Shown here: positions 1 through 54,792 of the stretch, in pieces
Layout of the letters: each line of letters opens with the position of its first letter
Position numbering within the stretch: position 1 is the first letter of the stretch
Assembly: GCA_026387475.1 (NCBI GenBank)
Contig: JAPLLN010000035.1
Coordinates: forward strand, 1 to 54,792
DNA length: 54,792 nucleotides
Origin: Candidatus Omnitrophota bacterium
GTDB lineage: Bacteria; Omnitrophota; Gorgyraeia; Gygaellales; Profunditerraquicolaceae
Reading direction: 5' to 3'
Program-made: the position numbers and the translations under genes
Notes under the pieces: model-generated
What the model was told of the DNA's origin: nothing
What the model saw: only the letters and a program-made list of their open reading frames with translations
Databases searched by the model: none

Positions 1-592
1 TCTCTTTGATCTGATTGAGCTTTTTTCTCTTCTCTAATTCCTGGTATATCAAAACCCAGGCGCAATCTTTATCCTTATCCACCTCGCACTTACCTTTATT
101 CATCCCGCCGCAAGGCCCGTTCAAAAGGCCCTTGGCGCATAAAGTCACCGGGCAGATCCCTCCGGTCACGTCGAGGACGCATTCGCCGCAAAGCGAGCAT
201 TTCTCAAGGAAATTACCCTGGCTATCCATTACCGCGCCGAAAATTGTATTAAGGGCGGGGAAGATCGCCAGGCCCAGACGGTCGTTATCCTTAACTGATT
301 GAGTGCCCAGGCCGCAGGCGAGGACTAAAAATGCCTCTGACTCTCTTAAAGCCTTCATGTTCTTGGCTAGTTCGGCCTTGGCTTGGGGAGCAATGCAGGG
401 AGCGGACGGCATACACATGCCAGTAACAGTCTTTCCGTTCTGCTCCAGGAGCGCTTTCATCTCCTTTAATTCCGGCTCTCCGCCGGTCTTGCAGGTCGTC
501 GAGCACTCGCCGCAGCCAACCAGGAATATCTTCTGATACCCTTTCAGACTCTCCAAAATCTCTTCTATAGGCTTCTTTTCCGTGATTATCAT
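1..592 (-). CDS. methylenetetrahydrofolate reductase C-terminal-domain (MetV-like, Cys-rich) protein; 3' end runs off the window
   Basis: Absent from the ORF track because no stop lies inside the window. My translation from the ATG (rc of 590-592) stays open to position 1: MIITEKKPIEEILESLKGYQKIFLVGCGECSTTCKTGGEPE...CPVTLCAKGLLNGPCGGMNKGKCEVDKDKDCAWVLIY. The Cys clusters and the NGPCGG...GKCEV signature match what I recall for the MTHFR_C family. Confidence 0.6.
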   Translation of the reverse strand, partial: MIITEKKPIEEILESLKGYQKIFLVGCGECSTTCKTGGEPELKEMKALLEQNGKTVTGMCMPSAPCIAPQAKAELAKNMKALRESEAFLVLACGLGTQSVKDNDRLGLAIFPALNTIFGAVMDSQGNFLEKCSLCGECVLDVTGGICPVTLCAKGLLNGPCGGMNKGKCEVDKDKDCAWVLIYQELEKRKKLNQIKE

Positions 593-673
593 ATTCTAAA
601 TTTTAACACACTTTCCAGCCGCTAACAAGCAGAAATCGGCTATTATCAAGGCTTATGCCGCAGAACGCCGAAG

Positions 674-1471
674 CTACTTTTCTCTTCCTGATGCCTTCTT
701 AAGCTTTTCAATTAATCCGGGATTTATAGCGTATCCCAATTCTTCTGCTTTATACACATCTGCCCAGCTTCTATTATATTCCCTTTTTTCTAGATAAATC
801 TTGGCCCTATTGCAATAACCCTCAGCAAATTTAGGATTTGACTCTATCGCTTTATTGAAATCGGATATAGCGGCGTCGAAATCATGTTTCATCCCATAAG
901 CGAGGCCCCGGCTATTATAGGCTGCAATAAAATCAGGATTGATCTTTAATGCTTTATCGTAGTCAGATATGGATTGGTCGAAGTTAAGCTTGAATATATA
1001 AGCATGTCCCCGATTGTAGTAATAATCTGCGATATTATTATCAATCTTTATCGCCCGGTCATAATCTGTAATTGCGTTATCCAAATCAGGGCTCCGGACA
1101 GCAACAACAAATTCACTGCCCGTATCAACATTTACGTGTGCCATTTTAGAATGAAGGAGACCCCTATTGTTATAAGCATCGGCGAAGTTGGGAGCGAGTT
1201 CTATGGTTTTATTATAATCTGCGATTGCTTCGCCTAGGTTACCACTATCTTCATGCGCGAGGGCGCGATTAAAGTACGCCTCAACAAGATTAGGATTTAT
1301 TTCAATAGCCTTGTTAAAATCTGAGATGGCTTGAGATAAATTCCCCTGTCTATGATAAATAATACCACGCTTGGAATATTCTTCCGCAGTCTCAGCATGA
1401 ACAGAAGAAGCACTTAAGAATAATAACCCTAACAAGCCAAATAAGCCTATCCTGGAACTAAGAAGTTTCAT
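674..1471 (-). CDS. secreted tetratricopeptide (TPR) repeat protein
   Basis: 265-aa ORF. The N-terminus has a signal peptide (MKLLSSRIGLFGLLGLLFLSASSVHA). It is followed by repeated 34-aa units of the form A..YN.RG..Y...G....AI.D..KAI..NP. Confidence 0.8.
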   Translation of the reverse strand: MKLLSSRIGLFGLLGLLFLSASSVHAETAEEYSKRGIIYHRQGNLSQAISDFNKAIEINPNLVEAYFNRALAHEDSGNLGEAIADYNKTIELAPNFADAYNNRGLLHSKMAHVNVDTGSEFVVAVRSPDLDNAITDYDRAIKIDNNIADYYYNRGHAYIFKLNFDQSISDYDKALKINPDFIAAYNSRGLAYGMKHDFDAAISDFNKAIESNPKFAEGYCNRAKIYLEKREYNRSWADVYKAEELGYAINPGLIEKLKKASGREK

Positions 1472-1665
1472 CTGTATTTTCCTCTGATTAAAACAATACT
1501 TCTGTAATATATTCTATCACTAAGAATTACAAAATCAACCCGAAGCGGATGACGGGGCGCGATTTCGAACCACCGCAGCATACGCGGATTGACTTGGCTG
1601 GCTTTTAGCGGGGCCTGTCGGCAAGGAGCGGGCACGGTTCCCGCATCCGGCTCCTGATTATAAAA

Positions 1666-1795
1666 ACGGACTTATACACGGCCCGGATGCGGGAGAGCGA
1701 CGCAGCCGACCGGAGCGAAGCTTTGCCACAACGGACTTATACACGGCCCGGATGCGGGAGAGCGACGCAGCCGACCGGAGCGAAGCTTTGCCACG
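1666..1795. repeat. tandem direct duplication, 2 x 65 bp (64/65 identical)
   Basis: acggacttatacacggcccggatgcgggagagcgacgcagccgaccggagcgaagctttgccac occurs at 1666-1730 and again at 1731-1795. The duplication also shows as two track ORFs that both start MRESDAADRSEALP. Confidence 0.95.
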
Positions 1796-1847
1796 CCGGG
1801 GCAAAGCGAGCGTACCCGCGAAAAGGCAGACAAGGCAGGACGCGAAT

Positions 1848-4800
1848 TTATTTATTCTCTTCTTCCTGCTTCTTTTTCTTGGCTTCGCAGATCTCTTTGG
1901 CGATTTCTTGCGGAACCTGGACGTACTTGTCGAACTCCATGGTGGCGTTGGCGCGGCCGCTGGAGAGGGAGCGGAATCCGGTAGCGTAACCGAACATTTC
2001 GGAGAGGGGCGCTTCTGCGGAGACGATCTTCTGTTTTCCTTTTACGTCTATATTCAAAATCTTTCCCCGGCGGGAACAGATATAACTCACCACACCGTTG
2101 ACATGCTCTTCAGGAGTCGCTACTTCCAAAGACATGCTCGGCTCCAATAACACCGGTTGAGATTTAAGAAACGCCTCTTTGAACGCCATGCTCCCCGCAA
2201 TCTTAAACGCCATTTCCGACGAATCTACTTCATGGTAAGACCCATCGAGCAACTCCACCTTAACATCGACTACCGGAAATCCGGCATAAACTCCTTTTCC
2301 CATCGCCTCAATAATACCTTTTTCTACCGCCGGAATAAATGATTGTGGGATAGAACCACCTTTAATGCTATCGATAAACTCAAAACCCTTACCTGCCTCA
2401 TTAGGGCTCACCTCAATGACCACGTGGCCGTATTGGCCGCGGCCTCCGGTCTGGCGGATATATTTTCCTTCTGCCTCGGCTTTCTGTAATATGGTTTCCC
2501 GAAAAGCTACTTTGGGTTGGCCGACGATCGCCTCAACGCCGAATTCAGTTTTTAGTCTATCTACGATTATTTCCAGATGCAATTCGCCCATTCCGGTCAA
2601 TAAAGTTTCCTTGGTCTCCTCGTCGGAGCTGACAATAAAAGTCGGGTCTTCCTCGGTCAAGCGGCCTAAGGCTTTACCTAATTTATCCTGGTCGGACCGG
2701 GTCTTGGGCGTGATACTTAAAGAAACCACCGGTGTGGGGAATTGAATGGCTTCTAATAAAATCGGATTATCGGGGTCGCATAGCGTATCTCCGGTTACGG
2801 TGTGGTCTAATCCTACGCAAGCAACGATATCTCCGGCAAAGGCGTATTCCACGTTCTCGCGCATGTTAGCGTGCATCTGCACAATGCGGCCGATCCTCTC
2901 TTTTTTATCCTTGGTGGAATTTAATATGTAAGTTCCGGTAGATAAAACCCCGGAGTAGACGCGCAGATAGACCAGTTTCCCCATGTGCGGGTCTGCCTGA
3001 ATTTTAAAGGCTAGCCCGGAAAAAGGCTCTTTAAAGTCAGGCTTACGCTCTAATTCTTTATCCAGATCGTCGGGGACATGGCCCTTGACCGCAGGCACAT
3101 CCAGCGGGGAAGGCAAAAACATCGTCACCGCGTCCAGAAGTTTTTGCACCCCTTTATTTTTTAATGACGCGCCGCAGAGAACTGGGACAGCCTTATTGGC
3201 AACCGTACCTTTTCTTATGGCTTTAATTAATTCTTCTTTAGTAATGGTATCCGGGGCTTCCAAATATTTCTTAGTCAAAACTTCATCAAAGGCCGCTGCC
3301 CGCTCCAACATTATGCGGCGGTATTTCTGCGCGACTTCCGCTAAATCCGCGGGGATCTCTTCGATGCGATAATCCTTGCCTTGCGTTTCATCCTGATAAA
3401 TATACGCCTTCATCTCCAGCAGGTCCACTACCCCGGCAAAAGTATCTTCCTGGCCGCAGGGGACCTCTAACGGAATAGTATTTCCTCCCAACTGCTCTTC
3501 TATCCCCTTGAGTGTTCCGAAAAAATCCGCTCCGGTGCGGTCCATTTTATTGATGAACGCGATCTTAGGCACATTATATTTATCCGACTGGTGCCAGACG
3601 GTCTCTGATTGCGGCTCGACCCCGCCTACGGCGCAGAAGACCGCCACTGCTCCGTCTAAAACTCTTAAACTGCGTTCGACCTCGACGGTAAAATCCACAT
3701 GGCCGGGGGTATCGATCAGATTAATGCGGTGTTCTTTCCAGAAACAAGTCGTAGCTGCCGCGGTAATAGTAATTCCTCTCTCCTGCTCCTGCTTCATCCA
3801 GTCCATGGTTGCTTTACCGTCATGCACTTCGCCGATCTTATGCGACTTCCCGGTGTAAAAAAGAATGCGCTCGGACAAAGTAGTCTTTCCGGCGTCAATA
3901 TGCGCCATGATGCCAATGTTGCGCGTTCTTTCTAAGCTATATTTTGGTGTTGGCAGGGCTTCTGTTTCTTTGGGCTTTTCAACAACTGCGGATTCTTCGA
4001 CGGAAGCAGGTTCTTCAACGGGGACAGGTATCTCGACAGGGACAGGTTCGACAGGAACAGGTTCAACGGGAACGGGCTCTTCAACCGGAGCGGGCGCTAC
4101 AGGAGCGGATTCAACAGGAGCGGGTTCAACAGGAACCTCTACTACGGGTGCCGCATCCAAATCCGAAACCTTCGCCTCTGCTTGAGAAATGACCCTATTC
4201 TTTAAAACGACTAACTCCTCGATCAGGATGCGGGTCTTCTCCTCCTGCGCCTCCAGCGATTTTTCTAATTCCGTATATTCATCGTTGAGTTTGGTAAACT
4301 CGGCCTTAGGTACCCATTCGCTGTTCTGCTCTTTCTTCTTATACGCGTTGATCGTTTCTTTCAGGTCTTTTATTTCTTTTAAATCCCGCTCGATCTGATG
4401 CTTCTGCGATTCTATCTGATCAGCCTGCTCCTTGATCTTATTATCCAGCTCTTTGAGCCGCAGGTTTAGGTCCTGGATATCTTTGTTTAAGTTCACCCCT
4501 TTAGAGAAATGCTCCTCGGTCTCTTTCTCGCGCTCGGCAAACTTATTTCTTAATTCCAGGTTCTCGGCCTTGGCCTTATCTAACATCGCCTCTGACTTTG
4601 CCACCCACTCCTGCCGGCGGTTAAGCTCTTCCTGGAATTTCGCTTCTTTGGCTTTCGCCTCCTCAATATATTTCTTATCTTTATCGTATTGCGCCCGGAT
4701 CGTGAAAAGCTCACCCTCCAGAGAATCAACCTGGGCCTGAAGTTTCTGCTCTTTTAATTCCCGGCCTTCCTGATCAGGACGCGGTGGTTCCTCCGGCCGT

Positions 4801-4907
4801 TTCTTAGGCTTAACACTCCCCTGCCCGGGGGAAACAAAAATTCCCGCCAGGGCATAGACGATCAGCCCTATGCCGATAACCAGGATTACGATAAAGATAT
4901 TGCTCAT
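1848..4907 (-). CDS. fusA: elongation factor G paralog with a 321-aa N-terminal extension (membrane anchor, coiled coil, Pro-Val-Glu spacer)
   Basis: aa 322-1019 form a full EF-G ([27 protein letters not shown], domains II-V). aa 1-321 hold a hydrophobic helix, charged heptad-like sequence and a (PVE)n spacer. The ATG overlaps the upstream stop as TAATG. Confidence 0.85.
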
Positions 4908-5341
4908 TATTTACCTTGCAGCGCTTCTATTACCCTCTGGCTTACTTTGTTCTTCCTTAAATAATCGATGTCGTTTGTGGTAAGCACCAGCTTAGTGTTG
5001 GTAGACCTGATCTTATCAATGATAAAATCGTCGCTGGTCTTACGGGAAGTCATATCAACAACCTGCTGCATAGTCACCTGTTCGGTGGCAGCTACCTCTG
5101 TTTTTTGGCCGGGCTTATCGATCTGCGCGCCTACTAAAGCACCTGCGCCTGCGCCTACTGCTCCGCCGATTAACGCGCCGCCTAATCCGCTTCCTGACTG
5201 ATGGCCGATGATCCCGCCGGCTAAAGCGCCCACTGCGCCGCCGATCCCTGCGCCTTCAGCAACCCTGGTTTTATTTGTTTCACAACCTAATGCTACCACT
5301 ACCAGCCCTGCGCTTAAAACAACTGCCAGAACCTTTTTCAT
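4907..5341 (-). CDS. glycine-zipper lipoprotein
   Basis: Signal peptide with a lipobox-like VALGC. A Gly-rich GxxxG zipper follows ([17 protein letters not shown]...[18 protein letters not shown]). The start overlaps the rarA stop. Confidence 0.65.
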
Positions 5342-6648
5342 ACTTCCTCCTTTTTTAGTTTCTCCATCCTCTGTTTAATTTTTGCCTCGTATCCTATATC
5401 CGTAGGCTCGTAATATTTTACTTTTTTGCGCGTATATTTCTGTTTTACATAATGGCCGGGAAAATCATGCGCGTATTTATAATCTTTGCCGTGGCCGAGC
5501 CTTTCTCCGTCACCGGTGGCGTCTTTCAGGTGATCCGGGACCTCCTGCACTTTATTATTTTCAACGTCAGCATAGGCTTTGTCAATAGCTAAATAACTGG
5601 CGTTGGATTTTTGCGCGCATGAGACATAAACGCAGGCCTGGGCCAGAGGGATGCGCGCCTCGGGCATGCCCACAAATTCAGAGACCTGGAGCGCTGCGTT
5701 AGCCAGGACCAGCGCCAGGGGATCGGCATTCCCCACGTCCTCGGAGGCAAGTATGCAGATACGCCGGGCGATAAAGCGCGGGTCTTCGCCGGCATAAAGC
5801 ATCTTCGCCATCCAATATAAAGCCGCGTCCGGGTCAGAGCCGCGCATGGATTTGATAAAAGCGGACGCGGTATCATAGTGCCCGTCCTCATCGTGGTCAT
5901 AGACCACGGCCTTCTTTTGAATAGACTCCTCAGCAGCCTCTAAATTAAAATTGATCACCCCGTCTTTTGCCTGCGGAGTAGTCAACGCGCCTATTTCCAA
6001 AGCATTTAAAGCCCTGCGGGCATCCCCTTCCGAGGTTTTAGCCAGAAAATCCAGCGCTTCTTTCGCAGCCTTGATCTTGATCTTCCCTAATCCGCGCTCT
6101 TTATCTTTTAACGCGGCATTAAGAATTGCGGATATCTCGTTAGCTTTTAAAGATTTTAATTCGCAGACCAGCGAGCGCGATACAAGCGGCGAGGCAATTG
6201 AGAAAAATGGGTTATGCACGGTAGCGCCGATCAATACGGGATTGCCGTCCTCCACATCGGGAAGAAGGACGTCCTGCTGCGCCTTATTAAAACGGTGGAT
6301 CTCGTCGATAAAAAGGATGGTCTTCTGGCCGGAGGTTCTTTTTTTAAGTTTGGCCTGCGCGATGATGCGCCTTAATTCCTCGACATTGGAAGTAGTGGCA
6401 TTGACCGAGGCGAAAACTGATTTGGTGGCATTGGCGATGCAGTAGGCTAAAGAAGTCTTCCCGGTTCCCGGCGGGCCGAAAAGTATGAGTGAGCTTAAGC
6501 GGTCGGCAACGATTGCGCGGCGCAAAAGTTTTCCCTTACCTAATATATGCGCCTGCCCTACGAAATCGCCGAGTTCTGCCGGACGCATGCGCACAGAGAG
6601 GGGGAAGTCCTGGGAAGTCTTCTGGGTCTTTTCGGGGAATAAATCCAT
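5338..6648 (-). CDS. rarA: replication-associated recombination protein A (AAA+ ATPase)
   Basis: Walker A motif GPPGTGKTSLA and Walker B motif ILFIDEIHRFNK. The MgsA C-terminal signature is present (DGHYDTASAFIKSMRGSDPDAALYW). Confidence 0.9.
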   Translation of the reverse strand: MDLFPEKTQKTSQDFPLSVRMRPAELGDFVGQAHILGKGKLLRRAIVADRLSSLILFGPPGTGKTSLAYCIANATKSVFASVNATTSNVEELRRIIAQAKLKKRTSGQKTILFIDEIHRFNKAQQDVLLPDVEDGNPVLIGATVHNPFFSIASPLVSRSLVCELKSLKANEISAILNAALKDKERGLGKIKIKAAKEALDFLAKTSEGDARRALNALEIGALTTPQAKDGVINFNLEAAEESIQKKAVVYDHDEDGHYDTASAFIKSMRGSDPDAALYWMAKMLYAGEDPRFIARRICILASEDVGNADPLALVLANAALQVSEFVGMPEARIPLAQACVYVSCAQKSNASYLAIDKAYADVENNKVQEVPDHLKDATGDGERLGHGKDYKYAHDFPGHYVKQKYTRKKVKYYEPTDIGYEAKIKQRMEKLKKEEV

Positions 6649-6860
6649 AAAGGAGCGGCCTCAATAAAAAACCCCGCGCAAGTGCCGTTGGAACGATACT
6701 CTGAACCGTTTGGTATCAGGTGGGTGCCCTATCCGGGCGCCTTAGCGCCGGCGGAATAATCGGGCTCCCTTGATAATAGTGTTGGTTCAAAAATTATCAA
6801 TTTTCCAACGTGCACCGCAGGGTCAATTAAAGTATAGCACATTAGATCCGGATAAACAAA

Positions 6861-8891
6861 TCAACGGATCGTTGCGCCAAATCTTCCGGTCAAAAGAGCA
6901 TTCAACTGTGCGTGCACGGGAGCGACTTCTGCTTCGGTCAAAGTCCGCTCGTCAGAGCGGTAGATACACGATATGGTAAGCCCGCGCCAACCCGCGGGGA
7001 CCTGTTTACCTTTATAAAAATCCGTTACCTTTAATTCTTTAAGCAGCGGTTCGCCGGCAGAGCGCAGCGCTTGGAAAACATCGTCGATACCGAGCTCCTC
7101 CCTTAATAAAAGGCTTATATCGCGCGTGATCCCGGGGTATTTAGGCGGGGCTGTGAATTTTTTCTTCAGATTAAGCGCGGGGATCACGTTATCCAGGGAG
7201 AGCTCCGCGACAAAAACCTCCCTGTTCTTGATATCAAACAAATCCAAAGCGCTCCGGGATAACCTGAACATAGAGCCGGCCTTTTTCCCCGCGACTTCTA
7301 TGCGGACAATCTGGCCGTCGGGCGAAAAACTGAATTCTTTTATCCCCAGCCTTAAGAGCATGTTTTCGATTATGCCTTTTAAATGCAGCAAGCCGGCCTC
7401 ATCCTTGACCATCCCCTGCTCCAGGGAGAGGGATTTTCTGCCGCAGAGAAGAACGCCTAAACACAATTCCTCTTTCGGCCCTTTATCTGTTGCGTAAAAC
7501 CTCCGGGCTATTTCAAAAAGATTTACATATTCCTGTTTTTGATTTAAATTTAGGCCGGCGCATTTTACCAGGCTGGGCATTAGGCTCGTCCTTAATATCT
7601 CCTGCTCCCGGCTTAAAGGATTGCGGATTTCCACTGCCTTTAAATTCTCCGTCTGGCCCAGGCTTTTGGCTAAGTTGCGCTCGGTCAAACTGTAGGTTAT
7701 CGCCTCATTCAAGCCTAATCCGGTAAGGATATTTTTTATTAAAGCGGCTGCGTCCAATACACCCCAGCTGAAGGCCTGCGGTTTTATGGACGGGATGGTC
7801 CGGGGTATTAACTCGTATCCGTAAATGCGGGCGATCTCTTCGATCAAGTCCACGTCCAGAGCGGCATCCTGGCGGTGCGACGGGGTTAAAACGCTGAATT
7901 TAGATTTTGACTTTGCCTTGACTGTGAAACCCAGCGCCTGCAGTATTGTCTTGATCTTCTGCGCGGGTATCTTCACCCCCAGGACCCTGGCTACCCTGTC
8001 GCAATCAAGAATTATGTTTTTCGCGATGACTTTACCGGAGCCTGCGCTTTTAGCTAAAACCGTCTTACCCGGGCTAAGTTTTTCAATTAAATCCGCAGAC
8101 AGCTGCGAGGAAGACTCAACTATTGACGCATCAACAGACCGCTCAAAGCGGTAAGCTGACTCGCTCTGCAGTCCCAGCACCTGCCTGGCTTTACGGATCA
8201 AAATAGGATTAAATACCGCCGCTTCCAAGAGTATATTTTTCGTGCCTTCGGTCACTTCCGTGTCTTTACCGCCCATGATCCCGGCGCAGGCAACCGGTCT
8301 ACGCGCGTCCGCAATGACTAAAATATCCGGCGAGAGTTGTTTTATTTCTCCGTCGATAGTGGTGATCTTTTCTCCGGAGCGCGCGCGGCGCACAATAATC
8401 GACGCGCCGCTTAATTTATCCAGATCAAAGGCGTGCAGGGGCTCTCCGGTCTCGAATAAGACATGGTTAGTAATATCTACAATATTATTTACGCTGCGGC
8501 AGCCTACTAATTCCAGCCTGGTTTTAAGCCACTCCGGGGAAGGCCCAACTTTCACCCCGCGGATAATCTTTGCCGTATATAGAGAACAATCTTTTTTGTT
8601 CTCGATTTCAATTTCAAACTTTTCTTGCTTTGAATTTTTAATTTTGGTTTGTGATTTTGACTTTTGAATCCTGATCTTTGAATTTGTAATAGCCGCTACT
8701 TCTCTGGCAATCCCGGAGACACTCAACCAGTCCGGACGGTTAGAGGTAATTTCTATCTCAAAAACAAAATCACCCTGCTTCTGCTCCAGAGAAACCACTT
8801 CCAGGCCTGCCATAGTGAGTTTATCGGCGAGCTTTTCCGGAGCCAGCTTGATATCCACAAAATCTTTTAACCAGCTATAGGTGACTTTCAT
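6861..8891 (-). CDS. pheT: phenylalanine--tRNA ligase beta subunit (lacks the N-terminal OB-fold tRNA-binding domain)
   Basis: MKVTYSWLKDFV... runs directly into EIEITSNRPDWLSVSGIAREVAA. B3/4, B5 and FDX-ACB-like regions are present. It lies directly downstream of pheS. Confidence 0.9.
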   Translation of the reverse strand: MKVTYSWLKDFVDIKLAPEKLADKLTMAGLEVVSLEQKQGDFVFEIEITSNRPDWLSVSGIAREVAAITNSKIRIQKSKSQTKIKNSKQEKFEIEIENKKDCSLYTAKIIRGVKVGPSPEWLKTRLELVGCRSVNNIVDITNHVLFETGEPLHAFDLDKLSGASIIVRRARSGEKITTIDGEIKQLSPDILVIADARRPVACAGIMGGKDTEVTEGTKNILLEAAVFNPILIRKARQVLGLQSESAYRFERSVDASIVESSSQLSADLIEKLSPGKTVLAKSAGSGKVIAKNIILDCDRVARVLGVKIPAQKIKTILQALGFTVKAKSKSKFSVLTPSHRQDAALDVDLIEEIARIYGYELIPRTIPSIKPQAFSWGVLDAAALIKNILTGLGLNEAITYSLTERNLAKSLGQTENLKAVEIRNPLSREQEILRTSLMPSLVKCAGLNLNQKQEYVNLFEIARRFYATDKGPKEELCLGVLLCGRKSLSLEQGMVKDEAGLLHLKGIIENMLLRLGIKEFSFSPDGQIVRIEVAGKKAGSMFRLSRSALDLFDIKNREVFVAELSLDNVIPALNLKKKFTAPPKYPGITRDISLLLREELGIDDVFQALRSAGEPLLKELKVTDFYKGKQVPAGWRGLTISCIYRSDERTLTEAEVAPVHAQLNALLTGRFGATIR

Positions 8892-8894
8892 AGA

Positions 8895-9911
8895 TTAAAA
8901 CTGTTTGAGGAACCTCAAGTCATTCTCAAAGAATAACCTGATGTCATTAATGCCGTATTTAAGCATGGCGATCCTCTCAATGCCCATACCAAAAGCGAAT
9001 CCGCTGTATTTCTGGGCATTAATCCCCACCTGCTTGAACACATTAGGATGGATCATCCCGCAACCGAGGATCTCAAGCCAACCCTTCCTTCCGCAGACCG
9101 AGCAACCGGCGCCTTTACAGATAATACAGGATATATCTACTTCGGCGGAAGGCTCGGTAAAAGGAAAAAAGTGCGGACGAAAACGCATTTTAATATCATT
9201 TCCGAAAACGGCCTTGGCAAAGATCTCCAGCGACCCTTTTAAATCCGCAAAGGTAATATTGGTGTCCACCATAAAACCCTCGATCTGATGGAACATGAAC
9301 AAGTGGCTGGCATCCACCGCATCCGGACGGTAAACCCTCCCCGGGACGACTATCGCCAAAGGAGGTAAGCGGCCTTTCATCGCGCGCACCTGCACCGGAG
9401 AGGTGTGGGAGCGCAAAAGAAGTTTCTCGTAATCTTTTAAATAAAAGGTGTCGAAGGCGTCTCGGGAGGGATGTTCCAGCGGGATATTTAAACCGGTAAA
9501 ATTATTGAATTCCGTTTCGATCTCCGGTCCGTCCGCAATGCAGAAACCCATGCGGGTAAATATGGAGGATATTTCGTTGATCGTCTGGGTGATAGGGTGG
9601 AGGCGGCCTAATTCCTGGGCGATACCCGGCATCCCGATATCATCGGTCATCTCCGGGCCGCTCTTAATGCCTGCGCCCAAGCTCTTTTCTTTCTCCGCAA
9701 TAAGAGAAGCGAGGTTATTTTTCAGCGCGTTTACTTCCTGCCCGAATTGCGCGCGCTCATTCTGCGGTAATGTCGGAATGGCCGCGGTAAGCTGGGCAAG
9801 GGCGCCTTTACGGGAGAGATATTTTAAGCGGAATTCTTCCAGCTGGCCCTGCGAATGCACCGCCGCAAGGTCGCTTTCTATCTGCGCCTGAATAGATCTG
9901 ATATCCATCAC
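8895..9911 (-). CDS. pheS: phenylalanine--tRNA ligase alpha subunit
   Basis: Class II motifs are present (HPSRDAFDTFY, FRPHFFPFTEPSAEVD, GFAFGMGIERIAMLKYGI). Confidence 0.95.
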   Translation of the reverse strand: MMDIRSIQAQIESDLAAVHSQGQLEEFRLKYLSRKGALAQLTAAIPTLPQNERAQFGQEVNALKNNLASLIAEKEKSLGAGIKSGPEMTDDIGMPGIAQELGRLHPITQTINEISSIFTRMGFCIADGPEIETEFNNFTGLNIPLEHPSRDAFDTFYLKDYEKLLLRSHTSPVQVRAMKGRLPPLAIVVPGRVYRPDAVDASHLFMFHQIEGFMVDTNITFADLKGSLEIFAKAVFGNDIKMRFRPHFFPFTEPSAEVDISCIICKGAGCSVCGRKGWLEILGCGMIHPNVFKQVGINAQKYSGFAFGMGIERIAMLKYGINDIRLFFENDLRFLKQF

Positions 9912-9932
9912 ACCCTGCCTCTGGATTTAAGT

Positions 9933-10292
9933 TTACGCCTTCTTGATCTCTTTGACCAGATCGACTAATTTCTTGAATGCCTGGGCATCCGTGACTGCCA
10001 GATCCGCGAGAATCTTTCTGTCGATGGAGACCTTAGCCTTCTTAAGCCCGTTCATAAAGGCGCTGTAGGTTATCCCGGCCTGCCTGCAGGCGGCATTGAT
10101 GCGCACGATCCAGAGTGAGCGGATCTCTCTCTTCTTGTTCCGCCTGTCGCGGTAAGAATACACCAAGGCGTGCATTAACGCCCGGCGCGCCTGCTGGAAC
10201 TGCTTAGACCTTTTCCCCCAGAAACCTTTGGTCTTTTTTAATAATCTCTTCTTTCTTCTGCGTGTTGCACCGCTGTGTTTTATTTTAGCCAT
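9933..10292 (-). CDS. rplT: 50S ribosomal protein L20
   Basis: [26 protein letters not shown] is a typical L20 N-terminus. I moved the start from the track start (10322) to the ATG at 10290-10292, which follows AAAGGAG. Confidence 0.9.
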
Positions 10293-10354
10293 TGATACTC
10301 CTTTTGTATACGAATACAACACCCGCGCAATTCCGATAAGCGCGGGGTGTCCCG

Positions 10355-10555
10355 TTAGCCGTAAGGCAACATGGATCTAATGAATGCCTTCTCTTTTCTC
10401 TCGTGTAGATACGAGGCCTTTCTTAAAGACCTCTTTCTTTTAGTCTTCTTGCTCGTCGCCAGATGCGATTTTCCGCCGGAATGGTACTTTAATCTGCCCT
10501 TTTTAGTCAGCTTGTACCGCTTGGCAACGCCCTTCTTGGTCTTCAGTTTTCCCAT
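10355..10555 (-). CDS. rpmI: 50S ribosomal protein L35
   Basis: 66-aa basic protein ([32 protein letters not shown]) located between infC and rplT. Confidence 0.9.
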
Positions 10556-10582
10556 TTTTACTCACTCCTCGCTTTGCTTGGT

Positions 10583-11089
10583 TTATTTCGGTGAAACCAC
10601 AAAATACATGATCCTGCCTTCTAAGGCAGGCGCCTTTTCGATCTGTCCGTCTACCTGAACGGATGCGATAAATCTATCTAAAACTTTTCTGCCCAGGTCC
10701 AGATGCTCCATCTGCCGGCCGCGGAAAAAGAGGTTTATCTTTACCTTGTCTTTTTTCTTCAGGAAAGATATGCACTGTTTTGCCTTGGTCTCAAAATCAT
10801 GGTCATCGATATTGGGCTTTAAGCGGATCTCTTTTAAACGGCCCTGCTTCTGGTGTTTCTTGGCCTCGCGCTCTTTTTTCTCCTGATCGTATTTAAATTT
10901 ACTGAAATCGATGATGCGGCATACCGGCGGAGAAGCGCTGGCAGCTACTTCCACCAGGTCCAGATCAGCCTGACTAGCCAACTCCAATGCCTTCTGGATA
11001 GTGACAACGCCCAGCTGGTCTCCTTCCGCGCCGATCAATCTGACTTGCGGCACGCGGATCCTGTCGTTAACGCGTATGAACTTTTTTAT
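10583..11089 (-). CDS. infC: translation initiation factor IF-3, probable non-canonical ATA start
   Basis: IF3 N- and C-domains are present. The frame stays open upstream of the track start and reads I-K-K-F-I-R-V-N-D-R-I-R-V-P-Q-V-R-L-I, which is IF3-like. The ATA at 11087-11089 lies 6 nt after GGAGG. Confidence 0.8.
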   Translation of the reverse strand: MKKFIRVNDRIRVPQVRLIGAEGDQLGVVTIQKALELASQADLDLVEVAASASPPVCRIIDFSKFKYDQEKKEREAKKHQKQGRLKEIRLKPNIDDHDFETKAKQCISFLKKKDKVKINLFFRGRQMEHLDLGRKVLDRFIASVQVDGQIEKAPALEGRIMYFVVSPK

Positions 11090-11125
11090 AGCACACCTCC
11101 TGTGTTTATCGCCTAAGCTCCGAGC

Positions 11126-12853
11126 CTAGGCCCTGTTTTTAATCTCTTCTTTTAATTCCCGGATAAAATCTTCCGTCTTTTTAGCGCCCTGGTCTCCCTT
11201 ACCTTTGCGCCTGACCGCGACGCTTCCTGATTTCGCTTCTCGTTCGCCGACGACCAGGATGTACGGGATCTTATTTACCTCGGCATTGCGTATTTTCTTA
11301 TCCAAGGTCTCGTTGCGGGCATCTATTTCGACGCGCACGCCCGCTTCTTCTAATTGCTTCTTAGTGTTTTCAGCGTACTCTTTCACCGTGTCTTTGATCG
11401 GGATCATCTCAACCTGCACCGGCGCAAGCCAGACCGGGAACTCTCCGTTATAATGCTCGGTAAGCGCGCCGATAAAACGCTCAACACTTCCTAATAATAC
11501 GCGATGCAGCATTATCGGCTGCCTTTCTTTCCCTTCGGAATCTATGTAAGCAAGATTAAACCTTTTGGGGAGCGCGAAATCGCACTGGATAGTCGCGCAC
11601 TGCCAGGACCTCTTGAGCGCGTCCTTTAATTTAATATCGATCTTCGGCCCGTAAAACGCGCCTTCTCCGGCATTAATCTCGTACTGCAAACCTTTTTCTT
11701 TTAACGCGCCTTCCAGCGCATCGGTCGCGGCAAGCCAGTCCTCGTCGCTGCCGATATGCTTCTCCGGACGGGTGCTTAACTCTATGGCGACATCTTTAAA
11801 GCCAAAAACTTTCATCGTATCAAAAACAAAATCTATCACGGCCTTTATCTCGGCGCGCAGCTGCTCGGGTAAGCAAAAAATATGCGCATCGTCCTGCGTA
11901 AACCCGCGCACGCGTAAAAGCCCGTGCAAAACACCGGCCTTTTCATGACGGTAGACCGTGCCCAGCTCAAAGAGCCGCAGAGGCAGGTCTTTGTAACTAC
12001 GCATCTTAGACTTGTAAATTAAAATATGCCCCGGGCAATTCATCGGCTTCAAAACAAACTCCCGCTCTTCGATTTTAAAGGTGTACATGTTCTCTTTATA
12101 ATAATCGTAGTGGCCGGAGGTCTTCCAGAGTTCAGCCTGCATAATGTGCGGGGTGACTACGATCTGATATCCGCGCTTTAAATGCTCGTCCTTCTCGTAA
12201 TCTTCGATGATCTTGCGTAAGATAGCGCCCTTGGGGTGATAAAAAACCAGACCCGCGCCTGCTTCCTCATGATAAATATCAAAAAGCTCCAAGGCCGGGC
12301 CTAATTTTCTGTGGTCGCGCTTCTTGGCCTCTTCCAGATTCGCCGAATATTCATCCAGCTGTTTCTGGGTCTCAAAACAGGTGGCGTAAATCCTCTGCAG
12401 CATAGGGTTAGTCTCAAGCCCGTGCCAATACGCGCCGGCGACAGAGAGCAATTTAAAGGCCTTAATTTCTGCGGTAGATTTTATATGCGGGCCGCGGCAA
12501 AGATCAGTGAATGACTTCCCGGTTTTATAGATTGAAACAGTCTCGTCCGGAAGATTGGCGATCAATTCTTCTTTATACGGCTCGTTGAGTTTTTTAAAAA
12601 GTTTCAGCGCCTCTGCCTTAGGGAGTTCTTCGCGGGTAAAGGGCTCGGACTTAGCGATGATCTCGCGCATCTTTTTCTCGATCTTTACCAGGTCCTCGTC
12701 GGTAAACGGCTCCTTCTTGTCAAAATCATAATAAAAACCGCCTTCAATGGACGGGCCGATACCGAGGCGCGCCTCCGGCCAGAGCTCTTTGACCGCTTGA
12801 GCCATGACGTGCGAACACGAATGCCTTAATATATCTAAATCTGTTTTATTCAC
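11126..12853 (-). CDS. thrS: threonine--tRNA ligase (no N-terminal TGS domain)
   Basis: The protein starts at the editing domain (ILRHSCSHVMAQAVKELWP). Class II catalytic and anticodon-binding regions are present. Confidence 0.9.
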   Translation of the reverse strand: MNKTDLDILRHSCSHVMAQAVKELWPEARLGIGPSIEGGFYYDFDKKEPFTDEDLVKIEKKMREIIAKSEPFTREELPKAEALKLFKKLNEPYKEELIANLPDETVSIYKTGKSFTDLCRGPHIKSTAEIKAFKLLSVAGAYWHGLETNPMLQRIYATCFETQKQLDEYSANLEEAKKRDHRKLGPALELFDIYHEEAGAGLVFYHPKGAILRKIIEDYEKDEHLKRGYQIVVTPHIMQAELWKTSGHYDYYKENMYTFKIEEREFVLKPMNCPGHILIYKSKMRSYKDLPLRLFELGTVYRHEKAGVLHGLLRVRGFTQDDAHIFCLPEQLRAEIKAVIDFVFDTMKVFGFKDVAIELSTRPEKHIGSDEDWLAATDALEGALKEKGLQYEINAGEGAFYGPKIDIKLKDALKRSWQCATIQCDFALPKRFNLAYIDSEGKERQPIMLHRVLLGSVERFIGALTEHYNGEFPVWLAPVQVEMIPIKDTVKEYAENTKKQLEEAGVRVEIDARNETLDKKIRNAEVNKIPYILVVGEREAKSGSVAVRRKGKGDQGAKKTEDFIRELKEEIKNRA

Positions 12854-13922
12854 TGGAGAATATCTTCTCGCTTAAGAGCCCTAATTTCTGGAACTGCTGG
12901 AAGAATAACGGGAAATACCTTATTGCCGGCTTCAGCTCCCCGATTATACTGCCGTCGGGTTCGACCTTCTTGGTCTCAAACATAAAGAGGTCGTTGAATT
13001 GTATCTCTTCGCGGTCCAGGCCGCGGATCTCGGTAATGTGCGTGACCCGGCGCACCCCGTCTTTCATTTTCTCGATGTGCACTACCATATTTACGGTCGA
13101 GGCGATCAATTTTCTGATCTCCCAGAGCGGCAGATTTATCCCTGACATAAGCACCATAGTTTCAAGCCGGGCAATGACATCGCGGGCAGAATTTCCGTGG
13201 ATAATCCCGATAGTCCCGGTATGCCCCACTGCCATAGCCTGGAGCATGTCGATCGCTTCCGCGCCGCGGACTTCGCCTACTACTATGCGATTAGGCGACA
13301 TACGCAGGGCGTTACGGATCAAATCGCGCAAAGACACCCCGCCCTTGCCATCCCTGTCTGGTGTCCGGGTCTCAAGATAAATAACGTTCTCCTGATCCAG
13401 CTTAAGTTCCGCCGCATCTTCGATAGTAATGACCCGTTCATTGCCGGCAAAATAGCGCGAGAGCATCTGCAGCAAAGTAGTCTTTCCGACGCCGGTGCCG
13501 CCGGAAAAAAGAATATTTATTTTTCCTTTGACCGCAGCCACCAGAAGATCCGCCGCGCGCTGGTTCAAAGTCCCCTTCTTCACCAGATCATCCAGGCTAT
13601 TGATCTCTTTGGAGAATTTCCTGAAGGTAACCGCAATGCCGAAGCGCGAGATCGGAGAAATGATCGCGTTAACGCGCGTCCCGTCTTCAAGGCAGACATC
13701 CGCGTAAGGCACATCTTTATCCACGCGCTTGCCCCGCAGGCTGTACATCCCCTGGACGAGTTTCAAGACCTCTTCTTCATTGGCAAACTTTACGTCGGTC
13801 TTAGTCCTCTTCCCGTGTTTTTCGATAAATACGTACTCCGGGCCGTTGACCATGATCTCGGATATCTCCGGATCATCCATCAACTTCTGTAAAGGGCCGA
13901 ACTCGCGCGCATTTTCGGGCAT
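12846..13922 (-). CDS. CpaF/TadA-family type II/IV secretion ATPase (orphan)
   Basis: Walker A motif FSGGTGVGKTTLL, Asp/His boxes (ITIEDAAEL, GHTGTIGIIHGNS) and a CpaF-like N-terminus (ISEIMVNGPEYVFIEKHGK). Confidence 0.8.
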   Translation of the reverse strand: MPENAREFGPLQKLMDDPEISEIMVNGPEYVFIEKHGKRTKTDVKFANEEEVLKLVQGMYSLRGKRVDKDVPYADVCLEDGTRVNAIISPISRFGIAVTFRKFSKEINSLDDLVKKGTLNQRAADLLVAAVKGKINILFSGGTGVGKTTLLQMLSRYFAGNERVITIEDAAELKLDQENVIYLETRTPDRDGKGGVSLRDLIRNALRMSPNRIVVGEVRGAEAIDMLQAMAVGHTGTIGIIHGNSARDVIARLETMVLMSGINLPLWEIRKLIASTVNMVVHIEKMKDGVRRVTHITEIRGLDREEIQFNDLFMFETKKVEPDGSIIGELKPAIRYFPLFFQQFQKLGLLSEKIFSSE

Positions 13923-13974
13923 GCTTCTCTCCTTTTATAATAAATGGCTTGCCACGTGATGGCCGAGCTATACT

Positions 13975-14009
13975 GTCCCGTAAAGCCTGCCTTCGGCAGG
14001 CCACGGGAC
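13975..14009. repeat. nested GC-rich palindromic hairpin (REP-like), related to 28867-28903 and 52748-52783
   Basis: gtcccgt-aaa-gcctgcc-ttc-ggcaggc-c-acgggac. The 17-mer gcctgccttcggcaggc recurs exactly at 52767-52783. The outer cccgtaaagcc...ccacggg recurs at 28873-28895. Confidence 0.8.
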
Positions 14010-14046
14010 ACGTAAAATGCATACACGTGGGTGAGACCATTTTACG

Positions 14047-14123
14047 TGGTGGGCCCATGAGGATTCGGACCTCAGACCTTTGCGATGTCAACGCAACGCT
14101 CTAACCAACTGAGCTATGAGCCC
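14047..14123 (-). tRNA. tRNA-Val (anticodon GAC), CCA encoded
   Basis: Folded by hand from the rc sequence GGGCTCATAGCTCAGTTGGTTAGAGCGTTGCGTTGACATCGCAAAGGTCTGAGGTCCGAATCCTCATGGGCCCACCA. All four stems pair. Confidence 0.9.
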
Positions 14124-14134
14124 TGATTTTTCAA

Positions 14135-14217
14135 TGGGCAAGGAGGGAGTCGGACCCTCACAACCTTACGGTCAACAGATTTTAAGTCTGTCGTGTATGC
14201 CATTCCACCACTTGCCC
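14135..14217 (-). tRNA. tRNA-Leu (anticodon TAA), long variable arm
   Basis: Taken from the rc sequence GGGCAAGTGGTGGAATGGCATACACGACAGACTTAAAATCTGTTGACCGTAAGGTTGTGAGGGTCCGACTCCCTCCTTGCCCA. The acceptor, anticodon and T stems pair. Confidence 0.9.
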
Positions 14218-14316
14218 TTGAGCACAAATATGCGCCAAAGGCGCATTTAGCGAAATCCCGCGAGCAGCCCTGGTTAACTAGTCAGCTGCGAAACGGGAGA
14301 AGCATTACAGAAATTC

Positions 14317-14388
14317 AGGCGCGGAGCGGATTCGAACCGCTGAATAGCGGTTTTGCAGACCGCTGCCTTGCCACTTGGCTACCGCGCC
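14317..14388 (-). tRNA. tRNA-Cys (anticodon GCA)
   Basis: Taken from the rc sequence GGCGCGGTAGCCAAGTGGCAAGGCAGCGGTCTGCAAAACCGCTATTCAGCGGTTCGAATCCGCTCCGCGCCT. It folds as a cloverleaf. Confidence 0.9.
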
Positions 14389-14395
14389 AAAAATA

Positions 14396-14935
14396 TCAAA
14401 GACTACTTTTTGCCGCTTTTACAATTGTCTCAACCTCTGCCAAACAACCGATGCCGGACTTACCGCAGGCAAGCTTACCCTCTCTCGGCTCGACAAATTT
14501 ATATCCCAGTGATTTTAAGGCCTTGATGTTATTCTGTGTGATCTTATTCTTATACATATTCGTATTCATCGCCGGAGCAATGAGAACGGGTGCCTTGGTC
14601 GCGGATATAACGCAAGTTAACAAATCGTCGCAGATACCCGCGGCAACCTTGGCGATGATATTCGCCGTAGCCGGAGCCACCAAAACTAAGTCCGCCTTAT
14701 CCGCCAAAGAAATATGCTCAATTTCCCATTCCTCGGGATCAGAGAACATGCCTGTATAGACTTTATTACCCGAAAGGCTCTGGAAGACGATCGGCTTGAT
14801 CAGCTCTTCGGCCTCGCTGGTCATTACCACCGTCACAGAATAACCCGCATCGCGCAGCCGGCGCACCAAATCGCAGGCCTTATAAATAGCGATGCTCGCA
14901 GTGACGCCGAGAATGATATTTTTTGCTTTATTCAT
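14396..14935 (-). CDS. coaC: phosphopantothenoylcysteine decarboxylase (stand-alone CoaC flavoprotein half)
   Basis: The sequence ILGVTASIAIYKACDLVRRL...LVAPATANIIAKVAAGICDDLL...PAMNTNMY matches the CoaBC N-terminal domain. No CoaB half is fused. Confidence 0.8.
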   Translation of the reverse strand: MNKAKNIILGVTASIAIYKACDLVRRLRDAGYSVTVVMTSEAEELIKPIVFQSLSGNKVYTGMFSDPEEWEIEHISLADKADLVLVAPATANIIAKVAAGICDDLLTCVISATKAPVLIAPAMNTNMYKNKITQNNIKALKSLGYKFVEPREGKLACGKSGIGCLAEVETIVKAAKSSL

Positions 14936-14940
14936 CGAAG

Positions 14941-15150
14941 TTAATCCTTAGGCTTGCTGATCTTGCATTCGATCTTACCGCCGGATATTTCCATAAGCGC
15001 CACGGTGGAAGGCTTTATTGTCGAGGCAGCCTCTACCAGCTTAGGCTGTCCTTCGGCTATCTCCAACGCCCTTTTGGACGCCAGGATGACCAGTTTATAG
15101 ATCGAGTTGCAGCTTTTATCAAGCAGTGTCTCTCTTCCTAAATAAACCAT
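14941..15150 (-). CDS. rpoZ: DNA-directed RNA polymerase omega subunit
   Basis: 69-aa protein. The YKLVILASKRALEI core is typical of omega, and it sits directly downstream of gmk. Confidence 0.8.
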   Translation of the reverse strand: MVYLGRETLLDKSCNSIYKLVILASKRALEIAEGQPKLVEAASTIKPSTVALMEISGGKIECKISKPKD

Positions 15151-15168
15151 CTTTACCCCTCTCTCGCT

Positions 15169-15747
15169 TTATTTAAGTTCCCCTAAAATAATACCCTTGA
15201 GCTCTTTTACCGCTTGCGGCAAATCCTTGTTTACCAGGCGATGATCGAATTTGTGCGCAAGCTTCAATTCCTCCCGGGCTAATTTAACCCGCCTGGCGAC
15301 TTCTTCTTTTTTGGTATGGCTGCAGCGCCGGGAGATCCTCTGATGCAATGCCTTTAATGACGGCGGCTTGATAAAAATGGTGACCGCGTCAGCCGGAAAA
15401 AGGCGTTTAACGCACGCCGCGCCCTTGAAGTCCAAACAGAGTATTATGCTCTTGCCTTCCTTAAGCTTGCCCGTTACAAAATCCCGGTTTGTGGCGTAAT
15501 AATAACCCAAATAGCGCGTCCATTCAAGGATTTTCTTGACCTTAAGCAGGCGCTTAAATTCCGGTAACGTTATAAAAAAATAATCCCTCCCATTCCTTTC
15601 TCCCGAGCGCGAGCGCCGGGTGGTAAACGAGACGGATTTGGCGAACTTTTTCTTTAAAGCGCGGTCCTTAAGCACCGCATCGCGCAGGGTAGTCTTACCC
15701 GAGCCCGACGGACCGGAAATCACGAAGACCTTGCCTTGTTTTCTCAC
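15169..15747 (-). CDS. gmk: guanylate kinase
   Basis: P-loop ISGPSGSGKTTL, followed by SVSFTTRRSRSGERNGRDYFF. Confidence 0.9.
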   Translation of the reverse strand: MRKQGKVFVISGPSGSGKTTLRDAVLKDRALKKKFAKSVSFTTRRSRSGERNGRDYFFITLPEFKRLLKVKKILEWTRYLGYYYATNRDFVTGKLKEGKSIILCLDFKGAACVKRLFPADAVTIFIKPPSLKALHQRISRRCSHTKKEEVARRVKLAREELKLAHKFDHRLVNKDLPQAVKELKGIILGELK

Positions 15748-16571
15748 TCTATATTCTGCACTTGCTCGCGGATCTTTTCTATCTGGCTCTTCATCTGCAC
15801 TACGCGCGCAGATACCTGGGTATCGAGCGTCTTGGCTGCCAGGGTATTGGCCTCCCGCTGCATCTCTTGAGCGATAAAATCAAGCTCTTTGCCGACGCTC
15901 CCGGCCTTGGCCAGCTTCCCGGAGAAATTACGGATATGGAACGCCAGCCTCTCGATCTCTTCGCTTACATTGGCGTCTTTTAAGAACGCGCAGCGCTCGT
16001 CATCAGTCTGCAATTTGGCCAGTTTATCTTTGGTAATTTTTTTATTCCTTGTTTTGATGATCTCCAGCTGCTCTTTCAGGCCCTGCGCCCTTCTTTTTAA
16101 GAAAACAAAAAGCGCCTTGCCTTCTTTGGCGCGCGTGCGGGCCAATTCCTTTACCGACCTCTCCACTAAAACTTTAAGCCGCGGCCAGATGCTCTCTGCC
16201 GGAACCTTTCCTTCTTCAAGCGAAAGCACTCCCGGAAGATGCATCAAAGTATTCAAACTCAAATCGTCTTTGATGCCGAATTCTCTCCCTGCTTTTTTAA
16301 GCGAGCGGATATAATTTTTTAGCAGCGCCTTATTAATGGCGACACCCGAACCCTCTCCGCCGGCGATATTAATAGCGCAGGTGACCCTCCCTCTTTTGGT
16401 CTTGGATTCTATGCACTTTTTTATCTTGTCTTCCAGCGATAAGAATCCGACGGGGAGATGAAAAATAGTCTCTAAAAATTTATGGTTGGCACTCCGCAGC
16501 TCCACGGTCATTTTACCAAAAGGTAAAACCCTGCCGTGGCTGCTCCCGAAACCGGTCATACTTTGGATCAT
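15744..16571 (-). CDS. yicC: YicC/YloC-family protein
   Basis: MIQSMTGFG is the canonical N-terminus, and the C-terminus reads GKELDFIAQEMQREANTLAAK. I moved the start to the ATG at 16569-16571, which overlaps the ndk stop as TAATG. Confidence 0.85.
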   Translation of the reverse strand: MIQSMTGFGSSHGRVLPFGKMTVELRSANHKFLETIFHLPVGFLSLEDKIKKCIESKTKRGRVTCAINIAGGEGSGVAINKALLKNYIRSLKKAGREFGIKDDLSLNTLMHLPGVLSLEEGKVPAESIWPRLKVLVERSVKELARTRAKEGKALFVFLKRRAQGLKEQLEIIKTRNKKITKDKLAKLQTDDERCAFLKDANVSEEIERLAFHIRNFSGKLAKAGSVGKELDFIAQEMQREANTLAAKTLDTQVSARVVQMKSQIEKIREQVQNIE

Positions 16572-17071
16572 TACCAGGCCTTTCTTTTGAACTCTTTTTC
16601 TACGATATTTTTTACCGGATACAGATCCACGATAATTTCTTTGGGCTCGAACCAAAGCTTGATCTCTCTCTCCGCTTCCTCGGGATTAGAAGAAACATGT
16701 ATGGCGTTTTCATAGACGCCGCTCGTAGTGATGCGGCCGTAAGAGCCGCGTATCGACGTCGGGTCCGCCTCCTCGGGATTAGTCGCGCCCGCTAATTCCC
16801 GGCACTTGGTTATCGCGTCCTTCCCCCAGTAAACCAGGGCCATCACCTTTTTGCGCTCATGAAAATCACCCTGCAGATATTTGATGATCTCCTCGAAGAA
16901 CGGCTTTTCTTTAAGGTGTTTGTAATGCTCGATGGCGAGGTCGCGCGAGACGCGCACCATCTTGGCCGCGACGATCTCCAGTTTGGTCTCCGACAGGCGC
17001 GTCAGGATGTTGCCTGTCAAAGATTTCTTCAGCCCGTCGGGCTTGATCAAAATTAAGACTGCCTGGTTCAT
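16571..17071 (-). CDS. ndk: nucleoside-diphosphate kinase
   Basis: LILIKPDG, the active-site context NAIHVSS and SIRGSYG are present. Confidence 0.85.
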   Translation of the reverse strand: MNQAVLILIKPDGLKKSLTGNILTRLSETKLEIVAAKMVRVSRDLAIEHYKHLKEKPFFEEIIKYLQGDFHERKKVMALVYWGKDAITKCRELAGATNPEEADPTSIRGSYGRITTSGVYENAIHVSSNPEEAEREIKLWFEPKEIIVDLYPVKNIVEKEFKRKAW

Positions 17072-17928
17072 TTTTTTACGCCTCCCCTGAAGATGTTCAT
17101 GATCCTATCCAGCTCCTCTTGCGAATAAAATTCGATCATAATGTGCCCGCGTTTTTTTCTTTTACTGATGCGCACCTTGGTAGCCAGGATGTGCTGCAGC
17201 TCCTCTTCCAAAACCCCTACCATCGGCTCGCGCACACCCATCCCGATTTTCTTCTTCGGCATCTTCGGCCGGCGCATCTTGACTAAATTTTCCAACTCCC
17301 TTACCGACAAACCCTTGGATATAGTTTCCTGCACCAACCGGCGCTGTTCGTTAGCATCCTCGATCTCTAAAAGCGTCCTGCCGTGGGCAAAAGAAATCCT
17401 CCCCAGTTTCATCTCCTGCTGGACCTCGTGCGGAAGATTTAAAAGACGCAAGGTGTTGTTGATCGTCGCTCTCCCCATCCCCAATACTTCGCTTATTTTT
17501 TCCTGGGTCACGTGAAATTTATCGATAAGGTGTTGAAAGGCGTGGGCTTCTTCGATAGGATTCAAACCCTGCCGCTGGATATTTTCGATCAAGGCTAATT
17601 CTAAGGAATCCTGGTCTTCAACATCTTTGACTAAGACAGGTATCTCCTTTATTCCCAATGAGTTGCAAGCACGCAAACGCCGCTCTCCGGCGATAAGTTC
17701 GAAATAGCTCCCTTTGCGCCTGACCAGCAACGGCTGGATGATCCCTTTTTCTTTGATCGACTGCGCCAGCTCTTCAATAGTCTGGGTATCAAAATCTTCG
17801 CGCGGCTGGAACGGATTAGGTTTGATCAGTTCAGATTGGACATAAAGAATTTCGTCTTTGCGCCCCTGCTCCGGTGCGTGTTCCGGAATCAAGGCACTCA
17901 AACCTTTGCCTAAAGCTCTTCTCTCCAT
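17068..17928 (-). CDS. parB: chromosome partitioning protein ParB
   Basis: ParB box (GIIQPLLVRR...YELIAGERRLRA) and an HTH (TQEKISEVLGMGRATINNTLRLL). Confidence 0.9.
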   Translation of the reverse strand: MERRALGKGLSALIPEHAPEQGRKDEILYVQSELIKPNPFQPREDFDTQTIEELAQSIKEKGIIQPLLVRRKGSYFELIAGERRLRACNSLGIKEIPVLVKDVEDQDSLELALIENIQRQGLNPIEEAHAFQHLIDKFHVTQEKISEVLGMGRATINNTLRLLNLPHEVQQEMKLGRISFAHGRTLLEIEDANEQRRLVQETISKGLSVRELENLVKMRRPKMPKKKIGMGVREPMVGVLEEELQHILATKVRISKRKKRGHIMIEFYSQEELDRIMNIFRGGVKK

Positions 17929-18692
17929 TATGGGTTTCCTCCTAAAATTTCTTTACAGAGCTCTTCGTATTTTTGCGCGCCCAAAGATTCTTTATCATAA
18001 AGCGCGATGGGCTTGCCGTAGCTCGGGGATTCGGTGAGCCGGATATTTCTCGGGATCACCGTCTGATAAACTTTCTCTTTAAAATAATTACGCGCCTCTT
18101 CGATCACCTCTTTGGTAAGGTTGGTGCGATAATCCGCCATGGTCAAAAGCACGCCTTCGATAGCCAGATTCGGATTCAGATTATCTCTCACAAGCTTAAC
18201 AGTGTTAGATAGTTGCGTCAATCCCTCTAAAGCGTAATATTCACACTGCACCGGTATGATCACCGAGTCCGCGGCGCACAATCCGTTAATTGTCAGAAGG
18301 CTTAACGACGGCGGCGAGTCGATGATAAAGAAATCAAAATTCCCTTTTTCTTTTTGCAAGGCCCGCTTCAACCTGTATTCCCTCCCCAGCGCCCCGACGA
18401 GCTCCACTTCTGCCCCGGTCAGATCCAGATTAGAAGGCGCCAGAGAAAGATTAGGCACTGCGGTGGAGAGCAGAATATCTTTCAGCTCTGCTTCTTCAAG
18501 CAGGACATGATAAGTGCTTTTAGTAACACTGTGTTTATTCAGGCCGATACCGCTGGTGGCATTGGCTTGCGGATCGAGATCGACTAAGACGACTTTCTTG
18601 CCGGAGATGGCTAGGTAGGTAGCAATATTAATTGCCGAGGTGGTTTTACCTGTGCCGCCCTTCTGATTACAAACTGTAATTATCTTACCCAT
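17928..18692 (-). CDS. parA: chromosome partitioning ATPase ParA/Soj
   Basis: Deviant Walker A motif NQKGGTGKTT, with a gene-wide resemblance to Soj. Confidence 0.9.
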   Translation of the reverse strand: MGKIITVCNQKGGTGKTTSAINIATYLAISGKKVVLVDLDPQANATSGIGLNKHSVTKSTYHVLLEEAELKDILLSTAVPNLSLAPSNLDLTGAEVELVGALGREYRLKRALQKEKGNFDFFIIDSPPSLSLLTINGLCAADSVIIPVQCEYYALEGLTQLSNTVKLVRDNLNPNLAIEGVLLTMADYRTNLTKEVIEEARNYFKEKVYQTVIPRNIRLTESPSYGKPIALYDKESLGAQKYEELCKEILGGNP

Positions 18693-18773
18693 TGATTATC
18701 AATAAGTTATGAAAAGCTCCACGCGGAGCATTGCCCTAACCTTAGCTTTATTATCTTCGAATTCCGCAGCTTG

Positions 18774-18974
18774 TCAAGTATTTTCTTTGTTCTTGATCGT
18801 GCTCACGCGTACCTTGGCCGGCTTAGCTCCTGCCATGCCAAACAGCCCCTTTTGCTCGTCCACAAGAACCTCTATCTTTACTTTATTGCGCGGGACGCTA
18901 AGCTCTTTCAGGGCCTTTTTAATGGCTTCCTCGACTGTCTTCCCTTCTACTTCTATGCTGATCTTAGGTGTCAT
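18774..18974 (-). CDS. Jag_N-domain-only protein (truncated Jag/KhpB)
   Basis: 66-aa protein. The sequence VEGKTVEEAIKKALKELSVPRNKVKIEVLVDEQKGLFGMAGAKPAKVRV matches a Jag N-terminal domain. No KH or R3H part follows. It sits at the usual position after yidC. Confidence 0.6.
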   Translation of the reverse strand: MTPKISIEVEGKTVEEAIKKALKELSVPRNKVKIEVLVDEQKGLFGMAGAKPAKVRVSTIKNKENT

Positions 18975-20479
18975 TTGGAGTACCTGGTGCGCACCTGGTA
19001 GACCATCATCAGCGCGCTATTAATAAACCAATAAAGGACCAGGCCGGAGGGCATCTTATAGAAGATAAACCCGAACATCAGCGGCATGATTACCAGCATC
19101 ATTTTCTGCTGTTGAGCTGTCTCGCTAGTAGCCCCGGCCACAATGGACATTTTTTGCTGCACAAACATCCCGATTGCCATCAGGATCGGCAAGATATTGA
19201 CATCAAACCCGCTTATCCGGAATAGCTGGTCAGGAGCTGATAAGTCCTTAATCCACAGGAATTTAGCGCCTCGCAGTGCCACTGCGCGCATTAATACCTG
19301 ATAGAGCGCGAAGAAAATCGGCATCTGCAACAATAAAGGCAGGCATCCGCCTAACGGGTTGACTTTGTGCTCCTTATAAAGCTCCATAATTTCTTTGTTC
19401 AGCTTCTGCGGATTATCTTTGTTCACCTTGCGCAAGGCTTCGATCTTAGGTTGCAATGCCTGCATCTCTTTCATCGAGCGCATTTGCTTAAGGGTAAGCG
19501 GATAAAGGACTAAATAAATCAGCAAACTGAAAATAACAATTGTCCAACCCCAGTTCGGAACCAGTTTATGGATAAATTCAAGACTTTGCAAAAGTATTTG
19601 GGCAATAAAATCAAGCTTACCATAGTAGATTACATGGCCCCAGTTGGGATTGATGCTCTGCAATAGCCGCAAATCCTGCGGCCCCAAATAGATAGCAAAT
19701 TTATCTGCAGTAGTTTGGCCGGCAGGAATTGTCCAATCTGAACGAATTAGGCCTATAAAAGAGTTGCCATTACCTTTCTTGATAAATGCGGAGAAAGAAG
19801 CTGACTCCGGACTGATCAAACCGCAGAAGTACCTTTCGTGTAAGCTGATATATTTCACATTGGACATTTCCCAATCTTTGCGCGCATTAGGATATATCGC
19901 ATCGCCATTAATAAAAGCGGTCACGCCCTGATACGGCGCATTCTGATTTTTAGGAGCAAAGTCCAGGGTGCCAAGGTAGAGAGGGCTGCTGATTTTTAGC
20001 GGCTGTCCGGCCAAATTCTCCACCAATAGTTCTAACCCTATGGTATAATTAGACTTATCAAAGATAAACTTTTTGGTTACGCGCTCCTGGCTTCCGGCAT
20101 GGACAAAAACAATTTCATCGCCCGCATTTTTTATTAATTTATATGCCCACTCGTCGGGCCCGAAAGACAAACCGTTCCCTAAAGGAAAAGTATACTTATG
20201 TTTTTGAAAATAGATCCCTTTAATCGCGGCCTTGGATTCGATGAAGCTTATTTCAATATTATCGCGCTTGACTTTTAAGACTTCTTCGGGTAGTGCGGGG
20301 GTTGATGCGCTGGTTGGCGCGGGAATAGAAGAGGGGGTAACAGAAGCGGGCTGGGAGACCAGGGTGCCTGTAGTCATAACTGCTTTGTTAGCAACAGGTT
20401 GCGTCTTGGAAACAAAAGCTGACCAACTTAAAAGCACTAAAAGCGATAGACCGATAGCTAATACTGTGCGCTTATCCAT
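18971..20479 (-). CDS. yidC: membrane protein insertase YidC
   Basis: N-terminal TM helix, a periplasmic domain, and a conserved C-terminal core (LQPKIEALRKV...GCLPLLLQMPIFFALY). Confidence 0.9.
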   Translation of the reverse strand: MDKRTVLAIGLSLLVLLSWSAFVSKTQPVANKAVMTTGTLVSQPASVTPSSIPAPTSASTPALPEEVLKVKRDNIEISFIESKAAIKGIYFQKHKYTFPLGNGLSFGPDEWAYKLIKNAGDEIVFVHAGSQERVTKKFIFDKSNYTIGLELLVENLAGQPLKISSPLYLGTLDFAPKNQNAPYQGVTAFINGDAIYPNARKDWEMSNVKYISLHERYFCGLISPESASFSAFIKKGNGNSFIGLIRSDWTIPAGQTTADKFAIYLGPQDLRLLQSINPNWGHVIYYGKLDFIAQILLQSLEFIHKLVPNWGWTIVIFSLLIYLVLYPLTLKQMRSMKEMQALQPKIEALRKVNKDNPQKLNKEIMELYKEHKVNPLGGCLPLLLQMPIFFALYQVLMRAVALRGAKFLWIKDLSAPDQLFRISGFDVNILPILMAIGMFVQQKMSIVAGATSETAQQQKMMLVIMPLMFGFIFYKMPSGLVLYWFINSALMMVYQVRTRYSK

Positions 20480-20498
20480 GAACTATTCTCCGTATAAT

Positions 20499-20714
20499 TT
20501 AAACTAAGGGATCATACCCGGACCGACCGGAATATGGGTGGCAGCATAAAAGGCGCTTACCCGCCAGTGCGCCGCCCTTGATAACGCCGTACTTCTCCAG
20601 CGCCTGCTTGCTATATTCAGAGCAGGAGGGGGTGAAACGGCAAGAACGGGGCAAGAAAGGCCTGACTGCCTTCTGGTAAAACTCGACTAATTTAATAAAA
20701 ATTTTCGCCGGCAT
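20499..20714 (-). CDS. yidD: membrane protein insertion efficiency factor YidD
   Basis: The sequence YQKAVRPFLPRSCRFTPSCSEYSKQALEKYG...CHP is the YidD signature. Confidence 0.9.
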   Translation of the reverse strand: MPAKIFIKLVEFYQKAVRPFLPRSCRFTPSCSEYSKQALEKYGVIKGGALAGKRLLCCHPYSGRSGYDPLV

Positions 20715-20851
20715 TAAATACAGAGCGACTTACGGCCCTTTTGCCTGCGGCGTTTGAGCACCTGCCGGCCGGTGGCGCTGGACATCCTGCTGCGGAACCC
20801 GTGTTTACGTTTCCCGACGATATTTGTGGGTGTAGTGAGGTGTTTTTTCAT
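20714..20851 (-). CDS. rpmH: 50S ribosomal protein L34
   Basis: [44 protein letters not shown] moved the start to the ATG at 20849-20851, which follows AAGGAG. The stop overlaps the yidD start. Confidence 0.9.
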
Positions 20852-20893
20852 GATTAACCGCTCCTTTGAATTGTTAATTTTGCAATGTTGTAC

Positions 20894-20921
20894 AATTATA
20901 ACATAAAGCATCGTGAAGTCA
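20894..20921 (-). promoter_or_regulatory. putative sigma70 promoter of rpmH
   Basis: The minus strand reads TTGACT-16 nt-TATAAT (rc of 20916-20921 and 20894-20899). Confidence 0.45.
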
Positions 20922-20935
20922 ATAAAAAGTGTGCG

Positions 20936-21057
20936 CTGTGGGTAAGCTTCTTTTTTTATTGACGCGGGGGCAAATTATTGTATAATGGTTCGCGTTTAAC
21001 TTTTCTGCTTGCAAATGCTTTCAACTCTGTTATAATCTACTGTGTGATTTTTCCACA
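20936..21057 (+). promoter_or_regulatory. dnaA control region with two sigma70-like promoters and two near-consensus DnaA boxes
   Basis: Promoters: TTGACG(20959-20964)-16 nt-TATAAT(20981-20986) and TTGCAA(21009-21014)-16 nt-TATAAT(21031-21036). DnaA-box-like 9-mers, each one mismatch from TTATCCACA: TTACCCACA (rc of 20936-20944) and TTTTCCACA (21049-21057). Confidence 0.45.
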
Positions 21058-21091
21058 GATTTATTCAAGGTGTTAATAAGTTGTTAATTCG

Positions 21092-22432
21092 GTGCTTATG
21101 ACAGACATCCTGCAGGCCTGGGGAGCTTCCCAGGGCCTTCTTAAAAACAAGCTGGGCGATACGGTTTTCGACACCTGGATAAAACCCCTGAACCCGCGAT
21201 CGGGAAAAGAGGGGGAGCTTATCCTCGAGGCGCCGGATAATTTTTTCCGCGACTGGATCGAAAAAAACTTCCGCGCAGCGATCGTCGAGGCTTTAAAAGG
21301 TTCTTTCCCGGGCGAAGTAACCCTCCGACTGGAAATTGGCGAAGTTGCTCCGGGGGCGCTTGCAGAAAATACGCAAGGCCCGAAGACAAAACTCCGGGAA
21401 CCGGCTGCCGCAATCGGGCTAAACCCGCGTTATACATTTGATAATTTTATTGTCGGCCCGTCCAACCGTCACGCCCACGCCTACGCGCTTGCTGTCGCCG
21501 ATTCTCCGGCTAAGGCGTATAATCCTTTATTTATTTACGGCGGAGTGGGTTTAGGCAAGACACACCTGATCCAGTCTATCTGCCACCACATACGCGCAAA
21601 GACGAACGGGGATCTGAAACTGGCGTATCTGCCATCCGAGACTTTTACCAACGAGTTGATCAACGCCATACAGCACCACTCTACCAGCGCCTTCCGGCAA
21701 AAATACCGCAACATAGACCTGCTAGTCATAGATGATGTGCACTTTTTCGCCGGCAGAGAGTCTACGCAGGAAGAGTTTTTTAATACCTTTAACGCCCTGT
21801 ATGACGCGCACAAACAGATCATACTTTCCTCTGACCGGCCGCCGAAAGAAATCGCCAACTTGCAGGAAAGGCTGGTCTCGCGTTTTGGCTGGGGGCTGAC
21901 AATCGATATCCAGCCTCCGGATTTCGAGACCCGGGTCGCTATTTTGAAAAAGAAGATCGAGCGCGAGCCGGTAGCTGTGCCCGACGACGTCATCTCTTTT
22001 ATCGCCCAGCTTATTAAAACCAACATAAGGGAGCTGGAAGGGGCGCTGATCCGCACCATCGCTTACTCCTTATTAGAAGAGGAGCCGATAACCTTAAGCC
22101 TGGCCAAAGAAGTTTTAAAAGATTTATTGAAAGAACCTAGAAAAACCATTACTATAGACTTTATCCAACGTTGCGTTGCGGAAGAATTCGGGGTATCATT
22201 ACAAGATTTAAAAACCAAGCGCAGGAATAAAAACATTGTTCTCCCGCGACAGGTAGCCATGTATTTAAGTAGAGAATTGACCGAGATGTCTTTACCGGAA
22301 ATAGGTGAGTTTTTTGGAGGTAAAGACCACACAACGGTTTTACATTCTTATAATAAAATAAAAAATGATTTAAAGACCAATTTGTCATTACAAGAAAAGG
22401 TAGAGCGGGTTACACAGGTTATTAAACAATAA
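21092..22432 (+). CDS. dnaA: chromosomal replication initiator protein DnaA
   Basis: AAA+ motifs ([19 protein letters not shown]) and a C-terminal DNA-binding domain ([32 protein letters not shown]). The start could be the GTG at 21092 or the ATG at 21098. Confidence 0.95.
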
Positions 22433-22574
22433 TACACAGGTTGTGATAGGGTTTACGGTTTAGTTAAGTTTAGTGATACTTAAGGGTTGTGGTAGTTATA
22501 AACAATAATTAAAGTCATTACTGCTATTACGGTTTTAATATCTTATTAAATTATAATAATAGAAGGAGAGTTAA
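22433..22574. other. AT-rich dnaA-dnaN spacer, candidate DNA-unwinding part of oriC
   Basis: 142-bp spacer with a very AT-rich stretch at ~22530-22560 (ttaatatcttattaaattataataat). Only weak DnaA-box-like words are present (TAATACACA). Confidence 0.3.
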
Positions 22575-23666
22575 ATGAAACTAAAAGTAGAGAAGGATGT
22601 TTTGATGAGCGGGATACAGACAGTGCAAAACGTGATTAGCGCAAAGTCAGCGCTGCCAATACTATCGAATATTTTATTGGAGGCCACGCAAGGGAGTTTA
22701 AGGCTTACGGCTACGGATTTGGACGTGGGGATAAGTTGTGTAATACCTGTTGATGCCCAGGAAGTGGGCGCCATTACCGTGCCGGCGAAAAGATTTAGCG
22801 ATATTATTAAGGAATTACCGGTAAACGAGGTTAGCGTGGTTACTAAAAAGAATAACCAGGTTAATATTAACGCCCAAAACTGCGAATTTAAGATCATGGG
22901 CCTGAGCAAAGAAGAGTTCCCGAAACTGCCGGAGTTTAAAGATAAAGAGGTGATCAAAATAGAGCAGGCCGGCTTAAAACAAATGCTTAGCCTCACATCT
23001 TTCGCGGTCTCTTTTGACGAGACGCGGTATATTTTAAACGGCATATTACTAAAGATAGCCAAAAATAATATGACGCTGGTCGCAACCGACGGAAAACGCC
23101 TGGCGATCATTGAAAAGAAGTTGTCGCAGCCGGCGGATAAAGAGATATCGATAATCGTCCCCATTAAAACAGTGCACGAGCTAAACCGCAATTTGCGCGA
23201 CGACGGAGACATATCTTTGATCTTAGGGAATAATCAGGTGTTGTTCGATCTGGGTAAGGTGGTAATAATTTCCCGCTTGATCGAAGGGGAGTTCCCGGAT
23301 TACCGGCAGGTCATCCCCGCGGCGTCTAATAATAAGATTAAGGCTGACCGGGCGCAGTTTTTGCTGGCGGTAAGGCGCGCCTCGCTATTGTCGACCCCGG
23401 ATTATCAGGCGGTTAAGTTGGAGATATTTAAAAATAAAATGGTCCTCTCTAAGTCTACGCCGGATGTGGGTGAGTCGCGCGAAGAACTGGCGGTAGAATA
23501 TCAGGGCAAAGAAATGGTCATCGGTTTTAACCCTAACTATCTTATCGATGTATTGAAGAATTTGAACGAAGAGACAGTGGAGTTGGAGCTGACTGACGGG
23601 GAGAAGCCCGGGGTCGTGCGCTCTAACGGCTATGTTTATATAGTGCTGCCGATGCGCTTAAGTTAA
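22575..23666 (+). CDS. dnaN: DNA polymerase III beta sliding clamp
   Basis: The 363-aa protein resembles a beta clamp throughout and lies after dnaA. Confidence 0.95.
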   Translation: MKLKVEKDVLMSGIQTVQNVISAKSALPILSNILLEATQGSLRLTATDLDVGISCVIPVDAQEVGAITVPAKRFSDIIKELPVNEVSVVTKKNNQVNINAQNCEFKIMGLSKEEFPKLPEFKDKEVIKIEQAGLKQMLSLTSFAVSFDETRYILNGILLKIAKNNMTLVATDGKRLAIIEKKLSQPADKEISIIVPIKTVHELNRNLRDDGDISLILGNNQVLFDLGKVVIISRLIEGEFPDYRQVIPAASNNKIKADRAQFLLAVRRASLLSTPDYQAVKLEIFKNKMVLSKSTPDVGESREELAVEYQGKEMVIGFNPNYLIDVLKNLNEETVELELTDGEKPGVVRSNGYVYIVLPMRLS

Positions 23667-23672
23667 TAAATA

Positions 23673-26422
<2,750 letters not shown>

Positions 26423-26423
26423 T

Positions 26424-28859
26424 ATGTATACGCGAAACGAAAAGATAATCCCGGTTTACATCGAAGAAGAAGTAAAAGACTCCTATCTTAATTACGCCAT
26501 GAGCGTAATCGTGGGCCGCGCCCTGCCCGATGTGCGCGACGGATTAAAGCCGGTGCATCGCAGGATATTGTTTGCGATGCAGGAGTTGAATCTCGAACAC
26601 TCTAAGGCATACAAAAAATGCGCGCGTATCGTCGGCGAGGTCCTGGGTAAATACCATCCGCACGGAGACGTGGCGGTCTATGATACTTTAGTAAGAATGG
26701 CGCAGGATTTTTCTCTGCGTTATCCGTTAGTTGACGGCCAGGGCAACTTCGGCTCGGTCGACGGAGACGCGGCCGCGGCCATGCGCTACACCGAGGCAAG
26801 GCTATCCGCTATCTCCGACGATATGCTCGGAGATATCGATAAAGAAACGGTTAATTTCGGGCCGAACTTCGATGCTTCCCTAAAAGAACCGTTATTATTA
26901 CCGGCGGCACTCCCTAATCTTTTAGTCAACGGCTCAAGCGGTATCGCTGTCGGCATGGCTACGAATATCCCGCCGCACAATTTAAATGAAGTCGCGGACG
27001 CCATAATCTATTTGCTGGATAATCCCAACGCCGAAGTCAAAGACCTGATGCGTTTTATCAAGGGCCCGGATTTTCCGACGGGCGGGCTTATTTGCGGGAA
27101 GGCCGGCATAAAGGATGCCTACATGACCGGCCGCGGTAAATTGACTGTGCGCGCCCGGGCGACAGTCGAGCACCAGAAGAACGGTAAGGATTTGATTGTC
27201 ATTAACGAGATCCCCTACCAGGTCAATAAGGCCACGCTTATCGAGACTATTGCCGGGTTGGTGGATGACAAAAAGATCGAGGGTATCTCCGATATCCGCG
27301 ATGAGTCGGATAAAGACGGGATGCGCATCGTAGTGGAATTAAAGCGCGATACCGAATCGCAGATAATCTTAAACCAGCTCTTTAAACATACGCAGCTCGA
27401 AACGACATTCGGCATTATTCTTCTTGCGCTGATCGATAACCGGCCCAAGGTTTTAAACCTGCACCAGATCCTCGCCGCTTACATTGAGCACCGCAAGGTG
27501 ATCATCCGCCGCAGGACCCAGTTCGAATTGGATAAGGCCTTGAAGCGCGCGCACATTTTAGAGGGGTTGAAGATCGCGCTTAAATACATCGACCAGATCA
27601 TCAAGACCATTAAAACTTCTAAAAGTACGGAGCACGCCAAAGAAAGGCTGGTCAAGGAGTTTGAGTTATCCGAAATTCAGGCCCAGGCAATACTCGAAAT
27701 GCAGCTGCAGCGCCTTACTGCGCTGGAGCGCGATAAGATCGACGCGGAGTACGCGGAATTATTGAAAAAGATCGAGATCTGCCGGGCGATTTTAGCCTCG
27801 GATAAAAAAGTCGAAGCTATTATTAAGGAAGAGCTGGAAAATTTAAAGAAAAAATACGGGGATGAGCGCCGCACAGATATCGTAGGCGAAGCAGAAGAGA
27901 TCGAAGTAGAGGATTTGATCGCCGAAGAAGATGTGGTAGTCACGATCAGCCACGGCGGATATATGAAGCGTCTCCCGGTGAGCGCGTATCGCAAGCAGAA
28001 ACGAGGAGGAAGAGGTGCTACCGGCGCAGAGGTCAAAGAAGAAGATTTTATCGAGCACTTATTTGTCGCCTCCACCAAAGATTACCTGTTGATCTTTACC
28101 GACAAAGGCCAGGTGCATTGGCTAAAGGTCTATGAGATACCGCAGGCGAGCCGCCAGTCTAAGGGCAAGGCGATTGTCAACCTAGTGCAAATGGAGGCAG
28201 CGGCAAAAGTAAGCTCTACCATCCCGGTCAAAGAATTCACCGGGGATAAATATTTAGTTATGGCGACGCGCCAGGGAAAGATCAAGAAGACCCGGCTTGA
28301 CGCTTATGGCAACCCGCGCAAGGCCGGCATCATCGGCATCTCGCTGGATAAAGGCGACGAGCTTATCGGCGTGGAACTTACCGACGGAAAGCAGGAATTA
28401 TTGATCGGCACGCGCCAGGGGAAAGCTATACGGTTCCCCGAGAGCATGGTGCGCGACATGGGCAGGCAGGCCGGCGGAGTGCGGGGAGTAGCATTGGCTA
28501 AAAAAGATGAAGTGATCGATATGATCGTCCCGGGTAAGGGCGCGGATATTTTAACCGTTACCTCGCTGGGCTTTGCCAAGCGCACCACCGTTGATGAATA
28601 CCGCCTGACTTCGCGCGGCGGGAAAGGCGTTATTAATCTCAAGGTTACCGATAAAAACGGCGAAGCCATAAACTTAAAGGCCGTTACCGATAAAGACGAG
28701 TTGATGGTCATCACCCAGAACGGCGTGTTTTTGCGCTGCGCGGTAAAAGATATACGCGAGACCGGCCGCAGCGCCCAAGGGGTGCGATTAATCAAGCTGC
28801 AGGACAAAGACCACGTTGCCTGCATAGCCCCCGTCATCGCCGAAGAAGGCGAAGAATAA
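26424..28859 (+). CDS. gyrA: DNA gyrase subunit A
   Basis: The sequence [14 protein letters not shown], the active-site region [11 protein letters not shown] and C-terminal beta-pinwheel repeats are present. Confidence 0.95.
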
Positions 28860-28866
28860 ACTTCGA

Positions 28867-28903
28867 CCCCATCCCGTAAAGCCTTCGGCCACGGGATGTG
28901 GGG
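28867..28903. repeat. nested palindromic hairpin after gyrA, same family as 13975-14009
   Basis: ccccatcccgt-aaa-gcc-ttc-ggc-c-acgggatgtgggg. No U-tract follows. Confidence 0.7.
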
Positions 28904-28927
28904 CGTGATGAGCGAAGCGAATTTTAC

Positions 28928-29002
28928 GACCCCATCGTCTAGCCTGGTCTAGGACAAGAGCTTTTCAAGCTCTCGACACCGGTTCAAATCCGGTTGGGGT
29001 CA
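28928..29002 (+). tRNA. tRNA-Glu (anticodon TTC)
   Basis: GACCCCATCGTCTAGCCTGGTCTAGGACAAGAGCTTTTCAAGCTCTCGACACCGGTTCAAATCCGGTTGGGGTCA folds as a cloverleaf. Confidence 0.9.
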
Positions 29003-29012
29003 CATTAAATCT

Positions 29013-30848
29013 ATGTGCGGAATAGTCGGTTATATAGGCGAGAAAGTCGCGCAACCCATCCTCTTAAACGGATTAAAGCGCCTGGAGTACCGCGGGTATG
29101 ATTCCAGCGGCATGGCTTTAATTCTGCCTAAGAAAAACAGCATTTCAGTAAGAAAATCCCCCGGTAAAATAAGTGCTCTAGAAAAAATCCTCAAGGCCCG
29201 TCCCATGGCGGGTTCCGTCGGTATAGCCCACACCCGTTGGGCAACACACGGCGCACCCACCCAGGAGAATGCCCATCCTCATGAAGACTGCACCGGAGAG
29301 CTCGCCGTAGTCCATAACGGAATAATCGAGAACTACGAATCCTTAAAACAAACACTGATCAAAGAAGGCCATAAATTCCGTTCGCAGACCGATACCGAAG
29401 TCATCGTCCATTTAATTGAAAAATTTTATAAGAATTGTCCGCTGGAAGACGCGGTGCGCAAAGCCCTGAAACTATTAGTCGGCTCATACGCGATCGCGGT
29501 GATCTCCTCGCGCGAACCGGCAAAGCTGGTGGGTGCCCGTTCCGGTAGCCCTTTGATCGCGGGCTTGGGGAAGAATGAAAATTTTCTGGCATCCGACGTC
29601 CCGGCAATTTTAGAATACACCAAAGAAGTGATCTTTCTGGATGAAAATGAAGTGGCAGTGTTATCCAGAGATGCCTTTCGCGTAACCGATCTAGACGGGA
29701 AGACCATCGCCAAAAAGAGCACGCGCATTAATTGGGATATTGCGCAGGCGCAGAAGCAGGGATTTAAGCATTTTATGCTTAAGGAGATCAATGAGCAGCC
29801 CGGCATAATCGAGAATCTTCTCAAGCTGCACATCCTTAAAGATAACGCTATCGTCTTTGCCGAGCAGAACATTAGTGTTGAAAAACTTAAAAGCATCAAA
29901 AATATTTCCATCGTTGCCTGCGGAACGGCATATCATGCGGGTTTGGTGGGTAAATATATTTTGGAAGCCCTCTGCGCCATCCCGATATCCGTAGATGTAT
30001 CCAGCGAGTTCCGCTATCGCGACCTTTTGATCGACCAGGACACCTTAGTCATTGCTATCAGCCAGTCCGGGGAGACCGCAGATACCCTCGCCGGAGTGCG
30101 TGAAGCGCATAAACGCGGGGCTTCGGTATTGGCGGTCTGTAATGTGCTTGGCTCGACCCTGACCCGCGAGGCCGACGGGATAATCTATACTCACGCCGGG
30201 CCGGAGATAGGCGTTGCTTCCACCAAGGCCTATACTGCCCAGCTAACCGCGCTTTATTTATTCGCGTTTTATTTTTCCGGCATTAAAAATACATTGGCTG
30301 CGGGCAAAAGGAATAAATTATTTGACGAATTAAGAAAGGTCTCGGGCCTGATGGAGAAGATCCTTAAAGACCAGGATGAGATAGCCAAGCTTAGCCGCCG
30401 GCATTCGCATTTTGGTTCATTCCTATATTTAGGAAGGAATATTAATTATCCTTCGGCGCTGGAAGGGGCATTAAAGCTAAAGGAGATTTCCTATATCCCA
30501 GCGGAGGGTTACGCTGCCGGAGAAATGAAACACGGCCCTATCGCATTGATCGATGAATACAGAGGGGTAGTTTGTATAGCGCCCGAGTCTAAGGTTTACG
30601 ATAAGATGATATCCAATATTCAGGAGATCCGCTCCCGCAAGGGCAAGATCATCGCCATTGCCACTGCCAAAGACTCCAAGATCAAGGACCTTACCGAAGA
30701 AGTGATTTACATCCCGCAAATCGAAGAATTCTTTTCCCCTCTGCTTATCGCACTTCCTCTGCAGCTCTTGGCGTACCATATCGCGGTAAAACGCGGTTGC
30801 GATGTGGACCAGCCGCGAAATTTAGCTAAATCCGTCACCGTCGAATAA
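29013..30848 (+). CDS. glmS: glutamine--fructose-6-phosphate aminotransferase
   Basis: MCGIVGY N-terminal nucleophile, two SIS domains, and a C-terminal KSVTVE. Confidence 0.95.
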   Translation: MCGIVGYIGEKVAQPILLNGLKRLEYRGYDSSGMALILPKKNSISVRKSPGKISALEKILKARPMAGSVGIAHTRWATHGAPTQENAHPHEDCTGELAVVHNGIIENYESLKQTLIKEGHKFRSQTDTEVIVHLIEKFYKNCPLEDAVRKALKLLVGSYAIAVISSREPAKLVGARSGSPLIAGLGKNENFLASDVPAILEYTKEVIFLDENEVAVLSRDAFRVTDLDGKTIAKKSTRINWDIAQAQKQGFKHFMLKEINEQPGIIENLLKLHILKDNAIVFAEQNISVEKLKSIKNISIVACGTAYHAGLVGKYILEALCAIPISVDVSSEFRYRDLLIDQDTLVIAISQSGETADTLAGVREAHKRGASVLAVCNVLGSTLTREADGIIYTHAGPEIGVASTKAYTAQLTALYLFAFYFSGIKNTLAAGKRNKLFDELRKVSGLMEKILKDQDEIAKLSRRHSHFGSFLYLGRNINYPSALEGALKLKEISYIPAEGYAAGEMKHGPIALIDEYRGVVCIAPESKVYDKMISNIQEIRSRKGKIIAIATAKDSKIKDLTEEVIYIPQIEEFFSPLLIALPLQLLAYHIAVKRGCDVDQPRNLAKSVTVE

Positions 30849-31501
30849 TGCTTTATATTGTTGCCACGCCTATCGGCAATCTAAAAGATATGACCTTTCG
30901 CGCAGTCGAGGTGTTAAATTCCGTCGATATGATCGCCTGCGAAGATACCCGCCACACCAAGATCCTGCTTAATCATTACGGCATTAAAACTCCTACCACA
31001 AGTTTTTTTCAGCATAATAGATTTACCAAAGGCGAATATTTATTAGGCCTTTTAAAAGAGGGTAAGAATATCGCGCTGGTCTCTGATGCCGGAACCCCGG
31101 GTATTTTAGACCCGGGATACAATTTGATAAATTTAGCTATTGAAAATGAAATTCCTATTACTGTGATCCCGGGCGCAAGCGCATTTATTAATGCGCTGGT
31201 TTTGTCAGGCAAGCCTGCGCATGAATTTGTCTTTGCAGGATTCCTGCCGAACCGGACTGGCGCGCGCAAGAACAAATTAAAAGAACTGGCTAAGCTTAAA
31301 AAAACTATAGTTTTTTATGAGTCCTGCCACCGGATTTTAGCTGCCCTAGAAGACATTCAGACAGTTTTTGGAGACCGGGAGATCTGTGTGGCCCGGGAAT
31401 TAACCAAGAAATTCGAAGAAATAGCCCGCGCTAAGCCCGCAGCAATTCTCGCCAAGTTCCAGAAAAACCCGCCAAAAGGCGAATTTTGCGTAATTATCTA
31501 A
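30848..31501 (+). CDS. rsmI: 16S rRNA (cytidine1402-2'-O)-methyltransferase
   Basis: MLYIVATPIGNLKDMTFRA...CEDTRHT...SDAGTPGILDPG is the RsmI signature. Confidence 0.85.
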   Translation: MLYIVATPIGNLKDMTFRAVEVLNSVDMIACEDTRHTKILLNHYGIKTPTTSFFQHNRFTKGEYLLGLLKEGKNIALVSDAGTPGILDPGYNLINLAIENEIPITVIPGASAFINALVLSGKPAHEFVFAGFLPNRTGARKNKLKELAKLKKTIVFYESCHRILAALEDIQTVFGDREICVARELTKKFEEIARAKPAAILAKFQKNPPKGEFCVII

Positions 31502-31541
31502 TGTCCAATCTGGATTTCCGCGTTTAAAATGTCCAATCTGG
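31500..31541 (+). repeat. two 14-bp direct repeats (aatgtccaatctgg) 28 bp apart, upstream of the giant ORF
   Basis: Exact copies at 31500-31513 and 31528-31541. The first overlaps the rsmI stop codon. Confidence 0.85.
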
Positions 31542-31710
31542 TTTATTAGATCTATCAGCTGCCAATAATCGTTTTAATCCCATATCTTCCTGTAACCCCT
31601 TTGTCTGTTGCAGGTTAGGATAGCAAGCGCTTTCCCAAAACCCCCTAAATACTATTGTAATGTATTACCTATATGGCATACTTACACATAGTTAGGGCTG
31701 ATAAACCAAA

Positions 31711-34700
31711 ATGAAAAAACTCACTAAAGTAATCGCCATATTATTATCGGTTTCTCTTTTATTGCAGCAGGTCGGCTTTGCGCAAGTAGCCGGGACCCTG
31801 GACATCTCCGGCTTTATGACCCAGCTGCGCCAGTCCATTGCTGTCGATAAATTTCGTCCGCTCCATCTGCGCTATCTTGCCTACGACAACATTAATAATA
31901 ATTTTAAATTACTCCTGGATAAGGGTGACATCAAAAATTTAAAATCCGCTCAAATTGAAGAGACGAGTAAGAAGCTGCTTAATCTCTTCTTTGTCGGCGT
32001 AACTCTGCCTAATGATAGTTTCTGGGTGAACTTACGGCCGGACTCTCCGGATAAGATGCTCGACCCGATGGTCGCCCAGACTGATGTCGGTAAGGTGTTT
32101 TGCGAGGCTGACCTGCAACTTAAAAAAGATACTGCCAAATTTACTTCTCCGGACACCGCCGAGGGCAAGGAGTATTGGAATAAGCTTTATCAGAAAGCAG
32201 GGGAGATCTTCGGCTCGGAGAATATCACTATCCCGACCCTGACCCGGCCCTGGATCGTCCCGGATGAGATCATCATCCGCGAATCCACGGATAACGCGTA
32301 TATTTATAAAGCTACTTTGAAGGTAATGCTCGAGCAGGATTATTTAGCGGGCTCTGCCACTTATAATTTTAAAGACGAGCGCTTAAAGGCCCTGAACGAA
32401 TACTCTTCGCAGCTCATCCGTGAGCTGATTATCCCCAAACTCACCAAAGAAATCAATACCTCAAAAAGATATGCTTCCTTGCGCCAGGTCTATTATTCCC
32501 TGATTATGGCGCAATGGTTTAAGCAGAAGTTTTACGGCAAGGGTGGGCTTTATTCCTGGCTCATCGATAAGCAGAAGCTCAACGGCCTTACTTCTAAGGA
32601 AAATTGGAGCAAGGACTCGTATTTTAAAGAATACCAGAAGTCATTCCAACAAGGGGAGTACAATTTCAAGGTCCCGGTGTTTACGCCTTACGGCCAGACC
32701 ATCAGGAGCTATTTTTCGGGAGGTATTTCGGTAGGGACAGTGATGCAGCAGGCGACAATAGTGCCAGCGCCCAGCCCCTTGGCGGGGTCTAGTGGGGCCA
32801 TTGCCGAGTTATCTTTAAATCAGCATATCAGCAGCCCAGTAAACGTAGCTGGAGGTAGCGTAGATGACCTCGCGGATGTAAAACCGGAAGTAACTCAGGC
32901 GGCATCCGCTGCTTCAAGCTCGGCCATTCAGCCCCAATCCACCGCCGGTAATGCCGCGAGATTGGCCTTAGAAACGGCACACCAAGAGTCAATAAAACGG
33001 TTATTGCGCCAGCTTCCTACAAGACCAAAGCCTGACGACATAATAAGTCTCTCCATGGAAGATATAATTCATGGCTCAGATGCTACGCCAGCGCAAATAC
33101 AGCAGATATTGGATTCCCAAACCATGAAAGTCGAATTGGGAAACATACTTCCGTATGCGGAAATAATAGTCAAACAGTTGACTAGATTGTTAGCCTCTGG
33201 GCGTTATTCAAAGATACTTATTTGCGGCCGCGACGCAGATATTTTTGACGACGCATTGCAGGTTGTTTTATCGGGAACCGGGCTTGAAGGCCGGGTTGTG
33301 CGCCTGCCCTCTAGCGAGAAAATGCGTTATTATGTACGGGATGCAATGCCGGCGGATGATAAAATAAAGTTTTTGAGCCACCTCGGGATTACGAGCAACC
33401 TAAATAACGAAAATATATTAGTTTTTGATACCGGTTTCGAAGGCAGCGTATACTTATGGCTTTCCGACTTAATTTCAAAAACATTTCCGGGAATGGATGT
33501 TCCGAAGCATCTCTCATGCGGAATGATCCGCTCCCAATTGGGCGAAAGCCTCCAGATTATCAAATTACCTCCGCCTTCTGCCGCAGATATTGCAGGTGGT
33601 TTTCCGTATAATAAGTTCCCGAAGAGTGCCTTTCTTGCGCGAAGCGCAGATATGAACACTCTTGTTGCCTGCGCGGTAGATGCCTTGCCGCAGTATTCCG
33701 GAGGTTTCACAAAGGCGTTGGTTACAGATACCGGGGCAGTTAAGTTTATCGCTGATAATGCCGTTGTTTCATTCGACCCGGACAGGCTAGAGCGTTCTTT
33801 CCATAGTTCTGCGCAGTATAATAATTCCGGCATAGTAAATCCCGCCGCAGCAATGATGGTTCAAAAGAGAGTAGTGGATTATTTTATATCGCATCGTGAT
33901 CAGCTGCTTAGCGGTATAGGTTCATTAAATCAGCATATTAGTAGGCCTGTAGAAGTAACAGGGGGGAGTGCGGCAAGTCCTGCAGAGATAACGGTAGCTG
34001 TGCAGGCAGCCCAACCCGTTGCCCAGCCCAACACCGTAAACTCAATGACTCCGTCCGAAGCCGGAACTACCATGGCCCATATCCAAAAATTTGCGGATTT
34101 CATATTGGGCCTGTTTAAGGATCGGGATCTTAAACAGCCAATCGATTATGCCGATATCGGAAGCGGTGCTGACGCGGAATTCGAAGAGAACATGGTGCCA
34201 TTGTTGACTGCCTTAGGATTTAAGATTAGGGAAAGAGTAAGCGTAGATGGTGGTTATTTTGGTCCATTGACAAGCAAAGTTAAAAAAGCGGACATTACTG
34301 ACAAACAACAAAGAGAAAGCATTGGTCTAGGTGATGAATCCAGGGACCTTGTAACTATAAATAATATTCAGTCTTTCAGACTTGTGCAGCCGGCAATGGC
34401 TACATTGAAGCCAGGAGGCGTGTTATTGGTGACGTTTGCTAAGAGCGACCTGGAGGATAGGCATGACGATCCCAGGATTATTGAACAAGTAATCGCGGAA
34501 GCAAAGGAATTATTAGGATATGAAGTGCGTGAAATACAAAAACCAGACGACTATCCTGTTTCAAACAGCAAAATCAAGCATAATCCTAACTATCCGTCTT
34601 ACGGCAAGATGCTCATTATCACCAGAAAAAAGAGTCCTGGCGGAGAAATTGTTTTTTCTGCCGCCGTAAACCCCACGCCCGCCGCCTCAAGCCCGGTATT

Positions 34701-37700
34701 CGCTAATGTTGATTTACCCGCGTTGCGGGAGACGCTTGCCGCGATTAGAAAATCAACTGAAATGGCGAGTCAGGGGTATGCCACCGGCTTAAATGATTAT
34801 ATACTTAGTACACAGTTGCTTGCGGATTTAGGTATCGCGCGCGGCGACGTCTTATATCCGTGTATGGGAGTGGATTTGGCGCTTGCCCGCCACACTAAGG
34901 TGTTCGGTTTGAATACAACCACCGGTTTAACCAGCAGGTCAGAGCTTGAGCCTGTAATTGCTTTATTCCAGCGTAACGGTTGGAGTGCCGCTGACACAAA
35001 GACAGCAGAGAACAACATTCATCTGATTACCGGCGACTATCGCGACAGCTCCCAATACGCCGGGCTACGGGCGCAGGGAGGGGTGGATGTAATAATGGCC
35101 AAGGGGTTGGGCTGGACAGTAAGCGAGAGCGAGATAAGGAAATTCTTTAAGGACATAGGCAGCGAACTTTTGAAGTCCGGAGGATATGTGGTCATTGTAG
35201 GCGCAAAGGATGAGTGGTTACGCGATTATCTGATGCGCGAGTTTGGCTACAAAGATATTTTTGAGCAATTCTTGCCGCAAGAAGCGCAGCAACTTCCCCT
35301 TGATGAGTATAAGCAGGTGAAAGATGCGTTATCCGCTCAAAACGGCGGGCCTGAAAAGGTGCTAAGCGTAAGAGATGCGCAATTTGTCGTTGGCAGGCTT
35401 CCTATGGCGGTATTGCAGAAACCCGTCGCCTCAAGCCCGGCACCGGACCCCGAATTCCAGGCGGCTGCCGAAACCGCATATAAGCAAGTTGCCGAGGAAA
35501 AGCAAGAACCGGCAAACCAGATTTATTATTCGCAATTATGTGAGCCATTCAGCAAGGCGCTAAATAAAATATTAGGAGACAAGGGCTACCAGTCATGGGT
35601 AGTGACGGTTGGACAATGGGGAGGCATTTCTACCCATGATTTCGTCATCATTAAGGACAAAAATGGCCGCTTCTGGCTTATCGATGGCACCTGGCAGCAA
35701 TTCCTAAAACAAGATCAGCTGCCACTCGACCATCAAAAAGCAGTCATGATCCTTGAAATAACCCAGCAAAATGGCGAGGTTCAAGAGAAGGACATGGAAG
35801 AGAAGTTTGCTAATTTTGGAGTGCCTAGTTTTATGAGCCGCAGGTTGGCATCCGCAATTAAAAATAAAATTAAAGAAGCAGTGACCCAGAATGCTGAACC
35901 GCCTACTGTCATCTCCAGTCCGGCGCCTAGCGCCTCCAGCCCGGCCCGCGCTTCTTCTCCGGCGACTAGCCATTGGTGGAAGACGATTACCTATACTGTA
36001 TTGATGGCTATGCCGACACTGGCAGTCCTGTATTTATTGTTAAGAGATGTCCCAGGCGAAGAGGCGGCTACTATCGCGCCTCCTGCCCAGCCGGCTGCGC
36101 AAGCACAGCAAGAATACCCAAGACATATAAGATTTTTAATAGAGGCAGCTAAAAATCAAGATCAGATGGCATCTATTAAGTTGGGCGAGCTGGCGAATAA
36201 GCAAGACAGGCTTGCTTTTTCTGCGCTTATTGACTTAGTGAAAGCTGGTAATGAAGATGCTTTTGGCGTGCTTAGCAGTTTATCTGAATCGCAAAACAAG
36301 GAGATAAAGGATCTGGTTTGGTCAGAGCTCGCCAGACTGGTGCTGCAAGACGGGTTAGACAGGCCTATCGACTTCTTTGATTATAATACTAATGATCCCC
36401 GGCGCGGATGGGAGACGATGGTTGCCTTTGCCAAGGCGGGGAATAAAACAGCAATAAGCCGCGTATTAGCTTATGCTAATGACCGCCGTGATCCGGAAAA
36501 AGGCCGGGAGGCGCGCGCTCTGGTTTCGAAGTTAATAGAACAGGGAGATAGAGAAGTGATCGCCTCTGTTTTTGAAGAAGATGTACGAAACATGCGTACG
36601 CGCTATCTTGCCGGGCATGATTTGAAAGCGCTGCAGGCAGAACTAACTGAAAAGAGCCGTGATAACGCACTTTATCTGGCTTTTGCATTTACCGCGCGCG
36701 AAAGTTCCGGCGCCTTAGCCGATGAAATCTTGGTTAGATTAGAAAAGATAGCAGGTAGCAAAGGCAATATGCTGGGCTTTATTGATTCGATGAATGACCG
36801 CCAGCTTCTTAAAAATTTTATTTTATCCGCGGCAAATTATAACCACCTCAATACCCTAGTCGCATCGGATGAAGCGCTTAAAAATGCGGTAGATATGCTT
36901 TTTAAGGGATTAAACGCGCAAGAAGCAGAGATGTATTCCGTGCGCTTAGCTTTATTTGTTGAAGATATTTTACGTCAGAACAGCAGGACTGATGCTTTTA
37001 AGAAGTGTCTGTTTACCTTATATGACGATAACGGGGTGTCAGGCTTGAATAAAGATTTGATTGCCGCCTTGCTTACGGTTTACGCTGATAAATTCTCCGC
37101 TATTGACCAGCAGAAGATTACGCGCATCGCAGCAGAACGCGGTATCCAATACAATAAAGCCAGGGTCAATACCGCTAAACTGCTCAAGAACGGCAAGCTT
37201 ATTATACATACGGTCTTTATGGATCAGGATGCGCAAAACTTTATCTCTGGAACATCCGAATTTTATAAAAGCCAGGGTTATAAATCAGAGCGCAGGGATG
37301 GGCATATTGCCTTGACTAAAGGCAATGTGGTAATATGGCTGATTAATAATGTGGGTAACGCATATGACATTCGGGAGCACATAGGGAAAGTCTCGGCATT
37401 CATTTTACGCGGGCATGCTGGAAGTGAGGAGCGTCTATTCAAGGGGCAATCCCAGGAGTATTTTATGGCTTTTATTAATGCTTGCCGCAGCGCAACATTC
37501 TTAGGGAAGCTAAAGGCGCAATATCCAAATGTCGATGCTATAGGCGTGCGTGGAACAGGGGAAGGTGAACCGGGAACCCGTGTTAGCTACTACTTAGAAC
37601 GCGCGCTCAACAGCGGTATAAGGGATTGGAGCCAGATCCGGGATTATTTGAAGAACCATATCAAGGGTTATGCCGGGAACCTGGCAATGCCGGGTGACCG

Positions 37701-40700
37701 CGCGCTAGACGTGCTTGGTATTGTTTCCCGGAAAGCCGCGCAGGCTAATAATACCGCCTCCAGCCCCGCTCCGGCTCCGGGAATAGATAAGACTGCCTTA
37801 ACGGAGATCTTTACCAGAAATCATTATCTGTCGTACCTTGTTTTGAATATGTCGCTTGTTCCTTGGAGTATCTCCGCTGATTCGACCACTAAACTGCAGC
37901 AGCTGCGCGACGAGATGAATACGGAATATCTTAATTTCCTTGCTATGCCTGCAGGCTCTACGGATGAGATTCGGCTGGCTTATCTGCAGCTTGCCCTGCT
38001 GATAAGGAAGAATCTGCCCACCGCGAAGTCACTGGTTGATAGCATTCCCGAGGGAGCTATTAAGAAAAACATGAAAGAAGGTATTATCGATGCGGAGCGT
38101 TTCGCTAACGGTATTGAAATGCTCATGGATGATTCTAATAATCAGGTAAATATTAATAATACTCTGGATGCAATGTCAAATATCGTATTTTCTAAGCATT
38201 ATCGTGATAGAGGGGGTAAGTATAATATAACTATGCAGGCCGCTTCAGATATGCCGAAGCTAAATGCGAATCAGGGCGATATAGCGTATTTATTCCTCAA
38301 CCTATTTCTCCCGTTTGTCTTGCCTTTGGGGGTATTTAACGGAAAAGAAGTAGAGTTAAAGGTATCCACAAAATCCGAATCGGGTAATTTAGTAATTACG
38401 GCAGAGTCTAACCAAGCTCCATCCACGGAAGATATAATGGTCTATGGCCATCCGATAAACGCGGGTTTCAGGGTAGCGCAGAGAATTGCTAAAAAATATG
38501 GCGGGACTATAGAAGCGCAGTCTCAAGGCACGAAACTTATAGTAAGGCTTCCGATTGCGCAGCAGGCCGCTTCTTCGCCTGCGCCATGGGAGCCGCGTTT
38601 GGATAAAGAAAAGGCAATAGAGGATTGCCGGAGTATCAGCTTGGCTCTTCGCGAGATTTATGCAGATCCGCAATGGTCAAGCCAGCTTAGGAGCGAAATG
38701 CGGTATGTTCTTACTCAATCCGGCGCATTGACTGCTTTGCTTGGGCTTAGAGCCATTGCTGAACTAGGCCAGTCTTTTGATATTGTCTATCAGGTAAGCC
38801 TTACGCCGCAATTGCATACAGAGCTTGAAAATTTGTTACGCAAAAATGGCAATAGCCAGATAAGAATAAAAACTATAAAGCAATCAGGCGCCGGCCGGAA
38901 CTATACGCAGTTTATTATAATCAACTTGGAGAAAGCTAGACAGGTGCTTCTCCATCCTGTATTCACCGTACGCGAAAGAGAGCGCGCCACCACCGACGAT
39001 GGATTGTGCGATTTTATATTAGCTCTAAATAATGACATAAGCTATAACCGCAGGGATATGAAATTAGGGTTGTTGTTCGGTGTGCCGGAGGTTGAGGCAG
39101 TTGCTTACGAGAAGCAGGGCTCTGGGATACACGGCAGAAACATTGAAATCAGTAATCCGTTTGAAGAGTTTGGTGCTTCCGGTAACGTTTGGAAGGCGCT
39201 TACCCATGATCCGGCAAACAAACGGTACGAGGCCATATACGAAGAGGCTTATGGAATAGCCAGAGAAGCGATCCCCAGTCACCAGTATCTTATTGATAAG
39301 CCAGAGGGTAGTTTGTCCGGAGGTATCTCGGCCTCCAGCCCGGCGCCCGGCGCCAGTTCGCCTAACAAGGCAGAAGGCCTGTTAGAACTAGATAGGAGAC
39401 CTATAGATGGGGGTTTACTCAATACAGTTTATGTAGGCCATGATATGGAGGTATGCAGGGCCGTTAATCCAGACCATCAGGGTGGCCAGATAGCGGTCAA
39501 TGTTGCATCCGGCGCCGGTATTTCTAATTACCTTTTGAGTTTAGATGCAACAACGGGGTATTTCGTTGATACGGTCAAAGTTAATGCTGGCGATTTAACA
39601 GAATCTCTGGCTCGTTGGGCTGGATTATCCGGTATTGTTAATGACCCGGAGTTCTTCGGTGGTTATGCGCAGCGCAAGTTTCGGGCTGGTTACGAACAGG
39701 CGTTCGCCGCTTTCGGAGATGGATCGGACGGCATCATGAGTGCCTTGCAAGCAGAAAAAATACTCTATGAATTGCAAGTGATGGGCGTGGATAAAGAATC
39801 TATAGCGGTTGAAAAGATTGATGACAAAACCGTTAAGCTGACCTTCAAGTGGGCTTATCCGGGTCGTCCGCTTAGAACTTACGAGATTTATTTTGTTCAT
39901 CAAGATATAGCCTCCCCGGAGAGCTTCCCGCAAATCCTTAGAGATCTAAAAGGCAAGGCAACTTTCATTTATGAGCGCGCCGGCTTATCTCTGCCTGCGC
40001 GATACCATCTATTTATTAATGAATTAATTTCTTATCTCAAGCCTAATGGTTATCTGATGACTGATGATGTTAGTTACGATAAGGCCGCATCAGAACCCTA
40101 TGTCGACCAAGGGAAGTATTTCGATAATATTAATAATCTCGTTACGGTTAAAACTCCCGCAATGGGTGAATGGGAGCAAAAAATTGCTACTTATAGAGAA
40201 GATAAGTTTGAGAAGACTTCTTATGGGGCAATAGTGCGGATTCGGCAAGTGACACAGGGGAGTGCTACCAAGCCCGGAGCCTCCAGCCCGGCGCCCGCCG
40301 CCAGCTCGCCGGTTAAAACCGGGGCAGAAAGCGCAAATAATGATGGCCGGCCGTTTATCTTAGACAAGGGGACCGGATTGTTTGTTCCGGACCGCACAGT
40401 CGTCTCTGTCACTGCGCCCAAAGATAAAAAAGCTATTGCTGAAGCTACAAGTAGAGTAGAGTCAGCTATCGGTAAGATAAAGAAGATAAGAAGCGTCACC
40501 GATGCCCAGGCCCTGGATAAGAAGGGAGAGCTTGCGGCGTCAGTCGAAGATCTTAACTATATCGCGTTGCTCGGGCTTAACGGAGAACTTACGCAGTCGC
40601 TCGCAGAACCTTTGTGTATTATATTGAACTATTCGTCTTCAGCTGAACTCCACCGCAAAGTGCACCTTCTTCTGACTCACCTGCCGGGGTCATTTATTTT

Positions 40701-43602
40701 TACTCCAACTCAATCAAACGCGCTGATTAGTTCCATAGACCGCTTCGGTTCATCCGATGAAAAATTGACACAGCGCGTTATTGAGTCCGTGACCTTAGAC
40801 TTAAACATTTTATCCGAAGAGAACTTCGCTTCCTATCTTAGGATTATCAGCCGCCTGCCCCGTTACCATGCCGAAGGCCTGACTAACCTGCCCAGCGAAA
40901 TGACCTTTGGTGTTGAAATCGAAGTGAATCTGTTGGATGCGAAAGAAGCCACGGATTTATTAGCCACCACAAAGCTTCTTCGTAAGCTAATAGATTTTGC
41001 CAGCAGAGAAGGCTTAGCAGCCCGTGGCTGGGTAGTTAAGCGGGACATGAATAATATTGAAATTACCACTAAAGATAAAGGCCTTCCCAATACGCGGGAG
41101 GGCTGGGCTGAACTGCGGGATGGTTTAACCAAGCTGTGGGGTTTTATTATGGCTAACTCTCCGGAGCGCTCGCTCTATTACGGTATGCATGTCCATATCG
41201 GCAGCCCTCTGCCCAGTTTGCAGAGAGGGAAGCTTATGCGCGCAGTCTCCTATATAGGAAAAAGCATGGAACACTGCTGGAGCCTGTTAGGAAAAGTTCA
41301 AAACAAGCTGGTTTTCAGCGAAGATGCGCTTTGGGGAGACCAGATAACAAGTAAAGGCAAGACGCCTTTTTATGACGATGCGACAAAAAATACGGTTGCC
41401 ATAAACACTTTTGCTCCTGCGCCCATTAATCTGCTCTCCGGTAACGGGGATAAGTATTTTGCACGGTTACAACTTACTATAGGCGCTGCATTAGCTATTG
41501 TGCATAATGCCTCCGCAAGGCCAGGGGAATTCACTTTCCTACGTACCGGGCTTCCTTTGCTCCAAAGTTCCCTTTATACCAAAGAAAATTCTTTTCTTCT
41601 GCGCCGGCATATTAATCATCTCTTCGGGGGAGATTCTGCGGGGACCATTGCCATGCTGCAGCTTCTCTATGATATGAAGCGGCTCCCGCAGCTTCCGGTT
41701 GGCGGGGTTGATGTAGTCAACGAACAACGGATAAAGAAGGCTTATGAAGCCGCCGGATTCGGAGAATTGTATGCTTTGCATAAACAGAGCAACGGTTGGA
41801 GCTCTATGGCAGTGCAATTAATTGATAAATCCATACAGCAATGGCGCGGCAAGATACTTTCTCCTAACACAGATATAACGCAACAGGGGAAAGGCGTTGA
41901 AGTGTTGGGTGATGCAGCTTCGAACGGCAGCCACTCCGCGGCTATGGCTTTAAAAGAAATCATCCTTACCACGGAAAACACCAATCTACAGAGCATGGCG
42001 ATGCATGCTTTAAAGTCCGCACTTTTTAAAGACAGCCAGCCTGCGGCTACGGCCTTAAAAGAAATCATTCTTACCGCGGAAAACACTAATGTGCAAGGAG
42101 ATGCGCTGGAAGCCTTAGCTTCCGGTTGTTTCGCAGACAAAGAGTTCGCTGTCAGGTCCGTCGAAGAACTGATTATAAGAGTAAAGGAAATCATCCTTAC
42201 TAAAAACGATACCAGGTTGCAAAATTTTGCCATAGATGCCCTACAAGGCGCTGCTAATCGGAATAGCCAGCCTGCGGCTACGGCCTTAAAAGAGATCGTC
42301 TTTGCTACGGAAGATATCGGCCTGCAAGACAAAGCGATCGCCGCTTTAGAAGATGCTTCCATTTGGAATAGCCTGCCCGCGGTTACGGCATTGAAGGAAA
42401 TCAGCCTTACCAAAAACAATACCAGATTACAAACTGGTGCCATAGCCGCCTTAATAAGCACTGCCTCCTTGAGTAGCTACGCGGCTACGGCTTTAAAAGA
42501 AATCATCCCTGTAGTTCCGGACTCAAAGGAAATCATCCTTACCACGCAAGGTTTTAATCCACGAAATGTATTAGTTGCTTCTTCGCCCGCCGCCTCAGAC
42601 GCCGCGCCATCCCCTCAACCCGCTATAGATATACCAAGAGAAACGTCTTATATTGCTGAGCAGATGGGTGCAAAAAGAGGAGACAGGGTATTGATTATGG
42701 GTTACCGGTTCCTTCATTTACCTACAGCGCTAGGGATGCATGGCGTTAACACTACATTGGTAGACCTCAATCCTGACGTAATAAATATGGAAAGACTATT
42801 CGCCGCACCTTTGAGATCTAAGGATGGTCAGGTAGCCCCAGCCTTTATCAATAAGTACGCCGAGGACATCAATACGCAAGACGCGCCTTTGGATAGTTTT
42901 GATATAGTATCGCTTCTTGATTTATTTATAGATACGCAAGGTGACCCGCAAGCAACTATTAAAATGGCTCTTCAAAGAGTAAAGGACGGGGGGGTTGTAT
43001 ATTTACCGGAATATATCAGTTGGAGGGAAGGCCAATTTGGTTTGTCTGCGGTAAAGAAAGGAACAGAAGGCTTGGCTTTGAATCGTCTATGTGCAGAATT
43101 AGGGTATTCCTATGAACAAATTCCCGGCAAGTTTATACCTGGAGACCAGACGAATTTAGCTTACAGAATAACTAAACATAAGGCCCAGCCAACTGTTTCT
43201 TCTCCAGCGGAAAACGCTAAGGGTGGTATTGACCTGAGCGCGCTGCCTATTGTGGTCCAGCCTATGCCGAACAACCGGATCCCTGCGCCGATGGTGCCTA
43301 ATTTATCTGCGGCAACCGATAAGGATCTGCTGGAGATCCAGAATATGCTCGTTTCGGGGATTACTCCTTCCGGAGAGAGGTTAAAGGATTATATGGCAAA
43401 ATGCTCTGATCAGCAGGATATGAATAAGATATTAAGCTGTCTTGCCGATATCTTCAGGATGGAAGAGGATCAGGCTGTCGCGACTGACCCGGCTTTGAGG
43501 CAGTTTTTGGTATTGTTGGAATCAGGGAAGAATTCGCAGGAATTAAAACAGGAGTTAAACAAGATCAGCTTTGCTCCGCAGGAGCCGGAGCTAGTGGAGT
43601 AA
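31711..43602 (+). CDS. giant (3,963 aa) secreted or membrane-anchored multidomain protein made of enzyme-like modules joined by ASSPAP linkers
   Basis: One uninterrupted 11,892-nt frame with a Sec-like signal peptide (MKKLTKVIAILLSVSLLLQQVGFA). One internal TM helix at aa ~1424-1445. Motif-level hits to Rossmann MTase-like (x4), transglutaminase-like, HEAT-like, degenerate HATPase_c and amidoligase-like modules. Confidence 0.85.
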   Translation: MKKLTKVIAILLSVSLLLQQVGFAQVAGTLDISGFMTQLRQSIAVDKFRPLHLRYLAYDNINNNFKLLLDKGDIKNLKSAQIEETSKKLLNLFFVGVTLPNDSFWVNLRPDSPDKMLDPMVAQTDVGKVFCEADLQLKKDTAKFTSPDTAEGKEYWNKLYQKAGEIFGSENITIPTLTRPWIVPDEIIIRESTDNAYIYKATLKVMLEQDYLAGSATYNFKDERLKALNEYSSQLIRELIIPKLTKEINTSKRYASLRQVYYSLIMAQWFKQKFYGKGGLYSWLIDKQKLNGLTSKENWSKDSYFKEYQKSFQQGEYNFKVPVFTPYGQTIRSYFSGGISVGTVMQQATIVPAPSPLAGSSGAIAELSLNQHISSPVNVAGGSVDDLADVKPEVTQAASAASSSAIQPQSTAGNAARLALETAHQESIKRLLRQLPTRPKPDDIISLSMEDIIHGSDATPAQIQQILDSQTMKVELGNILPYAEIIVKQLTRLLASGRYSKILICGRDADIFDDALQVVLSGTGLEGRVVRLPSSEKMRYYVRDAMPADDKIKFLSHLGITSNLNNENILVFDTGFEGSVYLWLSDLISKTFPGMDVPKHLSCGMIRSQLGESLQIIKLPPPSAADIAGGFPYNKFPKSAFLARSADMNTLVACAVDALPQYSGGFTKALVTDTGAVKFIADNAVVSFDPDRLERSFHSSAQYNNSGIVNPAAAMMVQKRVVDYFISHRDQLLSGIGSLNQHISRPVEVTGGSAASPAEITVAVQAAQPVAQPNTVNSMTPSEAGTTMAHIQKFADFILGLFKDRDLKQPIDYADIGSGADAEFEENMVPLLTALGFKIRERVSVDGGYFGPLTSKVKKADITDKQQRESIGLGDESRDLVTINNIQSFRLVQPAMATLKPGGVLLVTFAKSDLEDRHDDPRIIEQVIAEAKELLGYEVREIQKPDDYPVSNSKIKHNPNYPSYGKMLIITRKKSPGGEIVFSAAVNPTPAASSPVFANVDLPALRETLAAIRKSTEMASQGYATGLNDYILSTQLLADLGIARGDVLYPCMGVDLALARHTKVFGLNTTTGLTSRSELEPVIALFQRNGWSAADTKTAENNIHLITGDYRDSSQYAGLRAQGGVDVIMAKGLGWTVSESEIRKFFKDIGSELLKSGGYVVIVGAKDEWLRDYLMREFGYKDIFEQFLPQEAQQLPLDEYKQVKDALSAQNGGPEKVLSVRDAQFVVGRLPMAVLQKPVASSPAPDPEFQAAAETAYKQVAEEKQEPANQIYYSQLCEPFSKALNKILGDKGYQSWVVTVGQWGGISTHDFVIIKDKNGRFWLIDGTWQQFLKQDQLPLDHQKAVMILEITQQNGEVQEKDMEEKFANFGVPSFMSRRLASAIKNKIKEAVTQNAEPPTVISSPAPSASSPARASSPATSHWWKTITYTVLMAMPTLAVLYLLLRDVPGEEAATIAPPAQPAAQAQQEYPRHIRFLIEAAKNQDQMASIKLGELANKQDRLAFSALIDLVKAGNEDAFGVLSSLSESQNKEIKDLVWSELARLVLQDGLDRPIDFFDYNTNDPRRGWETMVAFAKAGNKTAISRVLAYANDRRDPEKGREARALVSKLIEQGDREVIASVFEEDVRNMRTRYLAGHDLKALQAELTEKSRDNALYLAFAFTARESSGALADEILVRLEKIAGSKGNMLGFIDSMNDRQLLKNFILSAANYNHLNTLVASDEALKNAVDMLFKGLNAQEAEMYSVRLALFVEDILRQNSRTDAFKKCLFTLYDDNGVSGLNKDLIAALLTVYADKFSAIDQQKITRIAAERGIQYNKARVNTAKLLKNGKLIIHTVFMDQDAQNFISGTSEFYKSQGYKSERRDGHIALTKGNVVIWLINNVGNAYDIREHIGKVSAFILRGHAGSEERLFKGQSQEYFMAFINACRSATFLGKLKAQYPNVDAIGVRGTGEGEPGTRVSYYLERALNSGIRDWSQIRDYLKNHIKGYAGNLAMPGDRALDVLGIVSRKAAQANNTASSPAPAPGIDKTALTEIFTRNHYLSYLVLNMSLVPWSISADSTTKLQQLRDEMNTEYLNFLAMPAGSTDEIRLAYLQLALLIRKNLPTAKSLVDSIPEGAIKKNMKEGIIDAERFANGIEMLMDDSNNQVNINNTLDAMSNIVFSKHYRDRGGKYNITMQAASDMPKLNANQGDIAYLFLNLFLPFVLPLGVFNGKEVELKVSTKSESGNLVITAESNQAPSTEDIMVYGHPINAGFRVAQRIAKKYGGTIEAQSQGTKLIVRLPIAQQAASSPAPWEPRLDKEKAIEDCRSISLALREIYADPQWSSQLRSEMRYVLTQSGALTALLGLRAIAELGQSFDIVYQVSLTPQLHTELENLLRKNGNSQIRIKTIKQSGAGRNYTQFIIINLEKARQVLLHPVFTVRERERATTDDGLCDFILALNNDISYNRRDMKLGLLFGVPEVEAVAYEKQGSGIHGRNIEISNPFEEFGASGNVWKALTHDPANKRYEAIYEEAYGIAREAIPSHQYLIDKPEGSLSGGISASSPAPGASSPNKAEGLLELDRRPIDGGLLNTVYVGHDMEVCRAVNPDHQGGQIAVNVASGAGISNYLLSLDATTGYFVDTVKVNAGDLTESLARWAGLSGIVNDPEFFGGYAQRKFRAGYEQAFAAFGDGSDGIMSALQAEKILYELQVMGVDKESIAVEKIDDKTVKLTFKWAYPGRPLRTYEIYFVHQDIASPESFPQILRDLKGKATFIYERAGLSLPARYHLFINELISYLKPNGYLMTDDVSYDKAASEPYVDQGKYFDNINNLVTVKTPAMGEWEQKIATYREDKFEKTSYGAIVRIRQVTQGSATKPGASSPAPAASSPVKTGAESANNDGRPFILDKGTGLFVPDRTVVSVTAPKDKKAIAEATSRVESAIGKIKKIRSVTDAQALDKKGELAASVEDLNYIALLGLNGELTQSLAEPLCIILNYSSSAELHRKVHLLLTHLPGSFIFTPTQSNALISSIDRFGSSDEKLTQRVIESVTLDLNILSEENFASYLRIISRLPRYHAEGLTNLPSEMTFGVEIEVNLLDAKEATDLLATTKLLRKLIDFASREGLAARGWVVKRDMNNIEITTKDKGLPNTREGWAELRDGLTKLWGFIMANSPERSLYYGMHVHIGSPLPSLQRGKLMRAVSYIGKSMEHCWSLLGKVQNKLVFSEDALWGDQITSKGKTPFYDDATKNTVAINTFAPAPINLLSGNGDKYFARLQLTIGAALAIVHNASARPGEFTFLRTGLPLLQSSLYTKENSFLLRRHINHLFGGDSAGTIAMLQLLYDMKRLPQLPVGGVDVVNEQRIKKAYEAAGFGELYALHKQSNGWSSMAVQLIDKSIQQWRGKILSPNTDITQQGKGVEVLGDAASNGSHSAAMALKEIILTTENTNLQSMAMHALKSALFKDSQPAATALKEIILTAENTNVQGDALEALASGCFADKEFAVRSVEELIIRVKEIILTKNDTRLQNFAIDALQGAANRNSQPAATALKEIVFATEDIGLQDKAIAALEDASIWNSLPAVTALKEISLTKNNTRLQTGAIAALISTASLSSYAATALKEIIPVVPDSKEIILTTQGFNPRNVLVASSPAASDAAPSPQPAIDIPRETSYIAEQMGAKRGDRVLIMGYRFLHLPTALGMHGVNTTLVDLNPDVINMERLFAAPLRSKDGQVAPAFINKYAEDINTQDAPLDSFDIVSLLDLFIDTQGDPQATIKMALQRVKDGGVVYLPEYISWREGQFGLSAVKKGTEGLALNRLCAELGYSYEQIPGKFIPGDQTNLAYRITKHKAQPTVSSPAENAKGGIDLSALPIVVQPMPNNRIPAPMVPNLSAATDKDLLEIQNMLVSGITPSGERLKDYMAKCSDQQDMNKILSCLADIFRMEEDQAVATDPALRQFLVLLESGKNSQELKQELNKISFAPQEPELVE
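41938..42560 (+). repeat. tandem ~105-nt (35-aa) HEAT-like repeat array inside the giant ORF
   Basis: Units start at 41938, 42043, ~42148 (degenerate), 42274, 42379 and 42481, with a partial unit at 42526. Each encodes AATALKEIILT..NT.LQ..A..AL. Confidence 0.85.
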
Positions 43603-43606
43603 AAAA

Positions 43607-43685
43607 TAAAAGAGGCGTTCGCCTTCCGAGGTTTATCAGCCCATGAAAACCCCGCCGAAAGGAAATGAGCGCCTCTTTTATTTTT
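43607..43685 (+). terminator. probable terminator of the giant ORF
   Basis: taaaagaggcg (43607-43617) pairs with cgcctctttta (43670-43680) and is followed by ttttt. The enclosed 52 nt are GC-rich and may branch. Confidence 0.4.
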
Positions 43686-43694
43686 AGTTAGATT

Positions 43695-43774
43695 TGGGGG
43701 GTTGTTACGTCTATTGTAGTGTAGGATGGGGGTGAGTCGTTGGGGTGGGTTAGGGTGTTGGGGTGAGGATGGGG
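43695..43774 (+). repeat. G-tract arm (G-quadruplex-type sequence), imperfect inverted partner of 44148-44196
   Basis: ggggggttg...ggatgggggtgagtcgttggggtgggttagggtgttggggtgaggatgggg contains at least 4 runs of G3-4 separated by 1-7 nt. Confidence 0.8.
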
Positions 43775-43776
43775 AA

Positions 43777-44199
43777 ATGCAAAAGACGCAAAGTTTTAGG
43801 GATTTAGAAGTTTACAAACGATTATACCAAAACATGCTTTTGATAGCAGATAAAGTCTTGCCAAAGTTACCTGCGGAAGAAAGATTCGGGCTGATTGACC
43901 AAATGCGCAGGGCTTCCAAGGCTCCGCTTGCGATTATCGCAGAAGGCTATGCTAAGAAACATTACCGGAGAGACTGGTTAAGATATATAAACGATGCGAT
44001 TGGCGAATGCAACGAAATGATAACCCACTTATCTTGTTGTAAAGATTTGTATTCAAAATACCTAGATATAAATTTAATTGAAAGGCTTATCGCAGATTAT
44101 GACATTAGCGGTAAACAACTTTTCTGTTTAGGTAAGAGCTGGTTATCCACATCCCCACCCCCATCCCTAACTCACTACCCACCCTCACCCACACCCTAA
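43777..44199 (+). CDS. four-helix-bundle protein (23S rRNA IVS protein / Avd-like family)
   Basis: MQKTQSFRDLEVYKRLYQNMLLIADKVLPKLPAEERFGLIDQMRRASKAPLAIIAEGYAKK...IGECNEMITHL matches the family as I remember it. I moved the start to the ATG at 43777. The last ~20 aa (STSPPPSLTHYPPSPTP) are read from the C-rich repeat arm. Confidence 0.75.
   Translation: MQKTQSFRDLEVYKRLYQNMLLIADKVLPKLPAEERFGLIDQMRRASKAPLAIIAEGYAKKHYRRDWLRYINDAIGECNEMITHLSCCKDLYSKYLDINLIERLIADYDISGKQLFCLGKSWLSTSPPPSLTHYPPSPTP
44148..44196 (+). repeat. C-tract arm, imperfect inverted partner of 43724-43774
   Basis: ccacatccccacccccatccctaactcactacccaccctcacccacaccc. By eye its reverse complement aligns at roughly 70 percent identity with the upstream G-rich arm. 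Confidence 0.7.
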
Positions 44200-44213
44200 G
44201 TTGGAATTTAATC

Positions 44214-44241
44214 TTGACAATAGGGTTAACAATGCTATACT
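44214..44241 (+). promoter_or_regulatory. putative sigma70 promoter of the pyr operon
   Basis: TTGACA (44214-44219)-16 nt-TATACT (44236-44241). Confidence 0.5.
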
Positions 44242-44258
44242 TATAACAAATAAGATTA

Positions 44259-45858
<1,600 letters not shown>

Positions 45859-45875
<17 letters not shown>

Positions 45876-47124
45876 GTCCGGACGGGTAATTGACCCGGCG
45901 AATAAGCTGGATGAGGTTTGCGATATTTTAATCGAGTCCGGCAAGATTTCCAAGGTGGCCAAGAACATTAAAGCTGCCGCGGATAAGACTATCGATGCCG
46001 CAGGAAAGATCGTCCTTCCCGGATTAGTGGATATGCATGTGCATTTGCGCGAACCCGGACGGGAGGATAAAGAGACGGTATCGTCGGGGACTAAGGCGGC
46101 TTTAAAAGGCGGAGTGACCAGTGTCCTGGCTATGCCTAATACAAATCCGGCGATGGATTCGACGGAAAATATAAAATTACTGCAGAAAATTATTAAAGAT
46201 TCGGCTAAAGCCGACGTATTTATCTGCGGCGCGATAACTAAAGGCCGCCTGGGGCAGGAACTCTCTGACATTAAGGCTTTAAAAAAGCAAGGGGCGGTAG
46301 CCATCAGCGACGACGGGGCTTCGGTTGACTCGGACAAATTAATGGAAGAAGCCTTGAAGCTTTCCAGGGATGAGGGCCTCATTCTTATTAGCCACGCGGA
46401 AGATAAGGCGCTCTCTAATAAAGGAGTGGTTAATTTAGGCCTGACTTCTACCCGCCTGGGATTAAAAGGGATCTCCAAAGAATCAGAATATAAAAGAGTT
46501 GCCCGGGATGTGGAGTTGGCAGAAAAATTAAAATCACCTATCCACATCGCGCATGTAAGCTGTAAAGAGTCGGTAGAGATAATCGCTAAGGCTAAGAAGA
46601 GAGGCGCAAAGGTCACCTGCGAGACCGCCCCGCATTATTTCAGTCTGACCGAAGAGGCAGTGTTAAACTACGACACGAATATGAAAATGAATCCCCCTCT
46701 AAGGGGTAAAGAAGATTTAGAGGCGATCAGGCAGGGTTTAAAGAACGGGACCATCGACGCTATCGCTTCAGACCATGCCCCGCATACGGAAAACGAAAAG
46801 GATATCGAATTTGAGCGCGCGGAATTCGGGGTTACCGGCCTGGAGACCGAACTCGCCGTTGCGATTACAGAATTAGTCGATACGGGATTGTTGAGTTTAA
46901 GCGGGCTTGCTGAAAAGATGAGCCTTAATCCGGCGAAGATCCTCAAAATAAATAAAGGAACGTTAAGCGTGGGCGCGCCTGCCGACCTGGTTATCGTCGA
47001 TCCGGATAAAGAATGGTTAGTAGAAAAATCCGCATTTGTCTCCAAGTCTAAAAACTCTCCTTTTTTACAAAGAACGCTTAAGGGTGTGGTAGAATATACC
47101 ATTAAAAATGGAATTCATTGCTGA
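45859..47124 (+). CDS. pyrC: dihydroorotase
   Basis: The sequence PGLVDMHVHLREPG is present with amidohydrolase-fold metal ligands, and it lies after pyrB. Confidence 0.9.
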
Positions 47125-48346
47125 TTTTCATATCCACTCCAAATACTCCCGCGCCACAAGCCGCGATATGGACGTTGTGCACCTCGCCGAATGGGCTAAA
47201 CTTAAGGGCATTACGCTCATGGGTACCGGTGACTTTACGCATCACCTCTGGCTGGAAGAGCTCAAAAATAACTTAGAAGATACTAACAACGGTCTATATA
47301 AATTCAAGGGGATAAATTTTATCCTTACGTCAGAGATAAGCAGCATCTATTCCAAGAACGGGAAGACTTACCGTATCCACAATATGATCATTGCGCCTTC
47401 CTTTAAGGTGGTGGATAAAATAAATGAGCGTTTAAGCCGGCTGGGGAACCTCGCCAGCGACGGAAGGCCGATTTTGGGCCTGGACGCCTCTGAGCTCGCG
47501 CGCATTGTCTTTGATATCGATGAAAACTGTATGATCATTCCCGGCCACATCTGGACGCCCTGGTTCTCGGTCTTCGGTTCGATGTCCGGGTTTAATAAGA
47601 TAGAGCATTGTTTCGAGGAACAGACCGCAAAAATATTCGCGCTTGAGACCGGCCTATCCAGCGACCCGGCAATGAACTGGCGGCTCTCGGCGCTGGACAG
47701 GTTTACCTTAGTCAGTAATTCGGATTCGCATTCCCCGCAAAAGATCGGCAGAGAAGCGAATGTCTTTGACTGCGAGCTCGATTATAAAACTATCAGAGAA
47801 GTATTAAAGACCAAAGACCGCAAAAGATTTTTGTACACCATAGAGTTTTTTCCGGAGGAAGGCAAATACCATTTTGACGGGCACCGTCTCTGCGGGACAA
47901 GGTTATCTCCCGGTGAAACCAAAGCAAATAACGGCCGCTGCCCTAAATGCGGCAAGCCGGTTACCGTGGGTGTGATGAACCGCGTAGACCAGTTAGCGGA
48001 CAGGCCGGAAGGCTTTAAGCCGGATAATTCAATTCCGTTTCGCAGCCTCATTCCGCTGGATGAAATCATTGCGGAAGCTAAAGGAATGGGTAAGGCCTCG
48101 CAGGCAGTAGAAAGGGAATACCGGAGCGCGATAGCTAAATTCGGGACAGAATTTGAAATAACCCTGCGCGCCTCGAAAGAGGATTTATTAAAGCAGCTCC
48201 CCGCGCGCATTGCCGAGGGTGTCATCCGGGTGCGCGAAGGCAGGGTAAGTATTAAAGCCGGGTATGACGGCGAGTACGGTATTATAAATATTTTCGGCGA
48301 AGGCGAGCAAGAGGCTAAACCGGAGCAGCAGTTGAGTTTATTCTAA
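47108..48346 (+). CDS. PHP-domain endonuclease Q-like protein
   Basis: N-terminal PHP motif (ADFHIHSKYSRATS), GHIWTPWFS, SDSHS, and a Zn-ribbon (FDGHRLCG...CPKCGKPVTVGVMNRV). This pattern matches what I recall for the EndoQ/TIGR00375 family. Confidence 0.65.
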   Translation: MEFIADFHIHSKYSRATSRDMDVVHLAEWAKLKGITLMGTGDFTHHLWLEELKNNLEDTNNGLYKFKGINFILTSEISSIYSKNGKTYRIHNMIIAPSFKVVDKINERLSRLGNLASDGRPILGLDASELARIVFDIDENCMIIPGHIWTPWFSVFGSMSGFNKIEHCFEEQTAKIFALETGLSSDPAMNWRLSALDRFTLVSNSDSHSPQKIGREANVFDCELDYKTIREVLKTKDRKRFLYTIEFFPEEGKYHFDGHRLCGTRLSPGETKANNGRCPKCGKPVTVGVMNRVDQLADRPEGFKPDNSIPFRSLIPLDEIIAEAKGMGKASQAVEREYRSAIAKFGTEFEITLRASKEDLLKQLPARIAEGVIRVREGRVSIKAGYDGEYGIINIFGEGEQEAKPEQQLSLF

Positions 48347-48424
48347 AAAATACGCGCCTGCCCCTCGCAAGAGTCAAGAAGTAGCAAATTGCTCGGGACA
48401 CGGCGGTAACATGTAAAAAGCTAT

Positions 48425-48496
48425 GCGCCTGTAGCGCAATGGATAGCGCACTAGCCTCCGAAGCTAGTGGTACAGGTTCGACTCCTGTCAGGCGCA
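48425..48496 (+). tRNA. tRNA-Arg (anticodon CCG)
   Basis: GCGCCTGTAGCGCAATGGATAGCGCACTAGCCTCCGAAGCTAGTGGTACAGGTTCGACTCCTGTCAGGCGCA folds as a cloverleaf. Confidence 0.9.
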
Positions 48497-48506
48497 ATTG
48501 GTTAAT

Positions 48507-48965
48507 ATGGCTAAGACAGTCGTAGGGGTTATTGGAGGAAGGGTTTGTACGCCCGAAGTGGAGCGGATAGCCAGAGAATTGGGTATGAAACTGGCAAAAG
48601 TGGCGGATTACCTTGCTTGTGGTGGCTTAGGTGGAGTGATGGAGGCGGTTTGCTCTGGATTTAAGGCTGCCGGAGGCGTAACCTTAGGTATACTACCGGG
48701 TTACGACAAAAAAGATGCCAATGCGCATGTGGATATAGCCATCCCTACCGGCCTGGGATTAGCCAGAAACGTGCTCGTGGTCAAGGCTGCGGACGTAGTT
48801 GTGGCGCTACCCGGTGAGGCAGGGACCCTCTCCGAGATCGCATATTGCCTGCAGTTCGGGGTCCCGGTTATCAGCCTGGAATCCTGGGATATAAAAGGCG
48901 TTATAAAAGTCAAGACTGTCGATGATGCCCTACGTGAAGTTAAGAAAATATTGGAGCCGAAATAA
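48507..48965 (+). CDS. TIGR00725/LOG-like Rossmann-fold protein
   Basis: VGVIGG..., GGLGGVMEA and the LOG-type motif [10 protein letters not shown] are present. I moved the start to the ATG at 48507 so it no longer abuts the tRNA. Confidence 0.65.
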
Positions 48966-50554
48966 TGAAAAAGAGAGTGGTGATTTTGGGGGGCGGGCCT
49001 AATCGTATCGGCCAGGGCATAGAATTTGATTATTGCTGTTGCCATGCTTCGTATGCTCTAAAGGAAGAGGGTATTGAAAGCATCATGGTGAACTGCAATC
49101 CGGAGACTGTCTCTACGGATTATGATACTTCGGATAGGCTTTATTTTGAGCCGTTAACTTTAGAGGATATCCTAAGTATTATCGAGCTGGAAAAGCCGAT
49201 GGGTGTCATCGTGCAATTCGGCGGCCAGACACCGCTTAACCTGGCTGTCCCGTTGCTTAAATGCGGAGTTAATTTATTGGGGACTTCCGCGGATAGCATC
49301 GATATCGCCGAAGACAGGAAACGTTTTAAACAGATGCTGGACAAGCTCGGGCTGCGGCAGCCGCCTAATGGGACCGCATTCACTTTTAAAGAAGCGGAGG
49401 AAGTGGCAAAGAAGATCGGTTATCCGGTCTTGGTCCGCCCGTCTTATGTTTTAGGCGGCCGGGCAATGGAGATCGTCTACGCGCAGGAGTTGTTAGAAAG
49501 ATTCATTAAAGAAGCAGCCGAGGTATCGGGAGAGCATCCGGTTTTAATCGATAAATTTCTGGAAGACGCGACCGAAGTCGACGTGGACTTGATCGGCGAC
49601 GGAAAGACCTTTGTCATCGGCGGGATAATGGAGCATATCGAGGAGGCAGGTATTCATTCCGGAGACTCGGCGATGTCTTTGCCGCCTTTCAGTCTGAAAC
49701 GCCCGGTGCTTGATAAGATCCGCGAGGCCACCATTAAAATGGCCAAGGAATTAAACGTTAAGGGCCTGATGAACGTGCAGTACGCCGTAAAGGATGACCT
49801 GGTCTATGTATTAGAGGTTAATCCGCGCGCATCCCGCACCGTGCCGTTTGTCTCCAAGGCGATGGGAGTGCCGCTGGCGAAACTCGCTACCAAGATCATG
49901 GTGGGCAGAAACTTAAAAGAGCTGGGTTTTACCAAAGAAATAATCCCCGATTACGTATCGGTTAAAGAATCGGTATTTCCTTTTAACCGTTTTCCCGGGG
50001 TAGACGTTATTTTAGGCCCGGAGATGAAATCTACCGGCGAGGTCATGGGGATAGACGCGGATTTCGGTAGCGCGTACATTAAATCCCAGTTAGCCGCCGG
50101 ACAGAAACTTCCGCTTAAGGGAAATGTCTTTATTTCGGTGCGCGACTCGGATAAGGATGCGGTTATTCCAATCGCTAAAGGATTAGAGGGCATGGGTTTT
50201 AAAATCTACGCCACCTCCGGCACAGCCGCTGTGCTGAAAATTAGTAAGATCAAAGTAAATGCTTTAAACAAGATCGCTGACGGAAGCCCCAATGTGCTGG
50301 ATCTGATGAAAGATGGGAAGCTGCAGATGGTCATCAATACTCCTTCGGGAAGAATTCCGCGGCAGGATGAAGTCAGAATCCGCTCCCACGTGATTATGTA
50401 CAATATTCCTTACACTACGACAATCTCCGGAGCGCAGGCAACCTTGAATGGGATCAAGTCCCTGCTCAAAAAAGATTTGAGCGTAAAGTCGCTGCAGGAA
50501 TATCATCTAAGCAGCAAGAGAGAGATCAAAAAATGCCGGAGTTGCCGGAAGTAG
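48965..50554 (+). CDS. carB: carbamoyl-phosphate synthase large subunit, C-terminal half only (second ATP-grasp plus MGS-like allosteric domain)
   Basis: The protein starts at [59 protein letters not shown], which corresponds to residue ~555 onward of full-length CarB. Total length is 529 aa. Confidence 0.85.
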
Positions 50555-51333
50555 AGACGATCAAGCGGGATTTAGAGAAAATAATCATCGGGAAGAAGAT
50601 TGTCGAGGTTTGCGTGCATCATCCGGCGGTAGTGCGCGAGCCGGGAGTAGAAAAATTCAAGAAGGCCCTCACCGGAGTCAGCGTAAAGCGGGTATTGCGC
50701 CGGGCAAAGGTCCTGATATTGGAATTATCCAACGGAAAGGCGCTGGTGATCCACTTAAAGATGACCGGCCAGTTAGTTTACCCGGGAGACGGATTAAAAA
50801 GCCGGGTGAGTTTTCATCTTTCTAACGGGAAGATTTTAGATTTTAATGACCAACGCCTTTTCGGGGAATTAAGGGTGATGGATGACTGGCGGACCTTGAA
50901 ATTTATTCAAGGCCTCGGACCGGAGCCGTTTGATATAACCGCGGAAGAGTTTAAAGAGATGCTTGCTAAAAAGAAGACCAAAATAAAACCGCTCTTGATG
51001 GATCAGACATTTGTCTCCGGTATAGGAAATTTGTACGCGGCAGAGGTATTATTCCGCGCCAACATCGATCCGGAGCGCTCGGCACAGGGATTGAGCGGCG
51101 GAGAAAAAGAAAAGCTGTTTCAGACTATCAAAAAAGTCCTGCAAGAAGCCATACATTACGGCGGGTCTTCCGTAGATGATTATGTGCGGGTTTCCGGCGA
51201 GCGCGGGAATTATGCCCGGCATCATAAAGTTTACGGCAGGGAAGGAAAGCCTTGTTTAGTCTGTAAAACCCTTATTAAAAGGACAGCATTAGGAGGCAGA
51301 GGCACATATTTTTGTCCTAAGTGCCAACATTAG
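50533..51333 (+). CDS. mutM: formamidopyrimidine-DNA glycosylase
   Basis: MPELPEVE N-terminus, H2TH region, and a C-terminal zinc finger (CLVCKTLI...[11 protein letters not shown]). Confidence 0.9.
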
Positions 51334-52005
51334 ATGAAAAAACGCATTAAGTTGCACGGATCCCTGATATTTTTAGCCATACTTTCCCTGGTAATTTTTC
51401 CGGAATACTTGCTGATCGCCCCGCGGGGCGTTTGGGTAAATATTATTTGCGCGTTAGCGATCATCTGGGGATATTTTATCAGGATCTGCAGCCGCGGCCT
51501 TAAGTCGGAGCTCAATCCCGACGGGCATACGCTGGTTACTATCGGCCCTTACAAGGTGACCCGCAACCCGATGTACTTCGGGACCTTTGTCATCGGGCTA
51601 GGGGTTTCTTTTATGCTCTTTCGCTGGTGGGTTACCCCAGTCTTCTTCGCGGTTTATCTGGCGATCTATCTGCCGCTTATCAAAGGGGAAGAGAAGGCTT
51701 TATCCGAACGCTTCCCAAATACCTTTAAAGGTTATTGCCGCAATACGAATAAATTCTTTCCCAAAAATATGATCTTCGACCTTCCGGTTAAACCTGCCTG
51801 GATAAAGAAAGAACTTTTTTCTTCTTTAGCGCCGGTGATATTTCTTATCGCGGCAATTCAAGCCTGGGCGGATTATAAATTCTTCGGCTTGGTCAGGTAT
51901 CAAGAGAGGCTTTTGACTTTAGGGATATTTTTCGGCCTCCTGCTGGTATTTACGGGTTTAACGTCCGGGAAAAATAAAAAATATGGCATATCAGGCAAAA
52001 GCTAA
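51334..52005 (+). CDS. membrane methyltransferase of the ICMT/PEMT family
   Basis: Multi-TM protein with the motif GPYKVTRNPMYFG. Confidence 0.6.
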   Translation: MKKRIKLHGSLIFLAILSLVIFPEYLLIAPRGVWVNIICALAIIWGYFIRICSRGLKSELNPDGHTLVTIGPYKVTRNPMYFGTFVIGLGVSFMLFRWWVTPVFFAVYLAIYLPLIKGEEKALSERFPNTFKGYCRNTNKFFPKNMIFDLPVKPAWIKKELFSSLAPVIFLIAAIQAWADYKFFGLVRYQERLLTLGIFFGLLLVFTGLTSGKNKKYGISGKS

Positions 52006-52747
52006 GATCCTAAAGAATTCTTGCGTTGGTGGGAACTACTTTAAAATGGAGATCTCCTGCCCGAGGGTTTCTAAATCCGCTCTCTCCGGCCAGTTTGTCA
52101 ACTTGAAGATCAGCGATAGGTTTATTCCGTTATTAAGAAGGCCGATAAGCATACATAATGTCCGGGGCTCAAAAATAGAGCTCCTTTATGAAGTTGTTGG
52201 TAAGGGGACGGAATTATTATCCCGGAAAAAAGCCGGAGAGGAGCTGGACCTGATCGGCCCGTTAGGAAATAGTTTTTCTTATGTTGCTAAACGTACTCCT
52301 ATTCTTGTCGCCGGAGGAATGGGAGTGGCGCCCTTAGTTTTCCTCGCAGATAAATTAAAAAAACAAAAACCGTTGGTCCTTGTCGGAGCGAAGACAAAGA
52401 AACAAATACTCTGTGTTAAGGAATTTGAGAAGATCGGTTGCGCAGTGAAGACCGCTACGGATGACGGCTCCGTGGGATTTAAGGGAAGGGTCACCGATAT
52501 GTTAAAGAATTTACTATCGACTATTGACTATCGGCAATTGACTCTCTACGCCTGCGGGCCTAAGCCTATGTTGAAAGCGGTCAGCGTTATCGCTAAAATA
52601 AAGAATATCCCCGCGCAGGTCTCCTTGGAAGAGCATATGGCCTGCGGCATAGGCGCCTGTTTAGGATGCGTAGTCAATACTAAAAAAGGGATGAAGCGCG
52701 TCTGTAAAGAAGGGCTGGTCTTTGATTCCGGAGAGATTATCTGGTAG
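51983..52747 (+). CDS. pyrK: dihydroorotate dehydrogenase electron-transfer subunit
   Basis: FAD/NAD-binding fold (RRPISI, GGMGVAPL) and a C-terminal 2Fe-2S motif (CGIGACLGCV...C). Confidence 0.85.
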   Translation: MAYQAKAKILKNSCVGGNYFKMEISCPRVSKSALSGQFVNLKISDRFIPLLRRPISIHNVRGSKIELLYEVVGKGTELLSRKKAGEELDLIGPLGNSFSYVAKRTPILVAGGMGVAPLVFLADKLKKQKPLVLVGAKTKKQILCVKEFEKIGCAVKTATDDGSVGFKGRVTDMLKNLLSTIDYRQLTLYACGPKPMLKAVSVIAKIKNIPAQVSLEEHMACGIGACLGCVVNTKKGMKRVCKEGLVFDSGEIIW

Positions 52748-52783
52748 CCTGCCTACCGGCAGGTAGGCCTGCCTTCGGCAGGC
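52748..52783. repeat. two adjacent cctgcc/ggcagg hairpins after pyrK
   Basis: The first is cctgcc-tacc-ggcagg (52748-52763). The second is gcctgcc-ttc-ggcaggc (52767-52783), which is identical to 13985-14001. The second stem abuts the GGGAGG Shine-Dalgarno sequence of the next gene. Confidence 0.8.
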
Positions 52784-52794
52784 AGGGAGGTAAT

Positions 52795-53154
52795 ATGAAT
52801 TACTTTCTGTATCTTTTGTTAGGTGCGATTGCGGGAGTGCTAAGCGGGTTATTCGGCATAGGCGGCGGGATAATATTGATCCCGGCGTTGGTCTTTGTCT
52901 TCGGGCTGACCCAGCATCAGGCGCAGGGGACGACCCTGGCGATCTTACTCCCTCCTATAGGTTTGCTTGCTGCCTGGCGTTACTGGCAGGCGGGGAATGT
53001 CAATGTTACGATCGCTTGGCTGGTCTGCCTGGGTTTCTTTTTCGGCGGATTGATTGGCGCTAATTTTGCGCAAGGGATCAACGACCTGCTATTAAAGAGG
53101 ATTTTCGGCGTATTTCTTGCTTTTGTCGCCGTAGAAATGATCATAGGTAAATAA
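52795..53154 (+). CDS. half-size TauE/SafE-family membrane protein
   Basis: 119-aa protein with ~4 TM helices. The sequence GAIAGVLSGLFGIGGGIILIPALV is typical of the TauE family. Confidence 0.6.
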   Translation: MNYFLYLLLGAIAGVLSGLFGIGGGIILIPALVFVFGLTQHQAQGTTLAILLPPIGLLAAWRYWQAGNVNVTIAWLVCLGFFFGGLIGANFAQGINDLLLKRIFGVFLAFVAVEMIIGK

Positions 53155-53155
53155 T

Positions 53156-54070
53156 ATGGCTAATCTAACCGTAAATATCGGCAAACTGAAATTGAAAAAC
53201 CCGGTGATGGTCGCATCCGGCACATTCGGCTACGCCGAAGAATTTAAAGACTTCATAGATTTAAAGAAACTCGGCGCAATCGTCACTAAGACCATCACCT
53301 TAAAGCCGCGCAAAGGTAACCCCGGGCCGCGCACCTGCGAAACCCCTGCGGGGATGCTTAATTCTATCGGCCTGGAAAACCCCGGGATAGAGGGATTTAT
53401 TGCCGAGAAACTGCCGATTTTAAAAAAGATCGGTGTCCCGGCGATCATCAGTATTGCGTCGGAAGGGGAGGCCGGAGAATTTGTCGAACTTAGCCGCAGG
53501 CTGGATAAAATCAAGGAAGTATCGGCGATAGAATTGAATATCTCCTGCCCGAATATCCGGGATAAATCGCGCCTCATCTCGCAGGACGCGCAAGCCACTT
53601 ATGAATTAGTAAGATCAGTGCGCAAGGTTACGCAGAAGACGCTGATCACCAAACTCTCTCCGAACGTTACATCTATCGTAGAAATCGCCAAAGCAGCGCA
53701 GGCAGGAGGGAGTGACGCGTTATCGCTGATAAACACCTTGACCGGGATGAGTATTGACGTGCGCCGGCGCAGGCCGAAGATCGCGAGTATTGTGGCAGGG
53801 CTAAGCGGACCGGCGATAAAGCCGGTGGCGGTGAGGATGTGCTGGGAGGTTTATAAAGCGGTCGATCTGCCGATCATCGGCATGGGCGGAATAATGAATA
53901 CGGAAGACGCCCTAGAATTCCTGATTGCCGGAGCCTCCGCGGTAAGCGTAGGGACAGGAAATTTTATCAATCCTAAGGCGAGCGTGGAGATCATCGCGGG
54001 GCTTAAAAATTATATGACAAAAAATAGAATAAATGATATAAAGAATATAGTCGGAAGCCTTAAAACATGA
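53156..54070 (+). CDS. pyrD: dihydroorotate dehydrogenase catalytic subunit (class 1B)
   Basis: LKNPVMVASGTFG, IELNISCPN and GGI..EDALEFLIAGASAV are present, and it is paired with pyrK. Confidence 0.9.
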   Translation: MANLTVNIGKLKLKNPVMVASGTFGYAEEFKDFIDLKKLGAIVTKTITLKPRKGNPGPRTCETPAGMLNSIGLENPGIEGFIAEKLPILKKIGVPAIISIASEGEAGEFVELSRRLDKIKEVSAIELNISCPNIRDKSRLISQDAQATYELVRSVRKVTQKTLITKLSPNVTSIVEIAKAAQAGGSDALSLINTLTGMSIDVRRRRPKIASIVAGLSGPAIKPVAVRMCWEVYKAVDLPIIGMGGIMNTEDALEFLIAGASAVSVGTGNFINPKASVEIIAGLKNYMTKNRINDIKNIVGSLKT

Positions 54071-54732
54071 AGAATAACGCTCAAATCATACTCGCCCTGG
54101 ATGTGGACGATATAAAAAAGGCGGAGCAGGTCGTAGATAGACTGTATCCGGCGGTGAAGATATTTAAAGTAGGCATCCATCTTTTCACCGCTTACGGCCC
54201 GAAGATCGTCGAGCTTATCCGCAATAAGGGCGCCGAGGTTTTCCTCGATCTTAAATTCTTTGATATCCCTAATACGGTAGCGGGCGCGGTGCGCTCCGCG
54301 GTGAGATTAGAGGCTAAGATGCTCACCCTGCATATCTTAGGGGACGAAGAGATGATCAAGGCTGCGGTCAAGGCGTCCCGCGAGGAGTCGGCAAAATTAA
54401 AAATCCGGCCTCCGTTATTGATCGGGGTCACGGTCTTGACCAGCAAAGAGACAAATTCCAGCGATGTCCTTACTCTGGCGAAGATCGGCATCGAGGCCGG
54501 GCTCGACGGTGTAGTCTGCTCGGCGAGAGAGGCCGCCCTTTTGAGAAAAGAGATCAAAAAAGACTTTGTCATTGTCACTCCCGGTATCAGGCCGGGAAAA
54601 TTTTCCGCAGACGATCAGAAGCGCACGGCTACGGTTCAAGAAGCTGTCGCGGCAGGAAGTAATTATTTAGTCATCGGCAGGCCGATATTAGAAGCAAAAA
54701 ATCCCCTGGAAGCAGCAAAAGAATTAGTTTAA
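54067..54732 (+). CDS. pyrF: orotidine-5'-phosphate decarboxylase
   Basis: LALDV...KVG..LF, DLKFFDIPNTV and IGRPI motifs are present. Confidence 0.9.
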   Translation: MKNNAQIILALDVDDIKKAEQVVDRLYPAVKIFKVGIHLFTAYGPKIVELIRNKGAEVFLDLKFFDIPNTVAGAVRSAVRLEAKMLTLHILGDEEMIKAAVKASREESAKLKIRPPLLIGVTVLTSKETNSSDVLTLAKIGIEAGLDGVVCSAREAALLRKEIKKDFVIVTPGIRPGKFSADDQKRTATVQEAVAAGSNYLVIGRPILEAKNPLEAAKELV

Positions 54733-54764
54733 CGAAGTATCCGGACAATAAGAGGGAGGTAGGC

Positions 54765-54792
54765 ATGCAGAAGAAAACGATGATTGTAGTTA
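54765..54792 (+). CDS. 5' end of an unidentified ORF (MQKKTMIVV...), runs off the window
   Basis: ATG at 54765, 7 nt after GAGGGAGG. Only 9 codons are visible. Confidence 0.3.

What the first reader, a model, noticed from the sequence alone, without database searches (positions are those of the whole stretch)
1848..4907. EF-G fused to an N-terminal membrane anchor, a long coiled coil and a Pro-Val-Glu spacer
aa 322-1019 are a complete EF-G with intact GTPase motifs. The first 321 aa have four parts:
- A hydrophobic helix (aa 4-25, [22 protein letters not shown], nt 4833-4898).
- A basic, Pro-rich stretch.
- About 200 aa of highly charged heptad-like sequence (aa ~45-245).
- A (P-V-E)n spacer (aa 252-305, nt 3993-4154), which is also a short tandem repeat in the DNA.
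There is no in-frame stop anywhere in the extension. The 37 codons upstream of the P-loop strand contain no ATG, GTG or TTG. The first such codon is the Met inside [12 protein letters not shown], and starting there would delete strand beta-1. The ATG at 4905-4907 overlaps the stop of the upstream lipoprotein gene as TAATG, which is typical translational coupling (rarA, then lipoprotein, then this gene). The gene is not in a str-operon context (no rpsL, rpsG or tuf nearby), so it is probably an EF-G paralog. I do not know of a described translocase-type GTPase tethered to the membrane through a ~35-nm-class spacer. It could localise ribosome rescue, recycling or translocation activity to the membrane.
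Basis: partly seen in the sequence, partly recalled or inferred. Interest (0 to 1): 0.65.

Follow-up and report, generated by a model that had tools for sequence, protein, structure and literature searches.

The report
Membrane-anchored elongation factor G fusion
This Omnitrophota bacterium encodes a complete, normal-looking translation factor EF-G fused in one protein to a membrane anchor, a long coiled-coil stalk and a floppy acidic linker; at least 83 related loci keep this design, public annotation cuts it off, and I found no paper describing it.

Summary
Window 1848-4907 (-) is one uninterrupted 1019-aa ORF with these parts:
- a single N-terminal hydrophobic helix
- a basic juxtamembrane stretch
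- about 200 aa of true heptad coiled coil, broken once at a conserved SEWVP motif
- a 76-aa acidic Pro/Val/Glu linker predicted to be disordered
- a five-domain EF-G that scores far above the canonical EF-G cut-off (TIGR00484, 1042 bits against 659)

Contigs from three independent metagenome studies cross the junction without indels.

Eighty-three loci, nearly all labelled Omnitrophota, keep the same continuous frame. They have no conserved internal start codon.

The public record of this very contig starts the gene at a rare CTG (Leu318), which hides the extension.

The gene is most likely an accessory paralogue. A large free EF-G clade of about 698 aa exists in the phylum, and two genomes carry free and fused genes on one contig. 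In the window's own metagenomes, a second EF-G contig tracks this organism's depth.

The stalk also occurs as stand-alone proteins of about 225 aa and has no Pfam or PDB relative.

The function is inferred: an active, probably dimeric EF-G held within about 30-45 nm of the membrane.

The parts
1848..4907 (-). Whole gene: 1019-aa fusion of membrane anchor, coiled coil, linker and EF-G (P0001)
   Evidence: frame confirmed by contigs from three studies
4833..4904 (-). aa 2-25, single transmembrane helix (signal-anchor, predicted N-out/C-in)
   Evidence: KD19 of 2.89 and the only hydrophobic segment. AF2 helix 2-23. In 82 of 83 orthologues K/R are more frequent after the helix than before it, mean 4.6 against 0.1.
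4767..4832 (-). aa 26-47, basic and Pro-rich juxtamembrane segment ([12 protein letters not shown]), predicted disordered
4323..4766 (-). aa 48-195, coiled-coil segment 1 (148-residue helix, about 22 nm), including the conserved [10 protein letters not shown] and EKE..FSK.VNL blocks
   Evidence: AF2; heptad period; conservation across 83 loci
4308..4322 (-). aa 196-200, SEWVP: helix break with invariant W198 and near-invariant P200
4173..4307 (-). aa 201-245, coiled-coil segment 2 (45-residue helix, about 7 nm), K.EF.KLNEEYTELEK.LE block
3945..4172 (-). aa 246-321, acidic Pro/Val/Glu linker, predicted disordered; imperfect 15- and 18-nt tandem repeats at 4007-4134
   Evidence: Among orthologues the linker is 49-174 aa and net acidic in 82 of 83.
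3954..3956 (-). CTG (Leu318) that a public source uses as the start of a 702-aa 'EF-G' (P0043); no Shine-Dalgarno sequence before it
1848..3944 (-). aa 322-1019, complete EFG-I type EF-G (G, II, III, IV, V) plus a Lys/Glu tail and the stop codon
   Evidence: Pfam; TIGR00484 1042 bits; T. thermophilus EF-G 1dar 889 bits and E. coli EF-G 871 bits
4907..5341 (-). Upstream 144-aa Gly-zipper lipoprotein gene; its TAA overlaps the ATG of the fusion (TAATG)
   Evidence: a homologue lies in the same position in 9 other loci
5338..6648 (-). rarA (MgsA-type AAA+), first gene of the likely rarA-lipoprotein-EF-G unit; promoter-like site at 6800-6773
   Evidence: rarA is the immediate upstream gene in 34 of 83 loci

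Best explanation
The gene makes one bitopic inner-membrane protein.

Architecture:
- An uncleaved N-terminal helix anchors it with the N-terminus outside. Everything after the helix lies in the cytoplasm.
- About 200 residues of heptad coiled coil follow. They most likely pair in parallel with a second copy and form a stalk of about 29 nm with one conserved kink (SEWVP).
- A 76-residue acidic Pro/Val/Glu linker then carries a complete, catalytically intact EF-G of the canonical (EFG-I) type.

Place in the phylum:
- It belongs to a family conserved across Omnitrophota.
- It is most likely an extra EF-G beside one or more free EF-G copies, not the only one.

How it probably works:
- The head probably binds ribosomes and hydrolyses GTP like ordinary EF-G.
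- It can do so only within roughly 30-45 nm of the membrane. In cells 0.2-0.3 um across that shell is about two thirds or more of the cytoplasm.
- The tether therefore keeps a fixed pool of translocase or recycling activity at the cell cortex. It does not strictly confine it to translocon-bound ribosomes.

What is shown and what is inferred:
- Shown: the single ORF, its conservation, the predicted anchor, stalk and linker, the intact EF-G, and free paralogues in the phylum.
- Inferred: topology, dimerisation, activity and purpose.
For: Single ORF:
- The ORF is continuous and the frame is verified.
- 83 loci have the same continuous frame despite linkers of 49-174 aa, and none has a conserved internal start.
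- The start is tightly coupled to the upstream gene in 53 of 83 loci.

Anchor, stalk and linker:
- There is one hydrophobic helix, and the positive-inside rule is met in 82 of 83.
- AF2 gives helices 48-195 and 201-245 and a disordered linker.
- The 3.5-residue hydrophobic period lies 6 sd above shuffles.
- The stalk carries conserved motifs: W198 and L207 invariant; W101, F134 and K136 at 90% or more.

EF-G head:
- It scores 1042 bits on TIGR00484, and the EF-G2 and Tet models fall below their cut-offs.
- It scores 889 bits to T. thermophilus EF-G against 399 to EF-G-2.
- The fused cores are as conserved as the free clade: mean top-residue frequency 0.83 against 0.84, with only 10 clade-diagnostic sites.
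- L9-EF-G chimeras in the PDB (4wpo and others) show that EF-G carrying an N-terminal fusion has been solved.

Paralogy:
- A free clade of 120 clusters is called at 689-704 aa, all but two at 692-704 aa, by callers from five sources.
- The tree splits into a free clade (support 0.993) and a fused clade.
- Both genes lie on one contig in CP070797.1 and in CAZVRU010000003.1.
- In seven runs a second EF-G contig has 0.69-1.04 times the depth of the window's fused gene.
- A preprint reports S12-S7-EF-G-EF-Tu operons in complete Omnitrophota genomes (10.64898/2026.06.07.730766).

Cell size:
- Omnitrophota cells are about 0.2-0.3 um across (PMC10066038).
Against: - There is no protein or RNA evidence. 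The three metatranscriptomes from the same lake held nothing of the extension.
- Topology, oligomeric state and GTPase activity are predictions only.
The depth-tracking contig could belong to a co-varying organism.
- The two genomes shown to hold both genes carry fused genes that lie outside the window's main fused clade.
- In cells this small the tether restricts little, so a spatial role is not obviously needed.
- Stalk-only homologues exist, so the stalk may be the primary functional unit.
Confidence: 0.6

Rival explanations
1. Sole or principal translocase. In the window's lineage the tethered protein is the main EFG-I type factor. Bulk elongation would then be served from the membrane, which is feasible because the stalk and linker reach most of a 0.2-um cell.
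For: - The core is canonical and evolves as slowly as the free clade.
- No free EF-G lies in the window or within 10 kb of the fused gene in 81 of 83 loci.
- The split between fused and free clades could partly follow organismal lineages rather than paralogy.
- The two co-occurrence cases fall outside the window's main fused clade.
Against: - A second EF-G contig tracks this organism's depth in seven runs.
- Free EF-G genes are widespread in the phylum.
- str-operon EF-G is reported in complete Omnitrophota genomes.
- Free copies score slightly closer to canonical EF-G (TIGR00484 1090-1095 against 1042-1056).
Confidence: 0.12
2. Storage and release. The anchor sequesters EF-G at the membrane, and a free factor is produced by internal initiation or by proteolytic cleavage in the linker, for example under stress.
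For: - The linker is long, disordered and variable, so it would be accessible to proteases.
- This window has a TTG at L250 with a weak AAGG 8 nt upstream.
- A few orthologues have an in-frame ATG or GTG with a Shine-Dalgarno-like sequence near the junction, for example L008 and L011.
Against: - 50 of 83 loci lack any ATG, GTG or TTG in the last 25 codons and 30 of 83 lack one in the last 60. The positions that do occur are incidental Val/Leu/Met codons, mostly without a Shine-Dalgarno sequence.
- No promoter-like site lies in 3945-4907.
- A free paralogue makes a released copy redundant.
Confidence: 0.1
3. The stalk is the functional unit. A pre-existing membrane-anchored coiled-coil scaffold captured EF-G and uses it as a ribosome-binding hook, for example to hold or partition ribosomes at the cortex. 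Catalytic turnover would not be the point.
For: - About 60 stand-alone proteins of 209-235 aa match the whole anchor and stalk and keep both Trp motifs, with E-values of 1e-17 to 1e-28.
- Two fused loci also carry weaker stalk-like ORFs downstream.
- The stalk has specific conserved blocks beyond a generic coiled coil.
Against: - All GTPase motifs and the domain IV tip loops are kept.
- The head is under the same constraint as free EF-G, which is not expected for a mere hook.
Confidence: 0.1
4. Artefact. A frameshift, mis-assembly or chance open frame joins an unrelated upstream gene or spacer to fusA.
For: - Public annotation calls only a 702-aa EF-G.
- One orthologue (L069) is split by a frame change inside the G domain.
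Against: - Contigs from three studies show no indel.
- 83 loci keep the frame, and the extension is conserved at protein level.
- The annotated start is a CTG without a Shine-Dalgarno sequence.
- Fifteen NCBI short forms share their contig length with a record held here, and the ORF read on that record is continuous and about 1000 aa long.
Confidence: 0.01

Closest known systems
Canonical bacterial EF-G (FusA, EFG-I; NCBIfam TIGR00484; T. thermophilus 1dar, E. coli 2rdo/4v7b)
   Same: - Five-domain architecture, all G motifs, catalytic His in DTPGH, domain IV tip loops.
- 1042 bits on the equivalog model and 889 bits to 1dar.
   Different: - Carries a 321-aa N-terminal anchor, coiled coil and linker.
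- Does not lie in rpsL-rpsG-fusA-tuf.
- Belongs to a clade separate from the phylum's free EF-G of about 698 aa.
Second EF-G paralogues (P. aeruginosa EF-G1A/1B, T. thermophilus EF-G-2 1wdt, Bacteroides EF-G2)
   Same: An additional EF-G gene outside the str operon, beside another EF-G in the phylum.
   Different: - Those paralogues are soluble. None has a membrane anchor, from my own knowledge and from the literature searches.
- This core scores below the cut-offs of the EF-G2 models: 511 against 890 and 477 against 1000.
Kinectin / p180 at the eukaryotic ER (kinectin holds eEF1-delta; from my own knowledge)
   Same: A membrane anchor plus a long coiled coil places a translation elongation factor at a membrane.
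   Different: - That association is non-covalent and eukaryotic, and it involves a different factor.
- No sequence relation: the stalk has no Pfam or PDB match.
RNase Y (N-terminal TM helix and coiled coil before the catalytic domains)
   Same: The same layout, with a bitopic anchor and coiled coil tethering a cytoplasmic RNA-machinery enzyme. An rny gene lies a few kb downstream in related loci.
   Different: Unrelated catalytic domains, and the stalk here is several times longer.
Engineered L9-EF-G chimeras (PDB 4wpo, 4wqf and others)
   Same: EF-G carries a foreign protein on its N-terminus and has still been solved as a structure. Those entries are ribosome complexes, from my own knowledge.
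   Different: These are artificial constructs made for crystallography, with no membrane anchor.

Membership tests
EF-G (FusA, EFG-I; TIGR00484) | Score above the curated equivalog cut-off over the full model length | tested here: met
   1042.1 bits against a cut-off of 659.4; aa 323-1012 match model positions 5-691
EF-G (FusA, EFG-I; TIGR00484) | Five domains (G with G', II, III, IV, V) | tested here: met
   Pfam GTP_EFTU, EF-G_D2, EFG_III, EFG_IV and EFG_C all above their cut-offs; AF2 gives the EF-G fold
EF-G (FusA, EFG-I; TIGR00484) | Intact GTPase motifs G1-G5 and domain IV tip loops | tested here: met
   [36 protein letters not shown] and SYHEVDSS read in P0001; all are invariant or nearly so in 45 orthologues
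EF-G (FusA, EFG-I; TIGR00484) | Soluble cytoplasmic protein of about 700 aa with no membrane segment | tested here: not met
   1019 aa with an N-terminal TM helix and a 321-aa extension
EF-G (FusA, EFG-I; TIGR00484) | Gene in the rpsL-rpsG-fusA-tuf (str) operon (typical, not obligatory) | tested here: not met
   Flanked by rarA and a lipoprotein gene upstream and a TPR gene downstream; no S12 or EF-Tu motif in the window
EF-G (FusA, EFG-I; TIGR00484) | Ribosome-dependent GTPase and translocation or recycling activity | not testable with these tools
   Needs biochemistry
EF-G2 / EF-G-like paralogues (NF009377, NF058620) | Score above the curated cut-off | tested here: not met
   511 against 890 and 477 against 1000
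Tet(M)/Tet(O) ribosomal protection proteins (NF012153) | Score above the curated cut-off | tested here: not met
   381 against 775
Omnitrophota membrane-anchored EF-G family (defined here and in earlier notes of this scan) | TM helix, coiled coil with the two Trp motifs (..EWV.K.., SEWVPK.EF.KL), acidic linker and EF-G in one frame | tested here: met
   P0001 aligns end to end with 44 homologues, 36-60% identical in the extension. It falls inside the fused clade of 215 sequences.
Bitopic N-out/C-in membrane protein | One hydrophobic helix of about 20 residues with positive charges on the cytoplasmic side | tested here: met
   KD19 of 2.89; 0 K/R before and 4 within 20 aa after the helix; the same holds in 82 of 83 orthologues. 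Insertion itself was not tested.
Two-stranded coiled coil | Heptad (3.5-residue) hydrophobic periodicity over a long helix | tested here: met
   Sharp peak at 3.5 in both the sequence and the alignment profile; z about 6 against shuffles. Spacing is irregular in aa 95-138. The oligomeric state was not tested.

The most novel reading that the evidence does not exclude
Omnitrophota spatially organise translation. The covalently membrane-tethered, probably dimeric EF-G would be a working translocase or recycling factor that services ribosomes in the cortical shell. One example would be sustaining the very long co-translational export of the phylum's giant secreted proteins; a 3963-aa ORF lies in this same window. 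Its conserved Trp motifs would dock the stalk to a membrane or ribosome landmark. In the strongest form of this reading, it is the principal EF-G of this lineage.
Probability: 0.1. Interest if true: 0.85.

Novelty: new variant of a known kind. Interest (0 to 1): 0.6.

Why it matters
From my own knowledge, EF-G is regarded as a freely diffusing cytoplasmic factor. An EF-G that is built into the membrane by its own sequence and conserved across many species of a phylum would be the first natural case of a covalently anchored translocase. It gives a concrete way to ask whether ultra-small bacteria organise elongation in space.

There is also a practical point. Homology-guided start calling in public records removes the extension. 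Here it picks a CTG start, and elsewhere Leu or internal Met codons. Protein databases therefore under-report the architecture. The stalk is an undescribed module that also exists on its own.

Tried and rejected
I could not search the window's own assembly for other EF-G genes, and this remains the main gap.

Searches for a free EF-G that led nowhere:
- The EF-G-core search listed only the fused clade and its trimmed forms.
- The seed for the free clade came by chance from a second EF-G inside locus L083.
- Matching contig lengths between the fused and free hit lists gave only CP070797.1.
- Of three blind look-ups of free-clade proteins, one (P0254) hit a contig that carries both genes.

Reads and RNA:
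- Metatranscriptome runs from the same lake matched only conserved 30-mers from other organisms, so there is no expression evidence.
- The sequence of the depth-tracking second EF-G contig cannot be retrieved with these tools.

Explanations rejected:
- Internal initiation as a general mechanism.
- A single alpha-helix (ER/K) domain in place of a coiled coil, because a clear a/d hydrophobic seam exists.
- A cleavable signal peptide or lipoprotein signal, because there is no basic n-region and no lipobox Cys.

No match found:
- Pfam, NCBIfam and PDB searches for the stalk found nothing above noise.
- The promoter scan is not above chance for the region (9 sites against 5.1 +/- 2.4).
Full report
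**1. What is in the sequence**

Window 1848..4907 on the minus strand is one open reading frame of 1019 codons. Pfam finds the full EF-G domain set in aa 327-1005. NCBIfam's equivalog model for EF-G (TIGR00484) scores 1042 bits against a cut-off of 659. The EF-G2, Tet-protection, RF3, BipA and LepA models all fall below their cut-offs. The best solved relatives are T. thermophilus EF-G (1dar, 889 bits) and E. coli EF-G (871 bits). T. thermophilus EF-G-2 scores only 399 bits. All GTPase motifs and the two domain IV tip loops are present.

- The only hydrophobic stretch in the protein is aa 1-29.
- No charged residue precedes it, and KPKKRP follows it.
- AlphaFold2, run with 45 homologues, gives a helix at 2-23, disorder at 24-47, one 148-residue helix at 48-195, a break at 196-200 (SEWVP), a 45-residue helix at 201-245, disorder at 246-324, and then the EF-G fold.
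- Hydrophobic residues in 48-245 recur with a sharp 3.5-residue period, both in this sequence and in the profile of 83 orthologues. Enrichment at a/d positions is 0.49 against 0.26 +/- 0.036 in shuffles.
- This is therefore a true coiled coil and not a charged single helix. The middle part (aa 95-138) has irregular spacing.
- The linker is 25% Pro, 25% Val and 20% Glu. Its DNA holds imperfect 15- and 18-nt tandem repeats.

**2. Is it one protein?**

Four lines of evidence say yes.
- Frame. Logan contigs of metagenome runs from three different studies cover the ORF and cross the junction with no insertion or deletion.
- No internal start. No ATG, GTG or TTG lies between the TTG of L250 and M334. 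The CTG at Leu318 has no Shine-Dalgarno sequence.
- Conservation of the frame.
  - A scan of species-representative genomes found 518 relatives, fused and free not separated. The best 80 are nearly all labelled Omnitrophota, with some labelled Planctomycetales, Deltaproteobacteria or just 'bacterium'.
  - With four further loci and the window, 83 loci show a continuous frame from a hydrophobic N-terminus into EF-G.
  - Extensions run 286-438 aa and linkers 49-174 aa.
  - Fifty of the 83 have no canonical start codon in the 25 codons before RNIGI, and 30 have none in 60. Where such codons occur they are ordinary Val/Leu/Met positions, mostly without a Shine-Dalgarno sequence.
- Coupling at the start. 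The ORF begins within 30 nt of, or overlaps, the stop of the upstream co-directional gene in 53 of 83 loci. Here the overlap is TAATG with a Gly-zipper lipoprotein gene, which follows rarA.

The neighbourhood thrS-infC-rpmI-rplT-pheS-pheT-rarA-(lipoprotein)-fused EF-G is shared with distant relatives.

**3. Hidden by annotation**

A public source holds this very contig's product as a 702-aa protein that starts '[13 protein letters not shown]', that is, at the CTG of Leu318.
- In locus L002 the NCBI gene starts at 'MEKTRNIGIM' and leaves a 975-nt 'gap'. That gap is in fact the extension of a 1022-aa ORF.
- All 22 such short NCBI forms fall inside the fused clade in a tree.
- Fifteen of them share their contig length with a record held here, and the ORF I read on that record is continuous and about 1000 aa long.

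**4. Paralogue or only copy?**

The evidence is therefore indirect.
- Locus L083 comes from a complete 1.52-Mb chromosome (CP070797.1). It carries a 698-aa free EF-G 1.6 kb upstream of a 1051-aa fused one, and the two are 72% identical.
- Using that free protein as a query gave at least 120 clusters of 689-704 aa, all but two of 692-704 aa. The hits come from all five sources (ncbi, jgi, ena, lgn, nr), so they are truly short.
- Their genes lie in contexts such as fur-feoB-osmC-fusA or S21-fusA, not in a str operon.
- A second genome (CAZVRU010000003.1) has a free gene followed 329 nt later by a 1080-aa fused gene.
- In a maximum-likelihood tree the free clade (120 sequences, support 0.993) and the main fused clade (215 sequences) separate.
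- The two fused genes that sit beside free ones lie outside the main fused clade. Co-occurrence is thus proven only for that subgroup.
- Both clades are equally constrained: pairwise identity is 76% and 78%, against 68% between clades, and only 10 sites are clade-diagnostic.
- The free clade is slightly closer to canonical EF-G.

For the window's own organism I laid contigs of eight metagenome runs on the free EF-G gene of L083.
- One contig family that is not the fused gene has depths of 22.1, 9.6, 8.3, 18.9, 10.1, 9.0 and 4.8.
- In the same runs the window's fused gene has about 21, 14, 8, 23, 11, 11 and 7. The ratio is 0.69-1.04.
- It was the only EF-G contig whose depth matched in every run where it was detected. 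It was not seen in X8.
- This suggests a second EF-G in the same population but does not prove it.

A 2026 preprint also reports S12-S7-EF-G-EF-Tu operons in complete Omnitrophota genomes. I put about 0.8 on this genome holding at least one free EF-G.

**5. The stalk is a module of its own**

The extension is conserved well beyond a generic coiled coil.
- W198 and L207 are invariant. W101, F134, K136, P200, K201 and F204 are nearly so.
- A profile of the anchor and stalk, searched against 1.84 billion representative proteins, found 470 hits.
- Besides fragments of fused genes, about 60 are complete-looking proteins of 209-235 aa. They align from the TM helix to just past the second Trp motif and then end.
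- Neither Pfam nor the PDB holds a relative of the stalk.
- The fusion therefore looks like the capture of EF-G by, or onto, a pre-existing membrane-anchored coiled-coil protein.

**6. How it most likely works**

Predicted, not tested:
- The positive-inside rule puts the N-terminus outside and the rest in the cytoplasm. It is met in 82 of 83 orthologues.
- A heptad coiled coil needs a partner strand. With both anchors at the same end, a parallel homodimer with two EF-G heads is the simplest reading.

Geometry:
- At 0.15 nm per residue the helices span about 22 + 7 nm.
- The 24-residue juxtamembrane segment and the 76-residue linker add perhaps 5-15 nm.
- In cells of 0.2-0.3 um (PMC10066038), a shell 45 nm thick is about 66-83% of the volume by my arithmetic.
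- The tether therefore keeps EF-G at the cortex but does not confine it to translocon-bound ribosomes.

The intact and strongly constrained head argues for real catalytic use.

What the arrangement is for is open. Candidates are a fixed cortical pool of translocase or recycling activity, help for long co-translational export, ribosome positioning, or partitioning of a scarce factor.

**7. Comparison with what is known, and novelty**

The head is a member of canonical EF-G by every sequence test. It departs from that family in being anchored and in its gene location. The closest functional analogies are kinectin/p180 at the ER (non-covalent, eukaryotic) and RNase Y (the same anchor-coiled-coil-enzyme layout). 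Engineered L9-EF-G chimeras in the PDB show that EF-G carrying an N-terminal fusion has been solved. Six full-text searches and look-ups in two Omnitrophota papers found no description of an anchored EF-G.

Earlier notes of this scan report the same family in more than 15 other genomes. I used them as leads and re-tested what I could. The finding is thus new to the literature I could search, though not new within this scan.

**Verdict**

The feature is real, conserved and hidden by annotation. It is a new architectural variant of a known factor. Its function is inferred.

Noticed in passing
window 3954-3956 (-); also L002 9023-12091: Public gene calls trim the 1019-aa ORF to about 700 aa by starting at a CTG (here) or at Leu or internal Met codons (relatives). 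This leaves a false 'intergenic gap' of about 950 nt.
   Followed up: yes
L083 6310-8406 and 10001-13156; L088 3001-5094 and 5423 onward: Two genomes (CP070797.1 and CAZVRU010000003.1) carry a free 697/698-aa EF-G and a fused EF-G of 1051 and 1080 aa side by side. Their fused genes fall outside the main fused clade, which hints at a second fusion event or at gene conversion.
   Followed up: partly
P0333, P0336, P0345, P0357, P0361, P0378, P0390, P0405: A family of proteins of about 225 aa consists of the TM helix plus a coiled coil with both Trp motifs but no linker or EF-G, so it is 'stalk only'. Their taxonomy and gene context are unknown.
   Followed up: partly
L069 7886-9127 and 9164-11014: In one orthologue the fused gene is split by a frame change between G1 and G3. 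This is either a pseudogene or a MAG sequencing error.
   Followed up: no
L062 14008-14892; L047 6437-6958: Weaker stalk-like TM plus coiled-coil ORFs lie 1-1.5 kb downstream of the fused gene in two loci (E 5e-16 and 5e-13). They lack the Trp motifs.
   Followed up: no
window 31711-43602 (+): A 3963-aa ORF lies in the same window. Giant proteins are a reported trait of Omnitrophota.
   Followed up: no
window 4907-5341 (-): A 144-aa Gly-zipper (YMGG-like) lipoprotein gene is wedged between rarA and the fused EF-G and overlaps its start. A homologue holds the same position in 9 other loci, whereas in 34 loci rarA abuts the fused gene directly.
   Followed up: partly
L085 8001-10097, L086 8001-10097, L089 3001-5097: The free EF-G clade of Omnitrophota also lies outside a str operon, in contexts such as fur-feoB-osmC-fusA-otsA or rpsU-fusA. 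If a str-operon fusA exists as well, as a preprint states, some genomes may have three EF-G genes.
   Followed up: partly
L001 2208-3659: On a 1.19-Mb ENA contig thrS and infC are called in pieces, with a faint LAGLIDADG hit nearby. This is probably long-read frameshift noise.
   Followed up: no

Follow-up and report, generated by a model that had tools for sequence, protein, structure and literature searches.

The window analysed here, a stretch of 54,792 nucleotides from a Candidatus Omnitrophota bacterium (GCA_026387475.1, JAPLLN010000035.1:1-54792), carries at 31711..43602 on the plus strand an open reading frame of 3,963 codons plus stop, situated in the gene order gyrA-glmS-rsmI-[gene]-pyrR-pyrB-pyrC. 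It is the sole long frame at the site and its translation contains zero internal stops, as the earlier note had claimed. The 11,889-nt frame is intact, with 2 nt differences and with identical neighbour genes, in three independent Logan assemblies (ERR15302182, ERR15302175 and SRR20698638), and is therefore not an assembly artefact. The G+C content of the gene (47%) resembles that of its flanks and no tandem DNA repeats were found at the gene. An exact-sequence look-up with the window protein gave zero matches, because the public copy of the protein differs by two residues. Scans of both gene ends found no promoter-like site and a single terminator-like stem, on the minus strand within the upstream rsmI-like gene. 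All features described below lie on the plus strand.

The protein begins with a Sec-type signal peptide at aa 1-24 (31711..31782; MKKLTK, a hydrophobic core and GFA/Q), recognised from sequence and hydropathy. In the N-terminus, MKKLTKVIAILLSVSLLLQQVGFA/QVAG, a basic n-region precedes a hydrophobic core of 18 residues (Kyte-Doolittle 1.82), which is followed by a G-F-A site; the n-h-c pattern and the GFAQ motif are kept throughout the family alignment; hydropathy layout and family-wide conservation thus agree with the Sec-like signal proposed previously. This standard Sec layout, with its basic n-region and small-x-small GFA, predicts export of the downstream part, and it is from such sequence features that we infer the export and location of the protein. 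A published DeepTMHMM survey of long Omnitrophota proteins reports that most of them have a signal peptide and/or TM helices. Hydropathy reveals one strongly hydrophobic internal segment in the window protein, at aa 1426-1447, where a TM helix had been anticipated (~aa 1424-1445). A second hydrophobic stretch, at aa 2191-2209, occupies the expected position of the N-box helix of an HATPase-like module and is probably not a membrane helix. If the internal helix spans the membrane, aa 1448-3963, including the C-terminal domain, would return to the cytoplasmic side, which speaks against an exported frame; most family members have no internal hydrophobic helix.

Downstream of the signal peptide lies a conserved domain, the family-defining head (N-domain, aa 25-345; 31783..32745), delimited by homologue search, alignment and a homologue model. 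The search returned 335 matching proteins, at E values down to 1e-164 and 50-73% identity, whose sources, where named, were Omnitrophica/Omnitrophota or plain 'bacterium'. Species-representative genomes yielded 453 confirmed N-domain stretches and metagenomes 484, individual genomes having several paralogues; aa 1-345 share 60-88% identity with members at more than 150 loci. The alignment contains about 50 invariant residues, and AlphaFold modelled the domain of a homologue (P0033) with a pLDDT of 85-95. The protein ends with an equally recognisable tail (C-domain, aa 3833-3963; 43207..43599), a 'GGIDL..LP' motif and helical bundle identified through C-terminal homology, an HMM and alignment. 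More than 40 members have C-termini that are 33-48% identical to it, and throughout the family the last ~130 aa consist of GGID(F/L) followed by a helical bundle, the helices having a pLDDT of about 80-90 in the P0033 model. The C-domain HMM matched downstream of the N-domain in 47/47 complete N-domain genes examined, in frame at the very end in 41 and beyond a frameshift or gap in the other 6. A word-index search with the C-domain gave one match among proteins of at most 655 aa. The N-domain as a naturally separate protein, as it appears at two loci (L001, L002), was ruled out, because in 6/6 split cases either the stop is bridged by a second open frame or an N-run gap intervenes.

Profile and Foldseek searches found no match for the N-domain in Pfam, NCBIfam, PDB or BFVD, and the C-domain has none in Pfam, NCBIfam or PDB; a match of the latter to a designed PPR protein (E=2e-4) was discarded because it adds up ten repeats that are individually non-significant. 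When the head/tail model was searched with Foldseek in PDB and BFVD, no match had E<0.001, the top of the list being the ClyA-type pore-forming toxins NheA and MakB at a non-significant E of 0.5-1.5 and probability of 0.08. Profile and structure searches likewise found no resemblance of the end domains to known secretion, sorting or anchoring domains, and no conserved partner gene was found adjoining family members, where there is housekeeping synteny only; both observations count against a cargo frame. The earlier note had called the N-terminal ~345 aa and the C-terminal ~135 aa unassignable, which holds for Pfam, NCBIfam and PDB; it missed that these are conserved, family-defining parts, and both define a large Omnitrophota family.

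Between head and tail, the body is divided by short junctions built on the tripeptide SSP. The first, LNQHISSPVNVAGGS (aa 368-382), lies in a low-complexity linker (32746..32970) that is predicted to be disordered in the homologue model, and a near copy, LNQHISRPVEVTGGS, follows at aa 738-752. Motif count and hydropathy place a triple SSP junction (aa 1402-1417) immediately before the TM-like helix (aa 1424-1447; both within 35914..36051). In all, the window protein has 14 SSP motifs, spread over 10 sites (aa 374, 993, 1241, 1402/1409/1415, 2017, 2288, 2542/2549, 2858/2865, 3624 and 3830), always as [A/I/V]SSP[A/V/N] and at 14x the number expected from composition. SSP is also the most enriched tripeptide of the family middles (6.8x, against 1.2x in non-family neighbouring genes of related loci), where the junctions take the short form (A/S/V)SSP(V/L/I/A) between cassettes. 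Homology breakpoints fall within 25 aa of a junction in 29.7% of cases versus 9.0% at random, a value that 0/1000 randomisations reached. The SSP codons vary among junctions, so selection acts at the protein level, and DNA-level recombination sites at the junctions were ruled out for the same reason. The linkers mark off 11 segments of the body (12 with an ISRPV variant at aa 744), several of which contain more than one module. The count of at least 13 modules given before is therefore reasonable, although the linkers alone do not define it.

The modules themselves bear out the general description of a mosaic of dissimilar units behind a Sec-like signal, with some reassignments. Four had been read as methyltransferases. 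MT1 (aa 771-992; 34021..34686) is class I SAM methyltransferase-like, an assignment supported through its homologues: it has 24 homologous stretches, and four short homologues exceed the Methyltransf_11 gathering score in the matched region. MT4 (aa 3627-3829; 42589..43197) is a class I SAM methyltransferase by direct match, since Methyltransf_23 scores above threshold at aa 3657-3766 (E=6e-7, 29.8 bits vs a cutoff of 27); it also has weak UbiG matches in PDB. The region proposed as a third methyltransferase, M8 (aa 2552-2857; 39364..40281), is weakly methyltransferase-like, its Pfam matches being below threshold (Methyltransf_23 E=0.067, Methyltransf_31 E=0.16) and its hhalign probability to the MT1 profile 48%. 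The label did not survive for 'MT2' (aa 996-1240; 34696..35430), a recurrent cassette of which 0/20 homologous stretches match a methyltransferase Pfam and whose hhalign value to the MT1 profile is <30%. With the exception of MT1 and M8, hhalign detected no kinship among the four.

Two modules have putative cysteine-dependent active sites. The Cys-His-Asp module (aa 1244-1401; 35440..35913), previously read as transglutaminase/papain-like at aa 1245-1395, retains C1277, H1309 and D1325 invariantly in 15 aligned sequences (alignment A3). Its AlphaFold model (pLDDT 83.7) has the Cys at a helix N-terminus and the His and Asp on adjacent strands, so that in a confident model the triad would be placed as in papain/transglutaminase-like folds. 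Two homologues match Tox-PLDMTX below threshold; Foldseek of the model against PDB gave weak matches, including NAT, Josephin and the CPR-C4 protease (best E=0.2-0.8), and nothing at E<0.001, and a profile search against PDB sequences found nothing significant. M5b (aa 1721-2016; 36871..37758; 21 homologues) contains the His/Cys dyad noticed earlier at ~aa 1850-1990, namely H1902 in 'LRGHAG' and C1925 in 'FINACRS', each retained in 17/19 aligned sequences. The motifs, 'AFILRGHAG' and 'MAFINACRS', each follow a hydrophobic block, which makes M5b a candidate caspase-like (clan CD) peptidase on the basis of two short motifs. It has no Pfam or PDB match, and hhalign to caspase-3 (approximate sequence) aligned the Cys motif only, over 13 columns at a probability of 5%. 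M5b recurs in other N/C-framed proteins. The helical region M5a (aa 1448-1720; 36052..36870), delimited by 15 homologous stretches that always lie upstream of M5b, travels with it; M5a has no Pfam match, and Pfam gives no support to a HEAT-like reading of aa 1460-1700.

The remaining modules are less readily named. M1 (aa 421-770; 32971..34020) has no Pfam or NCBIfam match but recurs at a different position in another family member (phmmer 3e-23 to L019 aa 3300-3617). M6 (aa 2020-2287; 37768..38571) is degenerate HATPase_c-like by a weak Pfam match (PF02518, E=0.038) in which aa 2251-2283 align to profile positions 75-110, the G2-box end only; of the degenerate HATPase_c suggested at ~aa 2150-2285, the C-terminal third thus has this weak match and the remainder none. 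M7 (aa 2291-2541; 38581..39333) matched nothing meaningful in Pfam or NCBIfam scans. M9a (aa 2868-3060) and M9b (aa 3061-3400, with GVEIE...HVHIG motifs), together at 40312..41910, have no Pfam match, and the amidoligase-like reading of aa 3060-3260 has in its favour one weak, sub-threshold carboxylate-amine ligase match in M9b (NCBIfam PRK13515, E=0.062, 30 residues at HVHIG). Repeat periodicity defines a 35-aa helical array (41911..42579) of 5-6 repeats starting at aa 3415, 3450, 3492, 3527, 3562 and 3596; the array placed at aa 3410-3615 is therefore real, but its HEAT-like character depends on a sub-threshold HEAT_2 match (E=3e-4, 21.3 bits vs a cutoff of 27.7). A word-index search with aa 2017-3623 gave no match, a weak negative confined to proteins of at most 655 aa, which probably misses cassettes inside long proteins. 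Scanning metagenomes with aa 2868-3623 gave no match either.

The N/C-framed family is present in hundreds of Omnitrophota genomes. Complete members, running from an N-domain through an in-frame C-domain, are 609 to 3,683 aa long, and others exceed 3,700 aa up to the end of the fetched DNA; their middles measure about 100 aa at the shortest and over 3,300 aa at the longest. These middles are mostly unrelated among members, including positional orthologues in the same slot, and no other member covers more than 10-14% of the middle of the window protein. A member occupies the slot gyrA-glmS-rsmI-[member]-pyrR-pyrB-pyrC, beside the replication origin, in 25 genomes and about 30 metagenome contigs. 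In the closest relative (L087), rsmI is 86% and the N-domain 88% identical, and similarity is gone ~60 aa past the N-domain. The M5 module occurs at other positions in at least 7 other N/C-framed proteins and the MT2 cassette in one other, and no M5b or Cys-His-Asp cassette was found in the 83 family proteins fetched from genomes. Cargo in other members includes HATPase_c (true cassettes in L016 and L019), TPR, HEAT, Peptidase_M48 and response regulator domains, and one family protein carries a GAPDH-TIM-PGK-iPGM cargo. Cassettes are the units of gain, loss and exchange in the family. Because the family keeps signal, head and tail and swaps modules, the window gene is no isolated oddity but one instance of a carrier frame found across the phylum.

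The variability of the locus raises the question of whether the gene functions at all. It differs strongly among relatives, contigs often break within it (L086, for instance, stops just past the N-domain) and frameshifts or gaps interrupt 6/47 members, as might be seen if the frame were chimeric through assembly, or if unrelated gene fragments had been fused in frame by chance at a hypervariable locus in decay. However, the same intact 11.9-kb frame is present in four independent assemblies, the window and the three Logan assemblies, and a stop-free frame of this length is unexpected by chance at 47% G+C. Moreover, the module families keep their catalytic residues, the junction motif is retained despite codon variation, and 41/47 complete members run from N-domain to C-domain in a single frame. 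We regard a non-functional locus as highly improbable; the gene is real and part of a large undescribed Omnitrophota family.

Long exported multi-enzyme proteins of Omnitrophota are already in the literature, a class that the earlier note had missed. They have been reported as 'Archaeovorin'-type giants (West-Roberts et al. 2023, bioRxiv 10.1101/2023.11.21.568195) and as a 'multi-enzyme' class of long proteins (Nielsen and Lui 2026, bioRxiv 10.64898/2026.06.07.730766). The giants resemble the window protein in phylum, in a signal peptide and/or TM helices, in strings of divergent enzyme domains with methyltransferase, HATPase_c and HEAT among the commonest, in metabolic enzymes on a predicted extracytoplasmic chain, and in few Pfam matches and low sequence conservation among members; the window protein shares their many enzyme domains. 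At 3,963 aa, however, it lies below the length thresholds given in both accounts (at least 10,000 aa in Nielsen and Lui; a gene >90 kb, 30,000 aa, in West-Roberts et al.), and Pfam detected in it no SecA-like, C39, S8 or dockerin domain at E<=1, whereas SecA-like, C39 and S8 peptidase domains are described as common in the giants. No conserved head/tail, SSP motif or glmS-rsmI slot was found in the passages of these accounts that were covered; frame, junction motif and variable slot appear not to have been described previously.

Other systems with constant ends offer analogies. MARTX toxins (the Vibrio RtxA family) likewise have conserved N- and C-terminal regions around a mosaic effector array that varies between close strains, an internal cysteine-peptidase module, and cargo enzymes that require host-cytoplasm cofactors. 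Unlike them, the window protein has no glycine-rich A/B/C repeats (Pfam and NCBIfam scans; no tandem repeats) and no Peptidase_C80 (Pfam), only a His/Cys dyad at motif level; it has an N-terminal Sec signal and no type I secretion signal; its head and tail are globular, non-repetitive and without detectable kinship; and the peptidase-like cassette is missing from most N/C-framed members. The comparison drawn in the earlier note consequently stands as an analogy of fixed ends, mosaic middle and Cys-peptidase-like module, and fails as membership. Flagellins and similar surface proteins also combine conserved termini with a centre that varies in length and content and sometimes holds enzyme domains; in contrast, the window protein shows no sequence or fold similarity to them, has a Sec signal and a middle of thousands of residues with many independent cassettes, and shows no sign of polymerisation. 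Sorting-tag systems such as the CTD of type IX secretion place a Sec signal and a conserved C-terminal domain on otherwise unrelated cargo, but the window C-domain is helical, matches no NCBIfam or Pfam sorting domain, and is accompanied by a 320-aa head domain that is obligatory in the N/C-framed family. No such obligatory head domain is known from sorting-tag systems.

We propose, at about even confidence, that the gene belongs to a family of exported 'cargo-frame' proteins that extends throughout the Omnitrophota, with constant ends and a working variable middle, and an exported cargo frame at the host interface is, from sequence, the most likely function of the protein. The protein opens with a Sec-type signal and the strongly conserved ~320-aa head and closes with the conserved ~130-aa tail. 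According to this model, the signal would carry it across the inner membrane, and head and tail may be the invariant parts by which it is exported, attached or assembled at the cell envelope. The cassette string between them, connected by SSP junctions, comprises in the window copy at least 2 SAM-methyltransferase modules, the Cys-His-Asp and His/Cys modules, helical-repeat scaffolds and several other units that are unassigned or weakly assigned. This middle would act outside the producer cytoplasm, on the surface of or within a partner (host or prey) cell of these host-dependent bacteria. The SSP junctions may be functional linkers, cleavage sites or O-glycosylation sites, and the cassettes could then act separately. 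Much of the cargo (SAM methyltransferases, ATPase-like modules and the four glycolytic enzymes of relatives) needs cofactors normally confined to the cytoplasm, a point against a cargo frame, and fits the periplasm or surface badly unless it enters another cell.

That same cargo can be accommodated differently. The protein may be a multi-enzyme scaffold tethered to the inner membrane and working in the producer's own cytoplasm, the N-terminal hydrophobic stretch and the internal helix serving as anchors and fused ordinary enzymes being co-localised or co-regulated. The SAM methyltransferases here, and PGK, TIM, GAPDH, iPGM, response regulator and HATPase_c in relatives, are what such a scaffold would carry, and with an exported N-terminus the internal helix, if it spans the membrane, would leave aa 1448-3963 in the cytoplasm. 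Yet the standard Sec layout of the N-terminus predicts export, and most complete members lack any further hydrophobic helix, so that their whole body would be outside; the scaffold also leaves unexplained why close relatives carry different cargo in positional orthologues. We consider it unlikely. Cofactors are equally at hand if the protein is a MARTX-like multi-effector toxin, in which head and tail would form a translocon in the membrane of the target cell, the middle would be pushed into the host cytoplasm, with its SAM, ATP or NAD, and M5b and/or the Cys-His-Asp module would cut the SSP junctions to release individual effectors. Fixed ends, a mosaic middle differing among close relatives and an internal His/Cys-dyad module are in keeping with this, as are reports of Omnitrophota as host-dependent or predatory, and ClyA-type toxins (NheA, MakB) top the Foldseek list, though far from significance. 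The Pfam scan, however, detected no MARTX repeat, Peptidase_C80 or RTX family, the signal is of Sec rather than type I secretion type, the clan CD call consists of two short motifs, and the pore-former likeness is non-significant. The absence of M5b and Cys-His-Asp cassettes from all 83 genome-fetched family proteins further indicates that self-processing is not a general family mechanism. A toxin of this kind is, in our judgement, rather improbable. As for the exported cargo frame, its most far-reaching form, in which head and tail constitute an Omnitrophota-specific export/display (or delivery) system, with a universal frame, SSP-inserted enzymes and a fixed origin-side slot reloaded at speciation pace, is a tentative proposal that we think could be right but would not expect to be.

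No trait of Omnitrophota is more conspicuous, or less understood, than their long multi-enzyme proteins, which published surveys portray as sequence-unique and hard to classify. The conserved head, tail and junction motif are the first handles common to many such proteins; they permit classification at family level and mark where cassettes start and end, and the constant parts suggest dedicated machinery that recognises head and tail. The question of what these proteins are for becomes experimentally concrete, in terms of localisation, SSP processing and cargo versus host range, and a fixed slot with exchangeable cargo provides a clean natural system for in-frame domain shuffling. If true, a universal export frame would be a new protein-sorting principle and would give these ultra-small episymbionts a route for delivering cytoplasm-type enzymes onto or into their hosts, the cargo ranging over methyltransferases, cysteine hydrolases and even a complete GAPDH-TIM-PGK-iPGM block.

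As the earlier note had read it, the long gene (31711..43602, plus strand) is one unbroken 11.9-kb frame encoding 3,963 aa. Three independent Logan assemblies, from other sequencing runs, carry the 11,889-nt frame intact with 2 nt differences and the same neighbours, which makes a mis-join or a hidden frameshift very unlikely. The G+C content of the gene is like that of its flanks and no tandem DNA repeats were found within it. The encoded protein opens with a putative export signal of the three-part Sec layout (MKKLTK, an 18-residue hydrophobic core and GFA/Q) and possesses a single clear internal hydrophobic helix at aa 1426-1447, in agreement with the signal and the internal transmembrane helix proposed earlier. 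In the 209-nt gap 5' of the gene, neither a sigma-70-like promoter nor a clear Shine-Dalgarno sequence ahead of the ATG was seen; a 13-mer, ATGTCCAATCTGG, occurs there twice, 30 nt apart (window 31500-31542), and may be an operator or other binding site.

The N-terminal ~345 aa and C-terminal ~135 aa, both left unassigned in the earlier note, proved on searching to be the conserved termini of a large protein family, which we refer to as the head (aa 25-345) and tail (aa 3833-3963) domains. A protein search with the first 375 aa yielded 335 matching proteins (E down to 1e-164, 50-73% identity), all named Omnitrophica/Omnitrophota or plain 'bacterium' where the source gives a name, and none with a Pfam domain over the head region. 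The matches listed had at most 655 aa; P0122, a near-identical protein of 3,963 aa, is absent there and was found by the representative search, and negatives of the protein search for cassettes within long proteins are accordingly not reliable. The alignment shows ~50 invariant head residues (e.g. FWVNLRPD, DLQLKKD and TRPWIVP.E) and a conserved 'GFAQ' signal end. Scans with it confirmed 453 stretches in a collection with one genome per species, and 484 in JGI metagenomes, with record titles that are nearly all Omnitrophota. There are up to four copies per genome (four in JBAZTA01; three each in JBAZKL01, CAZPNW01 and JACQXK01; two in tandem in locus L071). ORF extension over 82 loci (L001, L002 and 80 loci of the genome scan) gave complete members, running from head through in-frame tail, of 609 to 3,683 aa; another 34 ORFs are still open where the retrieved DNA stops, some past 3,700 aa. 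By BLAST, the window protein matches the family ORFs at two parts only, aa 1-~345 (60-77%) and the last ~130 aa (33-48%), the latter always at the extreme C-terminus of the other member. The tail HMM located the domain downstream of the head in every one of the 47 genes with a complete N-domain. In 41 of them it is the final, in-frame domain; in the other six it lies behind a frameshift or scaffold gap, with another frame open across the stop. Five of these breaks are frameshifts that leave two ORFs, one with the N-domain and one with the cargo and C-domain (L002:9916-16363, L001, L036, L066 and L072), and the sixth, in L050, is an N-run scaffold gap. The split version in L002 turned up on 19 contigs and is thus a genuine allele; it is either a pseudogene or contains a recoding site.

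The tail opens with an invariant GGID, usually GGIDFRALP, followed by a helical bundle, and neither end matches Pfam, NCBIfam, PDB sequences, PDB structures or BFVD. In the AlphaFold model of the minimal 609-aa member P0033, the head is a mixed alpha/beta domain with three beta-hairpins (pLDDT 85-95), the tail helices are fairly confident and the stretch between them is disordered. The top Foldseek matches of this model, ClyA-type pore formers (NheA, MakB), were counted as no match (E 0.5-1.5, probability 0.08).

Between these ends the middles of the members are mostly unrelated to one another. Only 10-14% of the middle of the window protein has a counterpart in any other member, this part being module M1 (aa 421-770), which recurs toward the C-terminal end of the L019 protein; other pairs have from 5% to 100% of their middles in common, patchwise. 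The slot gyrA-glmS-rsmI-[member]-pyrR-pyrB-pyrC is occupied by a family member of 1,454 to >3,700 aa in 25 species genomes and ~30 metagenome contigs, and since the middles differ among these same-slot members as well, the variation is not merely one among paralogues. In same-slot loci the neighbours are 62-94% and the head 62-77% identical to those of the window, whereas the cargo differs; the head thus has a rate of evolution about as low as that of rsmI or glmS. In L087, the closest relative with cargo sequence (rsmI 86%; head 88% over aa 1-340), similarity is gone within ~60 residues past the head, followed by 1,400 aa of unrelated sequence that has the same junction style ('AASSPVP'). L086 is closer still (gyrA 97%, glmS 96%), and its contig stops directly after the head.

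The window covers the origin-of-replication region of a bacterial chromosome, with the gene order dnaA (21092-22432), dnaN, gyrB, gyrA, tRNA-Glu, glmS, rsmI-like (our label for a 217-aa TP_methylase-family gene), long gene, 23S-rRNA-intervening-sequence-type protein gene, pyrR, pyrB, pyrC. Cumulative GC skew has its minimum at ~20 kb, gene strands diverge at 20000-22500 (minus to the left, plus to the right), and DnaA-box-like 9-mers (TTATCCACA, at most one mismatch) number 32 against 9.5 expected, a threefold excess over the whole window, with only two (20937, 21049) in the gap upstream of dnaA. The 23S-rRNA-intervening-sequence-type gene (43726-44199) lies between the long gene and pyrR, as it does in the near-identical assemblies L083-L085, and was found in no other locus searched; to judge by the spacing, several syntenic loci would have little room for it between the family member and pyrR. 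In some relatives gyrA is one ORF of ~1,250-1,335 aa whose two homologous parts lie ~1.3 kb apart (L018, L023, L030, L088, L100, L116, L135, L137), and glmS is split likewise in L097 and L121, a pattern that suggests inteins; the gyrA (811 aa) and glmS (611 aa) of the window are without an insert.

The short Ser-Ser-Pro linkers described earlier are a feature of the whole family and mark the cassette borders. The window protein has 14 copies of 'SSP', spread over 10 sites and in every case within (A/I/V)SSP(A/V/N), which is 14 times the composition expectation. It is the top over-represented tripeptide of the family middles (6.8x, against a background of 1.2x in neighbouring genes), in the context (A/S/V)-S-S-P-(V/L/I/A), and is nearly missing from the heads. 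Of 155 ends of homology between middles, 29.7% fall no further than 25 aa from a junction, compared with 9.0% for random positions and a highest value of 17.4% in 1,000 randomisations. The Ser, Pro and Ala codons of the window junctions differ from site to site, which indicates a constraint on the peptide and not on the DNA. Signal-peptide-like or TM-like stretches follow some junctions in L016, L020, L022 and L047, and the window protein has a TM-like helix after its triple junction (aa 1402-1417); it looks as if the cassettes derive from exported proteins that were once independent. M1 is flanked by two 15-aa copies of SLNQHIS(S/R)PV(N/E)V(A/T)GG in different codons (aa 368-382 and 738-752; nt 32812-32856 and 33922-33966), and L087 has a related 'SNNQAISDSVDVAGGN' at the corresponding place; this sequence may be a variant junction type.

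Some modules of the window copy can be identified. With aa 771-1970 as query, a full HMMER search of 1.84 billion representatives yielded 83 matches, which fall into four cassette families. Of the four methyltransferases proposed, the first (MT1, aa ~793-973) has homologues that match Methyltransf_11 above threshold and the fourth (MT4, aa 3657-3766) matches Pfam directly; homologues of the second (MT2, aa ~1025-1251) exist and link it to no known family, and the third (M8, aa 2552-2857; E 0.07) is tentative. Equally tentative are the HATPase_c-like module M6 (aa 2020-2287; E 0.038 at the G2-box end) and the amidoligase-like M9b (aa 3061-3400; NCBIfam carboxylate-amine ligase, E 0.062 at HVHIG), whilst the 35-aa repeats are visible and their HEAT_2 match is sub-threshold. 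M1, M7 (aa 2291-2541) and M9a (aa 2868-3060) received no assignment from the module searches. The transglutaminase/papain-like proposal for aa 1244-1401 holds in part: C1277, H1309 and D1325 are invariant, and the AlphaFold model (pLDDT 83.7) places the Cys at a helix N-terminus and the His and Asp on the two strands that follow, which is the arrangement of papain/transglutaminase-like enzymes. Foldseek gave weak matches only, including arylamine N-acetyltransferase, Josephin-type clippases and CPR protease, and two homologues match the papain-fold toxin family Tox-PLDMTX below threshold; many homologues are stand-alone proteins of 130-190 aa. The two-part cassette at aa 1448-2016 (a helical region, M5a, and M5b) recurs at different positions in at least seven other N/C-framed proteins. 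The proposed His/Cys dyad of M5b is borne out, as H1902 ('AFILRGHAG') and C1925 ('MAFINACRS') are kept in 17 of 19 sequences, each with a hydrophobic block ahead, a layout that makes M5b a candidate caspase-like (clan CD) peptidase; this finds no backing in profiles or solved structures, and hhalign against caspase-3 aligned the Cys motif alone. Neither M5b nor the Cys-His-Asp cassette occurs in any of the 83 genome-derived members.

Among sixteen long members scanned, Pfam matches were few overall (none in ~3,000 aa each of L007, L006 and L047) and comprised HATPase_c, TPR, HEAT, Methyltransf_11, Peptidase_M48, Metallophos and response-regulator receiver. A complete framed, signal-bearing member of 3,108 aa, L071:644-9970 (assembly SCRK01, FW104_bin.10), carries consecutively GAPDH (N and C domains), TIM (4e-48), PGK (E 6e-69) and cofactor-independent PGM, by profile match four consecutive lower-glycolysis enzymes in one chain; the second, tandem member starts at L071:9992. 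In P0046, another family member, a PGK-like cassette lies directly behind an ISSPI junction.

Long multi-enzyme, signal-bearing Omnitrophota proteins, with methyltransferase, HATPase_c and HEAT among their commonest domains, are described in earlier work (10.1101/2023.11.21.568195; 10.64898/2026.06.07.730766), and the general kind is thus known. The present protein differs from those surveyed there in being shorter than their length cut-offs and in being without their SecA-like, C39 and dockerin marks; in the passages of this literature that were consulted we found no conserved head or tail, junction motif or variable slot beside glmS-rsmI.

The frame, the junctions, the exchange of cassettes and part of the module identities are shown; the function, location and processing of the long-gene protein we infer from its sequence. 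The conserved signal would send the chain through Sec, and this exported reading has in our judgement about an even chance of being right. The chief problem with it is the need of much of the cargo for cytoplasmic cofactors, a puzzle that a published survey of topology in longer Omnitrophota proteins faces too. Either the chain stays in the cytoplasm of its producer as a scaffold, despite the signal, which we consider unlikely, or the cargo enters another cell through a self-processing translocator of the MARTX type, which seems to us rather improbable. MARTX toxins, to which the protein had been likened, are the nearest mechanistic analogy to the framed proteins, but every defining MARTX feature that could be checked is missing. 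That the gene is an artefact or junk is scarcely credible given the frame shared by the three Logan assemblies. The slowly evolving head and tail would contact something constant in the bacterium, such as export, sorting, anchoring or assembly machinery. Since SSP is selected at the peptide level, the junctions may be either cleavage sites or O-glycosylated linkers. The fast-changing cargo would contact something that varies, and the most plausible candidate is the partner cell on which these host-dependent bacteria rely.
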